DNA from: a virus
IMG/VR virus record: IMGVR_UViG_3300036766_000876
Coordinates: 30,300 to 94,299 of that record
Reading direction: 5' to 3' (one strand)
DNA: 64,000 bases
Positions within the stretch are counted from its first letter, which is position 1, and the number at the start of each line of letters is the position of its first letter. Shown piece by piece: positions 1 to 64,000 of the stretch. The notes below the pieces were generated by a model. That model was not told where the DNA came from, did no database searches, and was given only the letters and a program-made list of their open reading frames with translations. A program made the position numbers and the translations under genes.

Positions 1-630
1 GTTGGAAGCGACGCCCATTGCCTTCTGGGCCGCCTCCAGCCGCGTGACGATGACGTCGTACTGTGGTGCCTCGAAGTACAGGACGATCTGCTTGATTTCC
101 GCCGCCAAGAACTTGGGGAGGAGCTCGTCGGGCGAGGCACCAACGACCGGAGCCGTCGCGGCTGCGACCTCCCTGTCAAGGGCGTCGAGGTCCGTCTGCT
201 GGAAGCCCGTGCCGAGGAGTGTGGATGTGTCCGAGAGGTCGCGCAGGATGTCGGCCAGCCCCGCCTCGTCCCACCCACCAATCTCCACCAGGCGGTTCGA
301 GGTCAGCAAGTACGCCTCTGCCTCCGCCACGTCCTTGAAGGCGACGCCCCGCACCACAGGGACCATCCAGTCCTGGCCCTTCATGGCGATGCGCGCTGGT
401 GGCGTCTTCCCTGCGGCCTTCCGTCGCTGGAGCGCCTCCAGCCGCCCGTGGCCGGCCACCAGCTTCCCGGACTTCTCATCCAGGATGAGAGGCTCTGTGA
501 AGCCGAAGCGTTCAAGGCTCGCGTCGATTCCAGGCTCGTCGTGCTTCTTGGGGTTGCGCGGCCAGCGCTGAACCTCCGCCAGTGGGACGTACTCGACGCG
601 GTAGCCCTTCTCTGCCTGCTTCTCGGTCAT
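1..630 (-). CDS. ParB/Srx-like N-terminal domain protein (runs off the window edge)
   Basis: Not in the ORF track. Manual translation from ATG at 630 (GGAGG RBS upstream) gives MTEKQAEKGYRVEYVPLAEVQRWPRNPKKHD...SLERFGFTEPLILDEKSGKLVAGHGRLEAL, with the phage ParBc pattern (NP, FGF..P, AGHGR). Confidence 0.8.
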   Translation of the reverse strand, partial: MTEKQAEKGYRVEYVPLAEVQRWPRNPKKHDEPGIDASLERFGFTEPLILDEKSGKLVAGHGRLEALQRRKAAGKTPPARIAMKGQDWMVPVVRGVAFKDVAEAEAYLLTSNRLVEIGGWDEAGLADILRDLSDTSTLLGTGFQQTDLDALDREVAAATAPVVGASPDELLPKFLAAEIKQIVLYFEAPQYDVIVTRLEAAQKAMGVASN

Positions 631-655
631 CACGGCCTCCATGTGTCAAACCACC

Positions 656-967
656 CTAGCCCCGCTTCGACCGCGCTCCAAGCATCCGCGCGGCCTGTGC
701 AGAACGAATCCGACGAGAGCGCTCCCGGTACACAGAAGCCCACTCGCTCCATGCCTCGACGGAGCGCACCGCGTACCACCAGCCGCCGCGGCGCCCAAGC
801 GGCTTCATGTCGAAGACACCGGCCCGCTTGGCGCTCATGAAGGCGCTGGGGCTGAGGATGCCGTACGGCCAACCAACCCAGTGGATGTAATCCCGGAACT
901 CCCCATCCACGAGCGGTGGCCGATCCGGAACGGAGTCTCCTGTTGCCCTCCGGTCAAGCTCAGCCAC
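656..967 (-). CDS. hypothetical protein
   Basis: 103 aa ORF filling the gap between the SbcC-like and ParB-like genes on the operon strand. Confidence 0.5.
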   Translation of the reverse strand: MAELDRRATGDSVPDRPPLVDGEFRDYIHWVGWPYGILSPSAFMSAKRAGVFDMKPLGRRGGWWYAVRSVEAWSEWASVYRERSRRIRSAQAARMLGARSKRG

Positions 968-976
968 TGGGGAGCC

Positions 977-2593
977 TCACGAGACTCTCCCCGCCTCCAC
1001 CTTCCAGCGGAGCGCAGCGGGTGCCCTGGCAGCGAGGGACTCGTTGTGCGTGATGAGGACGACGGCCCTGTCCTTGGCGAGCTCCGCCAGGACATCCACA
1101 ACCGCCTCGATGCCATCGTCGTCGAGGGCGTCCATCACCTCGTCGAGGAAGAGCGTTCCCCGGCCGGCGAAGGCGAGGAGGAGGGCGAGGTCTATCCGCC
1201 GCCGCTCCCCACCGCTGCTTGCCTTGTAGCCCTCGCCACCGCCAGCCCCAAGGACGGTGATGCCGATGGCGTCAGAGAGGCCTCCGGCCTTCCTCTCGCT
1301 GTAGGGCTTGAGCTCAAGCCGCAGCCCCGGCCCGGCCAGCCGGGCCAACCACCCATTCGCGGCCGCCTCAAGCCCGGAGAGCAGCCGGGTGAGCATCCCT
1401 GCGCGCGCGCCACGCAGGCCAAGGGCAGCTTCAGCCGCAGTGAGTATCGTTGCCTCTCGGCGCAGCGAGGGCAGCTCCTGCTCAACCTCCTGCCGCAGTG
1501 CCTCCGCCTTTTGCTGCTCCGCAGCGGCCCTGGCGAGCGTGTCCTCCGCCGTCTTCCGGCTTCGCCCGGCCTGCTCCGCCGCCCCGGCCTCCCGGCTGGC
1601 CGCAGCTTCCCTCTCACGCAGACGGGAGAGCGTCTTCTCGTCGTCCGAGAGCTGCACCGCGAGGGCCTCCAATTCCCCGGCCTTCGCTTCCCTCGCGCCC
1701 TTGGCGGCCGCCTCTGCTGCCAAGGCGTCCTGCTCCAGCCGGGTGCGCGCAGCCACGTCTACCGGGAGGGTCTGTCCGCACTCGCCGCAGGTTGCCCCGG
1801 GCTTCGACAGCCGTCCAAGCCGGTGGCGGACGTTGACGGCCTCCTGTCGGTGGACAGACTCCGCTGAGGCGAGCTCCTGCTGCTCCTTGCGCAGGTCCTT
1901 GAGCGAGGCCTCGGTGGTGCGTACGGAATGTCTGAGGTTGGCCAGCACCGTCCCATGACCACCAAGCGGTGGCGCTGGTGGGAGTGCCGCCAGAGTGCGC
2001 TCAGCGTCCTCCCGCCGAGTACCGTGGAGCTCCGCCTCGCGCTGGAGCATTTGCGCGCGCCCGGTGGATGCGTCCAAGCGGGTCTGCACACCGCGAAGCT
2101 CCGCACGACAGCGTTCCAGCGCGGCGTCGAAGCGCCCGAGGCCCAGCCACGCCTCCAGGAAGAGCTTGCGCTCCTTGTCCGTCGCCATGGTGAAGTGCGC
2201 CGCGTCCGCGCTGCTGAAGACGTGGGTGCGCCGCCAGGACTCGAAGCCGCCAATGACGGCCTCCAGCGCGTCCTGGGCCTTCGTGGTTGTCGGGTACTCG
2301 GTGCCGCGCCCCTCTGGGTCCGTCCATGAGAGCTTGGCTGAGCCGCTCTTGCGGATCCGCTCCGCGGTGGCCGCATCCGTCTCCAGCCTCACGCAGCAGG
2401 GCTTCTTCCCATCCCCGCCTGGATGTGTCCCCCGGAGCGTCTCACCGAAGGCCCCCCAGGCAACCGCCTCTGGGATGCTGGACTTGCCGCCGCCGTTAGG
2501 CCCCGTGACGACAACAAGGCCGCGCTCCGGGAAGTCGAGCACCGTGTCCTCGTGCTTGGTGAAGCCATCCAGCTCGACGCGGCTCACGTTCAC
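977..2593 (-). CDS. SbcC/Rad50-like (T4 gp46-like) recombination ATPase
   Basis: Walker A GPNGGGKS, coiled coil with central CGEC zinc hook, signature SSGGE, Walker B FLDE, ITH. Probable GTG start at 2593 overlaps the tmk stop (GTGA). Confidence 0.9.
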   Translation of the reverse strand: MNVSRVELDGFTKHEDTVLDFPERGLVVVTGPNGGGKSSIPEAVAWGAFGETLRGTHPGGDGKKPCCVRLETDAATAERIRKSGSAKLSWTDPEGRGTEYPTTTKAQDALEAVIGGFESWRRTHVFSSADAAHFTMATDKERKLFLEAWLGLGRFDAALERCRAELRGVQTRLDASTGRAQMLQREAELHGTRREDAERTLAALPPAPPLGGHGTVLANLRHSVRTTEASLKDLRKEQQELASAESVHRQEAVNVRHRLGRLSKPGATCGECGQTLPVDVAARTRLEQDALAAEAAAKGAREAKAGELEALAVQLSDDEKTLSRLREREAAASREAGAAEQAGRSRKTAEDTLARAAAEQQKAEALRQEVEQELPSLRREATILTAAEAALGLRGARAGMLTRLLSGLEAAANGWLARLAGPGLRLELKPYSERKAGGLSDAIGITVLGAGGGEGYKASSGGERRRIDLALLLAFAGRGTLFLDEVMDALDDDGIEAVVDVLAELAKDRAVVLITHNESLAARAPAALRWKVEAGRVS

Positions 2594-3237
2594 GTCGTCC
2601 TCCGCTCCTTCCAGGCGGCCACGGCGGAGGCAATCTCGTGCGTCACTTCCTCCAAGCCCGTCTTGGACACGATGACCCACCTGTCCGGGGAGCCCTCGTG
2701 GGCCATCTGCTTCCAAAGCTCCCGGTAGTTGTTGGCCACCTGCCAAAGGTGTTCCGCGTTCCGCTCGTACCTGTCACGCGCCTCAGGCCGGCGCTTCGCC
2801 AGGAGCTCTGGAGTGCTGTCGAGGAGGATGAACAAGTCGGGCTGTGGCAGCCACCTGTGGAGCCCGATGAGGTACTCGCCGTCGAGCCCATCGGCCTTGC
2901 CATAGGCGTAGCCGGAGGGCCAGTAGCGGTCCATCACCACGTTGCCAGCGGCGGCATCCTCGAAGAGCTGGCTCGCCACCTCCATCCTGTTGGCCACCTG
3001 GAGCGCCTGGAAGACGAGGGCGTCGATGTGCTTCTCGCGCGCAACGTCGATGCCCTTCTGCACGTCGTCCTCGCTGTGCGTGGACCACGTCCCTGCCAGG
3101 TGCTCGTAGATGAGCTTCCCCGTCGGGCTGTCCTTGTTGGGGAACTTCCACAGCTTCGCCCGGAGCCGGCCCGCCAGGATCGCGCACTGCGTCGTCTTGC
3201 CGGACCCGTCCAGCCCCTCGATGCAAACGATTGCCAT
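2590..3237 (-). CDS. tmk: thymidylate (dTMP) kinase
   Basis: IEGLDGSGKTTQ P-loop, FP, DRY..S..AYG, PQPDL motifs. Confidence 0.9.
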   Translation of the reverse strand: MAIVCIEGLDGSGKTTQCAILAGRLRAKLWKFPNKDSPTGKLIYEHLAGTWSTHSEDDVQKGIDVAREKHIDALVFQALQVANRMEVASQLFEDAAAGNVVMDRYWPSGYAYGKADGLDGEYLIGLHRWLPQPDLFILLDSTPELLAKRRPEARDRYERNAEHLWQVANNYRELWKQMAHEGSPDRWVIVSKTGLEEVTHEIASAVAAWKERRTT

Positions 3238-3253
3238 GAACCTCTCCTTGCCC

Positions 3254-3622
3254 TCAGCGGGGCGTTTTTTCCCAGACAGCGACCGGAGCCCCGTGCCGCG
3301 AGCCCCTCGTGGTGGCGACGAAGCGCCCCGTCTTCCGGATGGTCCGCTCCTTGGCTATGGCCTGCATCACACCGCCGAGTGCCCGCGGTTCCGGAGGCGG
3401 CGCCAGGCCGGTAGCCCAGACATCGTCTGCCGTGAAGCCGCCCGGCCGGTTGGCTGCGACACCGAGGATGGCCGCTCTTGCTGCGAGCTCCCAGCCAGTT
3501 GGGGCAGCCGCCAGGGCCCTCTGCGCGGCACGCCTACCGAGCACTCTGCTGTGCTCGCGCTCCTCGTTGGCGAGCTTGGCAGCCTCTTCGATGAGGGTGA
3601 GCGTTCCCTGGTTCCCCATCAC
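3254..3622 (-). CDS. hypothetical protein (possible winged helix)
   Basis: 122 aa, coupled to the SbcD-like stop; FTADDVW...RALGGVM pattern. Confidence 0.6.
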   Translation of the reverse strand: MMGNQGTLTLIEEAAKLANEEREHSRVLGRRAAQRALAAAPTGWELAARAAILGVAANRPGGFTADDVWATGLAPPPEPRALGGVMQAIAKERTIRKTGRFVATTRGSRHGAPVAVWEKTPR

Positions 3623-4728
3623 GGAGCGCCTCCAGCCATGAAGGAGCGCACCTTGGCGAGTACGTCCTGGCGGAGCTCCGGATCCTCCAGTGGCATCTGC
3701 CCGACATAGGCCGCCAGGGCGGCATCGACCGTCGTCGCCTCCCGGGCCGCGCCAGACGCCTGGCTCATAGCCACCTTGGCCTCCGTAGCATCAGGGATGA
3801 GCTCGACAACGACGTCCTCCTCGACCAGTGCGGCCCCCTCCGCCCTGGCCTCCACCTCCTCCGATGGCTCGAACGTCCTCCGCATGTACGGCTGGCAGCC
3901 CTTGGACAACGCCCGCCGGGCCTCCACGGCGTTGGAGACGAAGCGCGGCCCGGGAACGGGGATGACCTCCACGTCCCCGGCAGACCAGCCCTTCCGCGAG
4001 CCATCGTGGAGGAACGCCATGGTGCCGTACCCGAGGCCCGGATTGTTCCACCCAGTGGGAGCGAGGCACCCCACTTGGCAGACTGTCAGCCCGCCCTCCT
4101 CCCACAGCTTGGGCTCGTGCCAGTTGCCGGCGAAGGCGTGGGTGAAGCCGTGCGCGTGCATCAGCTCCCGGAGGGCGTCAACGTGGATGCTGTCATGGGC
4201 ACCCTGGAGCCACGGAGGCGTGCTCCCGTCCTGGATGCCGAGGTGGACCACCAGCACCCTGCGCTCGTACTTGAAGTCCTTGGCGGCTGCCGCAACGACG
4301 CGGGGGAGCCACTCGCTGGCGGGCCCCGGCTTGAACGGGATGGCGAGCAGGCTCAGCCCGTCGTCCTGGAAGAGCGCTGGCGAGTCAGACACATCCGCCA
4401 CGGGCAGCAGCGGAGCCAGGGAGTTGTCCCCCCGTACCTCGGAGGTCATCTCATGGTTGCCGAGGAGCGCCACCACGTCGATGTTGGACTTCGCGGCCGC
4501 CTCGAAGATGTGCTGCGCCTCCCGGATGAGCTGGGGCTCCGGCTTGGCGGAGTCGAACAGGTCCCCGCACGAGACGAGGGTGTCGCACTTCCGGTCCTGC
4601 GCCTCCATCACCGCCCTGGTGAGGGCGCCGAGCACGAGCCGCCCACGCCGGTTGACTCCGCGCTCCATGGCGCCGCCGTGCTGCTTGGGAGAGCCGAGGT
4701 GTACGTCGCTCACGAAGGCGATCGTCAC
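3619..4728 (-). CDS. SbcD/Mre11-like (T4 gp47-like) metallophosphoesterase nuclease
   Basis: SDVHLG, GDLFD, GNHE and GNWH motifs. GTG start at 4728 overlaps the recA stop. Confidence 0.88.
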   Translation of the reverse strand: MTIAFVSDVHLGSPKQHGGAMERGVNRRGRLVLGALTRAVMEAQDRKCDTLVSCGDLFDSAKPEPQLIREAQHIFEAAAKSNIDVVALLGNHEMTSEVRGDNSLAPLLPVADVSDSPALFQDDGLSLLAIPFKPGPASEWLPRVVAAAAKDFKYERRVLVVHLGIQDGSTPPWLQGAHDSIHVDALRELMHAHGFTHAFAGNWHEPKLWEEGGLTVCQVGCLAPTGWNNPGLGYGTMAFLHDGSRKGWSAGDVEVIPVPGPRFVSNAVEARRALSKGCQPYMRRTFEPSEEVEARAEGAALVEEDVVVELIPDATEAKVAMSQASGAAREATTVDAALAAYVGQMPLEDPELRQDVLAKVRSFMAGGAP

Positions 4729-5705
4729 TTGGCGGCCTTCGCCTTCTTGGGCTTCTCGCCACCCAGGCGCTCTGCCGCCTCGCTCACCGTTGGCGAGGGC
4801 CAACCAAGCGCCAGGTACGCAGCCTCCGAGCTCCTGGTGGCGTCCGGGACGAGCTTGAGGTCCTTGGCGTGGTTGAGCGTCGTCCAGGAGTCGTCCCACC
4901 CATTCTGGAAGTGCAGGAAGGAGAGCATCTCCCGGCCCGGCTCACCCAGCTTGTTCTTGTGACACTTCACCTTCACCTCCAGGCCTCCGTCGCGCCGCTT
5001 GACGCCGGCTGTCCGCAGGCGCGCCGTGGCGTAGAACTTGAGCGCCTTCCCACCAGGCGTGTACTCGGGCGAGCCCCACATCACGCCCGGCTTCTCCCGA
5101 ATCTGGTTCACGAAGATGACATGCGCGTGCTTCCCCTTGAGGGCCTTCACCAGTCGCGGGATGAACTTCGACATCACCCGCGCCATTGGGCTCATGTGCG
5201 CGTCCTCCACATCGCTCTTGCCCTCCGCCTCCGTCACCATGGCCGGCACGGAGTCGTAGACGGCGAGGAGCGGGACGTCGTTCTTGTGGGCGTCCACCGT
5301 GTCGAGGAGGAGCTGGAACGCCTCCTCCGCGGAGTCGATGTCAGACGCCATCAGCAGCTCCTCCTTGTTGACGCCGAGGACGTCGCACCGCTCCTGGGTG
5401 CAGGCGTTCTCCACGTCGATGTAGAGCCCGATGCCGGCCCGCTGGACCTCCGCCAGGCAGCCCATGACGAGGGAGCTCTTCCCGGAGGACTCCGGCCCGA
5501 AAATCTCGCTCATCCGCTCGAAGGCGAAGCCACCCGGCCCGAGGACGTAGTGGTTGAGAGCAGAGAGCGGCGACGGCACAGCCCCAAGGACGTGGCCGAT
5601 GTTCCCCTTGGCCATCGTGGTGAGCGAGTCCCCGTGCTTCTTCCCAACACGCTCCAGGATGCGCTCCAGCGCCTTCAGCTTCGCGGACTGCTTGTCGTCG
5701 GCCAC
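4725..5705 (-). CDS. recA: RecA-family recombinase
   Basis: EIFGPESSGKS, YIDVENA, YDSVPA, FVNQIR, TPGGKALKFYA, KNK motifs. Confidence 0.93.
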   Translation of the reverse strand: MADDKQSAKLKALERILERVGKKHGDSLTTMAKGNIGHVLGAVPSPLSALNHYVLGPGGFAFERMSEIFGPESSGKSSLVMGCLAEVQRAGIGLYIDVENACTQERCDVLGVNKEELLMASDIDSAEEAFQLLLDTVDAHKNDVPLLAVYDSVPAMVTEAEGKSDVEDAHMSPMARVMSKFIPRLVKALKGKHAHVIFVNQIREKPGVMWGSPEYTPGGKALKFYATARLRTAGVKRRDGGLEVKVKCHKNKLGEPGREMLSFLHFQNGWDDSWTTLNHAKDLKLVPDATRSSEAAYLALGWPSPTVSEAAERLGGEKPKKAKAAK

Positions 5706-5804
5706 GTTGGCTCCGTTTCATGTGTCAAAGATGGAAGTGGGCGTGCTCTCCGCCCTGTCACGCCTCGTCCGGCCCGCTGCCGGTCGGCGTTCACCGGCCG
5801 TGCT

Positions 5805-6587
5805 TCAGTACTCGATGTCTTCCTTGTCCTGAGCCTTGGGCGTCACATCCCGCTCCTGGCGGCCTCTGCCACCTGAGCCGGAGCGCTTGTTGTCGCCCCC
5901 ACCGCGGGCCTCGAACTCCCCTTCGAGAGCCTTGTCCTGCTCCTCGTCGGAGGGAAGCTGCTCGACCGTCTCCAGGTCTACCTGGCTGCCGATGAGCTCC
6001 TCCGCGTTGGGGAGGGCGCTGGCCTCGCGAGCGACCGTGTGGCCGGTGTACTTGGTGTTCATCTTCTCACCAGTACGCTTGAAGACGACGTTGTAGCCCT
6101 TCACCGGGTCCGCGAAGACACTCCCCACGTCGGCCATCTCGATGGCCGCCATGATGTCCTTGAACAGCCCCGGGCTCATCTTCCAGACCTGCACGCCCTT
6201 CTCGGGCTCCTGCATGTCCACCACGTTGACGTACATCGAAGAGCGCGGCTGGTACGCCTTGGCCGCCTCCGCGTCCGCCCGATTCCCACTGGCGCGGAGC
6301 TGCTGCCCCTTCTCGCACAGCGGGCACGGCTGGTTGGTCTGGAACTTGGCGCAGACGAGGGCCTTCGTGTCACCGCCCGCCGTGAAGAAGTGCTTGTGCC
6401 ACGCCTTCATCGGCTTCCGGCCCTTGAGCGGGGGGAGGAAGCGCACGACGTTCTTCCCCTGCTTCGGGGTGAAGCCCGAGGCGAAGCTTGTTGGGAGCGC
6501 CTCCGCCTCCTTCTGCATCTCCGACAGGTCGAAGCTGCCGTACTGCACCAACTGCGAGCCCTGCTTCTTCTCAATCTCGTTGCCCAT
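5805..6587 (-). CDS. ssDNA-binding protein (T4 gp32-like)
   Basis: VRFLPP, H, C..CPLC zinc ligands, YVNVV, DPVKGYNV..KRTG, acidic tail; ATG at 6587. Confidence 0.8.
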   Translation of the reverse strand: MGNEIEKKQGSQLVQYGSFDLSEMQKEAEALPTSFASGFTPKQGKNVVRFLPPLKGRKPMKAWHKHFFTAGGDTKALVCAKFQTNQPCPLCEKGQQLRASGNRADAEAAKAYQPRSSMYVNVVDMQEPEKGVQVWKMSPGLFKDIMAAIEMADVGSVFADPVKGYNVVFKRTGEKMNTKYTGHTVAREASALPNAEELIGSQVDLETVEQLPSDEEQDKALEGEFEARGGGDNKRSGSGGRGRQERDVTPKAQDKEDIEY

Positions 6588-6676
6588 CGTGTCACCTCTG
6601 GTTGCGGCTCCTTGCCATCGCGCCTTGCGGAAGTCCGCCGTGCGCCCCGGCTCGTCGCCTGGTTGTACGTCTGCTG

Positions 6677-7147
6677 CTACTCCCCAACTCCTCTGCCCTC
6701 CCTGTTGCGGAGCGCTGAGCGCTCCCGGAGCTGAACGTCGCCTTGCATCTCCTGGCGCTGAGTCGCGCCCTCGGAGACGAGCATCTCCCGCTTGGTCCGC
6801 AGCGACTCCAGGATGCCCCGGAGGTGCTCGCGCTCCGCCTGCGCCTCGATGAGCGCCAGGTGCGCCTCGTCGTAGGCCGGATCCATCGTCACCAGCGCGT
6901 CCACTGCTGCCTCCGTGGGGGGCTTCTTCCCCTCCGGGGCCTCCTTGTGCTTCAGGTAGAGGCCGGCGCGACACTTCTTCTCGTCGCGCTCCCGCATGAG
7001 CATCACCCTGTTGGCCGCGGAGTACTTCTCGTTCCAGTAGGCGTAGTCGCCCGACATGCGGGCGAACTCCTCGTGGAGCTGTGTTGGCTCGAAGTCAACG
7101 CACTGCTTGAGGAAGTCGCTCACCTCTACGTCACCGATGTTCGCCAT
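6677..7147 (-). CDS. UvsY-like recombination mediator
   Basis: 156 aa helical protein (KPPTEAAVDALVTMDPAY) lying between the polymerase and SSB genes. Confidence 0.55.
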   Translation of the reverse strand: MANIGDVEVSDFLKQCVDFEPTQLHEEFARMSGDYAYWNEKYSAANRVMLMRERDEKKCRAGLYLKHKEAPEGKKPPTEAAVDALVTMDPAYDEAHLALIEAQAEREHLRGILESLRTKREMLVSEGATQRQEMQGDVQLRERSALRNREGRGVGE

Positions 7148-7175
7148 GCTCCCAACCTTTCTTGTCCACCCTCTA

Positions 7176-7201
7176 CTTGCCCCATGGGACTGACATTTTC
7201 C
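7176..7201 (-). promoter_or_regulatory. putative phage promoter GGAAAA-N13-GGGCAAG (copy 1)
   Basis: Exact motif in the intergenic gap upstream of the UvsY-like gene. Confidence 0.65.
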
Positions 7202-9787
7202 CTACAGCTTCACCTTCTCCAGGCTCCCCCAGGACGCCCCCATCTCGACGTCCACCTCCAGGGGCACGAAGTCGGTGGCCCAAGGGAAGTTGAGCATCTC
7301 GTGGCGAGCGGCCAGCGCGGCGTCCTTCCACGTCTTCTTGGGAGCCACCAGCATGATGCTGTCGTGGATGGGGAGCACGAGCTCCGCGTCGATGGCCCCG
7401 GCCTCGATTCGGCTCACCACGCGGGCGATGGAGGCGACGCAGAAGTCGCTGGAGGTGCCCTGGATGGGGCTGTTGATGGCGCCGTTCTTGGCATTGGAGG
7501 CCGCGTACCGCCCCTCGTCGCTGTCGTCCCCGATCCGCCACAGCGGCCGCCACCGGGCCTTCTGGCCCTCCCAGATTGTCCAGCAGCCGCCCGCGGCCCG
7601 AGCGAAGGACACAGCCTCCCTCGTCCAGCGGCCGTACGCCTTGAACTCCCCGAAGATGGCCGCACGAATGGCCGCCGCCCTGTGCTCGTCGATGCCGAGC
7701 TCCGCGGCCAGGGAGCGGTCCGTCTTCCCGTAGGCGATGCCAAAGTTGTACGCCTTGGCGCCTGTGCGGTGGACCTTCGTCACCTGCTCCGGCTCGATGT
7801 TCCAGGCGAGCTTGCAGATGAGCTTCGCTGTGCCGAGGTGGAAATCCACGCCTGACTTGAACAGCGCGGCCATGGCCTCGTCCCGGCTGAGGAGCGCCGC
7901 AATCCGGAGCTCTAGCTGGCTGTAGTCGAGCTGGACGAGGACCTTCCCATGCGGCGCGCGGAAGCAGTCCCGGGCCCGCTTGCCGTCCGCGTCGTCCGCC
8001 CGTGGCAGGTTCTGGAGGTTGGGATTGCTGCACGACGTCCTTCCAGACCGCGCCCCGTCCAGGTGGATGCTGGGGCGGATCCTCCCGTCGTCGTCAACGT
8101 ACCGCGGCCAGTCGTCGGAGTAGCCCACGAGCTTCTGGTGGTGGCGGTACTCCAGGATGTACCCAGGGAGCGGGTGTTGCCCCTTGAGGAGGCTGAGCGC
8201 CTCCTCCCCAGTGCTCGGCGCCCCGCCCTCCGTCTTGAATGGCGGGTTGAGCCCGAGCTCGTCATACAGCACGCGCGCAAGCTGCTGCGGGCTGTCCACG
8301 TTGAGCGTCGTTCCACCAAGCGCGTACTGCTGCACCTTGTCGAAGGCCTCGTCGCGCGCCTGGCGAGCCATGTCCCCGAACAGGAGGCCCGCCTGCGCGT
8401 CGAAGGGCACACCCCACTCCTCCACGCGCTGGATGGCGACTGCCGCCGGCATCACGACGTTGTCGAGAATGGCCTGGCGCTCGGGGCTCCGCATCACCTC
8501 CAGGCTCAACCTCGACTCGATGCGCGCCGTGGAGAGCGCGTCCCGCGCGGCGTACCGCTGGCGGAGCTCCGGCTGGAGGAAGGCGAAGGCGATGGCCTTG
8601 GGGTTGGGGGCGTACTTGGCGATGTCGAAGCCCTGCCACTCCTCCAGGTCGATGTCGTTGAGGAAGCTGAACGAGCCTGTCCTCGCGGCGGCATCCTTTG
8701 CCTGCTGGGCGGCAGCCGTGGCGATGCGCAGACACACTGCGTCGAGCGCCTCGTCCGCCTCCCGCTTGTGGCCGCCCATCCCAACGAGCTCAGCCATGTC
8801 TGCCAGGTTGCCCGTCGCCTCCGGGTCCATCAGCTTCCGCTTCAGCCGCACATCGAAGGAGATGCCCCTCACGATGCAGCCGAGAGCCGACTTGAGCGCT
8901 GCCTGATCCACCTTGACGTTGGCCCCGCCCTTGGGCGCGCTGGCGTCCTCCAACAGGGAACGGAGAGGCGCGAACACGGCGGCATCGAGGAGCGCCTTCT
9001 CGCCCCAGACGAAGACTTCCTGTCCGCCAACAGGGGCCGCGGAGAGCTCCAGCAACTTGAAGTCGGGCCCCCACTTGCTCCCTGCGTACTCCAGGTCGAA
9101 CGCGAAGGAGTCCGCCGCCTTCAGGACACCAACAGCGGAGGCGCTGTCCTCCGGCGTCTCCACAACGGCTGCCTCCGCTGAGAGGTGCCACGGCTGCTGG
9201 ACGGCCGCCTTGAGCGCCCACCGGAGGTCCTCCTCGAAGTACTTCCACAGGAAGCGGTTGTGCCCACAGTCGCGTGGGTGGAGCACAAAGAAGACCGGCA
9301 CCGGCCTCCCGTCGTTCCACAGCCAGGTGTACGTCTTCCGCGCGTTGAGGGGCTGCACCCTGCGGCCCACAAAGGAGAGCGCCGCCTCCGCCCCGAGGAG
9401 GACGACGCGATCCGGCTGCGTCTCCCTCAGCGTCTCCGCCAGGTGGCTCCGGCACGCCAGGATGTCACGGTCCGTCGTCTCCACCTTGCCGAGGCACCGG
9501 ATGCCGCTGTCCAAGACGATGCCACCGTCCCACCAGCGGCGTACCAACGGGCGGAGCTTCGCGCTCGCGGCCCCAACGAACGGCCGCCCCTCCATGTCCT
9601 CCGCCCTACCCGGACGGTCCCCTACGACAAGGAGCTTTGGCCCCTCGGCAGGGAACACCTCCGGCATGAGCACCCGCTTGCGCCCGTCCGACTGAGCGCA
9701 GCGGTTGCAATCCTGGCCAACCTGGCGTGGCGTGGCGAGCTCGACCGCGAGGCGCGGTGGCGTCGGGTAGAGCTTGATGCGCCGCAC
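7202..9787 (-). CDS. polA: family A DNA polymerase with N-terminal family-4 UDG-like domain and 3'-5' exonuclease
   Basis: UDG part: CNRC, VGDRPG, GRPFVG, VLHP. Exo motifs: FDLEY, NVKVD, YAARD. Pol motifs: SGRTSCSNPNLQN, DYSQLELR, KAYNFGIAYG, NSPIQG, IHDS. Confidence 0.93.
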   Translation of the reverse strand: MRRIKLYPTPPRLAVELATPRQVGQDCNRCAQSDGRKRVLMPEVFPAEGPKLLVVGDRPGRAEDMEGRPFVGAASAKLRPLVRRWWDGGIVLDSGIRCLGKVETTDRDILACRSHLAETLRETQPDRVVLLGAEAALSFVGRRVQPLNARKTYTWLWNDGRPVPVFFVLHPRDCGHNRFLWKYFEEDLRWALKAAVQQPWHLSAEAAVVETPEDSASAVGVLKAADSFAFDLEYAGSKWGPDFKLLELSAAPVGGQEVFVWGEKALLDAAVFAPLRSLLEDASAPKGGANVKVDQAALKSALGCIVRGISFDVRLKRKLMDPEATGNLADMAELVGMGGHKREADEALDAVCLRIATAAAQQAKDAAARTGSFSFLNDIDLEEWQGFDIAKYAPNPKAIAFAFLQPELRQRYAARDALSTARIESRLSLEVMRSPERQAILDNVVMPAAVAIQRVEEWGVPFDAQAGLLFGDMARQARDEAFDKVQQYALGGTTLNVDSPQQLARVLYDELGLNPPFKTEGGAPSTGEEALSLLKGQHPLPGYILEYRHHQKLVGYSDDWPRYVDDDGRIRPSIHLDGARSGRTSCSNPNLQNLPRADDADGKRARDCFRAPHGKVLVQLDYSQLELRIAALLSRDEAMAALFKSGVDFHLGTAKLICKLAWNIEPEQVTKVHRTGAKAYNFGIAYGKTDRSLAAELGIDEHRAAAIRAAIFGEFKAYGRWTREAVSFARAAGGCWTIWEGQKARWRPLWRIGDDSDEGRYAASNAKNGAINSPIQGTSSDFCVASIARVVSRIEAGAIDAELVLPIHDSIMLVAPKKTWKDAALAARHEMLNFPWATDFVPLEVDVEMGASWGSLEKVKL

Positions 9788-10375
9788 TCAGCCCTCGCCG
9801 GCCTCTCCATAGGCGGCGAGGTTGGACACCACCTTGTCGCGGAGGTCGCGCACACGGGACACCACAGGCAGCGCGCGGAGCTTCTCGCACTCTGCGATGA
9901 TGGCCTCCACGTCGGAGGGCTTGAAGCCCTTGGACTTCATCACCCAGTCGAGGACCTCGATGAAACGCCCCGTCTTCGCCACCTTCTCCGGCACGCCCTC
10001 GATGGCGGGCGACGGCTGCGCCGCTGGAGCCGCCGACTCCGTCTCTGAAACCTTCTTGGCCCCCTGCCCCACCCACGGAGCGGCCTCCTGGACAGCCTCC
10101 TTGGGCGCAGAAGACAACGAAGGGCTCGTGGCCATGGCCTCTACCAGCGCACGTGGGCTCGCAGCAGCCCTTGGCACCTCGACCGTCGAGCCAGCAGCCG
10201 GCCCGCCCACGCGCACGGCCTGGATGGACTTCGAGGCGAGCTTCTCCAGCACCGCGTAGGCGTCCTCCAGGGAGAGCCCGCTGATGCTCAGCACTGGGGC
10301 GTCGTACCGGACCAGCCTCAGCCCGCCCATCACCTCAGCCTCGCCACCAAACTCCGTCACCTTCGTCAAAGCCAT
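9788..10375 (-). CDS. hypothetical protein
   Basis: 195 aa, GGAGG RBS, abuts the polymerase start. Confidence 0.7.
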   Translation of the reverse strand: MALTKVTEFGGEAEVMGGLRLVRYDAPVLSISGLSLEDAYAVLEKLASKSIQAVRVGGPAAGSTVEVPRAAASPRALVEAMATSPSLSSAPKEAVQEAAPWVGQGAKKVSETESAAPAAQPSPAIEGVPEKVAKTGRFIEVLDWVMKSKGFKPSDVEAIIAECEKLRALPVVSRVRDLRDKVVSNLAAYGEAGEG

Positions 10376-10414
10376 GTCGTCCAGCCTCCCCGGGGTTGAT
10401 TCCCCGCCTTCCCC

Positions 10415-10440
10415 CTTGCCCGGCTCGCTCCAGTTTTTCC
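10415..10440 (-). promoter_or_regulatory. putative phage promoter GGAAAA-N13-GGGCAAG (copy 2)
   Basis: Exact motif, intergenic. Confidence 0.65.
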
Positions 10441-10441
10441 C

Positions 10442-10831
10442 TCACGCCTTCCCGGTTGTGAACTGCGGGAACGTGAACGGCTCGTTGCCCCGCGGCTGCT
10501 CCTTCTGGCCCGTGTGGAAGACGTGCTCCTGCATCCACTCCTCGATGAGGCTCCTCACACCGTCCGGGGCCGCGTCGATGAGGTCCACCGCGTGCTGGCG
10601 GGAGCCGGCCTGGTGGAGCCCCTCCTCGATGTCGGAGAAGAGCTCCTCCAGGAGCTGGTCCACCAGCAGGTACACCGTCACGGTCGCGGAGAGCCGCGAG
10701 TCCTCCTTGGTGTTGCACGGGAGGTGGTACACCTCGCGGAGGGCTCGCTTGAGAGCATCAGCCACCTCCCCAACGTGGATGCCCCTTGGCTCCACCCGCT
10801 TCCTGCGCCGCTGCTCGGTCACGTCAGACAT
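10442..10831 (-). CDS. hypothetical protein
   Basis: ATG at 10831 with GGAGGAGG RBS. Confidence 0.65.
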   Translation of the reverse strand: MSDVTEQRRRKRVEPRGIHVGEVADALKRALREVYHLPCNTKEDSRLSATVTVYLLVDQLLEELFSDIEEGLHQAGSRQHAVDLIDAAPDGVRSLIEEWMQEHVFHTGQKEQPRGNEPFTFPQFTTGKA

Positions 10832-11670
10832 CTTCGCACCTCCTCCGCCAACCACGCCTTGTCCACTTCATCTGGGTCCTTCTTTGGTGGGAGCCGCACG
10901 CTCCCAGCCCGCTGCCCCTCCAGCCCCAGGCGCATCGCCAGGGCATCCCCCTCCTCCCATGCGTCCCCATCCAGGACGATGGCCACGGGCCGGGGGCAGT
11001 CGGCCAGGGCGAGGACCTGCGGCTCGCTGGGCTTCCCCAACAGGGCCACGGCGTCCGGCCAGAGCGCCAGCGCGTCGAGCACGCCCTCCACCACCATCAC
11101 CGGGCGCTCCGTCTGCTCGTTCAGCGCGGTGTGATTGTAGAGCAAGTTGGCCCGGTCCATCCGTGGCGGGTACAGGTACGGTGAGACAGCGAGCCCCGTC
11201 CAGTCGCGCGTGACGTACCCCTGCCACACGTTGTCTGGGGAGAGCACCGGCACCACGATGCGGTCCTTGTACCTGCCGGCGACACACGCCCCGACCTTGG
11301 CCTGCCTCCAGACGCCCTCGTCAACGAGCCCCCTGCCCAGGAGGTACTTCCGTGCCGGAGCCAGCGAGAGCGCCCCGCGCCCCTCCGCGCTGGCGAGCTC
11401 GTAGAAGCCCTCCGGCGCGCCCATGTCCGCCGGCCCATCGAGCTCCGGGCGCAGCTCAAACTCCTTCGCGTCGTAGCCCTCCAGGCGCCCGACAAGCCCA
11501 CACTTGAAGCAGCGGTACCAACCAGTCGCCGGGCTGAACGAGAAGCAACCTCGCCTGTCGGCCTTCCCAGTGCGGACGATGCACGCCAGGCAGATGCCGC
11601 GGACGTGCTCCCCACCTCCGTGGCAGGCACGCGCGGACTTCTCCGCCAGCTCTCGAACGTTGGACTTCAG
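10819..11670 (-). CDS. DNA primase (zinc finger plus Toprim), probable CTG start
   Basis: Toprim motifs VVEGVLDA, ALLGK, LDGD, KDPDE. The frame extends upstream of the track start through CLAC...WYRCFKC to CTG at 11670. Confidence 0.85.
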   Translation of the reverse strand: MKSNVRELAEKSARACHGGGEHVRGICLACIVRTGKADRRGCFSFSPATGWYRCFKCGLVGRLEGYDAKEFELRPELDGPADMGAPEGFYELASAEGRGALSLAPARKYLLGRGLVDEGVWRQAKVGACVAGRYKDRIVVPVLSPDNVWQGYVTRDWTGLAVSPYLYPPRMDRANLLYNHTALNEQTERPVMVVEGVLDALALWPDAVALLGKPSEPQVLALADCPRPVAIVLDGDAWEEGDALAMRLGLEGQRAGSVRLPPKKDPDEVDKAWLAEEVRRCLT

Positions 11671-11942
11671 ATGTCCTCCTCGTAGAGGACATCACCGCTG
11701 CACTCGAACGTGGCCCCGTGGCCAGTGCTGTAGGACTTGGCGAAACTGATGAGCCGCAACCGCTGGAGCGTCATGGGCGAGCCCCGCGACTGCTTGCTCG
11801 TCGAGCGGATGACGATGAAGCCCTGGCCCAAGCCCTCTTCGTCCATCCGGTCCGCCAGCAGGCGCTGGAGGTCCGCCGTCGAGAGCCCGGCCAGCCTGGC
11901 GACGGCATCGGCGCGGAGCTCGCTGTCGCGGCGTGGACTCAA
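11667..11942 (-). CDS. hypothetical protein
   Basis: 91 aa, overlaps both neighbours by 4 nt. Confidence 0.6.
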   Translation of the reverse strand: MSPRRDSELRADAVARLAGLSTADLQRLLADRMDEEGLGQGFIVIRSTSKQSRGSPMTLQRLRLISFAKSYSTGHGATFECSGDVLYEEDI

Positions 11943-13498
11943 AACGGGGCTGCCTCTCCACCAGCGTCTCCGCCGCCCGGCTCGTCGTCCTCATCATCAC
12001 CAGGCACTCGCATGGCGTTCTTCAGCCCCTTGTAGGCGTCGCTGACGGTGGCTCCCAGGAGGAGCGCAGCGGAGGCGGCAGCGCTCGCGGTCTTGACGTC
12101 CAGCGCGCCCGAGAGCGGGGTGAAGCCCACCAGCGGCGTGTGAGACGCAGGGAGGTGATGCGTGATGAGCGGGAGCGGCCGCCGGTCGATTGGGGCCACC
12201 TGGCCGCAGGCGAAGTTGGTGGGCACGGGCCCGGCCTTCTTGCGGCCCTCCCCGTAGCGAATCTTCGCCAGCCAGAAGGTCATCTCCTTCGTCTCGTCAT
12301 CGAGGTTGAGGGTGATGAACTGGTCCACCACGCGCGCCTTGTGCATGGAGTCGGCGGTGTGCTCCAGGTCAATCATCTTCCCCTTCTTCTCATCCCGGCC
12401 GCGGCTCTGGCTCGCTGTCAGACCCAGCTTCCGCTCCGCTTGGACGTGGATGCGCATCTTCTCGTAGACGACGCGCATCTCCTGGTACATGCCCTTCTCG
12501 TCCACCTTCCCGGTGGAGGTCAGCTTGTCGGCGTAGTCCACCACGAGCACGTCCACCCGCCTCCCAAGCCGCCGCTCGATTTCGCGCTCCCACTCGATGA
12601 GCATTTCCACGGTGGTGACGTGCGGCGCGAAGTCCTGCACGACGACGGGCGTCGGCTTGTACGCCCGGAGGCGCATGTCCACGGCCTTGTCGTCCGTGCC
12701 ACCGTACACCTCGTCGATGGTGAAGCCCGTCTGGTTGGCGTAGATGCGAGAGAGGACCTGCTCCGTCGGGAGCTCCAGCGTCGCGTAGGCCACCTGGAGG
12801 TTCCTCATGCTGAGCTGGCTGGCGATGTGGCTCAAGGTCATCGACTTGGCTCCACCAGCCGCCGCCATGAAGCACGTCAGCGTCCCCCATGGGACGCCTC
12901 CATTGAGGGACTCATCCAGCCCGGCCACGCCGAACTCGCACTTGGGCATCCCTCGGACACGGGCGATGGCAGCCAGCCCGGCATCCGGCGTGGCAACGAT
13001 GCCGATGCCGGCCTCACCCTTCCCGAGGGACTCCTCGCGCTGCATGATGGAGCGAAGCTGCTCCCAGTCCTCGGCGCCGTGCTCGTCAACGGCCGCCTGC
13101 GCAGCGGCGAAGCGCAGCCGCTTCCGGAGTACTGCCACCAGCTCCGCCTCGACCTCCTCCGCGTCTGGTGGGCGATCCACGTCGTCGTAGGCGTCGAAGA
13201 GCCCGGCGACGGAGCGCACGTCCTCCTCGGTCAGCTTGCCAGCCTCCCGGCGAGAGGCGACGTGGGCAATGACGACGGCGGAGCTCGACGGGCCCGCGCC
13301 TCGCTCCCGGAGGATGGTCTGCGCGCTCTCCAGAGCCAGCCTGCACTCCGGCTGCTTCAGGAGCTCCGGCCGGCACTCGTGCGCGGTGCGCGCCAGGAAG
13401 CGCGGCACCGTGCAGGCGAGGAAGGCTACGGCCCGCTCGAACTCCTTGGGCAGGTTGTACGGCGCGTCCTGTCGTCCAGCCTTCTTCTGTGGTGCCAA
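11939..13498 (-). CDS. DnaB/gp41-like replicative helicase
   Basis: GLDESLNGG, variant Walker A AAAGGAKS, TLEL, VLVVDYAD, TASQ, KIRYG. Confidence 0.85.
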   Translation of the reverse strand: MAPQKKAGRQDAPYNLPKEFERAVAFLACTVPRFLARTAHECRPELLKQPECRLALESAQTILRERGAGPSSSAVVIAHVASRREAGKLTEEDVRSVAGLFDAYDDVDRPPDAEEVEAELVAVLRKRLRFAAAQAAVDEHGAEDWEQLRSIMQREESLGKGEAGIGIVATPDAGLAAIARVRGMPKCEFGVAGLDESLNGGVPWGTLTCFMAAAGGAKSMTLSHIASQLSMRNLQVAYATLELPTEQVLSRIYANQTGFTIDEVYGGTDDKAVDMRLRAYKPTPVVVQDFAPHVTTVEMLIEWEREIERRLGRRVDVLVVDYADKLTSTGKVDEKGMYQEMRVVYEKMRIHVQAERKLGLTASQSRGRDEKKGKMIDLEHTADSMHKARVVDQFITLNLDDETKEMTFWLAKIRYGEGRKKAGPVPTNFACGQVAPIDRRPLPLITHHLPASHTPLVGFTPLSGALDVKTASAAASAALLLGATVSDAYKGLKNAMRVPGDDEDDEPGGGDAGGEAAPF

Positions 13499-13499
13499 G

Positions 13500-15311
13500 T
13501 CACTCCCTCAGGGCCTTTGGCAGTTGCCAGACCCAGCGGCCTTCGTTGATTCGCTCACGCACTACTTGCCCCACGCGCATCGAATTTTCCCGAGCAATCC
13601 GCCGCGCCTCGCTCGCCCCCTCCGGGAAGTGCGCAGCCACCAGGGGCTCGATGCTGGCCCGGTCCCGGAGCGGGAGCCCCAACACGTCGAGCATCAGCTT
13701 GCGGTAGCGGTCCCCGAACTCCTTGCCAGAGCGAGTCGGGATGAGCGCTGTCACCGAGTAGTCGCCGGCCGACTCCCGGAACATCCACCGGCCCTCTGTC
13801 AGCGTCTTGGGGGACAGGAGCATCTTCGTCTGCGGCACGAAGCGCTTCCTGGCGTTGGTGGGGAGCTTCGTCAGGATGCGGTCCAGCGCCCAAGCGACCC
13901 AGGCCCCAGGCCGGATGTCGTGCTCCAGGAAGACGTCCAGCGCGTCCTCGAAGTACTTCCGCGTCTCGCCGGCCATGCGGATGGGGCGGCACCTCCCGAC
14001 ACGGGACTCCACGGCTGAGCGGTACCACTTGGCGCAGAAGGCGAGCTGTGCGTCCCTCACCTTGTCCTCCGGGATGTCCTCGTACGTGGGCACCTTCGGG
14101 GGTGGTGGTAGCTGCGAGCACGTCTCGTCAGCGGTGGGGTGAGGAGGCAGCCCGTTGAGCCCCGGCAGGGTGACTCCGGGGAACGGGCCCGAGAAGGCCC
14201 CGAGGGCCTCTAGACGAGCGCGGGTGGCTGGGGTGCCGCCCTCCCCCACCTTGGGGGTTGAAAACAGCGAGGCGGGCCTCTCGCGGCCTTCCGGCAGGAC
14301 TTCGCGGAGGGAGGTAGCGGCCGGCTTCTTGAGCTTTGGAGCCTTCTTGGGTGCCACGTTGGGGGCCTCTTCCGTTGAACTTTGAAGGGTGCACGCGGCG
14401 GGCTGTTTCGCCGCGTGCGTTCCCGAGCGAAGCGAGGGAACAAGCTCCTTAGAGACTTGTAGAGGGTAACTACTTAGGGGCGCCTCTTGATCGTGCCCCA
14501 GTTCGGCGCCTCTATCGTGGCCTGTCGGATTCAAAACGGCCTCGAACTTTTGGTGCTTTTCTTCGGCGCCGACTTGGCGTGGGTCCACCCAGTTCTCCTT
14601 GGCTCCTTTCTGGATGTTCGCTCGCGCGGGGAGCCATTGGTGGTTCTCCGGGCGCATGGCCTCAAGGACGTGAGCCTGTTGTGTGAGGTCGAACCTGGCC
14701 AATGGCTTCACATGGTCGATGTGCCAAGCGGAGCGTTCCCCGGGGCACGGTCCGAGCGCCTCGCAGATCGCCTGGTAACTGAAGCCGTGAATGTCGTCGA
14801 AAGCAGGCCTAGCTTTGCCGCTGGTGGCCCAGCTCCGGAAGGCGTTCGCCAGGTTCGCTCTGAGGCGCCGCGCAACTTCCTCTGAGGCGGTAGACTGGAT
14901 TTTTTTGACGCCAGCACCCTCCCGTTTCCCACCGTGGTTCCGGCTGATTGGGAGCTTCATCACCGTTCCCCAGGTGTCTGTGGGGACGAGGACGTGCTCG
15001 CGGCCGGCCCACGCGCCTCGCACCTCCCGGACGTACACGCGGATGGGTGCGCCGGAGTCCTGCCTCTTCCAGACGAAGCCGAGGTCCCTCACCAGCCCCG
15101 CCTCCCGGAGGCGCATCAGGGCCCGCTGAGCGGTGCGCCGCTTGAGCTTGGAGAAGCCCTTGGCCCGGCAGATGCCTGGCACCGTGGCGGTGACGGTGCC
15201 GTAGTAGTCCCTCAGCCGGCAGAGGTAGCTCCACACCTGCACCGCCACGTCCCCCAAGCGGAGCTCGAAGCTCCTCCGCGGGATGCGCGCGTCCCCAACG
15301 AGGGAGCTCAA
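13500..15311 (-). CDS. putative replication initiator: N-terminal wHTH with internal HNH-like domain
   Basis: N-terminal HTH (KRRTAQRALMRLREAGLV); internal WHIDHVKPL...ENHQWLPARANIQKG; directly upstream of the DnaB-like gene; TTG start overlaps the SF2 helicase stop. Confidence 0.6.
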   Translation of the reverse strand: MSSLVGDARIPRRSFELRLGDVAVQVWSYLCRLRDYYGTVTATVPGICRAKGFSKLKRRTAQRALMRLREAGLVRDLGFVWKRQDSGAPIRVYVREVRGAWAGREHVLVPTDTWGTVMKLPISRNHGGKREGAGVKKIQSTASEEVARRLRANLANAFRSWATSGKARPAFDDIHGFSYQAICEALGPCPGERSAWHIDHVKPLARFDLTQQAHVLEAMRPENHQWLPARANIQKGAKENWVDPRQVGAEEKHQKFEAVLNPTGHDRGAELGHDQEAPLSSYPLQVSKELVPSLRSGTHAAKQPAACTLQSSTEEAPNVAPKKAPKLKKPAATSLREVLPEGRERPASLFSTPKVGEGGTPATRARLEALGAFSGPFPGVTLPGLNGLPPHPTADETCSQLPPPPKVPTYEDIPEDKVRDAQLAFCAKWYRSAVESRVGRCRPIRMAGETRKYFEDALDVFLEHDIRPGAWVAWALDRILTKLPTNARKRFVPQTKMLLSPKTLTEGRWMFRESAGDYSVTALIPTRSGKEFGDRYRKLMLDVLGLPLRDRASIEPLVAAHFPEGASEARRIARENSMRVGQVVRERINEGRWVWQLPKALRE

Positions 15312-16762
15312 GGCGCCCCCAGTGGCAGCGCCCGCTGTTGGCTGTCCGTAGGAGCGGAGGGCACCAGGCTGACGACGGACACCTGGAACTTCTCCCGCTG
15401 GTAGGCGAGCCGGCGAGCCTTGGCGTGGCGCTCCAGCCAGGCCTCCCCCTCGTCCGCCACGTCCCACACCTCGAAGGTGTCCTTGCCGTCGGAGCGCCGC
15501 ATGCCGCGGCCGATCCGCTGGAGGGCCGCGATGACGCTCTTCCCGCCCGAGGCAACAACAACGGAGCGGAGCTCAGGGATGTCCACACCCTCCTGGAAGA
15601 TGACGCTGCTCACCAGCACCTCGGTGTCTCCGCGCAGCAGCCGGCGCACAGCGTCCTTCCGGGCCTGGAGGCTGGCGTCCCCCCAGATGAAGTCGCTGCG
15701 GAGGCTCCTGGCCTTGAGGGCCCTGTCGAACGCCTTGCCATGGAGAATCTCCTTCACGAAGACGAGGCATGGCTTCTCCGCCCGCGCCACGGCTGCCAGC
15801 AGCGCCCGGTTCCGCTGGAGGCTCCGCACCACGCCCTCGTCGTACACCTTGTTCCACTTCCAGCGCCGGATGAGCCCGTGTTGGTCCACCTGGCGGAACT
15901 CCTGCTTCACCTTCACCATCTTGATGAGGGGCTTCGCCAGGTAGCCTGCCTTGATGAGGCTGTCCGCGCGGTGCTCGTAGATGACGGGCCCAAGGCTCGC
16001 CACGGCGAACACCCCGCGCTTGTCCTCCCTGTCGAGCGGCGTGGCGCTGATGCCCAGGCGGAGGCGCGCGTTGGGCAGCGCCATCGACACCTCGTAGTAG
16101 CTAGCCGCCGGCAACGTGTGGGCCTCGTCCACGATGAGGCCCGTCCACGCCTTGAAGGACGCCAGGTGCTTCCCCTTCTTCAGTGCGGAGGAGAGGCTCT
16201 GGAAGGTGGCACAGGTGAAGTGCGCCTCCTCGTTCCAGGCCCCCTCCCCGATGCGCCCGGCCTTGTTGCCGGTGAGGGCCTCGTACCGCTCCGCCGCTTG
16301 CTCCATCAGGGTGGCCCTGTGGGCGAGGAAGAGCCAGCGCACCGTCGGGAAGCGCTGCGCGATGGCAACGGCCACGTTCGTCTTCCCGCCGCCAGTGGCA
16401 ATCTGGATGATGCCGCGCTCCAACCGCACGGCCACCGTCTCCGCGTCGAGCTGGTAGCCACGCGCCGTCGAGCCGTCGGCCGTCAGTGGCGACGGGATGG
16501 CCACTGGGCCAGGGCCCCGCCCGTCGATGACTTGCGCCTGGATGCCGCACGCCCTGGCGCTCTCCATCACGCCGGGGAGGAAGCCGGCCGGGAAGGTGCT
16601 CTCCAACAGGTCGTAGAAGCGGACCCGGTCCACCTCCCCCTTGGCGAAGAGGCCTCGCTTGTCGCTGAAGGTGAGCCCGCTGTCCTTGCTCCGCAGCCAC
16701 TCCACCTCCTCGTCGGAGGCGCGCGTCACCTTCACGTTCAGGTTGCCCTTGGTCAGCCACAT
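15308..16762 (-). CDS. superfamily 2 helicase (UvsW-like)
   Basis: ATGGGKT, DEAH, SAT, EGVDIP, QRIGRGMR. Confidence 0.9.
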   Translation of the reverse strand: MWLTKGNLNVKVTRASDEEVEWLRSKDSGLTFSDKRGLFAKGEVDRVRFYDLLESTFPAGFLPGVMESARACGIQAQVIDGRGPGPVAIPSPLTADGSTARGYQLDAETVAVRLERGIIQIATGGGKTNVAVAIAQRFPTVRWLFLAHRATLMEQAAERYEALTGNKAGRIGEGAWNEEAHFTCATFQSLSSALKKGKHLASFKAWTGLIVDEAHTLPAASYYEVSMALPNARLRLGISATPLDREDKRGVFAVASLGPVIYEHRADSLIKAGYLAKPLIKMVKVKQEFRQVDQHGLIRRWKWNKVYDEGVVRSLQRNRALLAAVARAEKPCLVFVKEILHGKAFDRALKARSLRSDFIWGDASLQARKDAVRRLLRGDTEVLVSSVIFQEGVDIPELRSVVVASGGKSVIAALQRIGRGMRRSDGKDTFEVWDVADEGEAWLERHAKARRLAYQREKFQVSVVSLVPSAPTDSQQRALPLGAP

Positions 16763-16774
16763 GACAGCACCCCT

Positions 16775-16800
16775 CTTGCCCCCAGCGTTGCCCCTTTACC
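16775..16800 (-). promoter_or_regulatory. putative phage promoter GGTAAA-N13-GGGCAAG (copy 3)
   Basis: Motif ends 12 nt before the helicase ATG. Confidence 0.65.
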
Positions 16801-16999
16801 GCTTCCATCCATCCGGCCGCCGCCCGTCGAGCCGTACCGGCTTGGCGATCGGCCTCTGCCACACCTCCCTCGCCAGCGCCTTCTTGAGGTACCAGATGGA
16901 GTCCTGGAGCTCGTCGCGCCCAGCCAGTCTCCTGGCAGCGTCCTCTGCGGCCTTCCGCTGGAGCACCTCCTTGCTGTACCCAAGGAGGGCCCGCTTCAC
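16796..16999 (-). CDS. small hypothetical protein
   Basis: GTG at 16999 overlaps the HTH gene stop. Confidence 0.5.
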   Translation of the reverse strand: MKRALLGYSKEVLQRKAAEDAARRLAGRDELQDSIWYLKKALAREVWQRPIAKPVRLDGRRPDGWKR

Positions 17000-17220
17000 G
17001 CCTGGCTGCCCATCATTCGGGCCGCCTCCGGGCTGGTCTGCTTCAGGTAGGCGACGACGCTCCGCCACTCAACCCAGTGGGCGGCACCGAGGCGCTCCCC
17101 ATGGACGGCACCAGCCTTAATCCAGTTGTAGATGGTCGGGAGGGTGAGCCCCAGGCGCGCGGCCACCTCCTTGGCGGGCACGTACCCCTTGGCGCGTAGC
17201 TTGTCCTTGATGTTGAGCAT
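16996..17220 (-). CDS. MerR/excisionase-type HTH DNA-binding protein
   Basis: AKEVAARLGLTLPTIYNWIKAG. Confidence 0.8.
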   Translation of the reverse strand: MLNIKDKLRAKGYVPAKEVAARLGLTLPTIYNWIKAGAVHGERLGAAHWVEWRSVVAYLKQTSPEAARMMGSQA

Positions 17221-17891
17221 CAGCTTGCCTCCTTGCGCTTCGTGTCTTCCCCGAGGAGCACCATCAGCCCCGCGGCCATGTCTCCGCCCTTGCCCGCCGC
17301 CCTGCGCAGGCCCTTCTTGGCGCGCAGGAAGTCCGCCCGCGCGGTGAACTCCAGCTCCAGGAGGAATGGCTTCGTTGGCGCGTCCTCCGCTTGGTAGTCC
17401 TCGGCGGAGGGCACGGCCATGTCCGGCGAGAGAGCGGCATCGACGTCCTGGCTGACCGCCCCCATCAGGTCCCTCACCTCGTCCTCGTTGAAGCCCGTCA
17501 CGGTGAGCTGCTCCGTGCTCCAGCCGGCCTCAGCGAGCTCCTTGAGGATGCTCCCCACCATCGTCAAGTCCGGCTCCCCGCGGAGGTTGTTCATCCCCAC
17601 GCGGAGGGCCCGCTCCTCGTCCTCCGTCCCACTGGCCACGACGCAGGGCACCTCCCCCATGCCCAGCTTCCGCGCGGCCAGGAGGCGGTGGTGCCCGTCC
17701 ACCACGGAGAACAGAGTCTCCCCGTGGCGCTCCGCGCCCTTCAGCGGGCGCACCAGCAACGGCTGGAGGAAGCCGAACCGCTGGATGGCCAGGACGAGCA
17801 GGTCGAACTTCTCCGTGCTCATCTGGTTGGGGTTGTCCTGCGCCGGCTGGAGGAGCTCCACCCGGATGTTCCTGCTGACGACGTTGCTCAT
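17220..17891 (-). CDS. ParB/Srx-like domain protein
   Basis: NPNQM, IQRFGFLQPLLV, VVDGHHRLLAA, NNLRG. Confidence 0.85.
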   Translation of the reverse strand: MSNVVSRNIRVELLQPAQDNPNQMSTEKFDLLVLAIQRFGFLQPLLVRPLKGAERHGETLFSVVDGHHRLLAARKLGMGEVPCVVASGTEDEERALRVGMNNLRGEPDLTMVGSILKELAEAGWSTEQLTVTGFNEDEVRDLMGAVSQDVDAALSPDMAVPSAEDYQAEDAPTKPFLLELEFTARADFLRAKKGLRRAAGKGGDMAAGLMVLLGEDTKRKEAS

Positions 17892-18436
17892 CGTATCTCC
17901 TCGTACAGCGCTTGCGCCTCGCTGCTGCGCCGGGCTCGTCGGGTCATCTCCTTGCGGGCCCGGTACACCTCTGCCACGGGCACCGCCGCCTGGCGAGCGA
18001 GCTCGCTGGAGGTCACCAACCCCAGGGCCGCCGCCAGGCCCAGCTTCCCCTCTGTCGGGTCGAGCGGCCGCAGCACGTCGTAGACACGCTCCGCGAGCTG
18101 TCTGTCCTCCGCGAGGGAGGCCGGCGAGGGAGCGGTGGCGGCGAGTGTGTACAGCGGGTCTTCTCCGAGCGCTGTTGGGCAGGCGCGCTCCAACCCGTGC
18201 TGGGCCCTGTTGCAGACCCTGTCATCTCGGATTTCCCACCAGTGGCGCTGGACGCCCTTCAGGACGGCTCTGTAGCAGTAGGTCTTGAAGGGCCCCTTGT
18301 CCGGGTCGTACGTCTGACGTGCATCGAGGACGACGAGGACGGCCTGTTGGAGTAGGTCCTGCGCCACGTACCGAGCGATGGGCCTGCGCCGAAGGAAGTA
18401 CTGCGTCGCTGCCTGGGCAATCTCCATGTCTTCCAT
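17888..18436 (-). CDS. phage sigma70-family sigma factor
   Basis: Region 2-like QDLLQQAVLVVLDARQTYDPDKGPFKTYCY; region 4-like HTH TSSELARQAAVPVAEVYR. Confidence 0.75.
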   Translation of the reverse strand: MEDMEIAQAATQYFLRRRPIARYVAQDLLQQAVLVVLDARQTYDPDKGPFKTYCYRAVLKGVQRHWWEIRDDRVCNRAQHGLERACPTALGEDPLYTLAATAPSPASLAEDRQLAERVYDVLRPLDPTEGKLGLAAALGLVTSSELARQAAVPVAEVYRARKEMTRRARRSSEAQALYEEIR

Positions 18437-18486
18437 TTTTGTTTTCCCTTCCCCTTTGTTTTCTTACACGATTTTCGGAGCACAGG

Positions 18487-19047
18487 CTACGGCGTTCCAG
18501 GGCCTCGCTGGAGCAGGGGGGAGCCGGTGAGGCTTGCCCCGGCCAACAGCGCCTTCCGGCGCGTGAGGCTCTTAGACGCCTCGCGAATCCGAGCCACGAC
18601 GACACGGTCGTCCCGCCTGTCAGAAAGGAGCACGCTCTCGATGGCGAGCAACGCCCAGAGCGGCGTCCAGGCCTCGTTGGGTACGTGGCCCCAACGGATT
18701 GGCGGCCTCTGGAGCGGCGCCTTGGCCTCTGCGATGCGGGCGAGCTTCCACCCATCGCCTACCTGACCCCAACCGCGACGCTTCATCTTCAGGCGCCACC
18801 TGGCAGTCTGCGCCTCCGGCGAAGTCCGCCGCCCCTCCCGGGTGTCAGAGCCGATGTTGAGCTTGGGCTTGGCGATGTTGGGGTACTCCTTGTCCATCAG
18901 GGCGAGGAGGCGCCTGGCCTGGAGGCGCACCTCATGCCGGGCGTTCCCCCTGGCGATGCGCCCCTGCTCCTTGTCGAGCCTCCCCAGGTTCACCGCCATG
19001 GCGCGGACCAGCCCCCGGAACTGTGGGTCGTACGATGCCAACCTCAT
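18487..19047 (-). CDS. basic hypothetical protein
   Basis: ATG at 19047 with GAGGAG RBS. Confidence 0.65.
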   Translation of the reverse strand: MRLASYDPQFRGLVRAMAVNLGRLDKEQGRIARGNARHEVRLQARRLLALMDKEYPNIAKPKLNIGSDTREGRRTSPEAQTARWRLKMKRRGWGQVGDGWKLARIAEAKAPLQRPPIRWGHVPNEAWTPLWALLAIESVLLSDRRDDRVVVARIREASKSLTRRKALLAGASLTGSPLLQRGPGTP

Positions 19048-19061
19048 GGTGCTTCTCCTCT

Positions 19062-19126
19062 CGTTGGGAGCTGAAGCGCTCCAGCAGGTGCCCCGGGAAC
19101 CGCCCGGGGCACCCATGCAGGGCTCA
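19062..19126 (-). ncRNA. repeated structured intergenic element, copy A
   Basis: UGAGC-CCU-GCAUG-[11 bp hairpin]-UGCU-GGAGC GCUUCA GCUCC-CAACG, then RBS. Confidence 0.6.
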
Positions 19127-19540
19127 GACCTTCCGCTTGTACTTGTCGCTCCACCGCTCCAGCTTCTCGATGGAGCCCTTCACCGCCTCCGAAAGCTGGG
19201 CGTCATCCCAGTCCTCGTAGTGCTTCCGCCCGCACGCCCCGCACGCGCTCTCCTTGACGTTGAGGTGCGGCACGAGCACCTTGAGCTCCGCCACTGCTCG
19301 ACCCAGGAGCTTCGTGATGACGTTCCTGCGGGCGACGGCAGCCTCCGAGTTGGACTGCGCCGGGAGGACCTCCATCACGTCCTCCTCATCGAGGTGCGTC
19401 AGGTCGCAGGCTCCGGTGGGCCAGGTTCCATCTGGCTCCGGGAGCTCCGCCCACCAGCAATTGCTGCCAGGAGGGGAGACGCGCCCCTTGAGGCGCGCGT
19501 GCTCGCCAGACTTCAGCCGGACGACGTCGCCGGCCTTCAC
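19124..19540 (-). CDS. hypothetical protein
   Basis: 138 aa, MKAGDVVRLKSG start, CGAC motif. Confidence 0.65.
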   Translation of the reverse strand: MKAGDVVRLKSGEHARLKGRVSPPGSNCWWAELPEPDGTWPTGACDLTHLDEEDVMEVLPAQSNSEAAVARRNVITKLLGRAVAELKVLVPHLNVKESACGACGRKHYEDWDDAQLSEAVKGSIEKLERWSDKYKRKV

Positions 19541-20439
19541 GGCGCCTCCTCTCGCGCCATGGCGATGAGGGCCGCCGCCGCCAAGTTCGCCTGGAGCTGC
19601 TCCAAGCGGGTACGCACCTCCTCCAGCTTCACCCCGAGGAGCCGCTCGTACACGCCCAGCTTCTCGGTGGCATCCTCGCAGCGGCCCACGCGCGTCTTGA
19701 TGGCGCGTGTGCCCATGCCGTCCGCCGTCTGCGCGGCAGCAGCCAGCTCAGCCTCCATGGAGCCGCTGAACTGGTCCGCCTCCCGGCGGAGCGAGTCGAG
19801 GATGGCGTCCACGGCCTCACTCGACTGGAGCGCTGGAATCTCCGCGATGAAGGTGGCGGAGGCAGCGCGCAGGGAGGCAACAACCTTCCGCCAGATGGGG
19901 AGCGTCTGGCGCGGGATGAAGTACACCCCGCCCGTGTCGCGGAGGGGCACCGCCTGGACGTGCTTCACCATCTGGCAGAGCCACTCAGCGGTGTCGTACG
20001 CCTCCAGCCGGCGCATGTTGGCCCGGAAGGCTGCGTGAATCTGGTCTGACACGAGCGACGTCGCCCCGGAGTGCGACATGTCGAGGTAGCAGCCATCGGG
20101 GTGGACGTCGGACTTCACCAGCCGGACCTGGAGGATGACTTGGTACTGGAGCGGCGCGCTGGCGTCGTCCTCCGCAGAGTGCTCGGAGACGAGCGCGTAC
20201 CCCTTGCCCGGGAGGGCGCGCATCAGGACCCGCTTGTCCACTTGGTCCTGCATCGCCCGCCGGAGGGCCACCTCGGGGGAGGGCAGGTCCGGGAGGAGCT
20301 TCTCGTCCATGCCCTGCGCCACGAAGGCTGCGCGGAGAGCATCGAAGTTGGTTTCCCCAGACAACCTCCAGAGGACGATTGCCCCGGCTGCGTCTCGGCT
20401 CACGTCGCTGATTGCCATCACGTCTGCGATTGCGTTCAT
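19537..20439 (-). CDS. conserved-looking helical protein next to the MoxR-vWA pair (DUF3150/DUF6744-like)
   Basis: 300 aa with AVPLRDTGGVYFIP motif; family name recalled, not verified. Confidence 0.55.
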   Translation of the reverse strand: MNAIADVMAISDVSRDAAGAIVLWRLSGETNFDALRAAFVAQGMDEKLLPDLPSPEVALRRAMQDQVDKRVLMRALPGKGYALVSEHSAEDDASAPLQYQVILQVRLVKSDVHPDGCYLDMSHSGATSLVSDQIHAAFRANMRRLEAYDTAEWLCQMVKHVQAVPLRDTGGVYFIPRQTLPIWRKVVASLRAASATFIAEIPALQSSEAVDAILDSLRREADQFSGSMEAELAAAAQTADGMGTRAIKTRVGRCEDATEKLGVYERLLGVKLEEVRTRLEQLQANLAAAALIAMAREEAP

Positions 20440-20455
20440 TGTGTAGCTCCTTCCT

Positions 20456-20524
20456 CGTTGGGGACTTGAGCGTCCCAGCAGGGGTCCCGAGCAGGCTGCC
20501 TCGGTCCCCCCATGCGTCGCTCAA
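20456..20524 (-). ncRNA. repeated structured intergenic element, copy B
   Basis: UUGAGC-GAC-GCAUG-[hairpin]-UGCU-GGGAC GCUCAA GUCCC-CAACG, then RBS. Confidence 0.6.
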
Positions 20525-21897
20525 CCTCCTGAAGCGCTCTTCAACACGACGACCTTCCCCCACTTCGCGGGGGCCTCGTTGGCGCCGGCACCACACACGA
20601 GCCAGATGGTGTTCATCCGCATTGGCTCCGGCCCAGGGTCCCCGATGTGCCCGTCCGTGCAGATGACGAGCACCTCCGGGCGCCGGGCCGCCTTGCAGGC
20701 AGCGTCGATGGCGGGCTTCATGTCCGTCCCGCCTCCGCCCTTCATGGCGGCCGCTGCCTCCTTCACATTGCGGATCCTCACCGCCGCGTGGACGTCAGCG
20801 TCGCAGGCGTAGAAGGCCACCTCCGCGCCAACGGCCGCCAGGATGCCCTTCACTTCCTGGAGCCCCTCCTTGATGGAGTCGTCCCCCATGGAGCCAGAGG
20901 TGTCCTGGATGACGGCCACGGCCGGGATGGGCATGCGCAGCGCCGGGAACACCGGCTTGCCGCTCCCGTACCCGATGGCTCCCTGCCGCCGCGACGGCCT
21001 GTCGTAGCGGTAGTCACCGGCACCAGGGCGGTAGGCGATGGCGTTGCGCACGACGCGCGCCAACTCCTGCTGCCAGGGTACCTGCGGTGGCCCCAGGACT
21101 TCCTCCGCCCAGCGCTGGAGGCCCGCTGGGACGGAGCCCCGGCCCTTGCTGGCAGTGTGCTTGCGGACGGCCTCAGCGACGGCGCGCTGAACCCGCTTCT
21201 GCTCCGCCGAGCTCTTCCCCAGCTCAGCCGGGACGCTGTCCTCCAGCTCCCCAGCCTTGTTGCCTGCCCCGGAACCACACCCTGCGCAGCCTCCGTGAGG
21301 CACTACAACGTCCCCCTCACCGGGGGCACCCTTCCCCTTGCCGCTCTGCGGCTTGCCGTCTCCGGGCTGCCTCTGCGCCATCCCGGCCTTGCCCTGGGGC
21401 GGAGCCTTCCGGCGCAGCGCCGCGTAGTACTCCTCTGCCAGGCGCCCCTCCGGTTGGCCGAAGTCCCCTGGGAGCACCTGGTAGTGAATCGACTGCCCAG
21501 CCAGGTCCTCGTGGATGAACTTCCCGTCCACCCTCGGGTACTTCGCGCCGGCCGCCACGAGGTCGTCGTCAATCTCGGCGTCAGCAGCGTAGTTCCAGAG
21601 CTTGGCGAGGTCCGGCTGCGCGGTGGCGCCGACCTGCTCTGCCCGCTGGAGGTGCGTCCGTACCCAGTGGCAGGCCTCGTGGAGGAGCGTCCAAGCAGCC
21701 TCCTCGACGCTCCACACCGCACTCAGCGCCGGGTCCCAGAGGAGCACCCCGCGCTTGGTGACGGCCATCGTCTTCAGCCCAGGCGTTTGGTGGGGCACGA
21801 GCCCCATCACCGCCGCGCTGAAGTACGGCATGAGCTGCGTGGCCTTGATGCGCGCCGCCGCGAACCAGCTCGCAGGGTCCTTCAGTGCATTTGCCAT
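20521..21897 (-). CDS. metallopeptidase-like plus vWA domain protein (DUF2201-like)
   Basis: HEACH (HExxH), WNYAADAEI, MIDAS DTSGS, GGGGTD, TDG. Confidence 0.85.
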   Translation of the reverse strand: MANALKDPASWFAAARIKATQLMPYFSAAVMGLVPHQTPGLKTMAVTKRGVLLWDPALSAVWSVEEAAWTLLHEACHWVRTHLQRAEQVGATAQPDLAKLWNYAADAEIDDDLVAAGAKYPRVDGKFIHEDLAGQSIHYQVLPGDFGQPEGRLAEEYYAALRRKAPPQGKAGMAQRQPGDGKPQSGKGKGAPGEGDVVVPHGGCAGCGSGAGNKAGELEDSVPAELGKSSAEQKRVQRAVAEAVRKHTASKGRGSVPAGLQRWAEEVLGPPQVPWQQELARVVRNAIAYRPGAGDYRYDRPSRRQGAIGYGSGKPVFPALRMPIPAVAVIQDTSGSMGDDSIKEGLQEVKGILAAVGAEVAFYACDADVHAAVRIRNVKEAAAAMKGGGGTDMKPAIDAACKAARRPEVLVICTDGHIGDPGPEPMRMNTIWLVCGAGANEAPAKWGKVVVLKSASGG

Positions 21898-21929
21898 GGT
21901 TGGTTCTCCTTGTTGGGGGTTGGTTGGGG

Positions 21930-23084
21930 CTACTCGCTCCTGGCCACGAAGCCCGCCGCCGCCAGGATGGGCTGAATCTTGGCGAGGCTGGCGTACGCGC
22001 TCTTCCCGCTGGTGAAGCCCTTCTTGGCGAGCACCATGGCGGCATCCACGACGATGTCTGCGTTCTTGTCGATGACAGTGCCGATGATTTCCCACAGCTT
22101 CTCAGCCCGCTCCTTACGCTTGGGAGCCTTGTCCGGAGCGATGAGCGCCGCGCAGGAGGCGAGCACCGACACCGTGCGGTCCAGCCGGCGGACGTCGTGC
22201 TTGAACTCCGTGTTGCCGTCGAGCACGTCGGCCGGATCCGGCAGGTCAACCTCCTTGATGTAGGAGAGGAACTCCGCCGCCGCCCCGACGCCGATGAACG
22301 CCGTCAGGAGCTCCTCCTTGTCGGCCTGGTCGATGCGATGCAGCTCCGCGCCCGCCCACGCGCGGCACCCGAGCTCCCAGGTGCGGTGCGACGGCCACGC
22401 GCGCCCCGCCTCCGGGCTGCCGGACTTGGGCATCATGTGGAGCATCGACGGCTTGGCCGTGATGAAGCCCGAGACGAGCCCCTTGGCGCGGGCGAACGGC
22501 TCTGCCCACTCCTTCTCGACACGGGCCTCCAGGTCCGCCGCCTTCACCTTGATGGCGCCGGCCTCACCGCCGCCCAGCAGCCAGGCGCTCCACTGGCGCG
22601 CGTCCGGCTTCTCCCAGGCGAGGTGCCCGAAGCGGTTTGCCAGCGGGGGAGCGAGGTCCCAGCCGCCGGCCGCGTCACCCACCTTGTTCTGCGCCGCAAG
22701 GATGCGGACGGTGTGGGGCATCTTGTACTCCCCCACGGCGCCGTCGGTCGCCAGCCGGAGCATCGCGGCCTGCATGGCGGGAACGTTGGTGTTCAGCTCG
22801 TCGAGGAAGACCACCCCGCGGAGCGCCTTGGCCATGTCCAGCGCCCACGCCGGGGGCACCAGGCGGAAGCGGTCGTCCTCCAGGCGGGCCAGGCCGCCAA
22901 CGTCCGTGGGCTCCCGGATGCTTCCGAGGATGACCTCGACCTTGAGCCCGTAGTCGAGCTCCACCTGCTCGACGATGTTCGTCTTCGCCGTCCCGGGCTC
23001 CCCCTCGAAGATGACCGGGAGGCCCCAGCGGCCCTTGCTGCCGGGGGTGAAGAGGACCACCTTCATGATTGCCTTGATGTCCAC
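21930..23084 (-). CDS. MoxR-like AAA+ ATPase
   Basis: GEPGTAKT, EPTDVGG, FLDE, AAQN, PLANRF. Confidence 0.88.
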   Translation of the reverse strand: MDIKAIMKVVLFTPGSKGRWGLPVIFEGEPGTAKTNIVEQVELDYGLKVEVILGSIREPTDVGGLARLEDDRFRLVPPAWALDMAKALRGVVFLDELNTNVPAMQAAMLRLATDGAVGEYKMPHTVRILAAQNKVGDAAGGWDLAPPLANRFGHLAWEKPDARQWSAWLLGGGEAGAIKVKAADLEARVEKEWAEPFARAKGLVSGFITAKPSMLHMMPKSGSPEAGRAWPSHRTWELGCRAWAGAELHRIDQADKEELLTAFIGVGAAAEFLSYIKEVDLPDPADVLDGNTEFKHDVRRLDRTVSVLASCAALIAPDKAPKRKERAEKLWEIIGTVIDKNADIVVDAAMVLAKKGFTSGKSAYASLAKIQPILAAAGFVARSE

Positions 23085-23107
23085 GGTGTCCGACCTTTCG
23101 TGCTGCG

Positions 23108-23173
23108 CGTTGGGAGCATGAGCGCTCCAGCAGGACGCCCAGAGCCTTCCTGGGCGCCCCATGCAGGGCTCAC
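23108..23173 (-). ncRNA. repeated structured intergenic element, copy C
   Basis: GUGAGC-CCU-GCAUG-[10 bp hairpin]-UGCU-GGAGC GCUCAU GCUCC-CAACG. Confidence 0.6.
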
Positions 23174-23412
23174 TCGAAGAACTGCGGGTTCTTGGTCTGG
23201 CGCTTCACCTCCGCCACCACGCCGTGGAGGAGGTCGTCGATGGCGGCCACCGTCACCGTCTCGGCCACCTGATGCCGCACGATGGCGAGGATGCGCGCCT
23301 CCACGATGGCGATGCGCATCGTGCTGGTGAGGTACTTGAACGCCCGCCCACGCTCGAAGTCCACTTCGAGGACTTCCTTGGCGAAGGTCCGCTTCTGGCT
23401 GGCGTTCCACAT
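23170..23412 (-). CDS. early hypothetical protein
   Basis: ATG at 23412 with AGGAGG RBS. Confidence 0.65.
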   Translation of the reverse strand: MWNASQKRTFAKEVLEVDFERGRAFKYLTSTMRIAIVEARILAIVRHQVAETVTVAAIDDLLHGVVAEVKRQTKNPQFFE

Positions 23413-23903
23413 CAGAGCACCTCCTTTTCGTTCTGCACGGAGCTCTCCTCTTCGCCCATGCAGATTTCGCAGTGCTCCCGCTCTTCTTCTGGGTGCTCGC
23501 CGCAGCACTCAGCGACGTGGCAGCCATCGGCTTCTTCCCCCAACTCCACCAGCCGTGCCTCCGCTTCCTGCACTGAGAACATGCCGTTCTCAGTGCATCC
23601 TTCATCGTTGAAAATCCCAAATTCCGGCATGTGGTTCCTTTCCAGTTGTGGGGGTGTGGTGGCCTTGAGGCGCGCCCGGCTGAACGCAGCGAGCCACGTA
23701 GGGCCTGTCCCGAGGCAGCTCACGGAGGACAGCTCCGCGCGCCGCAGCCAGATGGTGCGCGTCCCACCACTGGCCTCCGCGAAGGCTTGCGGGCCGAACT
23801 CCCGGACCGCCAGGAGGGTGGCCTGCTTCGCCGTGAGGCGCTCTCGGCGGATTGGGCCGCCGAGCCGCGTGATGGCATCGGCCGCTTCCAGGGGCAGCTT
23901 CAT
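23412..23903 (-). CDS. early hypothetical protein with possible internal start at 23630
   Basis: ATGA-coupled start at 23903; second in-frame ATG with GAAAGGAA RBS precedes an acidic, Cys-rich half. Confidence 0.55.
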   Translation of the reverse strand: MKLPLEAADAITRLGGPIRRERLTAKQATLLAVREFGPQAFAEASGGTRTIWLRRAELSSVSCLGTGPTWLAAFSRARLKATTPPQLERNHMPEFGIFNDEGCTENGMFSVQEAEARLVELGEEADGCHVAECCGEHPEEEREHCEICMGEEESSVQNEKEVL

Positions 23904-24118
23904 GTGCACACCCGGATGCAGACGTAGCAGTTGGTGGCGGGGAAGCGCCGCTTGGCCTCCGCCCGGGCCGCCTTCTTGGCCTCGGTGTACGTGCAGGACG
24001 GAGTGACCCACCAGGGCTCCTTGTGGTCGTCGTCTGGGAAGGTGAACGCCCAGCTCCCGTAGCCGCGAGGATTGCCGTGGCTGAGGCGGTACTCGCTGGT
24101 GTCGAAGTCGATGGTCAT
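23900..24118 (-). CDS. early hypothetical protein
   Basis: MTIDFDTSEYRLSHGNPRGYGSWAF; GGAGG RBS; ATGA overlap. Confidence 0.65.
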   Translation of the reverse strand: MTIDFDTSEYRLSHGNPRGYGSWAFTFPDDDHKEPWWVTPSCTYTEAKKAARAEAKRRFPATNCYVCIRVCT

Positions 24119-24345
24119 GGCCGCCTCCCAACCAGACGCAGGACACGTTCGAGCTCGGCAACCAGCCGAGCCGCGTTGGTCTGCATGTCGCGGAGGTTTG
24201 CTACACAGTCCTCCGCCGTCTCGCAGGACTCGGCGTCGCTGCGATTCATCTCCAGCTCTTGCGTGCAGGCCTCCAGGTTGCTGTCGCCAAGCTCCTCCAA
24301 CATCTCCTCCAACGACGTGCTGAAGCGCTTCCCGAGCGTGCTCAT
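24115..24345 (-). CDS. early hypothetical protein
   Basis: 76 aa, part of an ATGA overlap chain. Confidence 0.6.
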   Translation of the reverse strand: MSTLGKRFSTSLEEMLEELGDSNLEACTQELEMNRSDAESCETAEDCVANLRDMQTNAARLVAELERVLRLVGRRP

Positions 24346-24554
24346 CGCAGCACCAGGACAGACTTGCGGCCGGGGCCGTCGTCACCGACCACCAGCGCGC
24401 AGTGGTAGTCGGACTGCACCACCGTCTCCTTCTCGCCACTGGTGACCTCGCGGACGATGGTGCTCTTCCAGTAGTCCCCGGATGGGACGGCGAAGTGGAC
24501 CTTGGTGCCCGGGGGGAACGCCGACAGCAGCTCCATCAGCTCTTTGGCAGTCAT
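24342..24554 (-). CDS. early hypothetical protein
   Basis: 70 aa, MTAKELMELLSAFP start, ATGA overlap. Confidence 0.65.
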   Translation of the reverse strand: MTAKELMELLSAFPPGTKVHFAVPSGDYWKSTIVREVTSGEKETVVQSDYHCALVVGDDGPGRKSVLVLR

Positions 24555-24808
24555 GAGCGCACCCCAAGCACTGGCAGCAGGGCTGCGATGATTTTGCGAG
24601 CCTCATCGACCATGCAGTCGCCTCCGGGGCACGGAGCCCCGGGAGCAAGCGGCTTGGACTTGCTGCTCCAACTGTGGTTGTGGTCCCCGGTCAGCTCGTA
24701 GGCGTGCAGGGCTTCGGGCAGTGTCCGAATTGCACGCAGCACATCTGCGAGTGCCTCTCGGGCAGCTCGCTTGCGCTCGTCTGCCAAAATGCTTCCCATG
24801 CTTGTCAT
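24551..24808 (-). CDS. early hypothetical protein
   Basis: 85 aa, ATGA overlap. Confidence 0.55.
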   Translation of the reverse strand: MTSMGSILADERKRAAREALADVLRAIRTLPEALHAYELTGDHNHSWSSKSKPLAPGAPCPGGDCMVDEARKIIAALLPVLGVRS

Positions 24809-25206
24809 GACTGGCTCCCTTTCAACGAGTTGGTGAGGCGGCGAATCTCCGCCTTGGTCACAGCAATCGACTCGAACACTGCCGTCAGCTCCTCATCGCG
24901 CTCCGCCCGCTCTGCGCGGGACGAAACCTTCCTGCCAAGGAGCGCCGCCCTGTCAGCCTCGAACTCGGCCAGCGCGCCCCGCTCGGTGTCCAAGAGGCTG
25001 TTGATGGCCGTGATGCGGAGGACCGCTGCCTGCGCAGCAGCCGCCCGCTGGGCATCGACCTTGGCGCGGTACTCCGGGCTGGCCCGGTAGGCGCGCTCCT
25101 CTGCTGCGAACCGTGCGTCAACGACGAGGAGGTCCAGGAGGGCCTTCGCCAGGCCCTCCGGCATGGCGTTGATGGCCACGTAGGCCTTCTTGTGGCTGGC
25201 GCTCAT
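24805..25206 (-). CDS. early coiled-coil hypothetical protein
   Basis: ATG at 25206, ATGA overlap. Confidence 0.6.
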   Translation of the reverse strand: MSASHKKAYVAINAMPEGLAKALLDLLVVDARFAAEERAYRASPEYRAKVDAQRAAAAQAAVLRITAINSLLDTERGALAEFEADRAALLGRKVSSRAERAERDEELTAVFESIAVTKAEIRRLTNSLKGSQS

Positions 25207-25472
25207 CGCGCACGCTCCAGCGCATCGACCAAGCGGTAGTCGCCAGCGGCGCCCATACGTGCAGCTTGGTCGTGCTGCGCGTCCAAGGCCGAATCCACCG
25301 CGCACCCTGCGCAGGAGTCGATGTACCCATCGAGCCCTGGAACGCTCCAGGGCCGCGACCCGTAGGCGCCGCACCGGGGGCAGTCACCGTCAATCGGCCC
25401 CAGGCACTTGATCCTGGCCAATTCGTGCAAGGACAGCGTGCTCCACGGGGTTGCCGTGCTGTGTGCATCCAT
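25203..25472 (-). CDS. early hypothetical protein with CxxC...CxxC
   Basis: ATG at 25472 with AAGGAG RBS; CPRC and CAGC. Confidence 0.6.
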   Translation of the reverse strand: MDAHSTATPWSTLSLHELARIKCLGPIDGDCPRCGAYGSRPWSVPGLDGYIDSCAGCAVDSALDAQHDQAARMGAAGDYRLVDALERAR

Positions 25473-25488
25473 TTTGTTGCTCCTTGTT

Positions 25489-25556
25489 CGTTGGGTGCTC
25501 TTTTGCACCGCTGAGCAGCGGAGGCTGACTGCGCCTCCGCCGGCACGCGCTGCTGT
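25489..25556 (-). ncRNA. structured intergenic element, partial copy D
   Basis: Hairpin GCGGAGGC/GCCUCCGC, then UGCU, then GGUGC AAAAGA GCACC-CAACG and RBS. Confidence 0.45.
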
Positions 25557-25561
25557 TCGAG

Positions 25562-25627
25562 CTACTCGACTCGGCCACACGTCGCCGCGATGAGGGCGAC
25601 GCACACCAGCACCGCCAGGGCGACCAT
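25562..25627 (-). CDS. 21 aa hydrophobic peptide
   Basis: MVALAVLVCVALIAATCGRVE with GGAGAGG RBS; below the ORF-track cutoff. Confidence 0.4.
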   Translation of the reverse strand: MVALAVLVCVALIAATCGRVE

Positions 25628-25628
25628 T

Positions 25629-25892
25629 TCAGTCCTCTCCGCAGCAGGCCTTCGCGTCACGCAGCGTGTCGAAGTCCTGGAGGGTGGGCCGCCCGGCGAC
25701 GGGGTGCCGTGCCGTGTCCCAGAGCACCCACTCCCGCTTCCAACAGCCGTTGCGGCTGCTGGCCATCATCCGGCTGTGGATGACGTAGCGCCCATCCGCG
25801 CTGGTGTACTCGACCTCGTTCCAGCCGCCTCGTGTTGCTGTCCGCTTCCAGGGTCCAAGGCTCATGGCGCCTCCTTCGTTGGTCGGCTTCAT
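25629..25892 (-). CDS. early hypothetical protein
   Basis: 87 aa; alternative start at 25865 with AGGAGG RBS. Confidence 0.6.
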   Translation of the reverse strand: MKPTNEGGAMSLGPWKRTATRGGWNEVEYTSADGRYVIHSRMMASSRNGCWKREWVLWDTARHPVAGRPTLQDFDTLRDAKACCGED

Positions 25893-25894
25893 GT

Positions 25895-26113
25895 TCAGCC
25901 CTCCGCCAGGCTGCCATCGGGCTGGACGATTCCGTAGACGCGGCCAACAGCGACCTCACCGCGGTAGAAAATTGCGGCGACACCACCGTTGACCGTCACG
26001 TTCACCTGGACCCTGTCGTACTCCGGAGCCACCGGGGACCCGATGGTCGCCAGCCACAGCGCGGCCGCCTTCGCCGCCAGCCTCTGAGTCTCAAACAGCT
26101 TGTCGTTGCTCAT
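25895..26113 (-). CDS. first gene of early operon, hypothetical
   Basis: 72 aa, GAAAGGAA RBS. Confidence 0.65.
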   Translation of the reverse strand: MSNDKLFETQRLAAKAAALWLATIGSPVAPEYDRVQVNVTVNGGVAAIFYRGEVAVGRVYGIVQPDGSLAEG

Positions 26114-26124
26114 GTGCTTCCTTT

Positions 26125-26555
26125 CGTTGGGTGCTGGATCGCACCACTCAGCCCGCGACCTCGTCGCGCTGCTGGGTGGAACGGGCGAGCTCTCGCTCGC
26201 CGCTCCGCTCTCTCGCCGGTCTTCCCTCCGTGCCCATGCACGCCCGCTGCAACCAACCCGCCCTCTGGGAGCCCTCCCGATCGTCGCCTCTTCGGCGCCT
26301 CGCGGTTGTTGGGACTCTTCCCAGTTTTACCCGGCTTCTATGCGGAGACTTCGGTGCCGAGCTGGACGCGGGTAAAGCCCCCGTCCGGCTTGTCCGCCTC
26401 CCCGGATGCCTAGTGGGCCGGGAGATGCGGGCGCTCAGTGTTGTCGGCTCCGGGTCGCTTTGGGGGGAGGTCGCGTCCGGGGGGAGGTGGCCGTTTCCGG
26501 CCTGCCTCTACCGCCCTTCCGCTTCCCGCCGCCCGCCGCCGCCCGCCACCAACAA
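26125..26555 (-). ncRNA. long structured non-coding leader ending in element copy E
   Basis: No credible ORF. GNRA hairpins GGCCG-GAAA-CGGCC (26489-26502) and GGCGAGC-GAGA-GCUCGCC (26184-26201). Ends in GGUGC GAUCCA GCACC-CAACG. Confidence 0.45.
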
Positions 26556-26562
26556 CAAAGGA

Positions 26563-26612
26563 AGTATCCCTCCCAAAAAGAAAAAAAGCAAACAAACTCA
26601 AAAAATAAAATA
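26563..26612 (-). promoter_or_regulatory. sigma70-type early promoter with UP element
   Basis: TTGCTT (26586-26591), 17 bp spacer, GATACT (26563-26568), with an A/T tract upstream; a markedly AT-rich stretch in this GC-rich window. Confidence 0.7.
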
Positions 26613-26676
26613 GGGCCAAGAACGCAGGGTCTTAGGAGCCCATGTGGAGCCGTCGAGCTCACTGTCGTGTTGGGCG

Positions 26677-26702
26677 GGAAAAAGCCCACTGGCCGGGGCA
26701 AG
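26677..26702 (+). promoter_or_regulatory. putative phage promoter GGAAAA-N13-GGGCAAG (copy 4)
   Basis: On the plus strand, 8 nt before the ATG at 26711. Confidence 0.65.
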
Positions 26703-26710
26703 GTACTGTC

Positions 26711-27172
26711 ATGCCTCTAAAACGCTCTCCGCAGCAGATAGGACGACTCTCCCGTCGTAAGGGTAAGGCCCATGAGCAAGCTGTCGCCCGGGCCCTCCGC
26801 GCTGTCTTCGGCGCAGGGGTGAAGCGCGGCTGGCAGGCGCGCGAGGGGGATGACGCTCCTGACATCGACGGCACCCCCTACTGGGTGGAGGCGAAGTGCG
26901 GCCGCCGGGTGAACTACCAGGCCGCCATGCAGCAGGTGGTGGACGCCAAGGAGAGCGCCCTCCGGAAGAAGGATCCGCGCGCCACACTCCCGCCGCTCGT
27001 CGTCGGGCGGGACGACAACGGGGAGGCCTTCGCGCTGCTCCGCTTCGAGGACTTCGTCAAGCTCCTGCGGACAAATGGCGAAGTGCCCGCAGCCGGCACA
27101 CCCGGAGTAGCTACTACCCCTGTGGCGCGGCCGGTCGAGGAGCTCACCCTGGCGCAGCCGCCAGGCCGGTGA
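26711..27172 (+). CDS. PD-(D/E)xK nuclease, Holliday junction resolvase-like
   Basis: SRRKGKAHEQAVA, PDI, WVEAK motifs. Confidence 0.75.
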   Translation: MPLKRSPQQIGRLSRRKGKAHEQAVARALRAVFGAGVKRGWQAREGDDAPDIDGTPYWVEAKCGRRVNYQAAMQQVVDAKESALRKKDPRATLPPLVVGRDDNGEAFALLRFEDFVKLLRTNGEVPAAGTPGVATTPVARPVEELTLAQPPGR

Positions 27173-27507
27173 GCCCGCCCGTCGTCTCCCCTTCAGACGA
27201 CCCGCGCTGGGCGCTCTCCACGTCGCCCATCAGGAGCGACCGTTGGGAGCGCCGCCTGGCGGTGGGGGACCTCTCCTGCCACCTCCGCTGCGAGCGCGTC
27301 TTCAAGATGAAGGGGCGCTGGGGAGCGCGTGTCGGAAGGGGCAAGGACGTCTGGATGTGGGAGCTCATCCGCACCGCCTGGAGCATCTCCGCCGGCAGTG
27401 CGGTGTCCCTCGTCCAAGCGATGGAAGACGCCAACAGGGCCTTCGACGCAGCGGAGGCAGCCTTCCGGTTCAGTGGGCGGACGCCGGACTACCTCGACCA
27501 GGACTAG
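27169..27507 (+). CDS. hypothetical protein
   Basis: GTGA-coupled to the resolvase-like gene; converges on the spanin stop. Confidence 0.55.
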   Translation: MSPPVVSPSDDPRWALSTSPIRSDRWERRLAVGDLSCHLRCERVFKMKGRWGARVGRGKDVWMWELIRTAWSISAGSAVSLVQAMEDANRAFDAAEAAFRFSGRTPDYLDQD

Positions 27508-27839
27508 CTCCCGGCGTCGAGGCTCCCAGCGTCCCGGGGGCCGCAGCGAATCCAGGCCTCGTCCTGCCAGCGCCGGGAGGCCTCCAGGGAGCCCGCGAGG
27601 CGCGCCCCAGGGCCAGGCAGCAGGCAGCCGGCGAAAACAGCAGGGCAGCCCGTCTCCGGCCCCTCAACGGGCACGGGGAGGATGGCCGGCGGGGGCTCCT
27701 TCAGGCACTCCCGGGCGACCTCGACCCGGACCGGCTCAGGGCACGGTCGGGCCGCCGAGCAGCCGGCGGAGGCGATCGCGCACAGCAGCAGGGTCCGCAC
27801 AGGCAGCGACGTCCTTCTCCAGAATCTCAATCTCGGCAT
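27504..27839 (-). CDS. o-spanin (Rz1-like lipoprotein)
   Basis: Lipobox-like ASAGC, Pro-rich, overlaps the i-spanin in another frame. Confidence 0.7.
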   Translation of the reverse strand: MPRLRFWRRTSLPVRTLLLCAIASAGCSAARPCPEPVRVEVARECLKEPPPAILPVPVEGPETGCPAVFAGCLLPGPGARLAGSLEASRRWQDEAWIRCGPRDAGSLDAGS

Positions 27840-28056
27840 GAAGCCTCCTCACGACGTCTTCCAGGCGAGCGCTGTCGTCCTTCCGGGCCGCCTCGGAGAG
27901 CTGAAGCCCTGTGGCATTGGCGTCCGCGTCGCGCCTGGCCTGGACCGTCTCGCCCTTGGATGTGGCGAGCTCCGCCTGGATGCCGCGGAGGCGCACCCAC
28001 ATGACGAGGGTCGCCACTGCGCCGGCCAAGCCGGTCGCGAGAAGGGCCCAGCTCAA
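27736..28056 (-). CDS. i-spanin (Rz-like)
   Basis: N-terminal TM (WALLATGLAGAVATLVMWV) followed by coiled coil; TTG start overlaps the upstream stop. Confidence 0.7.
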   Translation of the reverse strand: MSWALLATGLAGAVATLVMWVRLRGIQAELATSKGETVQARRDADANATGLQLSEAARKDDSARLEDVVRRLHAEIEILEKDVAACADPAAVRDRLRRLLGGPTVP

Positions 28057-28652
28057 GGCGCCGCGGGGGCCGGAGCGCTTGGGGCCGCGGGCGGGGACTT
28101 CCGCGCCTGGAACCACTCCAGGATGTCCTTGCCCATCTCCCACAGGGCCGCGCCCGTCACCGCCACGGTCAGGATGGGCTTCACCAGCGTCCAGTTGACC
28201 GGCTCCCCGGCCATCAGGGCAGTACCGCAGCCGCCGGCCACGGCCGTCGCGATGTTGAGGAGCCAGCCGCCCGGCTTGGTGTCGAAGACGAACCAGAAGG
28301 GCTTGTCCCACAGGGAAGCGTCCGGGATGAGCTCGTGCAGCTTCTTCCCGTAGGTGCGGAGCAGGCTCACCACCAGGACGAGCAGGGCAGAGGCCGCCGC
28401 CCACCAGTTGCCGCTCTTGACGCTGGTGAAGACGAGCTTGACGAAGCTGACCGGGTTCTCCAGGGAGGGGGCTGCTGCGGCCGCGCCAGGGACGGCCAGC
28501 GGGTCCGCCGGCAGGACGACGACGGTGCCTGGCTCCGCCAGGGACAGGTCCCCAGGGCTGGCCGTCGGGGCGGGGGCCGGCATCGGCTGGGCGAACGCGA
28601 AGGGCGAGAGGCCCGCCACGAGGACTGCTGCGAGGATGAGGGCGGTCTTCAT
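28053..28652 (-). CDS. holin-like membrane protein
   Basis: Signal-like N-terminus plus three hydrophobic segments, between endolysin and spanins. Confidence 0.6.
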   Translation of the reverse strand: MKTALILAAVLVAGLSPFAFAQPMPAPAPTASPGDLSLAEPGTVVVLPADPLAVPGAAAAAPSLENPVSFVKLVFTSVKSGNWWAAASALLVLVVSLLRTYGKKLHELIPDASLWDKPFWFVFDTKPGGWLLNIATAVAGGCGTALMAGEPVNWTLVKPILTVAVTGAALWEMGKDILEWFQARKSPPAAPSAPAPAAP

Positions 28653-28663
28653 GGGGCCGGAAG

Positions 28664-29419
28664 CTAGGGGCCCCCGAAGGCACCGTCAAGGATGGCAGGG
28701 AGGAGCTGGTCCAGCCAGCGCGAGCCTGGGTCCTCCTTGCGGCCCTGGTCGAACATGACGTGCCCGTACCTGCACACGTCGCGAATCAGGCCGTACTTGA
28801 GGTGGAGGGCCTGGACGAGGCGCCCCGCGGCCTGCTGCTGGTCAGCCGGGAAGTCGTCGAAGAAGGCATCCCCCACCTTGATGGCCCTGGAGGCGTCGAG
28901 CTCCAGGCGAGGGTCCGGCAGGCGCAGGGCCACGACAGCGGTGGGGTTGCTGTAGAACGGCCAGCAGTAGAACTTCCCTGCCACCTGGACGAGGCGCCCC
29001 GCGTTCTCCAGCTCCACGCCCACCGTCACCTTGTTGACGTTCGCCACCAGGCGGCCGCCTGCCCACGCGGTGGCGTCCCACTTCCCGTCCGGGCCGACTG
29101 TCGGGGGAGCCCCGATGCGGCCAGGTCGTCCGACGTGCCAGGAGCCCTTGGTGAAGGGGATGGACTGGAAGACGCGCCCGTCGCGGGCGATGAGGACGTG
29201 CCAGCTCGCTGCCCGGTCCTTCGCCTTGTCGTACTCCCGAATCTCATTCACCGTCGCCACGGCGAACTCCGGGGAGCGACAGCGACCACCCGTCCAGTGC
29301 CAGACGATGCCCGCCGGCCCCTGCCCGTCGAGCTGGGTGACGCGGGTGGAGGGGACCTTGATGACGGGCGGGAGGCCCTCCGCCGCTGCCTGTAGCCAGC
29401 CTGCGGAATCGACCATCAC
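28664..29419 (-). CDS. endolysin, N-acetylmuramoyl-L-alanine amidase (Amidase_2)
   Basis: IVWHWTG, ASWHVLI, SWHVG, GVELEN, GH...RKEDPG. Confidence 0.88.
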   Translation of the reverse strand: MMVDSAGWLQAAAEGLPPVIKVPSTRVTQLDGQGPAGIVWHWTGGRCRSPEFAVATVNEIREYDKAKDRAASWHVLIARDGRVFQSIPFTKGSWHVGRPGRIGAPPTVGPDGKWDATAWAGGRLVANVNKVTVGVELENAGRLVQVAGKFYCWPFYSNPTAVVALRLPDPRLELDASRAIKVGDAFFDDFPADQQQAAGRLVQALHLKYGLIRDVCRYGHVMFDQGRKEDPGSRWLDQLLPAILDGAFGGP

Positions 29420-29799
29420 GGGAGGGTGGCCGCCGCCTCAAGCCGGAACGGGGAGAGGGGCACCACCGCGTTCCGCACCCCGCCCACTTCGTGCCAGACG
29501 TCGTAGACGTACTGGCCGGCCGCGAAGCGCTTGGTGTCCGCCGGAAGGACCGCAAAGGAAGCCGCCCCAGCGGCCAGCGTGGCCGTCTTGACGAACACCT
29601 TTTGGGCGTCCTCCGGCTTCTTCTTCAGCGTCCAGGTGAGGGTGCCGGCCGGGGCATTCTGCCCGCTGGGGAGCACCACCCTGAGCCGGAGCGTGACGTT
29701 GCTCCCAATGGGGAAGGAGAGCGCCAGGCGCGGGTTCTCCGGCACCCCGCTGGAGCGGGGACCACCGTCCTCCAGTACTCCAACGAGGTCGATGACCAT
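29416..29799 (-). CDS. small beta-sandwich virion protein (BppU-like)
   Basis: LPADTK...GQYVYDVW pattern. Confidence 0.5.
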   Translation of the reverse strand: MVIDLVGVLEDGGPRSSGVPENPRLALSFPIGSNVTLRLRVVLPSGQNAPAGTLTWTLKKKPEDAQKVFVKTATLAAGAASFAVLPADTKRFAAGQYVYDVWHEVGGVRNAVVPLSPFRLEAAATLP

Positions 29800-29803
29800 G
29801 GGG

Positions 29804-31261
29804 CTACTCGAAGAAGATGGAGCCGTAGGTGTTGGTGACGAGCTTGGGGCTGGCCGCCCGCATGGTGGCGTAGTCGGAGGCAGTGCCGTCGAGGCTGACT
29901 TCGGTTGTGCCTGTGAACGTGGTGCTCGTATCAACCCGCGCCTTAGCTCCAAACGAGAGCTTGAGGGCAGTCGTGTTGCCTGTCCCAATTACGGCTCGCA
30001 GCCAGAGCGCGCTCGTCCCTTCCAACTGGATACCAATCGCGTTGGCCGACACGTTGACGCCTGAGAACTGCGCGGAGGCGTATGGGAATCCCGGGCTGTT
30101 GATTGTCGATGTCCAGCCAACGGTGGTGCAGTTTCTAATGGTGTTCTGGAGGAACTGTAGATTGAAGCTGGAGCCGACAAGCCAGCCCGATGCTGCCCCA
30201 TCGACGATGACACCCTGCGCACTTCCAGCCTGAATCGCCGTGGCGTTGACACCCTGGTTTCCGCCCTTGAGGAGTGTCGAGGACACTGACATCCCTGCGC
30301 TGGCGTCGTTGAGAAGAACGTGGGTCCCGACACCGGTAGGCATGACGCTGGACAGGTTGCGGATGGAGATCAGACCATTGCGCTCTCGCGAGGTAGTGGT
30401 GATTCCATTGGAGCTACCAGCCGCCCCGATGACCTGAACACCCGTCACTTGGAGCCTGGCTAAGCCGCTTGCGAGCCCGATGGGCATTGCAGTGCTCGTC
30501 TCCAGACCGACCTTGAATACAGTGTAGAAGTTGCCCCTGTTGTTGATGAAGGCCAAGCCAGTCCCTGTTGGATAAGAGGTTGCGACGGATGAGAACGACG
30601 TGCCGGGGACCGGGCTGAACGCCTGGTTCACCCGCGTAACGGACTGCTGGATTTCGTAGCCCATGCCAGCGTCGAGGTTTGTCGCCGTTGCCCCCGCCGC
30701 CAAAGTTACCGTCGTCGCGGTGTTGTCGATGATCGGCCACATCGGGACCGTCACCTCGTTGTAGTTAGCCGGGACCTTTGAGACGACAGCAAAAAACTGA
30801 CCAATCAGCCCTCCGTCTGCCCAGTTCTGCGTTGTGTCAGTGATGACTGGCATGGCGGAAGAAGCCTGGGGGAGCACTGATGAAATGAGCCCACTGCCCG
30901 TCCCAGCATCCGGCGGAAACATACCCATCTTGCCCCGTAGTTCGAGGTTCGGAATGCTGGCGTCTGGGTTGACGCTGACAGCCGAGTTGAAGCCGTTGAT
31001 GTAGGCCCCGACAAATCTGGTGATGCCGCCGTCCTCCAGACCAAGGAGCTGGACGGTCTGGTGGTGGTAGAGATTCTTCGGCACCTTGTCGTAGGCGCCC
31101 TGAATCGTCTTGCACGGCCGGTTCGGCTGGAGGCAGTCGAAGCCGTCGCTGCCGCCGGGGCCAACCCAGTAGGTCTGGTCCTTGGTGGTGACAGAGTCGG
31201 GCGGCATCCCGACGAAGGGCTGTGACTGGCCGAGGGCCAGCGCGACGAGGAGGGCGATCAT
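29804..31261 (-). CDS. beta-helix tailspike/adhesin-like protein with signal-peptide-like N-terminus
   Basis: MIALLVALALGQ; YWVGPGGSD..DC...PCKTIQGA; G/S/T/N-rich beta repeats. Confidence 0.6.
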   Translation of the reverse strand: MIALLVALALGQSQPFVGMPPDSVTTKDQTYWVGPGGSDGFDCLQPNRPCKTIQGAYDKVPKNLYHHQTVQLLGLEDGGITRFVGAYINGFNSAVSVNPDASIPNLELRGKMGMFPPDAGTGSGLISSVLPQASSAMPVITDTTQNWADGGLIGQFFAVVSKVPANYNEVTVPMWPIIDNTATTVTLAAGATATNLDAGMGYEIQQSVTRVNQAFSPVPGTSFSSVATSYPTGTGLAFINNRGNFYTVFKVGLETSTAMPIGLASGLARLQVTGVQVIGAAGSSNGITTTSRERNGLISIRNLSSVMPTGVGTHVLLNDASAGMSVSSTLLKGGNQGVNATAIQAGSAQGVIVDGAASGWLVGSSFNLQFLQNTIRNCTTVGWTSTINSPGFPYASAQFSGVNVSANAIGIQLEGTSALWLRAVIGTGNTTALKLSFGAKARVDTSTTFTGTTEVSLDGTASDYATMRAASPKLVTNTYGSIFFE

Positions 31262-31277
31262 GGGTGCTCCGAGGGTA

Positions 31278-33632
31278 CTACGGGTTGGCGGGGTGGATGA
31301 CTTCAGCGAAGCACTGCTTGATGGTGGCCGTCTTCGCCGCGCCAGTGGTGAGCGTGACGTTGATGAACTGCTGGGCGGTGGTGCTGTTGAAGGTGGCCGC
31401 CGTGCCTGCGAGGACGTTGGTGGCGAGGTTGATGAAGCCCGCCGCAGCGGCGCTGTTGATGATGGTGCATTCACCAACGTTGGTGGCCGCCGCTCCGAGG
31501 GTGCGAATCGTCACCTCGATGGTGGCCCGCCACTCAGAGGCTGCGGCGGTGCCGATGGTCGAGGTGAACGTCTGGATGTTGGCGTCCGCCGTCGTACCAG
31601 CAGTGCCGACCTTGACGTTGAAGACGTTGGCCGCGACGCCGACAGCCGCCGCCGAGCCGCAGATGGTCCACTTCAGGGCCGTGCCAATCTGGAATCCCTG
31701 GGGAGGGACCGCGATGAGCGAGCCAGTGATGAGGGTCGCCGTGGCCGCCGCGATTGCCTGGTCCGCGATCGCAGCCGCCGATGTGACTGACGCGTCCATG
31801 CCTCCGTTGGTGGTCCAGTCGAAGTAGGCCCCTCCCTCGACGACAGGGACCGGAGCACCGTTCCCGAGCTGATACCTCAGCCAGTAGTGGGGCTGGCTCA
31901 TCGCCAGGAGCCTGGCTCCCGCATTGTTGACGCCCATGACGCTGACGCCACCAGCGCCCGCGTCGCCGTCGTTGAAGACGTTGTTGCGCGAGGCCAGCGT
32001 TGCCGAAACGATGCTGCCGTTCAGCCGCACGCCTGGCTTGCGGATGCGATTGATGGCCCCGTCGTTGGTGGCAATCCCACCGTTGATCATCATCTGGTTC
32101 GCGATGACGGAGTCGCTGTTGGCGTACTCGATTGCAGCAGGGCCCCAAGTTGTACCGTGCGAGAGCTGGAGCATCGTCATCGAGCCGCAGCAGGTGTTTG
32201 CCGCCGTGCCGCCGCCCAGCTCGATGCACTCCCCGTTGCCAGGCACAGCCTGGACGACGTTGCCGCCGTTGACTGTCGTTGGAGTCAAGACAACGTCTTC
32301 CAGCGCCACCACGCAGCCGGTCAGCGTCACAGAGCCGCCACCGCCCGTGTACCGGACGAGGGTGGGTGCTCCCACTGTCGTGGCCGTCCAGAGGTAGCCG
32401 CTGGTGGGAAGCGTGTTGGCTGCGACAGTCAGATTCTGCGGCGTCGTCGTCAGGACGACTGCGCTCGTCATCAGAATCGGCGTCGTCATAGCGACTGCCG
32501 GGTTGTCGAGCTGGCGCGAGCAGAACTGATTGATGCTGAAGCGGGTGGTGTCCTTCGCCTCTGTCGGCGTGGTGCCGATGTCTGTCCAGATTCCGCAAGC
32601 GAGTGCGTCGATGATGAACAGGTTGTGCAGGTTGAAACCGTGGCACGAGTAGAGCTTGAGCCCGTACAAGGCCTCGTTCTGGTCGCCGTTGCGGCAGTCG
32701 ATGGTGAGGTTCCGCACCGAGACGCCCTTGAGGGACTGGACGCCAGTCGGGTTGAACTCGAAGAAGCCGCCGAACCCTGTGGCTCCGTCCGAGTCAGTGC
32801 CCCACCAAGCGAGACGGGTGCCACCAGCCTTGGTGTAGTCGCCCGAGTCTGTCGTCCAACTGTTGGAGATTCCCTCGATGACGGCAGCCTTGTTGAAGAC
32901 GACGCGGCTGGTGAATCCGTAGGCGTTGGTCGCGCTCTGCCCGAAGAAGATGTGCGTGCCTGGGTACACCGCGTTGTTGACGGTGCTCACCATCAGCGTC
33001 GTCGCAGCCGCGTTGTCGGTGCCGAACGAGGTGCCCTTGTTGGAAACCGTGGTTCCTGCGTTGGCGTTGAGCGTGACGATGCTCGTCGATGTGAAGCTCA
33101 GGATGGTGGTGGTGAGCTGCACCCCGGCAGCTCCAGCCCCCGCCACGGTGATGCGCTTGCCAACGTCGCCAGCCACGAACGGTGCGCTGGTGGCGCAGGT
33201 GAGCGTGGCGAGCCCAGAAGTCATGGCCCCGTCGAACACCGTCGCCAAGTCTCCGACGAAGCCGAAGTCCGCGACGGCATCGTAGAACTGCCCCATCCGC
33301 TTCTTGTCCGTCGTGGACATCAGCCCCTTGAGGCTGGTGGTGGCCTCATCGAGCATCGCCGTCGTCTGTGTCGGCGTCAGGTTTTCTACAGAGCCCGTGC
33401 CTGCCGTTGTACGCCCGTGGATGACCGGGGCAGTGACGTTGACCAGCATCGCGTTGGTGACCGAGTTGGCTGGGGGCGTGCCGTTGAGCAGCGTCACCAC
33501 CGCCGAGCTGTCCTTCGTCGCCGGGTAGCCGCTGACGGAATCGACGAAGAGGACGTGCTCCCCAGCGGCAGGCGTCGCCACAGTCGCGATGACCTTGTCG
33601 GGGAAGGTGATGGTCTGGTTCAGGTCGGCCAT
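31278..33632 (-). CDS. tail fibre/tailspike, pectate-lyase-like beta helix
   Basis: GLMSTTDK, YDAVADFGFVGD, FGTDNAAA; T/A/G-rich. Confidence 0.65.
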   Translation of the reverse strand: MADLNQTITFPDKVIATVATPAAGEHVLFVDSVSGYPATKDSSAVVTLLNGTPPANSVTNAMLVNVTAPVIHGRTTAGTGSVENLTPTQTTAMLDEATTSLKGLMSTTDKKRMGQFYDAVADFGFVGDLATVFDGAMTSGLATLTCATSAPFVAGDVGKRITVAGAGAAGVQLTTTILSFTSTSIVTLNANAGTTVSNKGTSFGTDNAAATTLMVSTVNNAVYPGTHIFFGQSATNAYGFTSRVVFNKAAVIEGISNSWTTDSGDYTKAGGTRLAWWGTDSDGATGFGGFFEFNPTGVQSLKGVSVRNLTIDCRNGDQNEALYGLKLYSCHGFNLHNLFIIDALACGIWTDIGTTPTEAKDTTRFSINQFCSRQLDNPAVAMTTPILMTSAVVLTTTPQNLTVAANTLPTSGYLWTATTVGAPTLVRYTGGGGSVTLTGCVVALEDVVLTPTTVNGGNVVQAVPGNGECIELGGGTAANTCCGSMTMLQLSHGTTWGPAAIEYANSDSVIANQMMINGGIATNDGAINRIRKPGVRLNGSIVSATLASRNNVFNDGDAGAGGVSVMGVNNAGARLLAMSQPHYWLRYQLGNGAPVPVVEGGAYFDWTTNGGMDASVTSAAAIADQAIAAATATLITGSLIAVPPQGFQIGTALKWTICGSAAAVGVAANVFNVKVGTAGTTADANIQTFTSTIGTAAASEWRATIEVTIRTLGAAATNVGECTIINSAAAAGFINLATNVLAGTAATFNSTTAQQFINVTLTTGAAKTATIKQCFAEVIHPANP

Positions 33633-33636
33633 GAGG

Positions 33637-33819
33637 TCACTTCACTCCCACAAGAGCACCCCGGAGGTCGAGGCCCCCCTCCAAGCGGATGCCGAGCTTG
33701 AAGAGGATTTGCTTGTCCACCGGAGTCGAGAACACCGTGGCTGCTGGAATCGTGGTCGGAGGAGTCGTGTCCACAGCCACGGTCCCGCCGGTCGATGGGA
33801 TGACGATGCTCGCGGCCAT
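33637..33819 (-). CDS. small virion-associated protein
   Basis: 60 aa, packed tightly between neighbours. Confidence 0.55.
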   Translation of the reverse strand: MAASIVIPSTGGTVAVDTTPPTTIPAATVFSTPVDKQILFKLGIRLEGGLDLRGALVGVK

Positions 33820-34674
33820 TTAGGTGATCTCCTGCGCCAGGACCGTACTCGACGATGCACCCTCGCGAATGGCGAAGATGTCTCCTGTCGGGACGTGCGG
33901 CTCGTTGAGGATGAGCACCGCTCCAGCGACGAGCTGGAGGCCGGTGGTAGCCGTGACAGCAGCAATCCCGACTCGCACTGTCTTGGTGCCTGTGTTCTGG
34001 ATGAAGGCCGTCTTGCGGCTGGCGTTGGAGGCCAGTACGAGGACTGCGGCAGCCCCAACGGCAGTCTCAGCCCCGTTGGCCAGCGTCCCCGTGGTCGCTG
34101 CCTGGTCGCTGGCGATGACGACGGGCGTGGAGGCCGCCATCGTCTTCTGCCCGAGGGTGTTGATGCGGCCCGTGAAGGTGGCTTCTGCCAACCGGGTCGC
34201 AAGCGTCGCCTCTGTCGCCGCGCCAGTCGGCAGAGGGAGGGCCGCCGCGCTGACCGGCTGCGTGGCCTGGAAGAAGGTGCCGCTGACAGGCTGAGTGACC
34301 GCGCTCCCATCCGTCTTCAGCGCCCCGGTGGCACTGATTGAAGCGACGTTGACACCGCCAGAGTCCACGAGCTTGAAGGGCCACGCATTCGCCACCACAG
34401 CGGGTGTGCCCTGGTCAACCGGCCCGGCGGTGCCCCCGGTGATGAACAGCGGGTTGGTGACGGTCCCGAGGGGGTCAACACCGTCGCTCAGCCGCACCCA
34501 CCAGGGAGCCGTGACGAGCCCGGCAGGCCCCTGCGTGACGGTGCCCCCGCCACCGCCAGAGCCAGAGACGCGGAGCCCGAAGATGCCCCCGCCAAGGTCC
34601 TCAACGGAGGCTGTGAAGCCCGAAACCGGGTCGAAGATGCTGACCGCGTTCGAGCCGCCGTCCATGCCTGGCAT
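33820..34674 (-). CDS. virion structural/fibre-like protein
   Basis: TQPVSG repeats, LPLPTGAATEATL, C-terminal ASRKTAFIQNTG domain. Confidence 0.6.
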   Translation of the reverse strand: MPGMDGGSNAVSIFDPVSGFTASVEDLGGGIFGLRVSGSGGGGGTVTQGPAGLVTAPWWVRLSDGVDPLGTVTNPLFITGGTAGPVDQGTPAVVANAWPFKLVDSGGVNVASISATGALKTDGSAVTQPVSGTFFQATQPVSAAALPLPTGAATEATLATRLAEATFTGRINTLGQKTMAASTPVVIASDQAATTGTLANGAETAVGAAAVLVLASNASRKTAFIQNTGTKTVRVGIAAVTATTGLQLVAGAVLILNEPHVPTGDIFAIREGASSSTVLAQEIT

Positions 34675-34688
34675 GGGCTACCTCCTTG

Positions 34689-34964
34689 TCAGGCGGACTG
34701 CGCTTCTGGCACGAGGCTCAGGGCCGCGCGCTTGATGTTCCCGGTCTGGAGCTCGATGGAGTCCGCCCCGCCGAGCTTGTAGCGCTCCGCCATCTCCTTG
34801 GAGAGCGCCTCCCGAGCGAAGGCGTGCTCCGCCTGGGCCTTCTGGATGCCCTGGAGCGCCATCGTCAGGTTGGTGGCCTCAGCAGCGAGGCGCTGTGCGC
34901 GCTCGCTGTCGTACTTGATGCGCAGAAGGTCAAGCTCGGAGAGTGCTGTGGGCAGGTCGCTCAT
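34689..34964 (-). CDS. small coiled-coil protein (possible fibre chaperone)
   Basis: ATG at 34964; helical. Confidence 0.55.
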   Translation of the reverse strand: MSDLPTALSELDLLRIKYDSERAQRLAAEATNLTMALQGIQKAQAEHAFAREALSKEMAERYKLGGADSIELQTGNIKRAALSLVPEAQSA

Positions 34965-34978
34965 GGTGCAGCTTCGTA

Positions 34979-35194
34979 TCACGGCTCCCGAGAGATGGCC
35001 CAGACGTACACGGCAGCCACCAGAGCCGCGGACAGGGCTCCGGCCGCCATCGGGATGGTCTGCTCGTGCGCTGCGCCCCACACGCAGACAGCGGTGGCGT
35101 TGGCGCAGGCCCAGCCAGAGATCCAGAAGCGGGTCGTCTGCCAGCCGGTGCGGAGCTTCTCCATTGATGGCTTTTGGTAGAAATGGATGGGCAT
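34979..35194 (-). CDS. small two-TM membrane protein
   Basis: Two hydrophobic segments; ATG at 35194. Confidence 0.45.
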   Translation of the reverse strand: MPIHFYQKPSMEKLRTGWQTTRFWISGWACANATAVCVWGAAHEQTIPMAAGALSAALVAAVYVWAISREP

Positions 35195-35198
35195 AGGG

Positions 35199-35486
35199 CT
35201 AGACCGTGGTGGCCATGACTTGAACGAACTTTGAGCCACCGCCAGAGCCCACCCGGCGCACCCACAGCTTGCGGCGCGCGTGCTCGCTCCAATGGATGAC
35301 GGCAGAAGGGCCGGTAGAGTTGAGCCGTGCATGCACGTTCACACCATCGAAGCTGACCTCCAACACCGCGTTCGACTCGTTGAACACGAGCTGCTCCCGT
35401 GACTCGAACTGAAACTCGACCAGCGATCCCGCAGTTGTGAACGCAGTCACCGCCCCCACATCGAATCGCTGGTAGAAGTCAGCCAA
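35199..35486 (-). CDS. small beta protein, paralogue of the upstream gene
   Basis: SFDGVNVH...RKLWVR. Confidence 0.65.
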   Translation of the reverse strand: MADFYQRFDVGAVTAFTTAGSLVEFQFESREQLVFNESNAVLEVSFDGVNVHARLNSTGPSAVIHWSEHARRKLWVRRVGSGGGSKFVQVMATTV

Positions 35487-35493
35487 GCGGCGC

Positions 35494-35755
35494 TCACGCC
35501 AGCGTGAAGGCGGAGATGCGCGCAGTGGAGGCGCCCCCGCTCTGCTTGAACCAGATTTTGGTCCGCTTCGTTGCCAGGGCGAGATTCGGATTCCGCCGCG
35601 ATGACGCGCCCGTGGTCGTTCACCCCATCGAAGCTGAAGAAGAAGCTCCCCGCCTCCGAGCGGAGCAGGAGCGTGTCAGGCTCGAAGGGGAGCGTGACGT
35701 CCGGCGCCGTGGTGTAGGCCGCAGGGGCAACGACAGTCTGGGACTGAGCGGGCAT
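35494..35755 (-). pseudogene. small beta protein with apparent 1-nt frameshift near 35591
   Basis: SFDGVNDH is in the annotated frame; the paralogous tail TKRTKIWFKQSGG...TLA* is in the +1 frame and ends at 35494. Confidence 0.6.
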
Positions 35756-35767
35756 GAGGCTCTCCTA

Positions 35768-38038
35768 TCAGATTTCGGCTTCAGCAACCCAGTGGCCCTT
35801 ACCGTTGGGCGTGGCTGCTCCTGGGGTGTAGTTACCACCCGTGTTGTTGAGAACGGAGAAGCCTTCCTTGCTGATGGTGCCCGCGACGGAGGCCTTCACC
35901 GCGTCGAGGTCCCAGGAGTTCACACCGCCCGCGGAGGCATCGTAGACCGTGACCGTCGGCGTCGCCCACTTGGACACCTTGAAACGCGGCTGGGAGCCCA
36001 TAGGCCAGGTGGCCGCGTTGGCCGTCAGGAGCACGGAGATGAACGTCCTGTGAGCGCCGTTGTTGGTCGCGGCGGTGGGAGCGGTCTGGAGCTCGTAGCT
36101 CTTCTCGTAGTACCGGAGGCAGGCCTCGTAGTCGGACTGGAGGTCGCCGCCGAACCAGATGTACGGCTCGCCGGGAATCGGGTTGAACGGTGCCGCCGCG
36201 CCAGCGTCGAGCACTTCCACGCCGGCCACCCAGAAGGACTCGTCCGCGCCCGCTGCAACCGCCGTTGGCGTGTGGGTGAAGACGATGGACATGGTGTTGG
36301 CTGTGGTGGGCACGATGGCGGAGCTGATGAACGTGAACTGCGCCCACGTCCCCGTTCCCACAGCGATTCCGTCCGGGCCGGAGATGATGGAGGAGCCGGT
36401 GTACCCGGCGACGACGTTCTCCGTCTCAGCTCCAGTGCCGGTGAACAACGCCACGTCGAGGGTGCCATGGAAGGTGTTCGCCCCGCGCTTCACCCAGCAG
36501 ACGATGCGTGTCCGCCGGCCGCGGAGGTTCTGCACCACGTCCCGGTCGATTTCCTGGATGAGCTGCCGCTTGCTCGTGTCCACGTCGAGGAACGGGCGTT
36601 GCTGGCGAAGGGCGTACCGCGTGTGCCCGGGGAGGCCCGTCGTCTGTTGGTCGATGACGGTGTTGTCCGCCGTGGCGTCGCCGTAGCCGTACCAGTGGTC
36701 GGTCGTGAAGATGCGAGTGCCTGGTGGGGTGACGGTGAACGTCGTCCCGCGCTGCCAGAAGTCGAAGCGCCCGTTGATGACCGCGTTCCGCGCTCGGTAC
36801 TCGTTGTCGGAGTACGCCTTGGTCACCGCGTCCTGCGCCGTCACCGGGTCCAGCACGCTCTGGATGGCCCGCGGACCACCAACGGAGATGAGCTCCCCAG
36901 TGGAGAGGACCTGCCAGCGCTGAACGCCATTGGTGATGAACGTCATCGCGTCAGCGTTGCTCGTCCCGAGGATGCCTGGGATGGCGAAGCGGAGCGCTCC
37001 GAGCTGGTCAACGCTCACCATCAGCGCCGCTGCCGAGCTCATCCACTGCTGGAGGTCCGCGCCGGCCGCGAAGCCGACCACCTGGAGGCCAACCGTAGCC
37101 GCATCGCCCTGCTTGATGCGGAAGGGCGTCGTGATGCCGGTGGCGTTGGTGCCGTCCACCCGGATGGCGTTGGTGAGCGTCCCTGGAGCCCCCAGGATGA
37201 CGTACGCCCTGTCGATGGGGGTGATGTCCTCCCCGCCCATGCCCGCGTACCAGACGTCGAACGTGGCCCCCGCTGTCATGGCGGAGCCAACCTTCCGCTT
37301 CACCGTTCCGGCGGTGAGCGACATGGTGGCCGTGTCCGAGACGTACACGGAGTCCCCGACGACGGCCACGCCGGCCCCAGTGAGGGTGGCGTACCGGCCC
37401 AGGAAGCGGACCTTCATCAACCCGAGGCTGGCCACGGAGGCACTGCCGTCAACCCCGCCCTCGCAGACGACGAGGGGCTCGTCCACCTGGGCCAGCGTCG
37501 TAGCCAACGCCTTGCTGAAGCCTGGCAACGTCTCCTGGCCTGGCAGACCGGACTTGATGATCGAGCTCGCCGTTGCTCTGAGCACATCTCCGCGTGCGAG
37601 GGCACCACCGGAGGCGTTCACCCCGACGAAGATGCCGGGGTCGCCCAGCAGTGTGTCCACGCGTCGGAGGTACCCATTGTACGAGGTGGACCAACCATCG
37701 GCGCTGTCCACCTCCGTCGTCTCGCCGGCTGCCGGGATGCGCTCCAGCGTCTTGAGCTGCTTCACCGCGCAGATGACACGGTTCTCCTGCTCCGTCACCG
37801 CGCCCTGGTTGACGATGAGCCGGAGGAGATAGCTGCCCTCCTTCTTGGGCGTGAAGGTCGGGTTCTGGACCGACACCGAGGAGAGCGCGTCGAGCGCCCC
37901 TGGCGGCTGGTCGAGGATGCTCCAGGTGTACGTCGTCTCACCACCAGCGTTCTGGTTGTCGAGCTGGACGAGGACGTTCAGCGCCAGGGCAGCGTTGCTG
38001 CCAGGCACCGCGTTGACTGTGATGAGGGCCTGGGCCAC
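35768..38038 (-). CDS. tail fibre protein (PKD-like N-terminus, carbohydrate-binding-like C-terminus)
   Basis: YTWSILDQP..NPTFTP..GSYLLRL; QDAVTKAY; RNAVINGRFDFWQRG; CLRYYEK. Confidence 0.7.
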   Translation of the reverse strand: MAQALITVNAVPGSNAALALNVLVQLDNQNAGGETTYTWSILDQPPGALDALSSVSVQNPTFTPKKEGSYLLRLIVNQGAVTEQENRVICAVKQLKTLERIPAAGETTEVDSADGWSTSYNGYLRRVDTLLGDPGIFVGVNASGGALARGDVLRATASSIIKSGLPGQETLPGFSKALATTLAQVDEPLVVCEGGVDGSASVASLGLMKVRFLGRYATLTGAGVAVVGDSVYVSDTATMSLTAGTVKRKVGSAMTAGATFDVWYAGMGGEDITPIDRAYVILGAPGTLTNAIRVDGTNATGITTPFRIKQGDAATVGLQVVGFAAGADLQQWMSSAAALMVSVDQLGALRFAIPGILGTSNADAMTFITNGVQRWQVLSTGELISVGGPRAIQSVLDPVTAQDAVTKAYSDNEYRARNAVINGRFDFWQRGTTFTVTPPGTRIFTTDHWYGYGDATADNTVIDQQTTGLPGHTRYALRQQRPFLDVDTSKRQLIQEIDRDVVQNLRGRRTRIVCWVKRGANTFHGTLDVALFTGTGAETENVVAGYTGSSIISGPDGIAVGTGTWAQFTFISSAIVPTTANTMSIVFTHTPTAVAAGADESFWVAGVEVLDAGAAAPFNPIPGEPYIWFGGDLQSDYEACLRYYEKSYELQTAPTAATNNGAHRTFISVLLTANAATWPMGSQPRFKVSKWATPTVTVYDASAGGVNSWDLDAVKASVAGTISKEGFSVLNNTGGNYTPGAATPNGKGHWVAEAEI

Positions 38039-38050
38039 GGGGGCTCCCTG

Positions 38051-39220
38051 CTACCGCTTGAGGTTGAGGTTGATGGAGAAGTTGAAGGTAGCGCCAAGGC
38101 CGTTGTCCACCACGCCAGCGTTCATGTGCTTGGCGTTGAACTGCACAGCGGCGTAGGGCTGCCCGATGGCAACCTTCGTCACCGGGTTGGCGCGGGCAGC
38201 GTTGGCCATGAGGCCTTGGATCGTCGCGTCCACGACCCCTGTCGAGAACACCGCGTTGACGACGTAGAAGACCGCTACCGCGGGCGGAATGTAGATGACC
38301 GGGAGCGGGTGGACTGCCCCGCCCAGCGAAGCGAAGGCCCCGCCGCCGATGACGTACAGCGTGGCCTCCGCGCCGGCTGTCGTGGCGGAGCAGACGACGA
38401 TCGCCTTGTACCCAGGAGGCGCATCGAGCGTGACGAGGGTCGGGGCCGCAGATCCGCCCGTTGCGACGACGGCAGCCTCCGCCGAGACGGTGGTGAGCCC
38501 GTAGGGGGAGAGAATGACGCGGAGGTCCTTGATGACGTCCGCGTCGAGCGTCACCACCGCGGAGCCGACAAGCACCTCACCAATCTTGATGTACCCGGCG
38601 GTGGTCGCTGGGGCGACGGGCACGACGCCAGGGACGCCGGTCTTGTACCCAATGGCCCCCGTGCTGTTGGTGGGTGATGCCACCACGCTCACGCTGCCGT
38701 CGGCCTTCCAAGAGAGCGTCTTGTTGACGCTGGAGGCGACGAACGCCTGCGAGCCAACATCGAACACGTCGCGGGAAGTGGAGTCCGTGAGCGTCCTGGA
38801 GTTGAGCTTCACCTCGATGATGTCGATGCGGCTGTTGGGCCCCGCGGGCGCCGCAGGCACCGTGATGCTCTGCTCAGCAGTGAGGAGCGCCGGCTTGTAG
38901 CGCGCGAGGTCGTTCAGGCCGACGACGCTGCCCACAGCGGCGGTCTGCGTGGATGTGTCCACCAGGAAGCCCAGACCGGGCTTGAGCACAACCGTCATGC
39001 CGAGAACGGAGGCCGGCGCCGGGAAGAAGCCCGCGCCGATGAAGCCGCTTGGCGGCACGGAGGCAGAGTTGGCGTCCACGTTGGACGCCCGCGGGAGCAT
39101 GAGGCGGTCAACGAGCTCGCGGAGCGTCTGGTCGAGGTACGACTCGGCCATGTTGATGTCAGAGGACAACGGCCTCTCAAGGAAGTTGATGACCTCGCGG
39201 TCGAACGGGCTGTTGGACAT
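38051..39220 (-). CDS. baseplate/fibre-attachment structural protein
   Basis: 389 aa; PNSRIDII...GVPGVVPVAPATTAGYIKIGEV pattern. Confidence 0.55.
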   Translation of the reverse strand: MSNSPFDREVINFLERPLSSDINMAESYLDQTLRELVDRLMLPRASNVDANSASVPPSGFIGAGFFPAPASVLGMTVVLKPGLGFLVDTSTQTAAVGSVVGLNDLARYKPALLTAEQSITVPAAPAGPNSRIDIIEVKLNSRTLTDSTSRDVFDVGSQAFVASSVNKTLSWKADGSVSVVASPTNSTGAIGYKTGVPGVVPVAPATTAGYIKIGEVLVGSAVVTLDADVIKDLRVILSPYGLTTVSAEAAVVATGGSAAPTLVTLDAPPGYKAIVVCSATTAGAEATLYVIGGGAFASLGGAVHPLPVIYIPPAVAVFYVVNAVFSTGVVDATIQGLMANAARANPVTKVAIGQPYAAVQFNAKHMNAGVVDNGLGATFNFSINLNLKR

Positions 39221-39224
39221 GGTT

Positions 39225-40463
39225 CTATTCTCCCTGGAGCTCTAGGACTGCGACCACGCCAGCCGCCCGGATGCGCTGAAGGGTGGCGTACAGCCGGCTG
39301 TATACCGCGTTCTTGCCATCGTCGAACCCATCCCAGCAGCCGGGCCCGAGGAAGTCCGTGCCAAGGTCCGCTGGCGCCACATCGTAGCTACCCAGGGAGC
39401 GCTTGCCGACAGCGCTGAGGAGGTCGAAGGCATCCACGTCCACGGGGCTCGCCGGGGAGCTTTGCCACGGGAAGCCGCGATCCGTGACGGGCTGGAGGTT
39501 GGGCACCACGACGATGAAGGCCCCGCGGGCGATGGACTCGTCCAGCCAGCGATTGCGGTAGGGCGTCGGGTCCCGCGGGTCGTCGTAGACGAACAGGTTG
39601 GGGTCGTAGTTGCTCCCCGGCAGCGGCAGGTCGGCCGGCGCATCCCAGCAGGTCTGGAAGGCAACGTCCCACGTCTCGATGAAGGCGTATGAGAGCCCGA
39701 AGGGGAACAGAATCTGCTGGAGCGCCCGGTCAACCGCGTTGGGGCTGATGTTGTCCGGCAGCGCGCGGATGCGCCCACGGTACGAGTCGTCGAGCTCGCC
39801 AAGGGAGCGCGCAATCTGCCTGTCGGCCCCATGCTCGTCGAGCGCTGCGTCTCTCCCGCCGGTCGTCTCGATGGGGTGGCGCACCAGGATGGTGATGTCC
39901 CCGTAGTCCGGATCCTCGACCAGGGTGTCGATGGTGTCGATTTCCCCTGGGAGGCTGGTGCCGTCGAGGGTGAGGACGATGCCAGGCTCGTTGTACTGGT
40001 AGCCCGGGCGAGTCGCTTGGACACCCACCAGGAAGGGCCCAAGGTCCGCCGCCAAGAAGGTGATGTCCTCCGTCGTGGAGTACGTCCTGCCGCCGCGGCT
40101 GGAGCGGACGACCGTACCCTGCTTCACGATGACGGTGATGCCGTCCGAATGCACAGCGGGGCGGTAGAGCTCGACGGAGCCCGTTGCTCGCGCTGGCCCG
40201 CTGGAGGAGAGGATGTACCCACTGGAGCCAAGGTTCTCCACGGCCAGGGAGAGCCTGGCGCCGACCTGGGACATGGCTTGGACGAGCTCCCAGCCAGGCC
40301 CCGGGTCCTTCAGCGGAGCCGTGTAGTGGTTCGGCAGCACCCTCTCGATGAGCTCGATGATGTCGTCCTGCGTGAACGCAGTCACCGCCCCAGGGAGGGT
40401 GGGGGAGGCCGTCGTCCCGCCGGAGGCGGGTGGCCGGACGAGCTTGGAGAACGGGTCTGCCAC
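39225..40463 (-). CDS. baseplate wedge protein (second J-like)
   Basis: ATGSV...GTVV...TTEDITF...TTGGRD...ELDDSYRGRI. Confidence 0.6.
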   Translation of the reverse strand: MADPFSKLVRPPASGGTTASPTLPGAVTAFTQDDIIELIERVLPNHYTAPLKDPGPGWELVQAMSQVGARLSLAVENLGSSGYILSSSGPARATGSVELYRPAVHSDGITVIVKQGTVVRSSRGGRTYSTTEDITFLAADLGPFLVGVQATRPGYQYNEPGIVLTLDGTSLPGEIDTIDTLVEDPDYGDITILVRHPIETTGGRDAALDEHGADRQIARSLGELDDSYRGRIRALPDNISPNAVDRALQQILFPFGLSYAFIETWDVAFQTCWDAPADLPLPGSNYDPNLFVYDDPRDPTPYRNRWLDESIARGAFIVVVPNLQPVTDRGFPWQSSPASPVDVDAFDLLSAVGKRSLGSYDVAPADLGTDFLGPGCWDGFDDGKNAVYSRLYATLQRIRAAGVVAVLELQGE

Positions 40464-40466
40464 GGC

Positions 40467-40916
40467 TCAGACGAGCGTCCAGGCGTAGTTCACGCTGGAG
40501 ATGGGGTTGAGGTTGCCGGACGTGTCCACGCCCATGGGGACGAGCTTTGGGCTCGCGGGCCAGCCCTCCTGGCGGAGGACGGTGAAGCTGAAGCCATTGG
40601 CGATCGCCGTCTTCACGTTGCCAACGGAAGCCGGGTAGCGCTGGGAGAATGCGTCCCCGTCATGGACCACCTCGTACACCTTGATGTTGGGGAACTGGGC
40701 GAGAACGACGATGCGGCCGAACCCAGCGGCGTCCGTGATGGTGAAGGTGATGCCCTGCGTCTGGCTCACAGCTGTGCCAACGGCCGGCGAGAAGCCGCCA
40801 ACAACGGGGGCCGTTGTGTCGAACGCAAACGACAGCGGCGCATCAACGACGATGCGGATGACCGGGTAGAGGTCGGCCACGACACCTGCGATGGCGTCAA
40901 CGTTGATGTCGGCCAC
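40467..40916 (-). CDS. Ig-like virion protein
   Basis: DTTAPVV..FSPA...ITFTITD. Confidence 0.55.
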   Translation of the reverse strand: MADINVDAIAGVVADLYPVIRIVVDAPLSFAFDTTAPVVGGFSPAVGTAVSQTQGITFTITDAAGFGRIVVLAQFPNIKVYEVVHDGDAFSQRYPASVGNVKTAIANGFSFTVLRQEGWPASPKLVPMGVDTSGNLNPISSVNYAWTLV

Positions 40917-40931
40917 GGGGCTCCTCCTCTC

Positions 40932-41966
40932 TTACAGGGTCGGCACGACCGAGAACGGCACCAGGGTGCTCCCGACGACGTGCTGCACAGGCGAGCCTGA
41001 GTTCGGATAGCTGGCTCCAACAGGAGGCGCCCCCATGCACCAGAGGTCCGGGATGCGCCCACGGTCACCATTGAAGCCGACGCCTTCAAAAGAATAAAGC
41101 CAGAGCGGGTAGGCGTTCCAGTTACCAGTGACGGCGTCAACGAGCGCCGCGTCGAAGAAGACAACGCCCCCGAAATTCCACTGGACGATCCCGCTGGTCC
41201 CACCTGCTGCCGTGTTGTTCGAGCGCCGCCCGGTGAAGCCGGTGTTTGCCGCCAGCCCCGAAGCGTACACCCCGGCCCCGCGCCCCGTTGAGGCGGTGGT
41301 GTTGAACCCAGTCCACGTCTTGGCGAGGTCCCCCGTGTGGGTTTCCACCGCGTTCATCATCGTAAAGAACGTGTGGAACACGCCGGTCGCGGTGCGGCTG
41401 GCGCAGAAGACCCACTCCCCGTTCGCGTTGACCGTGAAGTGTGTGTTCGCTGCCGCCACCGTCACGTCGTTGATGAACGTAATTTGCGTGGTGGCAATCG
41501 GAGCCGTACCAGGGAGCAACGGGTGCCATCCCTCAGTGGTCGTCGGGCGGGTCGTGATGGAGCCGCCCGTGAAGGCCGTCTTGGAGAAGGTGAAGCCAGC
41601 GAGTGTTGTCGTCGCGCTGTTGAGGTCGATGCAGAGGTAGATGGGGCCAGCCGCCGCAGGGCTCTTGAGGACAATCCACGAGTGATTCGCGCCGTTCGCA
41701 GCCTGGACGAGCTTGGTAGCATCGAAGGCAGTCAGCCAGCGGTTGGAGGCGTCAATGCCCGCCGTCACACCGTCACTGCTTCCTTCACAGGTCCAGAGCG
41801 AGCCAGCCGGGCGGGTGCCGCCAGTCGTACCAGTGGCGACGTTGCCCAGGAGGTGCGCCGCGAGCATCCACAGCCAGCTCTTGGCGACGTTCGCCGCCGT
41901 CGTCACATCAGGGAACGGTGCGTTGCAGCGCGAGTACCAAGTGGACAGGAGGACTGGAGCGGCCAT
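40932..41966 (-). CDS. virion structural protein
   Basis: 344 aa, T/G/A-rich, inside the baseplate cluster. Confidence 0.55.
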   Translation of the reverse strand: MAAPVLLSTWYSRCNAPFPDVTTAANVAKSWLWMLAAHLLGNVATGTTGGTRPAGSLWTCEGSSDGVTAGIDASNRWLTAFDATKLVQAANGANHSWIVLKSPAAAGPIYLCIDLNSATTTLAGFTFSKTAFTGGSITTRPTTTEGWHPLLPGTAPIATTQITFINDVTVAAANTHFTVNANGEWVFCASRTATGVFHTFFTMMNAVETHTGDLAKTWTGFNTTASTGRGAGVYASGLAANTGFTGRRSNNTAAGGTSGIVQWNFGGVVFFDAALVDAVTGNWNAYPLWLYSFEGVGFNGDRGRIPDLWCMGAPPVGASYPNSGSPVQHVVGSTLVPFSVVPTL

Positions 41967-41977
41967 GGTTCGACTCC

Positions 41978-43186
41978 TTAGACTTCGATGTACGCATCCG
42001 GGTTGGACCCAGTGATGATCGGCTGGTCTGTCTGAGCCGAGAGCGCGCTGACGAGCCCCAGGCTTGTGCGGAGGACCTGGAGGGGCTTCACCACCACGTT
42101 CCCCGAGGGGCTCACGAACCCGTTGCCGGATGTGGCCAGCCCTGGTGTCGAGGCGAGCGCCGCCTGCGCGTCAACCAGAGCGAACGGAGCCCCTGGTGCC
42201 AGCGCGTTGACGTAGGCCACCACGGCAGCGCGCGCGAGGAGCGCTGCCTGAGCCACGTCCGCCCCGGCGACGAAGGTGAGCGCAAGCTGGAAGGCCTGAA
42301 GGATGACGGAGCCGACTGTCACCTGGACGAAGACGCCCGCAGGGCGTACGTCCGCGAGGGCGTTGAAGACGGTGGTGGCGAGGACCTGGCTCTGCGTCTC
42401 GTACCGGGGAGGAATCGTGCTGTACGTGGCGAACTGCTCCGTGAAGGAATCCGCCACAACAAGCTGAACCATCCGCGCCGGGCGCCCCAGCGCGTCGATG
42501 ACCTCGAACGCAGTGGCCGTCTGAACGCCTGGAACGCCGAGGGCTGCCTCCTCGATGGCGCCGAGCGTCCCGCGCCGCACAGTCGAGAAGAAGCGCCGGG
42601 CCCTGTCCTTTAGGCTGTCGTCCGTCTCGGCGTCGTCCGCGCCGGCTGTGGCGAACGGGTTGGTGACGGTGAGGTCGCTCGGCTGGCTGGTGATGGCCGT
42701 GGTGATGCTGGTGATGGTGCCGGACTTCACGTTCTGCGTGGCCCCAGCCAGCACGCTGCGCACGGCGCAGGTGACCGGGCCGGTGGTGGACACTGGGAAG
42801 ATGACCGACTCCGTGGTGACGAACTCGGTGCCGTCGGCCGTCTGGAGGCGGATGCCAGTGGGGATGGTGAATGTGACGAGCGTGGCCGTCGTGGTGCGGA
42901 ACTGGACGGACCCGAGGCTGGCCGCGGCTGGCTTCCTCACCAAGCCGTAGCGGTCAAACACGAGCCTGTCGAGGGCCGCCGCCTTGGCGCTGTTGAGGTA
43001 CAGGCCCGTCTCGACGCCAGCGAGCTGGCCGATGACTTGGTCGCCCACGGCTGCGATGGCTGCCACGAGGATGTTGGCGTCCGCGCCCTCGCGCTCGATG
43101 GCGTCGCGGCTCACCTTCGAGTTGCGAAGGAGCGCCTCGTCGCGAGCGACACGGAACAAGTCACTGAAGGTCGGGAAATCGGCCAT
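41978..43186 (-). CDS. baseplate J-like (Mu gp47-like) wedge protein
   Basis: LDRL...GLVRKPA, VTNP..TAGADDAETDDSLKDR, RGTLGAIEEAALGVPGV. Confidence 0.85.
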   Translation of the reverse strand: MADFPTFSDLFRVARDEALLRNSKVSRDAIEREGADANILVAAIAAVGDQVIGQLAGVETGLYLNSAKAAALDRLVFDRYGLVRKPAAASLGSVQFRTTTATLVTFTIPTGIRLQTADGTEFVTTESVIFPVSTTGPVTCAVRSVLAGATQNVKSGTITSITTAITSQPSDLTVTNPFATAGADDAETDDSLKDRARRFFSTVRRGTLGAIEEAALGVPGVQTATAFEVIDALGRPARMVQLVVADSFTEQFATYSTIPPRYETQSQVLATTVFNALADVRPAGVFVQVTVGSVILQAFQLALTFVAGADVAQAALLARAAVVAYVNALAPGAPFALVDAQAALASTPGLATSGNGFVSPSGNVVVKPLQVLRTSLGLVSALSAQTDQPIITGSNPDAYIEV

Positions 43187-43197
43187 TGCGCGCTACC

Positions 43198-44334
43198 TCA
43201 TACCACGAGGCCTGCGTTCCCCGTCGTGTACGCGATGTCCACCTGCTCTCCCGTCTTCCGCAGCCGTGCCGCCACAGCCACGTTCAGCACACCGCCCGTC
43301 GAGAGCGAGAGCGTGGCGGAAGCTGCCTCTACCTCAGGCTCCTTGGCGCACTGCGCCTCCACGGCAGCCTTGAGCTTCACGAGGTCCGCCACTGGCAACG
43401 GCTCCTTCACCCGGAAGCCGATGCCGTAGTTGGGCAGGTGGAAGAAGTCCCCTGGGGAGCTCATCAGCCGGCGGAGGATGAGCTTCCGCACCAGGGCGGG
43501 CCCGCTCTCCAACTTGTAGTCGCCGGAGGGGTCGAGCTGGAGCGTGCCAGCCAGGAACGTGGAGCCTGGGAGCTGCGGGTTGGCGAAGTCCTTGGTGCGC
43601 ACGCGGCTGTTGGCGAGCCTGTCAGCCACCGTGAGGGTGTTGGCGTCGAGGAGCCCCAGGAAGTCGGCGGACCGGGGTGAGACGATGGGGCTGCCGCCCA
43701 CGTCCAGGAGCGTCGTGCTGCTGACGCGGTGCGTAGCAGCCGCCGGCCCGAGCTCCTCCAGGAGCAGGAGCCGGTATGTGTAGGTGCCGACCTGGACAGC
43801 CTCCACGACGTGGAGGAAGGCGAAGGTGTCGAGGCGCTGGAGCATCCAGGTGTTGGGGTTGAGCGCGTCGCCCACCAGGAACGGGCTGTTGTCCTGCACG
43901 AGGTTGGAGGTGGTGACGTCCACCTCCCTCGTTGAGACGGCCCTGGCGCTCGCCAGGCCGACTCCGATGGAGCCGGCTGCGTCTCCGTAGGGGAGGATCC
44001 CAAAGTCGTCCAGGCCAAGCCCCGGTGGCCGCGCAGCCACCGTGCAGCGGGCGGTCGCGGCGGCAAGGGCACCGCTGCTCGCGCTGAGCGTACGGGCACC
44101 GTTCGTGCGCATACGCGCAACGAAGAGCTTGGTCCCTGCGTCAGCTCCAGCAAACGTGTACGGATTGGGAGACGGCAGCGTAGCGGCTGCGTCCGAGCTC
44201 GCCCAGGTGACGGTGCCAACGAAGCCAGGGTCTACGGTCCCGTCAGCGTTCCTGGCTGTGAGGCGGAATTGGTGCTGGAAGCCGGCGACGACGTTCCTGG
44301 GCCACTCCTGGATGTCGAGGTAGGTGGCAGCCAT
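43198..44334 (-). CDS. Ig-like domains fused to a gp25/W-like baseplate domain
   Basis: N-terminal GTVTWASSD..ATLP; C-terminal ILRRLMSSPGDFFHLPNYG. Confidence 0.6.
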   Translation of the reverse strand: MAATYLDIQEWPRNVVAGFQHQFRLTARNADGTVDPGFVGTVTWASSDAAATLPSPNPYTFAGADAGTKLFVARMRTNGARTLSASSGALAAATARCTVAARPPGLGLDDFGILPYGDAAGSIGVGLASARAVSTREVDVTTSNLVQDNSPFLVGDALNPNTWMLQRLDTFAFLHVVEAVQVGTYTYRLLLLEELGPAAATHRVSSTTLLDVGGSPIVSPRSADFLGLLDANTLTVADRLANSRVRTKDFANPQLPGSTFLAGTLQLDPSGDYKLESGPALVRKLILRRLMSSPGDFFHLPNYGIGFRVKEPLPVADLVKLKAAVEAQCAKEPEVEAASATLSLSTGGVLNVAVAARLRKTGEQVDIAYTTGNAGLVV

Positions 44335-44696
44335 CAGGTCACCACGGCCCGGTCAGTAACCCTTCTCCATGCGGCGCCGTCCGAGAAGGCTGGCACCGCT
44401 CCACCCGACTCGTTGGAGACGTACACAAGGCGCCCCGCCCCGGCCGTTGCTGGCGCCGGGAGGCCCGCCACGGTGAAGCTGGGGAGCGCTGAGCCGTAGG
44501 TGGTGAGGAAGGCGCGAATCTCCGTCATCAGGACGACCTTGTAGAGGTCGATGACCTGCTGCGGAATCAAGGTGAGCGGGATGGGCGGAGCGATGGTGAC
44601 TCCGCCCGTGGTTCCATCCTTGAGGCTGTCTGCCAGCTCGGTGGCGAAGGCCGCGGCGATGGCGGCTTCCTGCGCAGTGACGTTGAGGGCGGCCAT
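44334..44696 (-). CDS. small baseplate/fibre-associated protein
   Basis: LVYVSNE..GAVPAFSDGAAWRR. Confidence 0.55.
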   Translation of the reverse strand: MAALNVTAQEAAIAAAFATELADSLKDGTTGGVTIAPPIPLTLIPQQVIDLYKVVLMTEIRAFLTTYGSALPSFTVAGLPAPATAGAGRLVYVSNESGGAVPAFSDGAAWRRVTDRAVVT

Positions 44697-44706
44697 GGCG
44701 CTCCTT

Positions 44707-45528
44707 CTACGACGTTTTGCTCACGGTTGAGAGGTACGTCACGCCGGCCGCCTCGAAGGCAACGTTCGCAGCGATGAGTTGCGCTGTTGCGGAAATGAGG
44801 AGGGCGCTGGCGGAGGCGAGGATGGGCGCACCAATCATCGGGCCGACGATCGGGAGCAGGTGGAACACGGATGCCGTCAGGATGAGCCCGGAGGCCGTCG
44901 CAATCAGCGTGTAGGCTGCCTGGTTCTCGGTGTTCAGGACCGTCTCTTGGGTGCGGTACGTCGTGCCCTTGATGACCTGCTCCGTGGCCCCCTCGTCACC
45001 GAGGCGCACGTTCCCCGTCTTCAGGGTGACGGTGGCCGCCTCCAGGTATTGCTTGCCGGAGGTCTTCCAGCGCATCTCAGCGTCACCCTCGACCTGAATC
45101 TCCCCACCACCGGAGAGGAGCTGGCGGATGTTCTTCCCGCTCTCCAGCACGTCCACCATGTCGCCCGGGTTGTCCGAGACGAGGGCCGGCGGTGGGTCTG
45201 CGGCGCTCCACAGGCGCGCCTGGACGATGCCGCCAGTGGCCGGGTCCCCATCCGGGAAGGCGATGATGAGCTCGTCGTCCTTGTGGATGAGCCCCTTGTT
45301 CTGCCCGAAGCCGTTGCCCGCGTAGCCCTGGGGGACGCGCACAGTGACCTGCACGCCGGAGGGGAGGAGCTGCACGGCAGCCATGTGGCCGTGCTTCGCG
45401 TCTACCTTGGACTCCTCCATGGCGAAGGCCAGGGAGTACCAGATGCGCGGGTCGATGCCTGGCCGCGCCAAGCCCGCCGCCAAGCGGGTGAGGTCGATGG
45501 TCGAGCCAACACGGGAGCGGCGCATCAT
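44707..45528 (-). CDS. baseplate central spike (gpV/gp45-like)
   Basis: OB-fold-like YAGNGFG...DDELIIAFPDGD; VRLGD...VIKG; LSTVSKT. Confidence 0.7.
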   Translation of the reverse strand: MMRRSRVGSTIDLTRLAAGLARPGIDPRIWYSLAFAMEESKVDAKHGHMAAVQLLPSGVQVTVRVPQGYAGNGFGQNKGLIHKDDELIIAFPDGDPATGGIVQARLWSAADPPPALVSDNPGDMVDVLESGKNIRQLLSGGGEIQVEGDAEMRWKTSGKQYLEAATVTLKTGNVRLGDEGATEQVIKGTTYRTQETVLNTENQAAYTLIATASGLILTASVFHLLPIVGPMIGAPILASASALLISATAQLIAANVAFEAAGVTYLSTVSKTS

Positions 45529-45529
45529 C

Positions 45530-47308
45530 TCAGGCTCCTATCCGTTGCCGGCTGGCAGGCGTCGAGCCCACCTGGGTGACGGTGGCATCCTGCACGGACG
45601 GCCCCTCCACGTCGGAGCGGGCCGTGACGTAGTTGTGGAAGTCGAAGTCCACGCCGATGCCTGACTCCAGCGCCCAGGAGTACTTCACGTTGGCGACGCG
45701 AAACACGTTCTGGAGGCGCTGGAAGCGCCCGCGGGAGGTGCCCACGAGGACCTGCGCCAACCGGGCATCCATTCCGAGGCGCCTCTTGAGGTCCTCCACT
45801 GCGGCCATGTCCGACTGCGCAGCCTCCGCATTCAGCTCGCTCACGACGGGCGGCACTCCCTGGAGGCCGGCCGCGTCCACGAGGAACTCCACGGCATCGC
45901 CGGGGCGGAGCCGGATGAGGTCGGTGTCAGCGTTGTCCCCGCCGAGGGAGGCAAGGTCCTTGGTGGAGGCGCTCCCCCCTAGCTCGCCACGGCCAATCTC
46001 CTCGTAGATTTGCCGCGCCACTTCCCGCATGCGCGTCTTGTCGGAGAAGCCGGGGAGCGGAATGGTGACGACCTCCGAGGCCGCCTGCTTCCCGGAGGGG
46101 TCAACGCGCGTGGTTCGCGCCTTCGTCTCCTTGGCCTCCGGCCACTCTGCCTCCAGGAGGCGTGACTTGCCCTTGAACGACGAGGACGTGTCTACGGAGA
46201 CGACCTTCACGACGGACGTGGGTGTACCGCCGAACTTCCGCTCCATCTGGAAGTTGCTCAGGTTCCGCCCGTACACCATCTTGCGGTACTGGATGTCGAG
46301 GGAGCCCCCGGCCGCCGTCTTCACGGAGCGTGTTGCGCCTCCCTTGAACGGGGTGGTGCCGGAGCTGCCAGCGTTCGCCTGGTCAAAGAGGCTCCGCACG
46401 GGGCGGATCCAGAGCTGGTGGCCGATAAAGTACGGCACGGCCCCCACCACGAAGCACAGGTTGGTGATGACGTCCCAGACGGACGTCTGCCCAGGGTCGC
46501 CCTTCATCGGCATCTGAGCCTTGTCGCCCTGAAGCCCCTGGTTGCTCCTGGTGACGAGCTCCTTGGCAGAGGGAGATGGCACCCCGTTCGGCCAGTCCCG
46601 CGGCTCCTGGGCGGTTTCGTCCGGCGCTGCCACGACGGGAATCTTCCCGCCCTGTGGGATGGTGCGGAGGAGCTGGCGCACCACCTCGTCAAGCGGCTTG
46701 GAGAGGTCGAGCTGTTGGAGCTGCGCTGAGGACACCTTCTTGTCGAGCAGGAGGCCTTGGAGGCCGCGCCCGTCCATCATCACCTCGCTGCCCTTGTCCG
46801 TGTGGCGCATGGTGAAGTTGTCCACCAAGCCCACCAGCATCAGATTGGAAGTCTCTGTGGAAATCTGGCTGGCGAGTCGGCCGCGGTCCACCTCCCCACG
46901 GATGCCCCTGGCGAAGTCCTGCCCGGTGACGACGCCGAGGAACACCTCGACGCCCACAGCGCGGATGGCGCGCGGGTCCACCGGGAAGTCCCGGAAGGCG
47001 AACGTCATGGAGAACTTCGGGGCCTGGCGCACCGTCGGGAGCTCGAAGGAGGCCTGCGTCGGGACAATGGCCAGGACGTGGCTGAGCCCATCCGCGTTCA
47101 CGTCGAACATCGTGGCCCGCTGGCGTGTGCCGGCTGCGGCCACGAGCCTGGCGGCGCTGGCGTGAGACTTGGCCGCGGCCTCCTTCACCGACGCAGCCGC
47201 CCCCTGGTCTGGCGTCTGGGGTGCTGGGGTAGAGCTCCCTGTGAGGAGCGCCTCGTCGAAGCGGATGGTGAGTCGCGCAGCGACAGACGGGTAGTAGATG
47301 GTGCTCAC
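45530..47308 (-). CDS. baseplate hub (gpD/gp44-like)
   Basis: VGLVD...MDGR...LLLD; MVYGRNL; position between the LysM gene and the spike gene. Confidence 0.65.
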   Translation of the reverse strand: MSTIYYPSVAARLTIRFDEALLTGSSTPAPQTPDQGAAASVKEAAAKSHASAARLVAAAGTRQRATMFDVNADGLSHVLAIVPTQASFELPTVRQAPKFSMTFAFRDFPVDPRAIRAVGVEVFLGVVTGQDFARGIRGEVDRGRLASQISTETSNLMLVGLVDNFTMRHTDKGSEVMMDGRGLQGLLLDKKVSSAQLQQLDLSKPLDEVVRQLLRTIPQGGKIPVVAAPDETAQEPRDWPNGVPSPSAKELVTRSNQGLQGDKAQMPMKGDPGQTSVWDVITNLCFVVGAVPYFIGHQLWIRPVRSLFDQANAGSSGTTPFKGGATRSVKTAAGGSLDIQYRKMVYGRNLSNFQMERKFGGTPTSVVKVVSVDTSSSFKGKSRLLEAEWPEAKETKARTTRVDPSGKQAASEVVTIPLPGFSDKTRMREVARQIYEEIGRGELGGSASTKDLASLGGDNADTDLIRLRPGDAVEFLVDAAGLQGVPPVVSELNAEAAQSDMAAVEDLKRRLGMDARLAQVLVGTSRGRFQRLQNVFRVANVKYSWALESGIGVDFDFHNYVTARSDVEGPSVQDATVTQVGSTPASRQRIGA

Positions 47309-48429
47309 GCAGCGGACTCGGAGAACGTGATGCGCGGGACGAGCACCGTCTGGCCTGCCTCCAGGCGGGAGCTCTCCAGCGCGTTGTAGATGAGGATGCG
47401 CCTCCACTCCTCTTGGGTGCCGTAGTACTTCACGGAGACATCGCGCAGGTCGAGCGGCTGCTTGGCAACGAAGACGGCCAGCAGGCTCTCCTGGCGGGCG
47501 ATGGTCTTCAGCGAGTCGGCTTCAGCGGAAGCCGTAGCCTGGAGGGCGCGCGCTGCCTGCTTGATGGCGCGGCTCCACTGGTCCGCTACGAGGACGTCCC
47601 CGAGGGAGACTCCGGAGGCATCGTCGTCCGGAGGCCGCTTGATGAGCTGGAGCGGTGGGAACTGCTCCACGGCCGCCACGATGTTGCTGGCAGCCACGCG
47701 CATCGACTCTGCTGCGGCGAGGCCACGCTCCGCCACCTCGACGGGTGTGAGCGCAAGCGCGAGGCCGGCCCTCACGGCGTTCTCCACGGCCAGGGAGGCG
47801 TCGTCGATTTCCTCGAACGCGGACTCGATGGTGGAGGTGAACTCCTCCACCACGGAGAAGATTGGAGGCTCCATGGCCACGCGGAGGACCTCCACCTCGT
47901 CAGCAAACTGCGCCGAGAGGTTGAGCGTCTCCGGGCTGGCTGGAAGCGTGACAGGGGACTGCTTCTCGCCACGGCTCGTCCACTGGAACTCCATCTCCCA
48001 GTCGAGGTCCTCCCGGCGCTGCCACGACTGCCGGAAGCGCAGGAGGATGCCAATGCGAACGTGGCTGTCCCAGGTGACTTCGACCTCCTGCCCGGCGAGG
48101 CGAATCTCCTCCACAGCCTGCGACAGTTGGAAGACGTCCGCCACGGAGAGCCCGTTGAACAGGGCGAGCCCGGTGTTCGTGACGGGGACGCCAGCGTCCG
48201 TCGTGTGGCGGATGAAGCGATCCTTCCACCGCCCCTTGATGACGGTTGGCTTCTCCTGGGCGCCGAGCATCTGCGTGGTGGCGACCGCATTGCCGGGGTA
48301 CCAAGTGAACTCTGCCCGCATGGAACCCTCCAGCTCGAACGGCTGGTAGGGGAGGGCGCGCCCACGGAGTATGAGCTCTCGCGCTGGAGCTGAGGTGGTC
48401 TTGATTGTGAAGCTGGTTGGTTCGCCCAT
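47305..48429 (-). CDS. tail tube initiator with C-terminal LysM-like domain
   Basis: DLRDVSVKYYGTQEEWRRILIYNAL...GQTVLVP; follows the tape measure gene. Confidence 0.7.
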   Translation of the reverse strand: MGEPTSFTIKTTSAPARELILRGRALPYQPFELEGSMRAEFTWYPGNAVATTQMLGAQEKPTVIKGRWKDRFIRHTTDAGVPVTNTGLALFNGLSVADVFQLSQAVEEIRLAGQEVEVTWDSHVRIGILLRFRQSWQRREDLDWEMEFQWTSRGEKQSPVTLPASPETLNLSAQFADEVEVLRVAMEPPIFSVVEEFTSTIESAFEEIDDASLAVENAVRAGLALALTPVEVAERGLAAAESMRVAASNIVAAVEQFPPLQLIKRPPDDDASGVSLGDVLVADQWSRAIKQAARALQATASAEADSLKTIARQESLLAVFVAKQPLDLRDVSVKYYGTQEEWRRILIYNALESSRLEAGQTVLVPRITFSESAA

Positions 48430-48432
48430 CGG

Positions 48433-50307
48433 CTACCTCACCGCGCTGGTGATGGGGAGGTAGTTGGACTGGGAGCGCATCTCTCCCAGCGCCGAGAGGT
48501 CGCTGGCGAAGGCCACTGCAATGCGGTCTGGGTCGAAGCCCTCAGCGAACTTCTGGGTGATGTCGAAGCGACTCCCACGGAAGTCGTAGTTGGGCGCGGC
48601 CGGCTTGGTGTCCCCGGCCTTGTGGTGCGCTGCCTCTTCCGCCGCCGCCTTGTCCCTGTCGAACATGCGCATCTTCGCGTCCAGGAAGGCGTTCTGGTTC
48701 ACCTCTGCGAAGCGCCCCGAGATTCGCTTCGAGACATCGTCGAACCCAGGGAGGATTACGTTGGCCATTCCCCTGGCGAAACCGCTGGCGTCGAACCCAG
48801 CGCCTCCAGCAGCCCCGCCGATGTTGACGCCGAGGACTGACTTCGCCTTGGTGATGATCCAATCGAAAATTGCGTTTATCTCTGTTCCGAGCAGCACGAG
48901 GTACTTCACGACAGGGTCGATGAACACCTCCCGCAAGTAGCCAGTGATGGTCGAGAACACTGTGTAGAGCGCCTGCGACACCTCCGGGAGGAAGCTCGCG
49001 ATGACCTGGATGAGGGTGATGGTGTCTTCCAAAGCGCCGACGAGCTGCTCGAAGCCGGCACTCGCGAGGCGCGCGACCATCTGGCCGAAGGTCCCGTCCT
49101 GCCCGAAGAGGCGCATGAGCGGCTCCACAAGAGCCATCATGCTCGCGCCGATGTCCTCGACGCGGACCTGAATCTTCTCCCAGGTGAAGAGGAGGCGATC
49201 CTTGACGCCATCCACGTTGGCCTTGATGGCCTCCCAGCCCTTCGCCGCCACCCACACAGCCGCGGCGATGAGCGCCAGGTACGGAGCAGCAGCCATGAAG
49301 GAGGAGGCGATCCCGACGACCTGCGAAACCAGCGCGCCGATGCCCCCACCACCACCCCCAAGGCCTCCGAGGCCGCCGCTGGCCAGCTTCCCGATGAGGC
49401 CCTTCGGACTGGTGAGGTTCTCCAACACGCCGAGGACCTTCTTGGCGGTGAGCACGGCGACGATTGCCTTGGCCGCAAAGAGGACCTCGCCCATGTGGTC
49501 CGCCAGGATTTGTCCGAAGCGCTCCGCCACCGGGATGAGCGACTCCATCCTGCCGGCGAACTGCTCCGTGAGCTTGGAGAGCACCGGCATCAGCGTCTTC
49601 CCCAACATCACCTGGATGCGGTTCCACGCGTCGTGGATGCGGTGCTGCGCCTCCTCCATCCTGTCGAAGGCATCCACGTCGTCGTCGCTGACGAGGCCTG
49701 CCCCGCCCTTCTTGGCCGCGGCGAGCTTGCTCTTGTCGAGGTCCTTCAGGAATTTCTGGAAGTCGTTGACCTGCCCCTTGGGGATGCGGAACTGCGTCAT
49801 CAGCTCCCCGACGCCGAGCTTCCCGGACTTCACGGCGTCGCTCATCTGCATGAGCGACGACACAGGGCCCTTGGAGACGTCCACGCCAAGGCGCTCGAAC
49901 TTCTTGGCCAGCCCCGGAACGGTCTTCCCGTTGGAGAGGGCGAGCGACTGCTCCAGCATCGCGCCACGGCGCGAGAGCTGGAACATCGTGTCCTTCATCG
50001 AGTCGTACTCGACACCAGCCTTGCGGGCGCTGCTGAAGAGGAAATCCGTCTCCCCAGCGGTGGCGCCGGTCAGCTCCCTGACCTCCTTGATGTTCTTCAG
50101 GTACTTCTCGGTGGTGTCCACCGCGCCCTTGAGGGAGAGCGCGATGCCGAAGGCGCCCAGGGATGGGAGCAGGTGCCCGACGATGCCCTCGATGCCACCG
50201 AGGGCCCCTCCGAGGTGCTCCGCGGCCTTGGCAGCCTTCTCGATCGGAGCAGTGGCCCCGTCGGTGACCTTGAGGTGCGTGTCTACGACGTTCTGGACCG
50301 TGGACAC
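48433..50307 (-). CDS. tape measure protein
   Basis: 624 aa helical, A/G-rich, with hydrophobic segments; follows the tail chaperone. Confidence 0.8.
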   Translation of the reverse strand: MSTVQNVVDTHLKVTDGATAPIEKAAKAAEHLGGALGGIEGIVGHLLPSLGAFGIALSLKGAVDTTEKYLKNIKEVRELTGATAGETDFLFSSARKAGVEYDSMKDTMFQLSRRGAMLEQSLALSNGKTVPGLAKKFERLGVDVSKGPVSSLMQMSDAVKSGKLGVGELMTQFRIPKGQVNDFQKFLKDLDKSKLAAAKKGGAGLVSDDDVDAFDRMEEAQHRIHDAWNRIQVMLGKTLMPVLSKLTEQFAGRMESLIPVAERFGQILADHMGEVLFAAKAIVAVLTAKKVLGVLENLTSPKGLIGKLASGGLGGLGGGGGGIGALVSQVVGIASSFMAAAPYLALIAAAVWVAAKGWEAIKANVDGVKDRLLFTWEKIQVRVEDIGASMMALVEPLMRLFGQDGTFGQMVARLASAGFEQLVGALEDTITLIQVIASFLPEVSQALYTVFSTITGYLREVFIDPVVKYLVLLGTEINAIFDWIITKAKSVLGVNIGGAAGGAGFDASGFARGMANVILPGFDDVSKRISGRFAEVNQNAFLDAKMRMFDRDKAAAEEAAHHKAGDTKPAAPNYDFRGSRFDITQKFAEGFDPDRIAVAFASDLSALGEMRSQSNYLPITSAVR

Positions 50308-50313
50308 CGCTCG

Positions 50314-50558
50314 TCACTCCCTTCGAGGCCCGTTCTCTGCCTTCAGGTGCTCGTCCAGCGCGTCAGCCAGGCGCTGGAGTTGGTCCACCGGGAGCCGCAG
50401 CATCGCGTCCGCCGGCTGATGTCCGTACCTCCCGAGGTACGCCAGGAGGTGCCAGATGCGCTTCTCGTGCGAGCCATGGGCGCTGGTGAGCCGCTCAAGA
50501 GCTCCTGCGAGGCCGGCGAGCGTTACGCTACGCGCACCGTCCTGCTCTTGAGAAAAGA
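50314..50558 (-). CDS. tail assembly chaperone GT extension (-1 frame)
   Basis: Open -1 frame ...RIWHLLAYLGRYGHQPADAMLRLP... ending 6 nt before the tape measure start; candidate slip site TCTTTTC. Confidence 0.6.
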
Positions 50559-50879
50559 CTGCTGGTCCTCCTCCTTGGCCGCGTGGAGCTCGCCGTACGC
50601 CGTCATCACGAGCTGGCGGACGCGCGGGTCGAGGTTCTTCCAGAAGCTGTCCACGGAGCCGTCCGTGCCCGACAGCTTCTTCCCGTCAGCCTCCACCAGG
50701 GCGGCCATGGAGAGCTCCGTGGCCATCTTCGCGGAGTCGTTCCGCGCCCGCTTGAAGCAGGTCAGCTCCTCGTCGGCGGAGAGCGTGACGAGGCCCACCT
50801 GGGCGACGCCAGACTCCTGTGCGAGCTGTGGCGGAACCTCGTACAGGTACACCGGGCGCTTCGAGGAGGTGGCTTCCAT
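50523..50879 (-). CDS. tail assembly chaperone G
   Basis: 118 aa between tube and tape measure genes. Confidence 0.7.
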   Translation of the reverse strand: MEATSSKRPVYLYEVPPQLAQESGVAQVGLVTLSADEELTCFKRARNDSAKMATELSMAALVEADGKKLSGTDGSVDSFWKNLDPRVRQLVMTAYGELHAAKEEDQQSFLKSRTVRVA

Positions 50880-50934
50880 GGCTGCTCAGCTTTCTGCCGC
50901 CAGAAGAGGCCCCTTGGCGGCCCGGGGGAAGGCG

Positions 50935-51363
50935 TCAGATGACGCGGTAGTCGCTGCCCTTGAAGGGGACGGTGGTGGTGCCGTACTCGTCGCGGCCGCC
51001 AAAGCTGACGCCTGAGGCGTCGAAGAAGGCGTCGCTCATGACGATGCGCTTGCGCTCGCCGGAGGGGAACTGGAGCGTCATCTTCACGTTGATGGTGACG
51101 CCAGGGGTGCGCCGCTGGGCCCGATCCTTGACGATCTTCATGAAGTCGAGCGTGGCCGGGGACGAGTTGTGCATGGCGATGCTGCCCGTGTACCCCTTGT
51201 AAATCTCGTCGTAGCGGTTCGACTTCTCCCCGAGGTAGCCCTCCTCAGACGTCTCCGTCTCCGAGCTGAACTCGCTGCTCTGGATGTCCGTAAAGCTCTG
51301 GGCGCGACCATCAGCCAGGACGACAACCTCGACGTCTTGACCTCGGATTCTGGTGCTGGGCAT
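50935..51363 (-). CDS. tail tube protein
   Basis: 142 aa beta-rich protein directly after the sheath gene. Confidence 0.75.
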   Translation of the reverse strand: MPSTRIRGQDVEVVVLADGRAQSFTDIQSSEFSSETETSEEGYLGEKSNRYDEIYKGYTGSIAMHNSSPATLDFMKIVKDRAQRRTPGVTINVKMTLQFPSGERKRIVMSDAFFDASGVSFGGRDEYGTTTVPFKGSDYRVI

Positions 51364-51377
51364 GGCGAACGTCCTCC

Positions 51378-51429
51378 AAAGAGAAAAGGCACGGTCCGGG
51401 GCCCGCCATCGGGTCCAGGAGCCGTGCCC
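51378..51429 (-). terminator. intrinsic terminator-like hairpin between sheath and tube genes
   Basis: GGCACGG...CCGTGCC followed by TTTTCTCTTT. Confidence 0.45.
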
Positions 51430-51509
51430 TATTCCGAGCCCGAAGTGAGCTCAGCGAAGCCGGTTCAACGGTGATGACTGTACGACGCCCCACCGCCGCC
51501 CTGCAAGCG

Positions 51510-53528
51510 CTACACGTTGGTGGAGACGACGACGTTTTCCCCAACTTCGGCCTGGAGCACGATGTAGTCGCCAGTTGGCGTGGTGCGGACCTTGGCGATG
51601 ACGACGTAGATGCCCTGGGCCTCGCTGGTGGGCGTGTTGCCGGACTTGTCGTCCACGAGGTAGCCGTTGATGCGCTGGAGGGCCGGGTTGTTCTCCGACA
51701 GGAGGCCCGCCAGGAAGGCATCCACCTCGACGACGATGGAGTCCTTCCAGCTCTGCGTGGCCGGCTGCTTCGCCAGCGGCGCAAGGGCCGCTGCGATGCT
51801 GTCCTCGATGTAGTCCGCCATCCGCCGCCGGTTGATGTTGAGCTGGCCGGAGGTGAGCGACGTGGTGATGCCGGACTGGAACACTGGCCCCTCGGTGCGG
51901 TCGATGAGCAGGCCAGCGACGCCGGTCGCCTTGAGGGTGCGGTAGTCGGCCTGCGACAGAACGCTGATGCCGCGCTGGAGCGCCACGACGGGCGCCAGGA
52001 CGGTGGTGACAGGCTCCCCAGACTGGCCGGGGTTCCGCTCCGGCGCCAGGTTGCTCAGCACGGCGGCCATCCAGCCGTCGCCCGAGGAGTCGAGGATGCC
52101 GTCCGTGGTGGTGAGGCCGTCCGCGGTGGCGATGGTCGCCCCGCTTGCCTCGGGCACGAACGTCCGCGCGCCGGGCCAGGAGTAGATGAGGCGCTCCGTC
52201 CGGTTCGCGCCCACGCCAGGGTCCGCGTCCGCGGTGGCCGCCGATGTCGAGACGGTCGTGAGGCCGGGAGCCGAGCAGGCCATGCGACCCAACCCAACGC
52301 CCGAGGCGAGGAGGACGTGCGTCTTGAGGGCAGAGCGGATGGTGGACGTCCGCCGTGCCGAGAAGACGATGTTCACGTCGCGCTGTGGGTTGAGATCCTG
52401 GCGGAGCGCGTCGAGCGCCGTGGCGTACAGCGCGTTCATCGCAGCGAGCGAGTCACCGGACGACGTCGTGCTGACGTTGACAGTCTGCGTCGCCGCTGCG
52501 AACACGAAGCCAGCGCTGACGTGGCTGCGCAGCGTGAGGCCGGAGAGCGGATCCCAGCTCGTGGCCGTCCCGGCATCGGGCACAACCGTTGGGGTGAGGC
52601 TCACCCCGAGTGCGATGGTGGCGTCCAGCGGCCGGCACGGCAGCTTGTAGCCGCTGGTGTCAGCAAGGGCCGCGCTGATGCCGTTGAAGCCGCCGCTGTC
52701 TCCGTCGCTCTCGACGTGGACCCGGTACGGGAGCGCCGCCCCTGTGGTCCAGTCGAAGTTGGTGCCATCGAGCTTCTGCACGACGAGCGCCGTGGCGGAC
52801 ACCGCGTCCGCAGTCACGCGGAGGGTGAAGGCATTGGCACCCAGCGCACCCGCGCCGCTGATGACGCCGACGACAAGCAGCGAGCCCTTGGGCACCGGCC
52901 CACCGTTGTACGCCGTGAGGAAGCCGCCGCCTGCGCTGTTGAACGTCTGCGTCGCCGCAGCGCCAGCAGAGGTGACAGAGCCGTCGATGGCATTCTTGAA
53001 GTGTCCGACGGCGGTGAAGGCGACACGCTTGCCGAGGCGCACCCGGTTGACACCGGAGCGGAACTCTCGCCCGCCCTCCACGCGCCCGCCCGCGAGGGGG
53101 ACAACGGGGACTGCCTGCGTGGCGGAGAGGTTGGTGGGGAGGTCGCGCCACGCGCGTCCGGCTCCGGCAGAAGCCAGGTTGACGGGGCACACGATGAGGC
53201 GGGTGAACTTCTTGTTGCGGAGGGCGAAGAAGCCGTTGCCGTCCGTGCTGCCGAAATCTCCGAGCGTGGAGTCCCAACCGCCGACCTTGTCGAGCATGTC
53301 CTGGCCAGAGAAGATTTCCACTGGCTGGGCGGAGGTCGAGACGACGCCGGTCGAGCTGACCGCGGTTCCGTAGCTCATGTCGGCAAACTCACCGACCATA
53401 CCCACGGTTCCGCTGCTGGCCCCGTTGATGGAGCCCGGAGGCGGGAGGTCGAGGATGATGACGCCCTCGATCGCACGAATCTCCGCGTCGCCAGGGTTCG
53501 CGCCGTACCGCCTGATGAAGCCCGCCAT
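51510..53528 (-). CDS. contractile tail sheath protein
   Basis: GTVGMVGEF N-terminus; GITTS...NINRRRMADYI; C-terminal sheath domain. Confidence 0.88.
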   Translation of the reverse strand: MAGFIRRYGANPGDAEIRAIEGVIILDLPPPGSINGASSGTVGMVGEFADMSYGTAVSSTGVVSTSAQPVEIFSGQDMLDKVGGWDSTLGDFGSTDGNGFFALRNKKFTRLIVCPVNLASAGAGRAWRDLPTNLSATQAVPVVPLAGGRVEGGREFRSGVNRVRLGKRVAFTAVGHFKNAIDGSVTSAGAAATQTFNSAGGGFLTAYNGGPVPKGSLLVVGVISGAGALGANAFTLRVTADAVSATALVVQKLDGTNFDWTTGAALPYRVHVESDGDSGGFNGISAALADTSGYKLPCRPLDATIALGVSLTPTVVPDAGTATSWDPLSGLTLRSHVSAGFVFAAATQTVNVSTTSSGDSLAAMNALYATALDALRQDLNPQRDVNIVFSARRTSTIRSALKTHVLLASGVGLGRMACSAPGLTTVSTSAATADADPGVGANRTERLIYSWPGARTFVPEASGATIATADGLTTTDGILDSSGDGWMAAVLSNLAPERNPGQSGEPVTTVLAPVVALQRGISVLSQADYRTLKATGVAGLLIDRTEGPVFQSGITTSLTSGQLNINRRRMADYIEDSIAAALAPLAKQPATQSWKDSIVVEVDAFLAGLLSENNPALQRINGYLVDDKSGNTPTSEAQGIYVVIAKVRTTPTGDYIVLQAEVGENVVVSTNV

Positions 53529-53567
53529 GGTGTTTCTCCTTGGGAGCGCGCCGCTGGAGCGGTCGGC

Positions 53568-54287
53568 TCAGGTAACTTCGGTGCTTACTACCACGCTGAG
53601 GTCAACACTGTCGCCAAGCTCCGCCAGTACAAAGGTCGGCTTGCCATCCGGGAACGAGAAGAGCTGGACCACCGGCACCCTGGCCTTGAGAGTGAAGGTG
53701 ACGAGCCGGTAGCGCCGGAGGGCCTGGTCTGCGTCGTCGGAGACGCTCGTCTCCACCAGCGTGTAGGCCGCCCGCTGGTTGAAGTAGTACGGGAGCTGGA
53801 GCTCGAAGCCGTACTTCTCGAAATTGGGGTTGAGCGCCGACTCCATCATGGCCTCAAGGCCGGTGCGCTCCTCCGGATTGGTGGCCCAGATTTCCAAGGC
53901 AACGGTGGCGACGTAGTCGGCCGACCGAACCACGTACCTCCCGTCCGGGAGAGGGATCCGGCACCGTGGGTCAATGGCCGGGGACATCGAGGCGGCCTCG
54001 TACGCCCCAGGCCCCTGGGCGTAGATGACCGCGGCAGGGTAGCTGGCGTTCGTTTCCGGCTCAGCCCATTCGTCGGTGACGGTGCGCAGGCGCAGCGCTG
54101 CGCCACCTAGGGCTGCGTACCTGAGCTGTTCAACGTACTCGGCCAGGCCCCTCTGCACAGCCAACCTTGCGCCGCACTCTTGCGTGGCCGTAGGTGCCAG
54201 AGGAATGCCCCCGGCCCCGGGCATGAGCCGGGCCCGCCCGCGAGGCGGGACGATGGAGCCGGTGGCCGGTGGATTGGGGACCGTCAT
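53568..54287 (-). CDS. tail terminator/neck protein
   Basis: Position before the sheath gene; YPAAVI, LEIWA..PEER. Confidence 0.6.
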   Translation of the reverse strand: MTVPNPPATGSIVPPRGRARLMPGAGGIPLAPTATQECGARLAVQRGLAEYVEQLRYAALGGAALRLRTVTDEWAEPETNASYPAAVIYAQGPGAYEAASMSPAIDPRCRIPLPDGRYVVRSADYVATVALEIWATNPEERTGLEAMMESALNPNFEKYGFELQLPYYFNQRAAYTLVETSVSDDADQALRRYRLVTFTLKARVPVVQLFSFPDGKPTFVLAELGDSVDLSVVVSTEVT

Positions 54288-54796
54288 GGCTTGGCGAGCT
54301 CGCGGTCCAGCTCTTTGAGGAGCTCCTCGAAGAAGTCCTTCTCGATGCCTGGGAGCTGGTCCGTCATGGTGCGCCGCGGCTGGAGCCCGCGCTTGGCGAT
54401 GGCCCGGGCGATGGGGAAGGCCGCCCTCTTGGCCTCCTCCCGCGAGAGCCCGAGGCGCCGCTGCGCCCAATCGACGATGGCTGCGGTTGGCGGGAAACGC
54501 CCCGGCCTGCGGCCGTACTCGATGACAGACGCGTAGCCAGCGGCGTTGAACACCCTGGCTCCGTCCGGTAGGGCCTCGTACTTCCAGGCCCGTTTGTAGA
54601 AGCCTGTGTTGACAGCTCCCGTTGCCCCGTAGGGGCTGGCCGGGGGGACCAGGCCCGTGGCCCGCTGGAGCGTCTGAACGGCACGTAGCGCCCCGCGTAG
54701 GGCCCCTCTGCGCGCTGCGGCGGGCAGGCGCGTGCCGAGCTTCCGGTACTGGCCCGGGAGCTGCGCCAGGGAGATGTTGATGACCGTGGTGGTCAT
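54284..54796 (-). CDS. tail completion protein (HK97 gp10-like)
   Basis: AVNTGFYKRAW, YASVIEYGRRPG..PP, IARAIAKRG. Confidence 0.75.
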   Translation of the reverse strand: MTTTVINISLAQLPGQYRKLGTRLPAAARRGALRGALRAVQTLQRATGLVPPASPYGATGAVNTGFYKRAWKYEALPDGARVFNAAGYASVIEYGRRPGRFPPTAAIVDWAQRRLGLSREEAKRAAFPIARAIAKRGLQPRRTMTDQLPGIEKDFFEELLKELDRELAKP

Positions 54797-55342
54797 TCAG
54801 CCCTCTGGGTCCCCGTTGACGCGGTTGCGGTCCTCGTTCGCCTTCTCCAGGCGCACGCTCCACTGGAGGCGCCCCGGGAAGTACGTGGGGGCCCCTCGTG
54901 GGAAGAACCGGCGCTTCTTGGAGCCCCCTGAGTTGGCGGAGTCTGTTGGGAAGAACTCAATCTCGTAGAAGAACTCCTCGTCCGCCGGGATGCCATCCCC
55001 ATCGCGGAAGCCACGGAGCTGGTCCTCAGTGTACGTCCCGGAAATCTGCGAGAGGTCGATGGCACCGAGCTCGTCCACGCCGACAGACTGCGCGAGCTCC
55101 TGGAGCGCCTCCAGGGAGGAAATCTTCGGTGTGGGGAGGATGGGCTCTTCGGACACGACGCTCGCAGCCCCACGCCCGCGCCGGCCGCCGCTCCAGCGTA
55201 CGCGGACGATCGTCACCCGGTAGGTGCGGAGCCCGAACTGCGTGAGCATGTCCCGGAGGTCATCCGCCAGCCCCACGAAGTCCCTTGCGAGGGTGCCCTT
55301 CGCCTGGATGTCAGTGACAACGGTGAACGGGCCTCGCGCCAC
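54797..55342 (-). CDS. head closure (stopper) protein
   Basis: Position after the adaptor gene; beta-rich. Confidence 0.55.
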   Translation of the reverse strand: MARGPFTVVTDIQAKGTLARDFVGLADDLRDMLTQFGLRTYRVTIVRVRWSGGRRGRGAASVVSEEPILPTPKISSLEALQELAQSVGVDELGAIDLSQISGTYTEDQLRGFRDGDGIPADEEFFYEIEFFPTDSANSGGSKKRRFFPRGAPTYFPGRLQWSVRLEKANEDRNRVNGDPEG

Positions 55343-55345
55343 TGG

Positions 55346-55759
55346 CTACACCGCTCGGTGGATGGGCACGGACGTGACGCTCATCGAGCCGCTCCCGCGG
55401 TAGCGCATCGAGAACGGGTAGATTGGGGAGCCCACGATGTCCGAGAGGCGGTAGCCCCAGCGTCGGTACTCGCCCTCCAGGGAGTCGCACTCGTCCTTGC
55501 GGAGGGTGAGCTCCTCCAGCTTCTCAGCGCGGAGGCGACCCTGTGCGGAGACGAGCTGAAGCTCGATGCCGTCCATGATATTGGAGATGCTCCGCACCTG
55601 CTCCAGCATCGGCTCCTGGATGCGGTTGAGCGCGTTCTGTACGAGGAAGTTTGTCTGGCTGAAGGCCGGCACGCCAAACTGGAGGGACGCGGCGTCCGTC
55701 AGCGCCGGATACCCGAGGTGGTACGAGATGCGAGCCTTCTCTCCGAGCGTGAGCGGCAT
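55346..55759 (-). CDS. head-tail adaptor protein
   Basis: MPLTLGEKARISYHLGY, helical, downstream of the capsid gene. Confidence 0.6.
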   Translation of the reverse strand: MPLTLGEKARISYHLGYPALTDAASLQFGVPAFSQTNFLVQNALNRIQEPMLEQVRSISNIMDGIELQLVSAQGRLRAEKLEELTLRKDECDSLEGEYRRWGYRLSDIVGSPIYPFSMRYRGSGSMSVTSVPIHRAV

Positions 55760-55783
55760 CGTGCCACCTTCCTTCGCCCCAGC

Positions 55784-56095
55784 TTACGCCGAGAGCTCTT
55801 CGAGGGCGACGTTGCTCTCCATGATGCGCTGCATCCCGACCGGCCCGTAGCTGCCCTCAGAGACGACGTCGTCCTTGTTGAGCCTGGTGAGCTGGCCGCC
55901 GAGCGAGATGGTGGTCGTCTCCACAACGCGGTAGCGCTTGGGGCCGGCCGCGCGTGGCGCTGCCACGACGGCAGGGGCAACGGGAGGGGGTGGGGGCACC
56001 ACAACGGCCCTTGGAGCTGGTGCTGGTGGCGAGGGTGGAGCGTCAATCTTCGATGCTTCCAACGGGTCCGTGACGTTCGTCTTGTTCTTGGCCAT
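55784..56095 (-). CDS. small Pro-rich protein after the capsid gene
   Basis: ATG at 56095 with AGGAGG RBS. Confidence 0.65.
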   Translation of the reverse strand: MAKNKTNVTDPLEASKIDAPPSPPAPAPRAVVVPPPPPVAPAVVAAPRAAGPKRYRVVETTTISLGGQLTRLNKDDVVSEGSYGPVGMQRIMESNVALEELSA

Positions 56096-56175
56096 CGTGA
56101 GCCTCCTGGGACGCTGTGTCCCGCTTTCGCAGCTTACAGCGAGCCTGCGGGTGCTTCTACCCTTGATGGGTGCCC

Positions 56176-56212
56176 AAAAAACAACCCCCGGGCAGCTTGC
56201 GCTGGCCGGGGG
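56176..56212 (-). terminator. intrinsic terminator after the major capsid gene
   Basis: CCCCGG-CCAGC-GCAA-GCTG-CCCGGGG followed by TTGTTTTTT. Confidence 0.75.
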
Positions 56213-56243
56213 CGGCACATCTCGTTCTGTTGGAGCGGTGGGC

Positions 56244-57644
56244 TTACTGCCCGTGCTCAACGACCACGCAGCGCTTGTAGTACGCGCCGTCGCCAACAGC
56301 GCCGTCGGTGCGCACCGGCCACGCGCCGATGAACTTCCAGGTGGTGCTCACCATGTCCTGGAGCCGGTTCTGCGGCGCCCGGATGATGAGCTGGATGCGG
56401 TCGGTGAAGACGTCGATGCCGTTGTTGGAGATGCGGGGCTCGCCAACCTTGCCCTGCACGCCAGCCTCGGTGATGAGCGCCGCCAGGTCCATGTAGTACT
56501 CCATGACCAGGCCCTGACCCGTGAACAGCGGGCGGTGAATCGGGACGCCCGTGGTGAGCCCGGTGTTGAACAGCTCGCCCGCGAAGTTGTCGTCCTGGCT
56601 GAACGTCGCGGTGGAGCCGCCGATGACCGTCTCAGCGAGGGGGGCCTCGTTGTTCCGGATGAAGATGACGCCGAGCAGCACGCCGATCCCGAACTGCTTG
56701 TACATGTAGAAGTCGGGCAGCGACTGGAGCAGGCGCTGGAACTCGGCATCCCCGAAGATTTGCGCCTCGGAGGTGGGGTCCAGGTGGCAGTGGAAGTACC
56801 CGTCGATGTGCTCGGGCACGTTCTGCTGGCGGAGACGGGCCACGGCGGAGCGGCAGTCGGTCAGACGGAACAAGTCCGCGCTGCCCACGTCGTCCACCTT
56901 GTTGCCGCCACCGACGCGCACCAGCGACGTCTTCTTGTCGCTGATGACGTAGTCGCGGTCCACCACGGAGACGGCCGCGCCGTCGAGGGTGATGGTGCCA
57001 GGACCGACCTCGTCGCCGGCCGTGTCCGCCGCGAAGCCGGTCACGTTGCGCGAGACTTCAGCGCCCGCGAACAGCTTGATGGGCAGCGGGTTGCTGGCCG
57101 ACACGGGGTCGTACCGCACCGCCGAGCCCGCCACGAGGTCCGGCCGCCGCGCCCTGGTGAAGCCGTTGAGGCGCTTCACGCGGATGGTGTTGGTCGGACC
57201 CTGCGCGCCATCCGCCACGGTCCAGCCGGCGAGGCCCGCGTTGTACATGTTGTTGCGGACGAGCCCGTTCAGCGACTGTCCGGCCTGGAGCCCCACCTGC
57301 TGCGCGTTCCTGTAGAACAGGTTCGCGATGGCGGTGATGCTGGTCGGCATGTGGGTGTCGATGCTGTCCGCGAACTGCTGCGCGGTCGCCTCCCACTGCT
57401 CGCTGGGGAACGACTTGGGAGTCGGATCCGCCCCGGGCACCAGCGCGCGCTGGTTCTTCGGGATGAGGCCCGCTCCGGTGAACACCATCCGGTCACCGAC
57501 GTTGCCCGGCCACTGCACGGGCGAGGCCTCGCTGCGGAAGAGGAGCTTGGGAAAGAGCGCGTCGTGGAACGCGCGCTCCAGGGTTCCGTCCTGGACGAGA
57601 GCCCGGATGTCGGGCGACTGCGAGATGATGCTGAAATCTGCCAT
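56244..57644 (-). CDS. major capsid protein
   Basis: 466 aa, between scaffold gene and terminator; GLQAGQSLN, YFHCHLDP, NRLQDMVSTTWK. Confidence 0.8.
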   Translation of the reverse strand: MADFSIISQSPDIRALVQDGTLERAFHDALFPKLLFRSEASPVQWPGNVGDRMVFTGAGLIPKNQRALVPGADPTPKSFPSEQWEATAQQFADSIDTHMPTSITAIANLFYRNAQQVGLQAGQSLNGLVRNNMYNAGLAGWTVADGAQGPTNTIRVKRLNGFTRARRPDLVAGSAVRYDPVSASNPLPIKLFAGAEVSRNVTGFAADTAGDEVGPGTITLDGAAVSVVDRDYVISDKKTSLVRVGGGNKVDDVGSADLFRLTDCRSAVARLRQQNVPEHIDGYFHCHLDPTSEAQIFGDAEFQRLLQSLPDFYMYKQFGIGVLLGVIFIRNNEAPLAETVIGGSTATFSQDDNFAGELFNTGLTTGVPIHRPLFTGQGLVMEYYMDLAALITEAGVQGKVGEPRISNNGIDVFTDRIQLIIRAPQNRLQDMVSTTWKFIGAWPVRTDGAVGDGAYYKRCVVVEHGQ

Positions 57645-57790
57645 GGCGAGCGAGCCTCTGAGTTTGGACAGCGTTTGGGGAAAGGTGCTGCGTTCACTAC
57701 AGCCTGCGCCGAACTACCACGTCAACACCCTTCAATGCACGGGGGAGCTCATCGCCCCTCCGTGCAAGTCCAACCGGGCCCTCGCGAGCT

Positions 57791-58654
57791 TCAGTGCGAG
57801 TGTGGGCTGATGCCCTTCTTCGCCAGGTGAGCCTGGTAATCCTGCGGGCTCATCTTGCGCACGTCCACAGCCCCGTTTGCGCCGTTCTGTGCTCGCACCG
57901 CGGCAGGGGCGGGAGGCTTCGGCGCGCCTCCAACTCCGGTCCCGGTGTTCGCCGGCACGACAGCCTCTCCGAAGAGCAGCGGCTTCGACTTCCGCAGCGT
58001 CTCGAAGTACGCCTTCTCGTCGAACTTCTCCGCCTCTTCCGGAGTCAGACGCTCGACCTCGCGGCTGAACAGGATGATGGCGTAGTCGATGTCCTGCACG
58101 CCCGTCTGCGCCGCGATGGTGCGGATGTGCATCTCCGCCCGCGCTGCGTCGGCGTCCGCCTGGAACTCGCGAGCCTTCCTCTGCCACTCACTGGCGGATG
58201 AGGCGTACCTGTTGCGCTCGTTGAGCACCTTCTCCAACTGCCGCTGGTACTTCCCTTCCTCGCGGCGCTGGTCCTTCGCATTCGCGAGGTCCCTGGCGGG
58301 GTCCTCGTTCGGCTCCTCGGCGGCCGGCTGCTGGGCCTGACGCTGAGGGACGACCTGCTGCTGTTGGGCCGCCGGAGTCTGCTTCAGCTTCGACAGCGCC
58401 TGCACCAGCTCCGTGTGCGAGCTGTAGCCGGCTGACTTGGCGAGCTCGTCCATGGCGCCTTGCTGGCCCCGGGCAAACTCCTCCTCCTTGATGCGCTTCA
58501 TCGCGGAGGTGGGAACGACGACGGTCTTCGGCTCAGACCTCTGCTGGACTGGATCCGCTGCCGCCTGCGCGGGTGGCGGGGTGCCCAGTGGGGCGCCACC
58601 GTCCGCGTGCTGCTCTGTTGGCATCGCTTCCTGCTGCTCAATTTGCTCAGGCAT
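57791..58654 (-). CDS. capsid scaffolding protein
   Basis: Q/E-rich coiled coil; KPLLF...NTGTG; C-terminal KMSPQDYQAHL. Confidence 0.75.
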   Translation of the reverse strand: MPEQIEQQEAMPTEQHADGGAPLGTPPPAQAAADPVQQRSEPKTVVVPTSAMKRIKEEEFARGQQGAMDELAKSAGYSSHTELVQALSKLKQTPAAQQQQVVPQRQAQQPAAEEPNEDPARDLANAKDQRREEGKYQRQLEKVLNERNRYASSASEWQRKAREFQADADAARAEMHIRTIAAQTGVQDIDYAIILFSREVERLTPEEAEKFDEKAYFETLRKSKPLLFGEAVVPANTGTGVGGAPKPPAPAAVRAQNGANGAVDVRKMSPQDYQAHLAKKGISPHSH

Positions 58655-58860
58655 GTCTTCTTTCTCGGTACTGTCTCCGACTATTCACCGCCGTCGTCTG
58701 CGTGGTGAGGCCGAATCCAGCCTGGTGATTCCCGGTTGCCCGGTACTGTTGAACGGCGAGGGGCCAGTCGTGCGCCGCCCCAGTCGCGCTTCCCCACCTA
58801 CGGCAACGCCCCCTGACTGCGGGGGCGCGGTGAGGCCTTACTGTTGACCGCGGGAAGCGC

Positions 58861-59307
58861 TTACCCGGGGGCGAACTTGGTGGTGATGGCTTCAGCGGGC
58901 GCCGCGATGTAGCGGACGACCGCCCGAGTGACCGTGTTGGGGAAGGTGATGGTGGTGATGGTCCCCGTGCCGGTGAGGGCAGCGCCCGGAGCCGTGATGC
59001 CCTGAGCCGAGGCGATGCCGATTGCGGTGTTGGCGCCGCCGGGGGGGAGCAGCGGGGTCACAGAGCTGTCGCCAACCATGTACGTCCCGACCGACGCGGC
59101 GGTGCCGGAGGTCACGACGCGGGCTGACGCAACCATGAGCGCGCCGCCTGGGATGGTCACGGCCGCGGTCGCCGTGATGGTCCCGGTGTCGAACTCCTTC
59201 ACCTGGAGCATGTTGCCCAGGTCAACCTTCCGGAGCGCGTCCGGGAGCTGGTTCGGGTTGGCCTGCGTGAGGACAACCTTGGTGGTCTGCACGGCGGTGG
59301 TGGTCAT
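58861..59307 (-). CDS. virion protein (possible head decoration)
   Basis: 148 aa, T/A/G-rich. Confidence 0.55.
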   Translation of the reverse strand: MTTTAVQTTKVVLTQANPNQLPDALRKVDLGNMLQVKEFDTGTITATAAVTIPGGALMVASARVVTSGTAASVGTYMVGDSSVTPLLPPGGANTAIGIASAQGITAPGAALTGTGTITTITFPNTVTRAVVRYIAAPAEAITTKFAPG

Positions 59308-59354
59308 GGCGGTTCAGCTCCTCTGGAAAGGCGGGACAGCGTGTGTGGGACTGC

Positions 59355-59732
59355 TCAGGCCTTCTCGGCCAGGAAAACGCGAACGGTTGTGACGGTTCCT
59401 GGAACGCGAGTCAAGGTGATGGCGGTGACTGGCACCGACTCGCTCATCAGGATCCAGTACGTGTCGAAGGGCACTGCCTGCGCTGCGCCGTCGGCGGAGG
59501 TGATGAGCGCCTTCACCTTGTTGTCCGCCTTGAGGATGACGATGTGCGCGTTGGTGACTCCGCCGAAGGCAACGGCCGCCGGGGCGTCCGCGTTCAGCGT
59601 CATCTCGGAAATCTGCTTGGCGTTGAGCGTCAGCGCCTCGTCGATGTTGGCCGTGACGGTGGGCGCGAAGCTGAGCGGCGCCGCCAGGGGCAAGGCCTGG
59701 TAGCTGCCGTTCAGCTTGAAGGAGTCGCTCAT
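59355..59732 (-). CDS. virion-type beta protein
   Basis: 125 aa. Confidence 0.55.
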   Translation of the reverse strand: MSDSFKLNGSYQALPLAAPLSFAPTVTANIDEALTLNAKQISEMTLNADAPAAVAFGGVTNAHIVILKADNKVKALITSADGAAQAVPFDTYWILMSESVPVTAITLTRVPGTVTTVRVFLAEKA

Positions 59733-59803
59733 GGCTCAGTTGGAAGAGGTGGCGCCGCCCCGCGGGGGAGGGGAAGGGGGGGCCGCGGGGCGCGCCGAGA
59801 GGG

Positions 59804-59998
59804 CTACTTGGACCCGAGCGGGCCCAGCGTGAAGGGCGAAGGATCCACGCCCTGCGGCAGGGACGACTGGGGGAGCTTCGACATCGTGTTGGTGTCCGCG
59901 GTGACGGCGTCCTTGTACTGGCCCGCTGCCTTGTCCACCGCTGACATGATGTCTCCGCTTTCGACGGCTCCCTGCAAGGGGGCCAGTGGGTCGCTCAT
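59804..59998 (-). CDS. small protein, C-terminus DPSPFTLGPLGSK
   Basis: 64 aa ORF. Confidence 0.6.
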   Translation of the reverse strand: MSDPLAPLQGAVESGDIMSAVDKAAGQYKDAVTADTNTMSKLPQSSLPQGVDPSPFTLGPLGSK

Positions 59999-60040
59999 GG
60001 TGCTTGTGCTCCAGGTGCTGCGTGTGAGGTTGGGTGCTGC

Positions 60041-60211
60041 TTACTTCCAGGCGATGGGGGTGGGGCTGTTCTTCACCGGGGCATCCTTCACCCCGCTCGG
60101 GCCCCACGACTCCTTGTAGCGGCCGTACCTGGCGTCGAAGATTTCATCCGAGGTCTTGGTGCCCTCGGACATGGGCTTGCCGAACTCCTCGCTGATTGGC
60201 TTGTCGGGCAT
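60041..60211 (-). CDS. small protein, C-terminus NSPTPIAWK
   Basis: 56 aa by manual translation (MPDKPISEEFGKPMSEG...), below the track cutoff. Confidence 0.55.
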   Translation of the reverse strand: MPDKPISEEFGKPMSEGTKTSDEIFDARYGRYKESWGPSGVKDAPVKNSPTPIAWK

Positions 60212-60241
60212 GGCGTTCTCGCTTTGCTGGTGGTGGCGGAG

Positions 60242-60472
60242 CTACCCGCCGACGGTGAAGGGGGCCTTGTTGTCCGACACCGGAGCTCCGGCGGAGGGCG
60301 TCTTCATCTTGGCCGGCTCGTACTTCCCGGTCGGCATGCCGGCTCCCTTGGGGATGCCTGCGGTGGCGTCGTACGCCGGGCCCTCGACGAAGCCGGCGGG
60401 GTCCGTGCCAATCTTCTCTGCCTGGCTGCGCGGGGTGCGCCCGCTCTGCGGTCCAACGGGTCCCTTGAACAT
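60242..60472 (-). CDS. small protein, C-terminus DNKAPFTVGG
   Basis: ATG at 60472 with AGGAG RBS. Confidence 0.6.
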   Translation of the reverse strand: MFKGPVGPQSGRTPRSQAEKIGTDPAGFVEGPAYDATAGIPKGAGMPTGKYEPAKMKTPSAGAPVSDNKAPFTVGG

Positions 60473-60474
60473 GG

Positions 60475-60825
60475 TCACTCCTGGAGCTTGAACGGCGAGG
60501 AATCGGCGGGCCTGTCGGAGTCCCACTTGGACTCGTAGCCCTTGACCTTGTCCTGCATGTTGCCGTCGAGGTCAACCTTGTCCGCCGGCCGCGGGTCGCC
60601 CTGGCCGCCGATGCCGCACGGGCTGTTGCTCGGGTTCTGCGTCAGCGCCTTGAGGCCCGGGTCGAGCGAGTCAATCATCGGCTTCGGGGGCTCGGGGTAG
60701 CGCATGTCCATGGGCCACGGCTGGCCAGGGGAGATGTTGTTGACGCGCTCTGCGTAGCGCTCCTGCTCGCGCTTGTACGCTTCCTGTGCTCCCAGCTCGA
60801 TGATGCGGATCGTCACGCGCGCCAT
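60475..60825 (-). CDS. small protein, C-terminus DSSPFKLQE
   Basis: ATG at 60825, Pro-rich. Confidence 0.6.
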   Translation of the reverse strand: MARVTIRIIELGAQEAYKREQERYAERVNNISPGQPWPMDMRYPEPPKPMIDSLDPGLKALTQNPSNSPCGIGGQGDPRPADKVDLDGNMQDKVKGYESKWDSDRPADSSPFKLQE

Positions 60826-60865
60826 GGTAGAGCACACGGCCCCTGCGTGCAACAGTCTCCCCCCT

Positions 60866-61222
60866 GTGGCCCTCATCGTTTGCGTGGACGACGACCTCTC
60901 CGTTGCGCAGATGGTGGCGGACGTCGTTCGCTTCCTGAAACACCAGCCTGTCGTCGAGACGAGCTCGCTCACCGCCATCACGAAGTGGCTGCGCGAGCCG
61001 CGCGTTGGGGCGGTGCTCGCTGACTACCTCATGCCGCAGATGGACGGCCTGGAGATGCTGGAGGTGTTCCGCGAGGCGCGCCCGGACGTGCGGCGACTCC
61101 TCATCACAGCGGCTCCACAGGAGGAGCCAGTGCGGCAGGCAGAGCGGGACGGCTTGGTGGGGATGGTCATTGCGAAGCCACCCAGCATCGGGGACATACG
61201 CATGGCGCTCGCCTGGCTCTAG
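60866..61222 (+). CDS. stand-alone response regulator receiver (CheY-like)
   Basis: VCVDDD, phosphoacceptor ADYLMPQMDGLE, LLITA, AKP. Confidence 0.88.
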   Translation: MALIVCVDDDLSVAQMVADVVRFLKHQPVVETSSLTAITKWLREPRVGAVLADYLMPQMDGLEMLEVFREARPDVRRLLITAAPQEEPVRQAERDGLVGMVIAKPPSIGDIRMALAWL

Positions 61223-61701
61223 GGGCGCTTCTTCCGAGCGGCGCTCATCGCCTGGACGTCACTCATCGCCCTAGTGATGTCCTGGCGGAACACGCGCTCC
61301 AGGCTGCCGAGCTTCTCGTCCAGCAAGCTCGACTGCTCCTTCAGGGAGGCGCGGTAGAACTCGCTCTGCTTCTCGAAGCGGTTGTCGAGGTTGGTGCGAA
61401 TCTCGATGACGGTCCCGCGGATGCCCTCCGCCAAGGTGTACGTCTGCTTCATCTCCGCCTGGAGGTTGATGATGGCCCTGTCGAGGTCCGCGATGGCGCG
61501 CTCCGACTTCTCGAAGCGCTCGTCGTGCTCCTTGAGCTCCGCGCGGACGTCCTCCTTGTCCTTGTCCTCGCGCTCGACGGTGCGACTCCCGAGCCAGCGA
61601 ACGATGCCAAAGCCGGCGGCCATGAGCTGGGCCACCACACCGGCCCCGACGAGCAGGTACAGCTTGGAGAGCCCATCTCCGCCGTCAGCGACGGGGTCCA
61701 C
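61219..61701 (-). CDS. membrane-anchored coiled-coil protein
   Basis: N-terminal TM followed by a long coiled coil. Confidence 0.65.
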   Translation of the reverse strand: MDPVADGGDGLSKLYLLVGAGVVAQLMAAGFGIVRWLGSRTVEREDKDKEDVRAELKEHDERFEKSERAIADLDRAIINLQAEMKQTYTLAEGIRGTVIEIRTNLDNRFEKQSEFYRASLKEQSSLLDEKLGSLERVFRQDITRAMSDVQAMSAARKKRP

Positions 61702-61704
61702 GGC

Positions 61705-61992
61705 TCAAGCTCCCTGCTTGCTGAGCTCCGCGGGGATGTGAAGGGCATCGACGATTCGCTCCACGGAGCGGGCCATCCGTCGCTGCTCGACCTGCATCTC
61801 CAACATCAGCTTCTCACCGCGCATGGTCCGCTCGTCCACATGGCGCACCGTCGCGCGCAGCTCACCGAGCTCCTCGCTGAGTTTGCTCATGCCGTGCCTC
61901 ATCTCCCTGAAGTCGTCCTCCAGCGTAGCTACACGCCGTTGGAGTTGGGTGATGGCGGATGGGCGAACGGGCGGAGTCTTCTTCTTGGCCAT
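61705..61992 (-). CDS. coiled-coil protein
   Basis: 95 aa heptad pattern. Confidence 0.6.
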   Translation of the reverse strand: MAKKKTPPVRPSAITQLQRRVATLEDDFREMRHGMSKLSEELGELRATVRHVDERTMRGEKLMLEMQVEQRRMARSVERIVDALHIPAELSKQGA

Positions 61993-62022
61993 CAGTGCCT
62001 CGAACGGTAGCAGAGCGAGCCG

Positions 62023-62904
62023 CTACTTGTTGACGTAGACCTTCTCGCCGGAGGCGCTGGTGTAGTACCGGCCGCCCTTGGGGCCGGTCTGGACGGACTT
62101 GGAGTCCGCGCTCTTGGAAGCACCATCCTTGTCCTTGTCGGCTTTTTCAGAAAGTCGATGCGCTTCCTTGCTCAGCACAGAAGCATCGCCATCCCCTCGC
62201 TGGTGCGCGGCAGCGGCGTTGGTATGCTTCTGTGCAGCGACAACATGGAGAGCACCTTTTTGTTCACGGTGCTCCGCCGCCTTGGCCATGTGAAAGTCTG
62301 CCTTCTCGCTGGAACCCTTGGGGCCGGTCTGGACGGACTTGTCGGAGCCCTTGTCCTTGGGGGCCTTCTCGCCAGTGGGGCCCTCCCGCTTCTCCTTGAG
62401 CGCGGCCAGATGCGCGTCCGCCTTTTTGAACGCGCTGTCGCTCTTGGCTTTCGCTTCCGCTGCATGCGCAGTGTGCTCCGCCGCAGTCTTCGCGTCGCCG
62501 TTTTTGGTGGAATCCGCCGCGAGGTCCTTGTGCACACGCGCTGCCTCGTCGTACTTCGCCGCGTTGTCGCTGTGGAAGCGGTACATGCCCTTCAGGTCCG
62601 ACTCGCTGTCGGAGGCCTTTGGGCTGTCCTTGTCACCAGAGCCACTGGACTCGTCTTTGATGGTGATGCGGTGGCTCTTCTCGCTCTTGCTCGCCGCAAC
62701 AGAGTCTTTCCTGTCCTGCTCAACGTGACTTCCCATCGCGGAGTCCATGGCCTTTGCGAGGGTGCTTTGGCCATCCGAGCCCTTGTCGCGCTTGGCTTGG
62801 GCGCGAGCACGGATTTCGTGAAACTCCTTTAGCTGTGCGATGAACGCAGGGTTTTTCTCCTTCAGAAGCGCCTTCGCCATCATGTCGTACTTATTTTTTG
62901 CCAT
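62023..62904 (-). CDS. charged, low-complexity His/Ala/Lys-rich protein
   Basis: KSVQTGPKG occurs twice; ends GPKGGRYYTSASGEKVYVNK. Confidence 0.65.
   Translation of the reverse strand: MAKNKYDMMAKALLKEKNPAFIAQLKEFHEIRARAQAKRDKGSDGQSTLAKAMDSAMGSHVEQDRKDSVAASKSEKSHRITIKDESSGSGDKDSPKASDSESDLKGMYRFHSDNAAKYDEAARVHKDLAADSTKNGDAKTAAEHTAHAAEAKAKSDSAFKKADAHLAALKEKREGPTGEKAPKDKGSDKSVQTGPKGSSEKADFHMAKAAEHREQKGALHVVAAQKHTNAAAAHQRGDGDASVLSKEAHRLSEKADKDKDGASKSADSKSVQTGPKGGRYYTSASGEKVYVNK
62075..62340. repeat. 26 bp direct repeat CCCTTGGGGCCGGTCTGGACGGACTT (two copies)
   Basis: Copies at about 62075-62100 and 62315-62340. Confidence 0.8.
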
Positions 62905-62913
62905 GGTTTTCTC

Positions 62914-62939
62914 CTTGCCCGGTGACGGGCGTCTTTACC
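62914..62939 (-). promoter_or_regulatory. putative phage promoter GGTAAA-N13-GGGCAAG (copy 5)
   Basis: Motif ends 9 nt before the ATG at 62904. Confidence 0.6.
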
Positions 62940-63870
62940 CCGTCGCCATCGGCGCTGGAGCCGGCGCTGCTGCTCCCGCCACCTCTCCGCCGAGCTTCTT
63001 GAAGACGTGCGCCACCACCACCCACGGGTCCGGGTAGCTCTCCCAGTGAGGCTTCACGGCCTCTTCGGCCTTCAGCCACATGTCCGGGTCCGAGGCCCAG
63101 CTCGGGGCCGCGCCCTCCTGCGGAGGCTCCGACTGGAGCGCCGCCTGGATGGCCGGGTCCGGCTGAGCGGCCGCCTCCTGCGCGGCCTCGTCCAGCATCG
63201 CCTTGAGCTCGTCCCCGCCCTCTGCCCCGGGAGCCGGAGCCGCGGCGGGAGGCGGAACGGAACCCTTGGCCATCGCAGGGACTGCCTTCGGAGCAGCCGA
63301 GATTGCACCGCCTGCTGCCGGGGGAGGCGCCTTGGCCGCTGCCCTGGCCTGGATCGCCTTCGCAGCAGCGCCGGGCTTCGACATGTCTGAGGGAGCCCCT
63401 TCGTCTGGCATCTCCGGAGGGGGCGCAATCTCCAGCCCCTTCACCGCGCCGCCAATCATCCGGTACAGGTACGCCGTCACCACGGCCGGCTCGTCGAACA
63501 TGTCTTCCCCAGCGCCTCCGAGGCCAACGGCCTCCGCGGCCTCAGCCCACTTCGCGGCGTCCTCCGCGTAGGCGGGCACGTCCTCCGGCCCGGTCGAGGC
63601 CACGCCAGCGATGACGTCCTCCAGCTCCTGGTCCTTCGCGTCCTCCGCGGCCTGAGCAGCCTCCTCGACGAGCTCGTGGAGGTGGACCTCGCTCTCCTCC
63701 TCGGGGCCCTGCTCCATGTCCGGGTGCGGCGGCTTGGCCATCGGCGCCCTCACTGGCGCGGCCGGCGCCTTCGCCTGCGCTCGCTTCTGCGCGAGCATCC
63801 CGGAGACGGCTGGTGGAGCTGCGGTCCTCTTGGCGAAGGCGAGGATGTTCTGCTTGGGCATCACGGGCAT
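62935..63870 (-). CDS. Ala/Pro-rich protein with an internally duplicated helical domain
   Basis: PAYAEDAAKWAEAAEAV...VVTAYLYRMIGG versus PSWASDPDMWLKAEEAV...VVVAHVFKKLGG. Confidence 0.65.
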   Translation of the reverse strand: MPVMPKQNILAFAKRTAAPPAVSGMLAQKRAQAKAPAAPVRAPMAKPPHPDMEQGPEEESEVHLHELVEEAAQAAEDAKDQELEDVIAGVASTGPEDVPAYAEDAAKWAEAAEAVGLGGAGEDMFDEPAVVTAYLYRMIGGAVKGLEIAPPPEMPDEGAPSDMSKPGAAAKAIQARAAAKAPPPAAGGAISAAPKAVPAMAKGSVPPPAAAPAPGAEGGDELKAMLDEAAQEAAAQPDPAIQAALQSEPPQEGAAPSWASDPDMWLKAEEAVKPHWESYPDPWVVVAHVFKKLGGEVAGAAAPAPAPMATG

Positions 63871-64000
63871 CTGGTTCTCCGGAGGTAGCTGTCAAGCAAG
63901 GCGGTCGAGGAATACCACACTACGTTTCAAGGCACCCCAGCGTGCTTCTTGGCGAGGAGCTTCACGGTGGCGAGGCACGCCCTTCTGCGAGAGCTTCTGC

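Follow-up and report, generated by a model that had tools for sequence, protein, structure and literature searches.

In the 94,299-bp record of the uncultured high-GC phage studied here, a folded RNA spacer recurs five times, always on the minus strand and in a single early operon, and is absent from the rest of the record. Coordinates refer to the window, i.e. the whole 64,000-nt stretch that was analysed. The operon with all five units is driven by an AT-rich early promoter region on the minus strand (26555..26600, read as TTGCTT-N17-GATACT), which faces a divergent plus-strand gene starting at 26711 and which, in a comparison with the relatives L011, L006 and L012, is kept in L011. A simple promoter consensus scan missed this region and flagged no promoter-like site between window positions 16000 and 30000. 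From the promoter through gene 16, the units (E, D, C, B and A in order of transcription) occupy the operon leader and all the spacers longer than 70 nt; the remaining genes mostly overlap, as ATGA or GTGA. The resulting blocks of coupled genes are each headed by a small hairpin motif, named P3, and those bounded by units are all multi-gene, with 3 and 8 members. Conserved syntenic genes lie on either side of units B and A, and units E, D and C bound a variable region. Of the small genes between these three units, the ten that were searched lack homologues in the matching regions of L004, L006, L011 and L012, the relatives compared being distant (65% identity in the AAA protein), and the small early genes have no match in Pfam.

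All units are read on the minus strand. Unit A (19045..19126, predicted rod of 24 bp) extends from the stop codon UGA (19124-19126) to the ATG of a 186-aa gene (19045-19047), and contains in succession the 5' strand of a lower helix named P0 (CUGCA, 19116-19120), an upper hairpin (19087-19113), a linker UGCU (19083-19086), P3 (19067-19082), CAACGA (19061-19066) and the SD (19055-19060). Unit B (20437..20523, predicted rod of 23 bp) connects the UGA of the DUF2201 gene (20521-20523) to the ATG of the DUF6744 gene (20437-20439) through a flank GACGCA, an upper hairpin with a tandem G.A internal loop (20481-20511), the linker UGCU, a P3 with the arms GGGAC/GUCCC (20461-20476) and CAACGA (20455-20460). 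In unit C (23082..23172, predicted rod of 25 bp), the UGA (23170-23172) is followed by the upper hairpin (23133-23159), the linker, P3 (GGAGC/GCUCC, 23113-23128), CAACGC (23107-23112) and the GTG of a MoxR-like AAA ATPase gene (23082-23084). Unit D (25469..25564) begins with the UAG of a 21-codon ORF (25562-25564) and displays a flank with GCAGC, an upper hairpin (25516-25542), the linker UGCUCAGC, P3 (GGUGC/GCACC, 25494-25509), CAACGA (25488-25493) and an ATG (25469-25471). Finally, unit E (26111..26206) ends the ~430-nt early leader and is of a three-hairpin type, with P1 (GGAGC-GGCGAGC-GAGA-GCUCGCC-C-GUUCC, 26178-26206), P2 (about 26147-26177), P3 (GGUGC/GCACC, 26130-26145), CAACGA (26124-26129) and an ATG (26111-26113); orthologous P1-P2-P3 units are present in L006, L011, L012 and L004.

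The first-pass annotation of this DNA had listed three full copies (19062-19126, 20456-20524 and 23108-23173) and two short ones (25489-25509 and 26125-26145), with small stems GGAGC/GCUCC in A and C, GGGAC/GUCCC in B and GGUGC/GCACC in D and E, and with long GC hairpins of different sequence. Positions, minus-strand reading, stems and divergent hairpins were all confirmed. The 26-nt pattern CTGCTGGNNCGCTNNNGNNCCCAACG has exactly three matches in the window, for a shuffle expectation of 0.12 and three or more matches in 0 of 100 shuffles, and no further match in the 94-kb record. With a covariance model of the small hairpin and its tail, the five copies reach 38-42 bits, against 17 bits for the best other hit in the genome. 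Compared with shuffles, the stop-to-start RNA folds with z-scores of -4.0 (A), -2.7 (B), -2.7 (D) and -2.4 (E), and more weakly in copy C (z = -1.3). The proposal of a structured cis-acting RNA without known family is also borne out, since Rfam 15 yields no significant match and the element is kept with covariation in related phages. At gathering scores, no Rfam family is matched in the window or in the relatives; at E-values up to 5, the window gives two weak irrelevant matches and nothing else.

P3 consists of GGNNC, a loop of 5-6 nt and GNNCC, and directly adjoins CAA(CGA), which is followed by the SD and the start codon, the distance from the motif to the SD being 3-11 nt throughout. Seventeen copies were found in five related phage sequences, and full pairing is possible in all of them. 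Compensatory changes affect three of the five pairs, as illustrated by the middle pair (AU 8, GC 4, UA 3, GU 1, UG 1), and P3 is recovered by RNAalifold on the eight single-hairpin copies. The invariant elements among the 17 copies are the GG/CC closing pairs and the CAA right after the stem; the first three loop positions follow an R-M-U trend (R, A/C, mostly U), while the stem middle and most loop positions vary. The same hairpin-CAACGA-SD-ATG arrangement, with AAU loops, is also found in the viral contigs L045 and L059, which contain none of these genes.

Each spacer can adopt two alternative folds, a long two-turn hairpin from the upstream stop codon or the small hairpin before the next ribosome-binding site. 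In the eight single-hairpin copies, which are not independent given the near-identity of A and C and the GCUGCACA common to three relatives, the predicted minimum-energy fold is always the former, an imperfect rod that runs from the stop codon to the P3 loop and has 20-25 bp. This rod and P3 are mutually exclusive, and its predicted advantage over the fold with hairpin and P3 is 2-12 kcal/mol, a thermodynamic prediction for an RNA whose high GC content makes long helices easy to form. Above P0, the rod has a G x G mismatch that never varies, a step of 2 bp and, before an upper stem of free sequence, either a bulge or a 2x2 internal loop; its base pairs with one to three stop-codon bases in 8/8 copies, and P3 begins on its 3' strand, 13-17 nt past the apical loop. 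A C:G pair with P3 position 1 is kept in all eight copies, and position 2 is always unpaired in the rod, opposite a flank G. The flank base facing position 3 changes along with it (UA in five copies, CG in one, AU in one, plus the A-U of unit D, which the MAFFT alignment displaced by two columns), so that position 3 has two covarying partners. In unit B, both its flank partner and its P3 partner are altered with pairing retained. When the 5' flank was shuffled, P3 was suppressed to the native level or below in 0, 31, 17, 68, 6, 1, 30 and 0 of 200 shuffles for the eight copies, and in unit D none of 200 shuffled flanks suppressed P3 like the native one; the predicted P0 pairing is not a matter of chance. 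Deleting the 5' part in silico brings the probability of P3 to at least 0.67 in 15 of the 17 copies. In the orthologous copies A and L004:13862, the 3' half of P3 is predicted to pair with the SD, even after a simulated cut.

These folds take the place of the pseudoknot initially suggested by the pairing between the P3 loop and the upstream stop codon. The complementarity itself is real (UUGAGC/GCUCAA in B, GUGAGC/GCUCAU in C, imperfect in A), but it belongs to the nested helix P0, an alternative to the small stem. Pairing 5-6 loop bases with the 5-bp stem intact would leave a connecting loop of 0-2 nt in an H-type pseudoknot, the nested rod satisfies the same complementarity strain-free with its 2-12 kcal/mol of additional stability, and the UGAGC/GCUCA pair is not retained in relatives. 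Indeed, the supposedly conserved UGAGC is confined to this phage, relatives carrying CUGCACAG or a UAG stop instead. Copy D, described as lacking an upstream partner, has one in another register, where GCAGC faces the GGUGC arm and GCUC faces GAGC.

Our leading interpretation, proposed tentatively and with slightly less than even confidence, is that the units may act as punctuation signals of the T7 RNase III kind. Each unit would be an RNA signal between cistrons with two stable states. The newly transcribed RNA would fold as the rod between the upstream stop codon and the P3 loop, and a double-strand-specific endonuclease, most likely the host RNase III, would cut this rod near the linker. 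The GC hairpin would stay on the 3' end of the upstream mRNA, and the released 3' strand would refold as the 5-bp P3, capping the downstream mRNA within a few bases of its new 5' end and ahead of the unstructured CAA(CGA) spacer and the SD. The cut would presumably fall roughly at the start of P3, 13-17 nt after the apical loop. If true, the 9-kb early transcript would be divided into stable and translatable blocks, each made of translationally coupled genes. What this analysis shows is that two folds compete, that they are conserved and covary, and where they are placed; the cleavage, the enzyme responsible and stabilisation by P3 are what we infer.

The early polycistronic mRNA of T7 is processed at the RNase III sites R0.3, R0.5, R1, R1.1 and R1.3. 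Like these, the units are located between cistrons of an early transcript made by the host polymerase, form irregular hairpins of about two helical turns with an internal loop or bulge, and are predicted, once cut, to provide the upstream RNA with a 3' hairpin and the downstream RNA with a new 5' end immediately ahead of its ribosome-binding site. Unlike them, they are known here from predicted folds, without sequence similarity to the T7 signals; in the lower helix, the 3' strand can also pair within P3, a second covarying partner, and would thereby leave a defined small hairpin with a CAA(CGA) leader, and in the phage units the rod base takes in the stop codon and the G x G mismatch is invariant. 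A small hairpin near the mRNA 5' end with an open ribosome-binding region behind it, the part that P3 would play once the rod is cut, is also the layout of 5'-terminal stabilisers such as the E. coli ompA leader and the Bs-RNase III-generated 5' stabiliser of Bacillus phage SP82. However, the invariant GG/CC pairs, the R-M-U loop start and the fixed CAA(CGA) go beyond the needs of a generic 5' cap, which hints at a specific reader. Substrates of E. coli RNase III typically span two helical turns, and where a bulge or internal loop is present, only one strand is cut and a protective 3' hairpin is left (PMC1540722). The predicted rods attain about two turns (~20 bp or more) in 8/8 single-hairpin copies, and the G x G mismatch together with the bulge or 2x2 loop provides the interruption described for such substrates (PMC1540722).

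Since part of the stop codon is always included in the rod base, the units may be switched by the ribosome instead of being cut. A terminating ribosome would melt P0 and P3 would form, marking the downstream start as active without any cleavage and coupling the two genes across a structured spacer of 75-90 nt. We consider this unlikely on balance, even if masking the first 13 nt, to mimic a ribosome at termination, lifts P3 from at most 0.45 to 0.89-0.99 in six of eight copies and the unpaired probability of the SD from 0.30 to 0.90 in L004:12634, and if the P3 arms are SD-like (5') and anti-SD-like (3') in about half of the copies. Indeed, predicted SD accessibility varies inconsistently between the two states (up in three copies, down in three, flat in two), the SD does not follow the variation of the P3 stem (GGUGC, GGGGC, GGGAC), masking abolishes P3 in three-hairpin units (from 0.95 to 0.00 in L004:8869 and from 0.63 to 0.00 in L006:1279), leader copies have no upstream ORF, and the rod may begin at the stop codon merely as the start of non-coding sequence. 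Among the functions listed in the first-pass annotation, a processing site and termination-initiation coupling are the two readings still alive. It is quite improbable that P3 and CAA(CGA) serve as the operator of an RNA-binding protein from the phage or the host, an early-gene translational repressor or activator to which the upstream rod would merely modulate access, in the manner of T4 RegA and the gene 43 operator. Such a protein would account for the invariant pairs, loop start and CAA in an otherwise variable hairpin, for the constant proximity to the SD at the head of coupled-gene blocks, and for the same layout in L045 and L059. Nevertheless, no candidate protein emerges from the small early genes, which lack Pfam matches and homologues in relatives although the motif is shared, and the first loop bases are also explained by rod pairing with the stop-codon region.

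We see very little likelihood in a DNA-level role, where the units would be homology patches or hairpin junctions for the exchange of early gene cassettes. The ten small genes without homologues between E, D and C, the units at the borders of this variable region and the syntenic core genes around it (AAA, DUF2201, DUF6744, 186-aa gene, sigma, ParB) would fit such an exchange, but the units bound multi-gene blocks, B and A sit between conserved syntenic genes, and identity between repeat copies is short (26 nt including 8 free positions). Moreover, double covariation in P3 and P0, a single orientation and the fixed SD distance argue for selection on the transcript. Only a faint chance is left to transcription punctuation, with the GC hairpins as terminators lacking U-tracts and P3-CAACGA as a nut- or put-like antitermination or re-loading signal. 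Relatives place hairpins without U-tract just before promoters (L005:9657), so such hairpins may terminate in this host, and the succession of a 5-bp hairpin and a conserved single strand resembles the boxB-boxA order of rrn leaders. Yet the units are not intrinsic terminators: their hairpins are followed by CUGCU or GAU without a U run, and 0/5 were scored terminator-like. Antitermination gives no reason for a place 3-11 nt before the SD, a hairpin lies beyond the reach of an antitermination site downstream of it, no gene like N or Q came to light, with the small genes covered by Pfam, and the likeness to lambdoid nut sites is limited to hairpin size: element order, copy number (5) and position beside the SD do not fit. 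Self-cleavage, also raised initially, is barely conceivable. Hammerheads and twisters sometimes occur in intercistronic positions, but a search at E-values up to 5 matched no ribozyme family, conserved single-stranded stretches are very short, and the only helices that covariation supports, a plain rod and a 5-bp hairpin, do not meet in a multi-helix junction.

Two kinds of phage repeats deserve comparison. In Cluster K mycobacteriophages, SAS is a 13-bp box GGGATAGGAGCCC containing the SD, and the associated ESAS inverted repeats do not support RNA pairing, so that DNA-binding proteins were favoured by the authors (PMC3203893). As with SAS/ESAS, the units are single-orientation repeats that keep to the non-structural genome half and precede, by a few bases, the starts of genes from different families, with a presumed role in translation initiation (PMC3203893). 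They differ by a covarying hairpin, GGNNC-N6-GNNCC-CAACGA, ahead of a separate SD, and the box GGGATAGGAGCCC does not occur at the SD. The PeSL cassettes of T4-type phages are likewise small repeated stem-loops amid small non-essential early genes in a variable region (PMC2839356). The suggested kinship with them is not supported, the defining sigma-70-like promoter being absent: none was found in window positions 16000-30000, and no -10 or -35 box was seen by eye in any unit. Our units do bound a small-gene region without homologues in relatives. Their strong hairpins also lack the U-tract, and the two-state design operates at the RNA level. In the relatives L005 and L007, a plain stem-loop with a repeated sigma-70 promoter, a PeSL-like cassette, occurs at equivalent intergenic sites; these promoter cassettes are another way of giving the next block its own 5' end.

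The small hairpin P3, five base pairs placed just before a CAA(CGA) tail, an SD and a start codon, is a clade-wide covarying feature. Re-reading the minus strand confirmed the five copies located by the first-pass annotation, in units A (19045-19126), B (20437-20523), C (23082-23172), D (25469-25564) and E (26111-26206), and a covariance model of the hairpin with its tail scores them at 38-42 bits, the next match in the genome reaching 17 bits. The 26-nt pattern common to A, B and C occurs three times in the window against 0.12 expected, a count attained in none of 100 shuffles, and it does not recur in the rest of the record. Relatives were reached via homologues of the operon's AAA ATPase: a protein search yielded about 25 close relatives, whose contigs measure 50-104 kb, scanning of viral contigs for exact peptides of the same protein gave no match, and alignment-based scans of viral contigs gave the loci used, the comparison base being only five related sequences. 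Four loci, L004, L006, L011 and L012 (three or four phages, because L011 is a short contig overlapping no other), carry the same arrangement of GGNNC, a 5-6 nt loop and GNNCC, directly followed by CAACGA (CAAGGAG in L004), then SD and ATG. With the window's five this makes 17 copies, a number that overstates independent events because copies within one genome are paralogous. Full pairing is possible in all 17, partly by construction because stems were what was searched for, and compensatory changes across them bear out the covariation that had been claimed for the stem: the middle pair is AU in eight copies, GC in four, UA in three, GU in one and UG in one, and pairs 4 and 5 show one double change each. 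The covariation score was reached by no shuffle, and slid registers were only 26-60% paired. The GG/CC closing pairs, the start of the loop (a purine, A or C, then mostly U) and the CAA after the stem are invariant. A complete relative of 93.8 kb likewise has five strong copies and no more, every one of them within the early region; P3 is absent from the more distant relatives L005, L007 and L008.

The window covers bases 30300-94299 of the 94,299-bp IMG/VR virus record (G+C 67%) and has nearly all its genes on the minus strand. An early operon of about 9 kb is driven from an AT-rich promoter region at ~26555-26600 (minus strand), which faces a divergent plus-strand gene starting at 26711. The operon opens with a leader of about 430 nt and continues with ten small genes (70-163 aa) plus one 21-codon ORF; downstream of these lie the genes for a MoxR-like AAA ATPase and for a DUF2201 (metallopeptidase and VWA) and a DUF6744 protein, two genes of 138 and 186 aa and, further on, one encoding a sigma-70 region 2 domain, ParB and replication genes. 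ATGA or GTGA overlaps join most of these genes, and the five units fill the leader end and all spacers longer than 70 nt from the promoter to gene 16. The 21-codon ORF (25562-25627, minus strand) encodes the hydrophobic peptide MVALAVLVCVALIAATCGRVE; its AUG shares an A with the preceding gene's stop codon (UGAAAUG), and its own stop codon anchors unit D. No homologues of the ten small genes (23170-26113, minus strand) were found in the same region of L004, L006, L011 and L012 (0/10), and the flanking core genes are syntenic with these relatives, a gene content that marks 23170-26113 as a hypervariable accessory region. In Pfam, nine of the ten match nothing at E ≤0.01, bar one weak sub-threshold AsnC match (17 bits; cut-off 25), and the tenth matches nothing at all; blastn of the region against GenBank phages returned nothing. 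Directly beyond the portion of the operon that carries the units lies the gene for the sigma-70 region 2 protein (182 aa; 17888-18436, minus strand), with an A-rich, hairpin-free spacer of 50 nt ahead of it; the protein is probably a sigma factor of the phage itself, serving later genes.

Two types of unit can be distinguished. In the single-hairpin type, represented by A, B, C and D and by copies at L004:12634, L004:13862, L012:2591 and L012:3892, the stop codon is followed by a flank of ~13 nt, a single long GC hairpin whose sequence is free, a linker of 3-8 nt and P3, with 36-50 nt from stop to P3. In the three-hairpin type (E, L006:630, L006:1279, L011:706, L012:2089 and L004:8869), a first hairpin, P1, of the form GGRRC-GGCGAGC...GCUCGCC-C-GUYCC precedes P2 and P3. 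P1 is conserved in sequence, bulged C included (26178-26206, minus strand, in the window; L004:8811-8838, L006:1209-1238, L012:1984-2012), with compensatory changes in its lower stem (GGAGC/GUUCC versus GGGAC/GUCCC). L004:9677 and L011:1909 are also multi-hairpin, but their first hairpin deviates from the P1 consensus. Since the 3' arm of P1 can also pair with the 5' arm of P3, three-hairpin units may be chains of alternative pairings.

When units are folded singly, the 5' flank, stop codon included, is predicted to be helical with the linker, the 5' arm of P3 and the P3 loop. All eight single-hairpin copies are predicted to fold, at minimum energy, into a single rod of 20-25 bp, better than the P3-enforced fold by 2.1-12 kcal/mol; like all energies given here, these are predictions for GC-rich RNA. 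The lower helix of the rod, P0, follows a fixed pattern in which flank 5'-(G)C-N-G-C-A/G pairs with linker-G-G-N-G-C. Throughout these copies a flank C pairs with P3 position 1, and position 2 (G) stands unpaired opposite G in 8/8. The flank partner of position 3 changes in step with it (U:A in five copies, C:G in B, A:U in D and L012:2591); the unedited MAFFT alignment, in which D is shifted by two columns, gives UA in five, AU in one and CG in one, followed by CG in 8/8 and then AU in six and GC in two. B and L004:12634 precede the same gene (DUF6744), yet position 3 differs between them jointly in flank, arm and P3 3' arm. Position 3 of P3 thus has two alternative partners, both covarying. 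Native flanks suppress P3 more than shuffled ones in most copies (per copy 0, 31, 17, 68, 6, 1, 30 and 0 of 200), but two of these eight tests carry no information, since a downstream competitor displaces P3 in any case. The first-pass annotation had paired the P3 loop with UGAGC at the 5' end in a pseudoknot. The pairs are real and form the outer part of the rod; their sequence is not conserved, the loop pairing in relatives with CUGA, CGAU or bases after UAG, so that the base of the rod takes in part of the stop codon in every case. The pseudoknot itself has to be abandoned, as the connecting loops would shrink to almost nothing with 5-6 of 6 loop bases paired, and the complementarity belongs to the nested alternative helix. 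Ahead of the 186-aa gene, at a site orthologous in the two phages (19045-19082, minus strand; L004:13862-13893), the P3 loop and 3' arm are predicted to pair with the SD region, with a P3 probability of 0.00 even after a simulated cut, a fold that may serve gene-specific damping of translation.

The analysis shows folds, covariation and placement; every functional step that follows is inferred. The reading that we rank first, because it uses every part, falls a little short of an even chance: the irregular rod of two turns would be cut by an RNase III-like enzyme and its 5' strand removed, upon which the freed strand would form P3 as a small hairpin at the new 5' end, with an open CA-rich spacer and then the SD behind it. 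Bacterial RNase III is known to act on irregular helices of two turns, and internal loops in such substrates lead to single-strand cuts that leave protective 3' hairpins (PMC1540722). On the 3' strand, 13-17 nt separate the start of P3 from the apical loop, and after in silico removal of the 5' strand P3 forms at ≥0.67 in 15/17 copies. At equivalent intergenic positions around the AAA gene, the distant relatives L005 (9703 and 11347) and L007 (8064 and 9940) show a plain stem-loop of UUCG type and, after it, a repeated sigma-70 promoter cassette (CTTGACTCTCTTGTGTTTC...TAGAGT). This PeSL-like arrangement replaces the window's RNA units, and by either route the next block would acquire a 5' end of its own.

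A switch driven by ribosomes with no cut is unlikely. The stop codon does lie within the rod base, and masking 13 nt is predicted to restore P3 in 6/8 copies, but predicted SD accessibility does not track the switch, and units of the three-hairpin type behave the other way round. We are equally doubtful of its extended form, in which the terminating ribosome, not a nuclease, would flip the rod into P3, the widely shared P3-CAA(CGA) leader would then be read by some factor or by the 30S subunit itself, and the whole would be a dedicated long-range translational-coupling device of many uncultured phages. A protein operator, which would account for the invariant bases, is more improbable still, no candidate protein having been found, and a DNA-level cassette junction, for which the only argument is the missing homologues of the small genes beside a syntenic core, is very improbable. 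Terminator or antiterminator and ribozyme are weak candidates. SD occlusion as the output of a switch was discarded, the predicted accessibility change being inconsistent between copies, as was P3 as an RNase P minihelix (its tail is CAA, not NCCA). Nor did promoters fit: the GG-N10-GC spacing of sigma-54 suits copy A only, an ECF-type promoter would start transcription inside a gene, and an N4-type hairpin promoter would go with a giant virion RNA polymerase, absent from the record, whose largest ORF is 902 aa (crude GC3-filtered ORF call). Judged by the E. coli sequence, the 3' end of 16S rRNA is not known to offer a free stretch complementary to CAACGA, and this pairing was rejected.

Splitting, stabilising and balancing of long early transcripts are, to our knowledge, known in detail only for a few model phages (T7, T3, SP82, lambda); the same logic would now extend to an uncultured high-GC phage clade. 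By mechanism, the early RNase III signal of T7 is the closest described system, alike in structure, with cleavage conjectural in our units, whose predicted folds have the structural features of such signals. By placement the closest is the start-associated sequence (SAS) of Cluster K mycobacteriophages, itself still of unknown function (PMC3203893), and by genomic context PeSL (PMC2839356). The units lack a defining feature of each of PeSL, SAS, intrinsic terminators and pseudoknots, hence the suggested likeness to PeSL does not amount to membership. The Rfam search proposed by the first-pass annotation gave no match to the units, in the window or in relatives; a model of the element would therefore improve annotation of phage intergenic regions. 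With its two covarying partners, P3 position 3 makes the units well suited to experiments on RNA switching by cut-and-refold or by ribosomes. Should P3-CAA(CGA) act as a portable 5' cap that also provides a ribosome-binding leader, operon design in GC-rich hosts would gain a natural insulator part.

The early leader itself, 300-430 nt from promoter to first gene (window 26125-26560, minus strand; L011:330-740, L012:1800-2125, L006:400-660, L004:8200-8410), has neither a credible ORF nor an Rfam match. It has blocks conserved across the four relatives, AGAGCCYGA with a hairpin and GCGUCAAGGGCCGGAAG. The leader may form a structured RNA of its own, set free at unit E. Searches of viral contigs gave no match to the 26-nt W-type pattern, 97 stretches but no new relative with the leader box CGTCAARGGYCGGAAG, and 109 stretches, mostly chance, with the looser pattern GGNGCNNNNNNGCNCCCAACGA. 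Among the latter only L045 and L059 look real, and L101 possibly: GGNGC-N6-GCNCC-CAACGA-SD-ATG is found at L045:1525 and, in reverse-complement coordinates on the minus strand, at L059:4605 and L101:145. These three viral sequences share none of the window's early genes, and two have AAU-type loops as in the relatives. The hairpin-CAACGA leader may be more widespread than the clade, with about four such matches expectable by chance among 113 pattern matches. What might be taken for a promoter ahead of P3 in L045 is more plausibly a further hairpin; a plausible promoter, TTGACC-N18-GACACT, occurs in L101 only and is not relied on. In the window, CCAACGA-AGGAGG precedes the ATG at 25865 without P3 (25866-25884, minus strand, in a 28-nt gap), and in L007 CAACGGAGG precedes the AAA gene, again without P3, so that the CAACG-SD context is kept even where the hairpin is missing.
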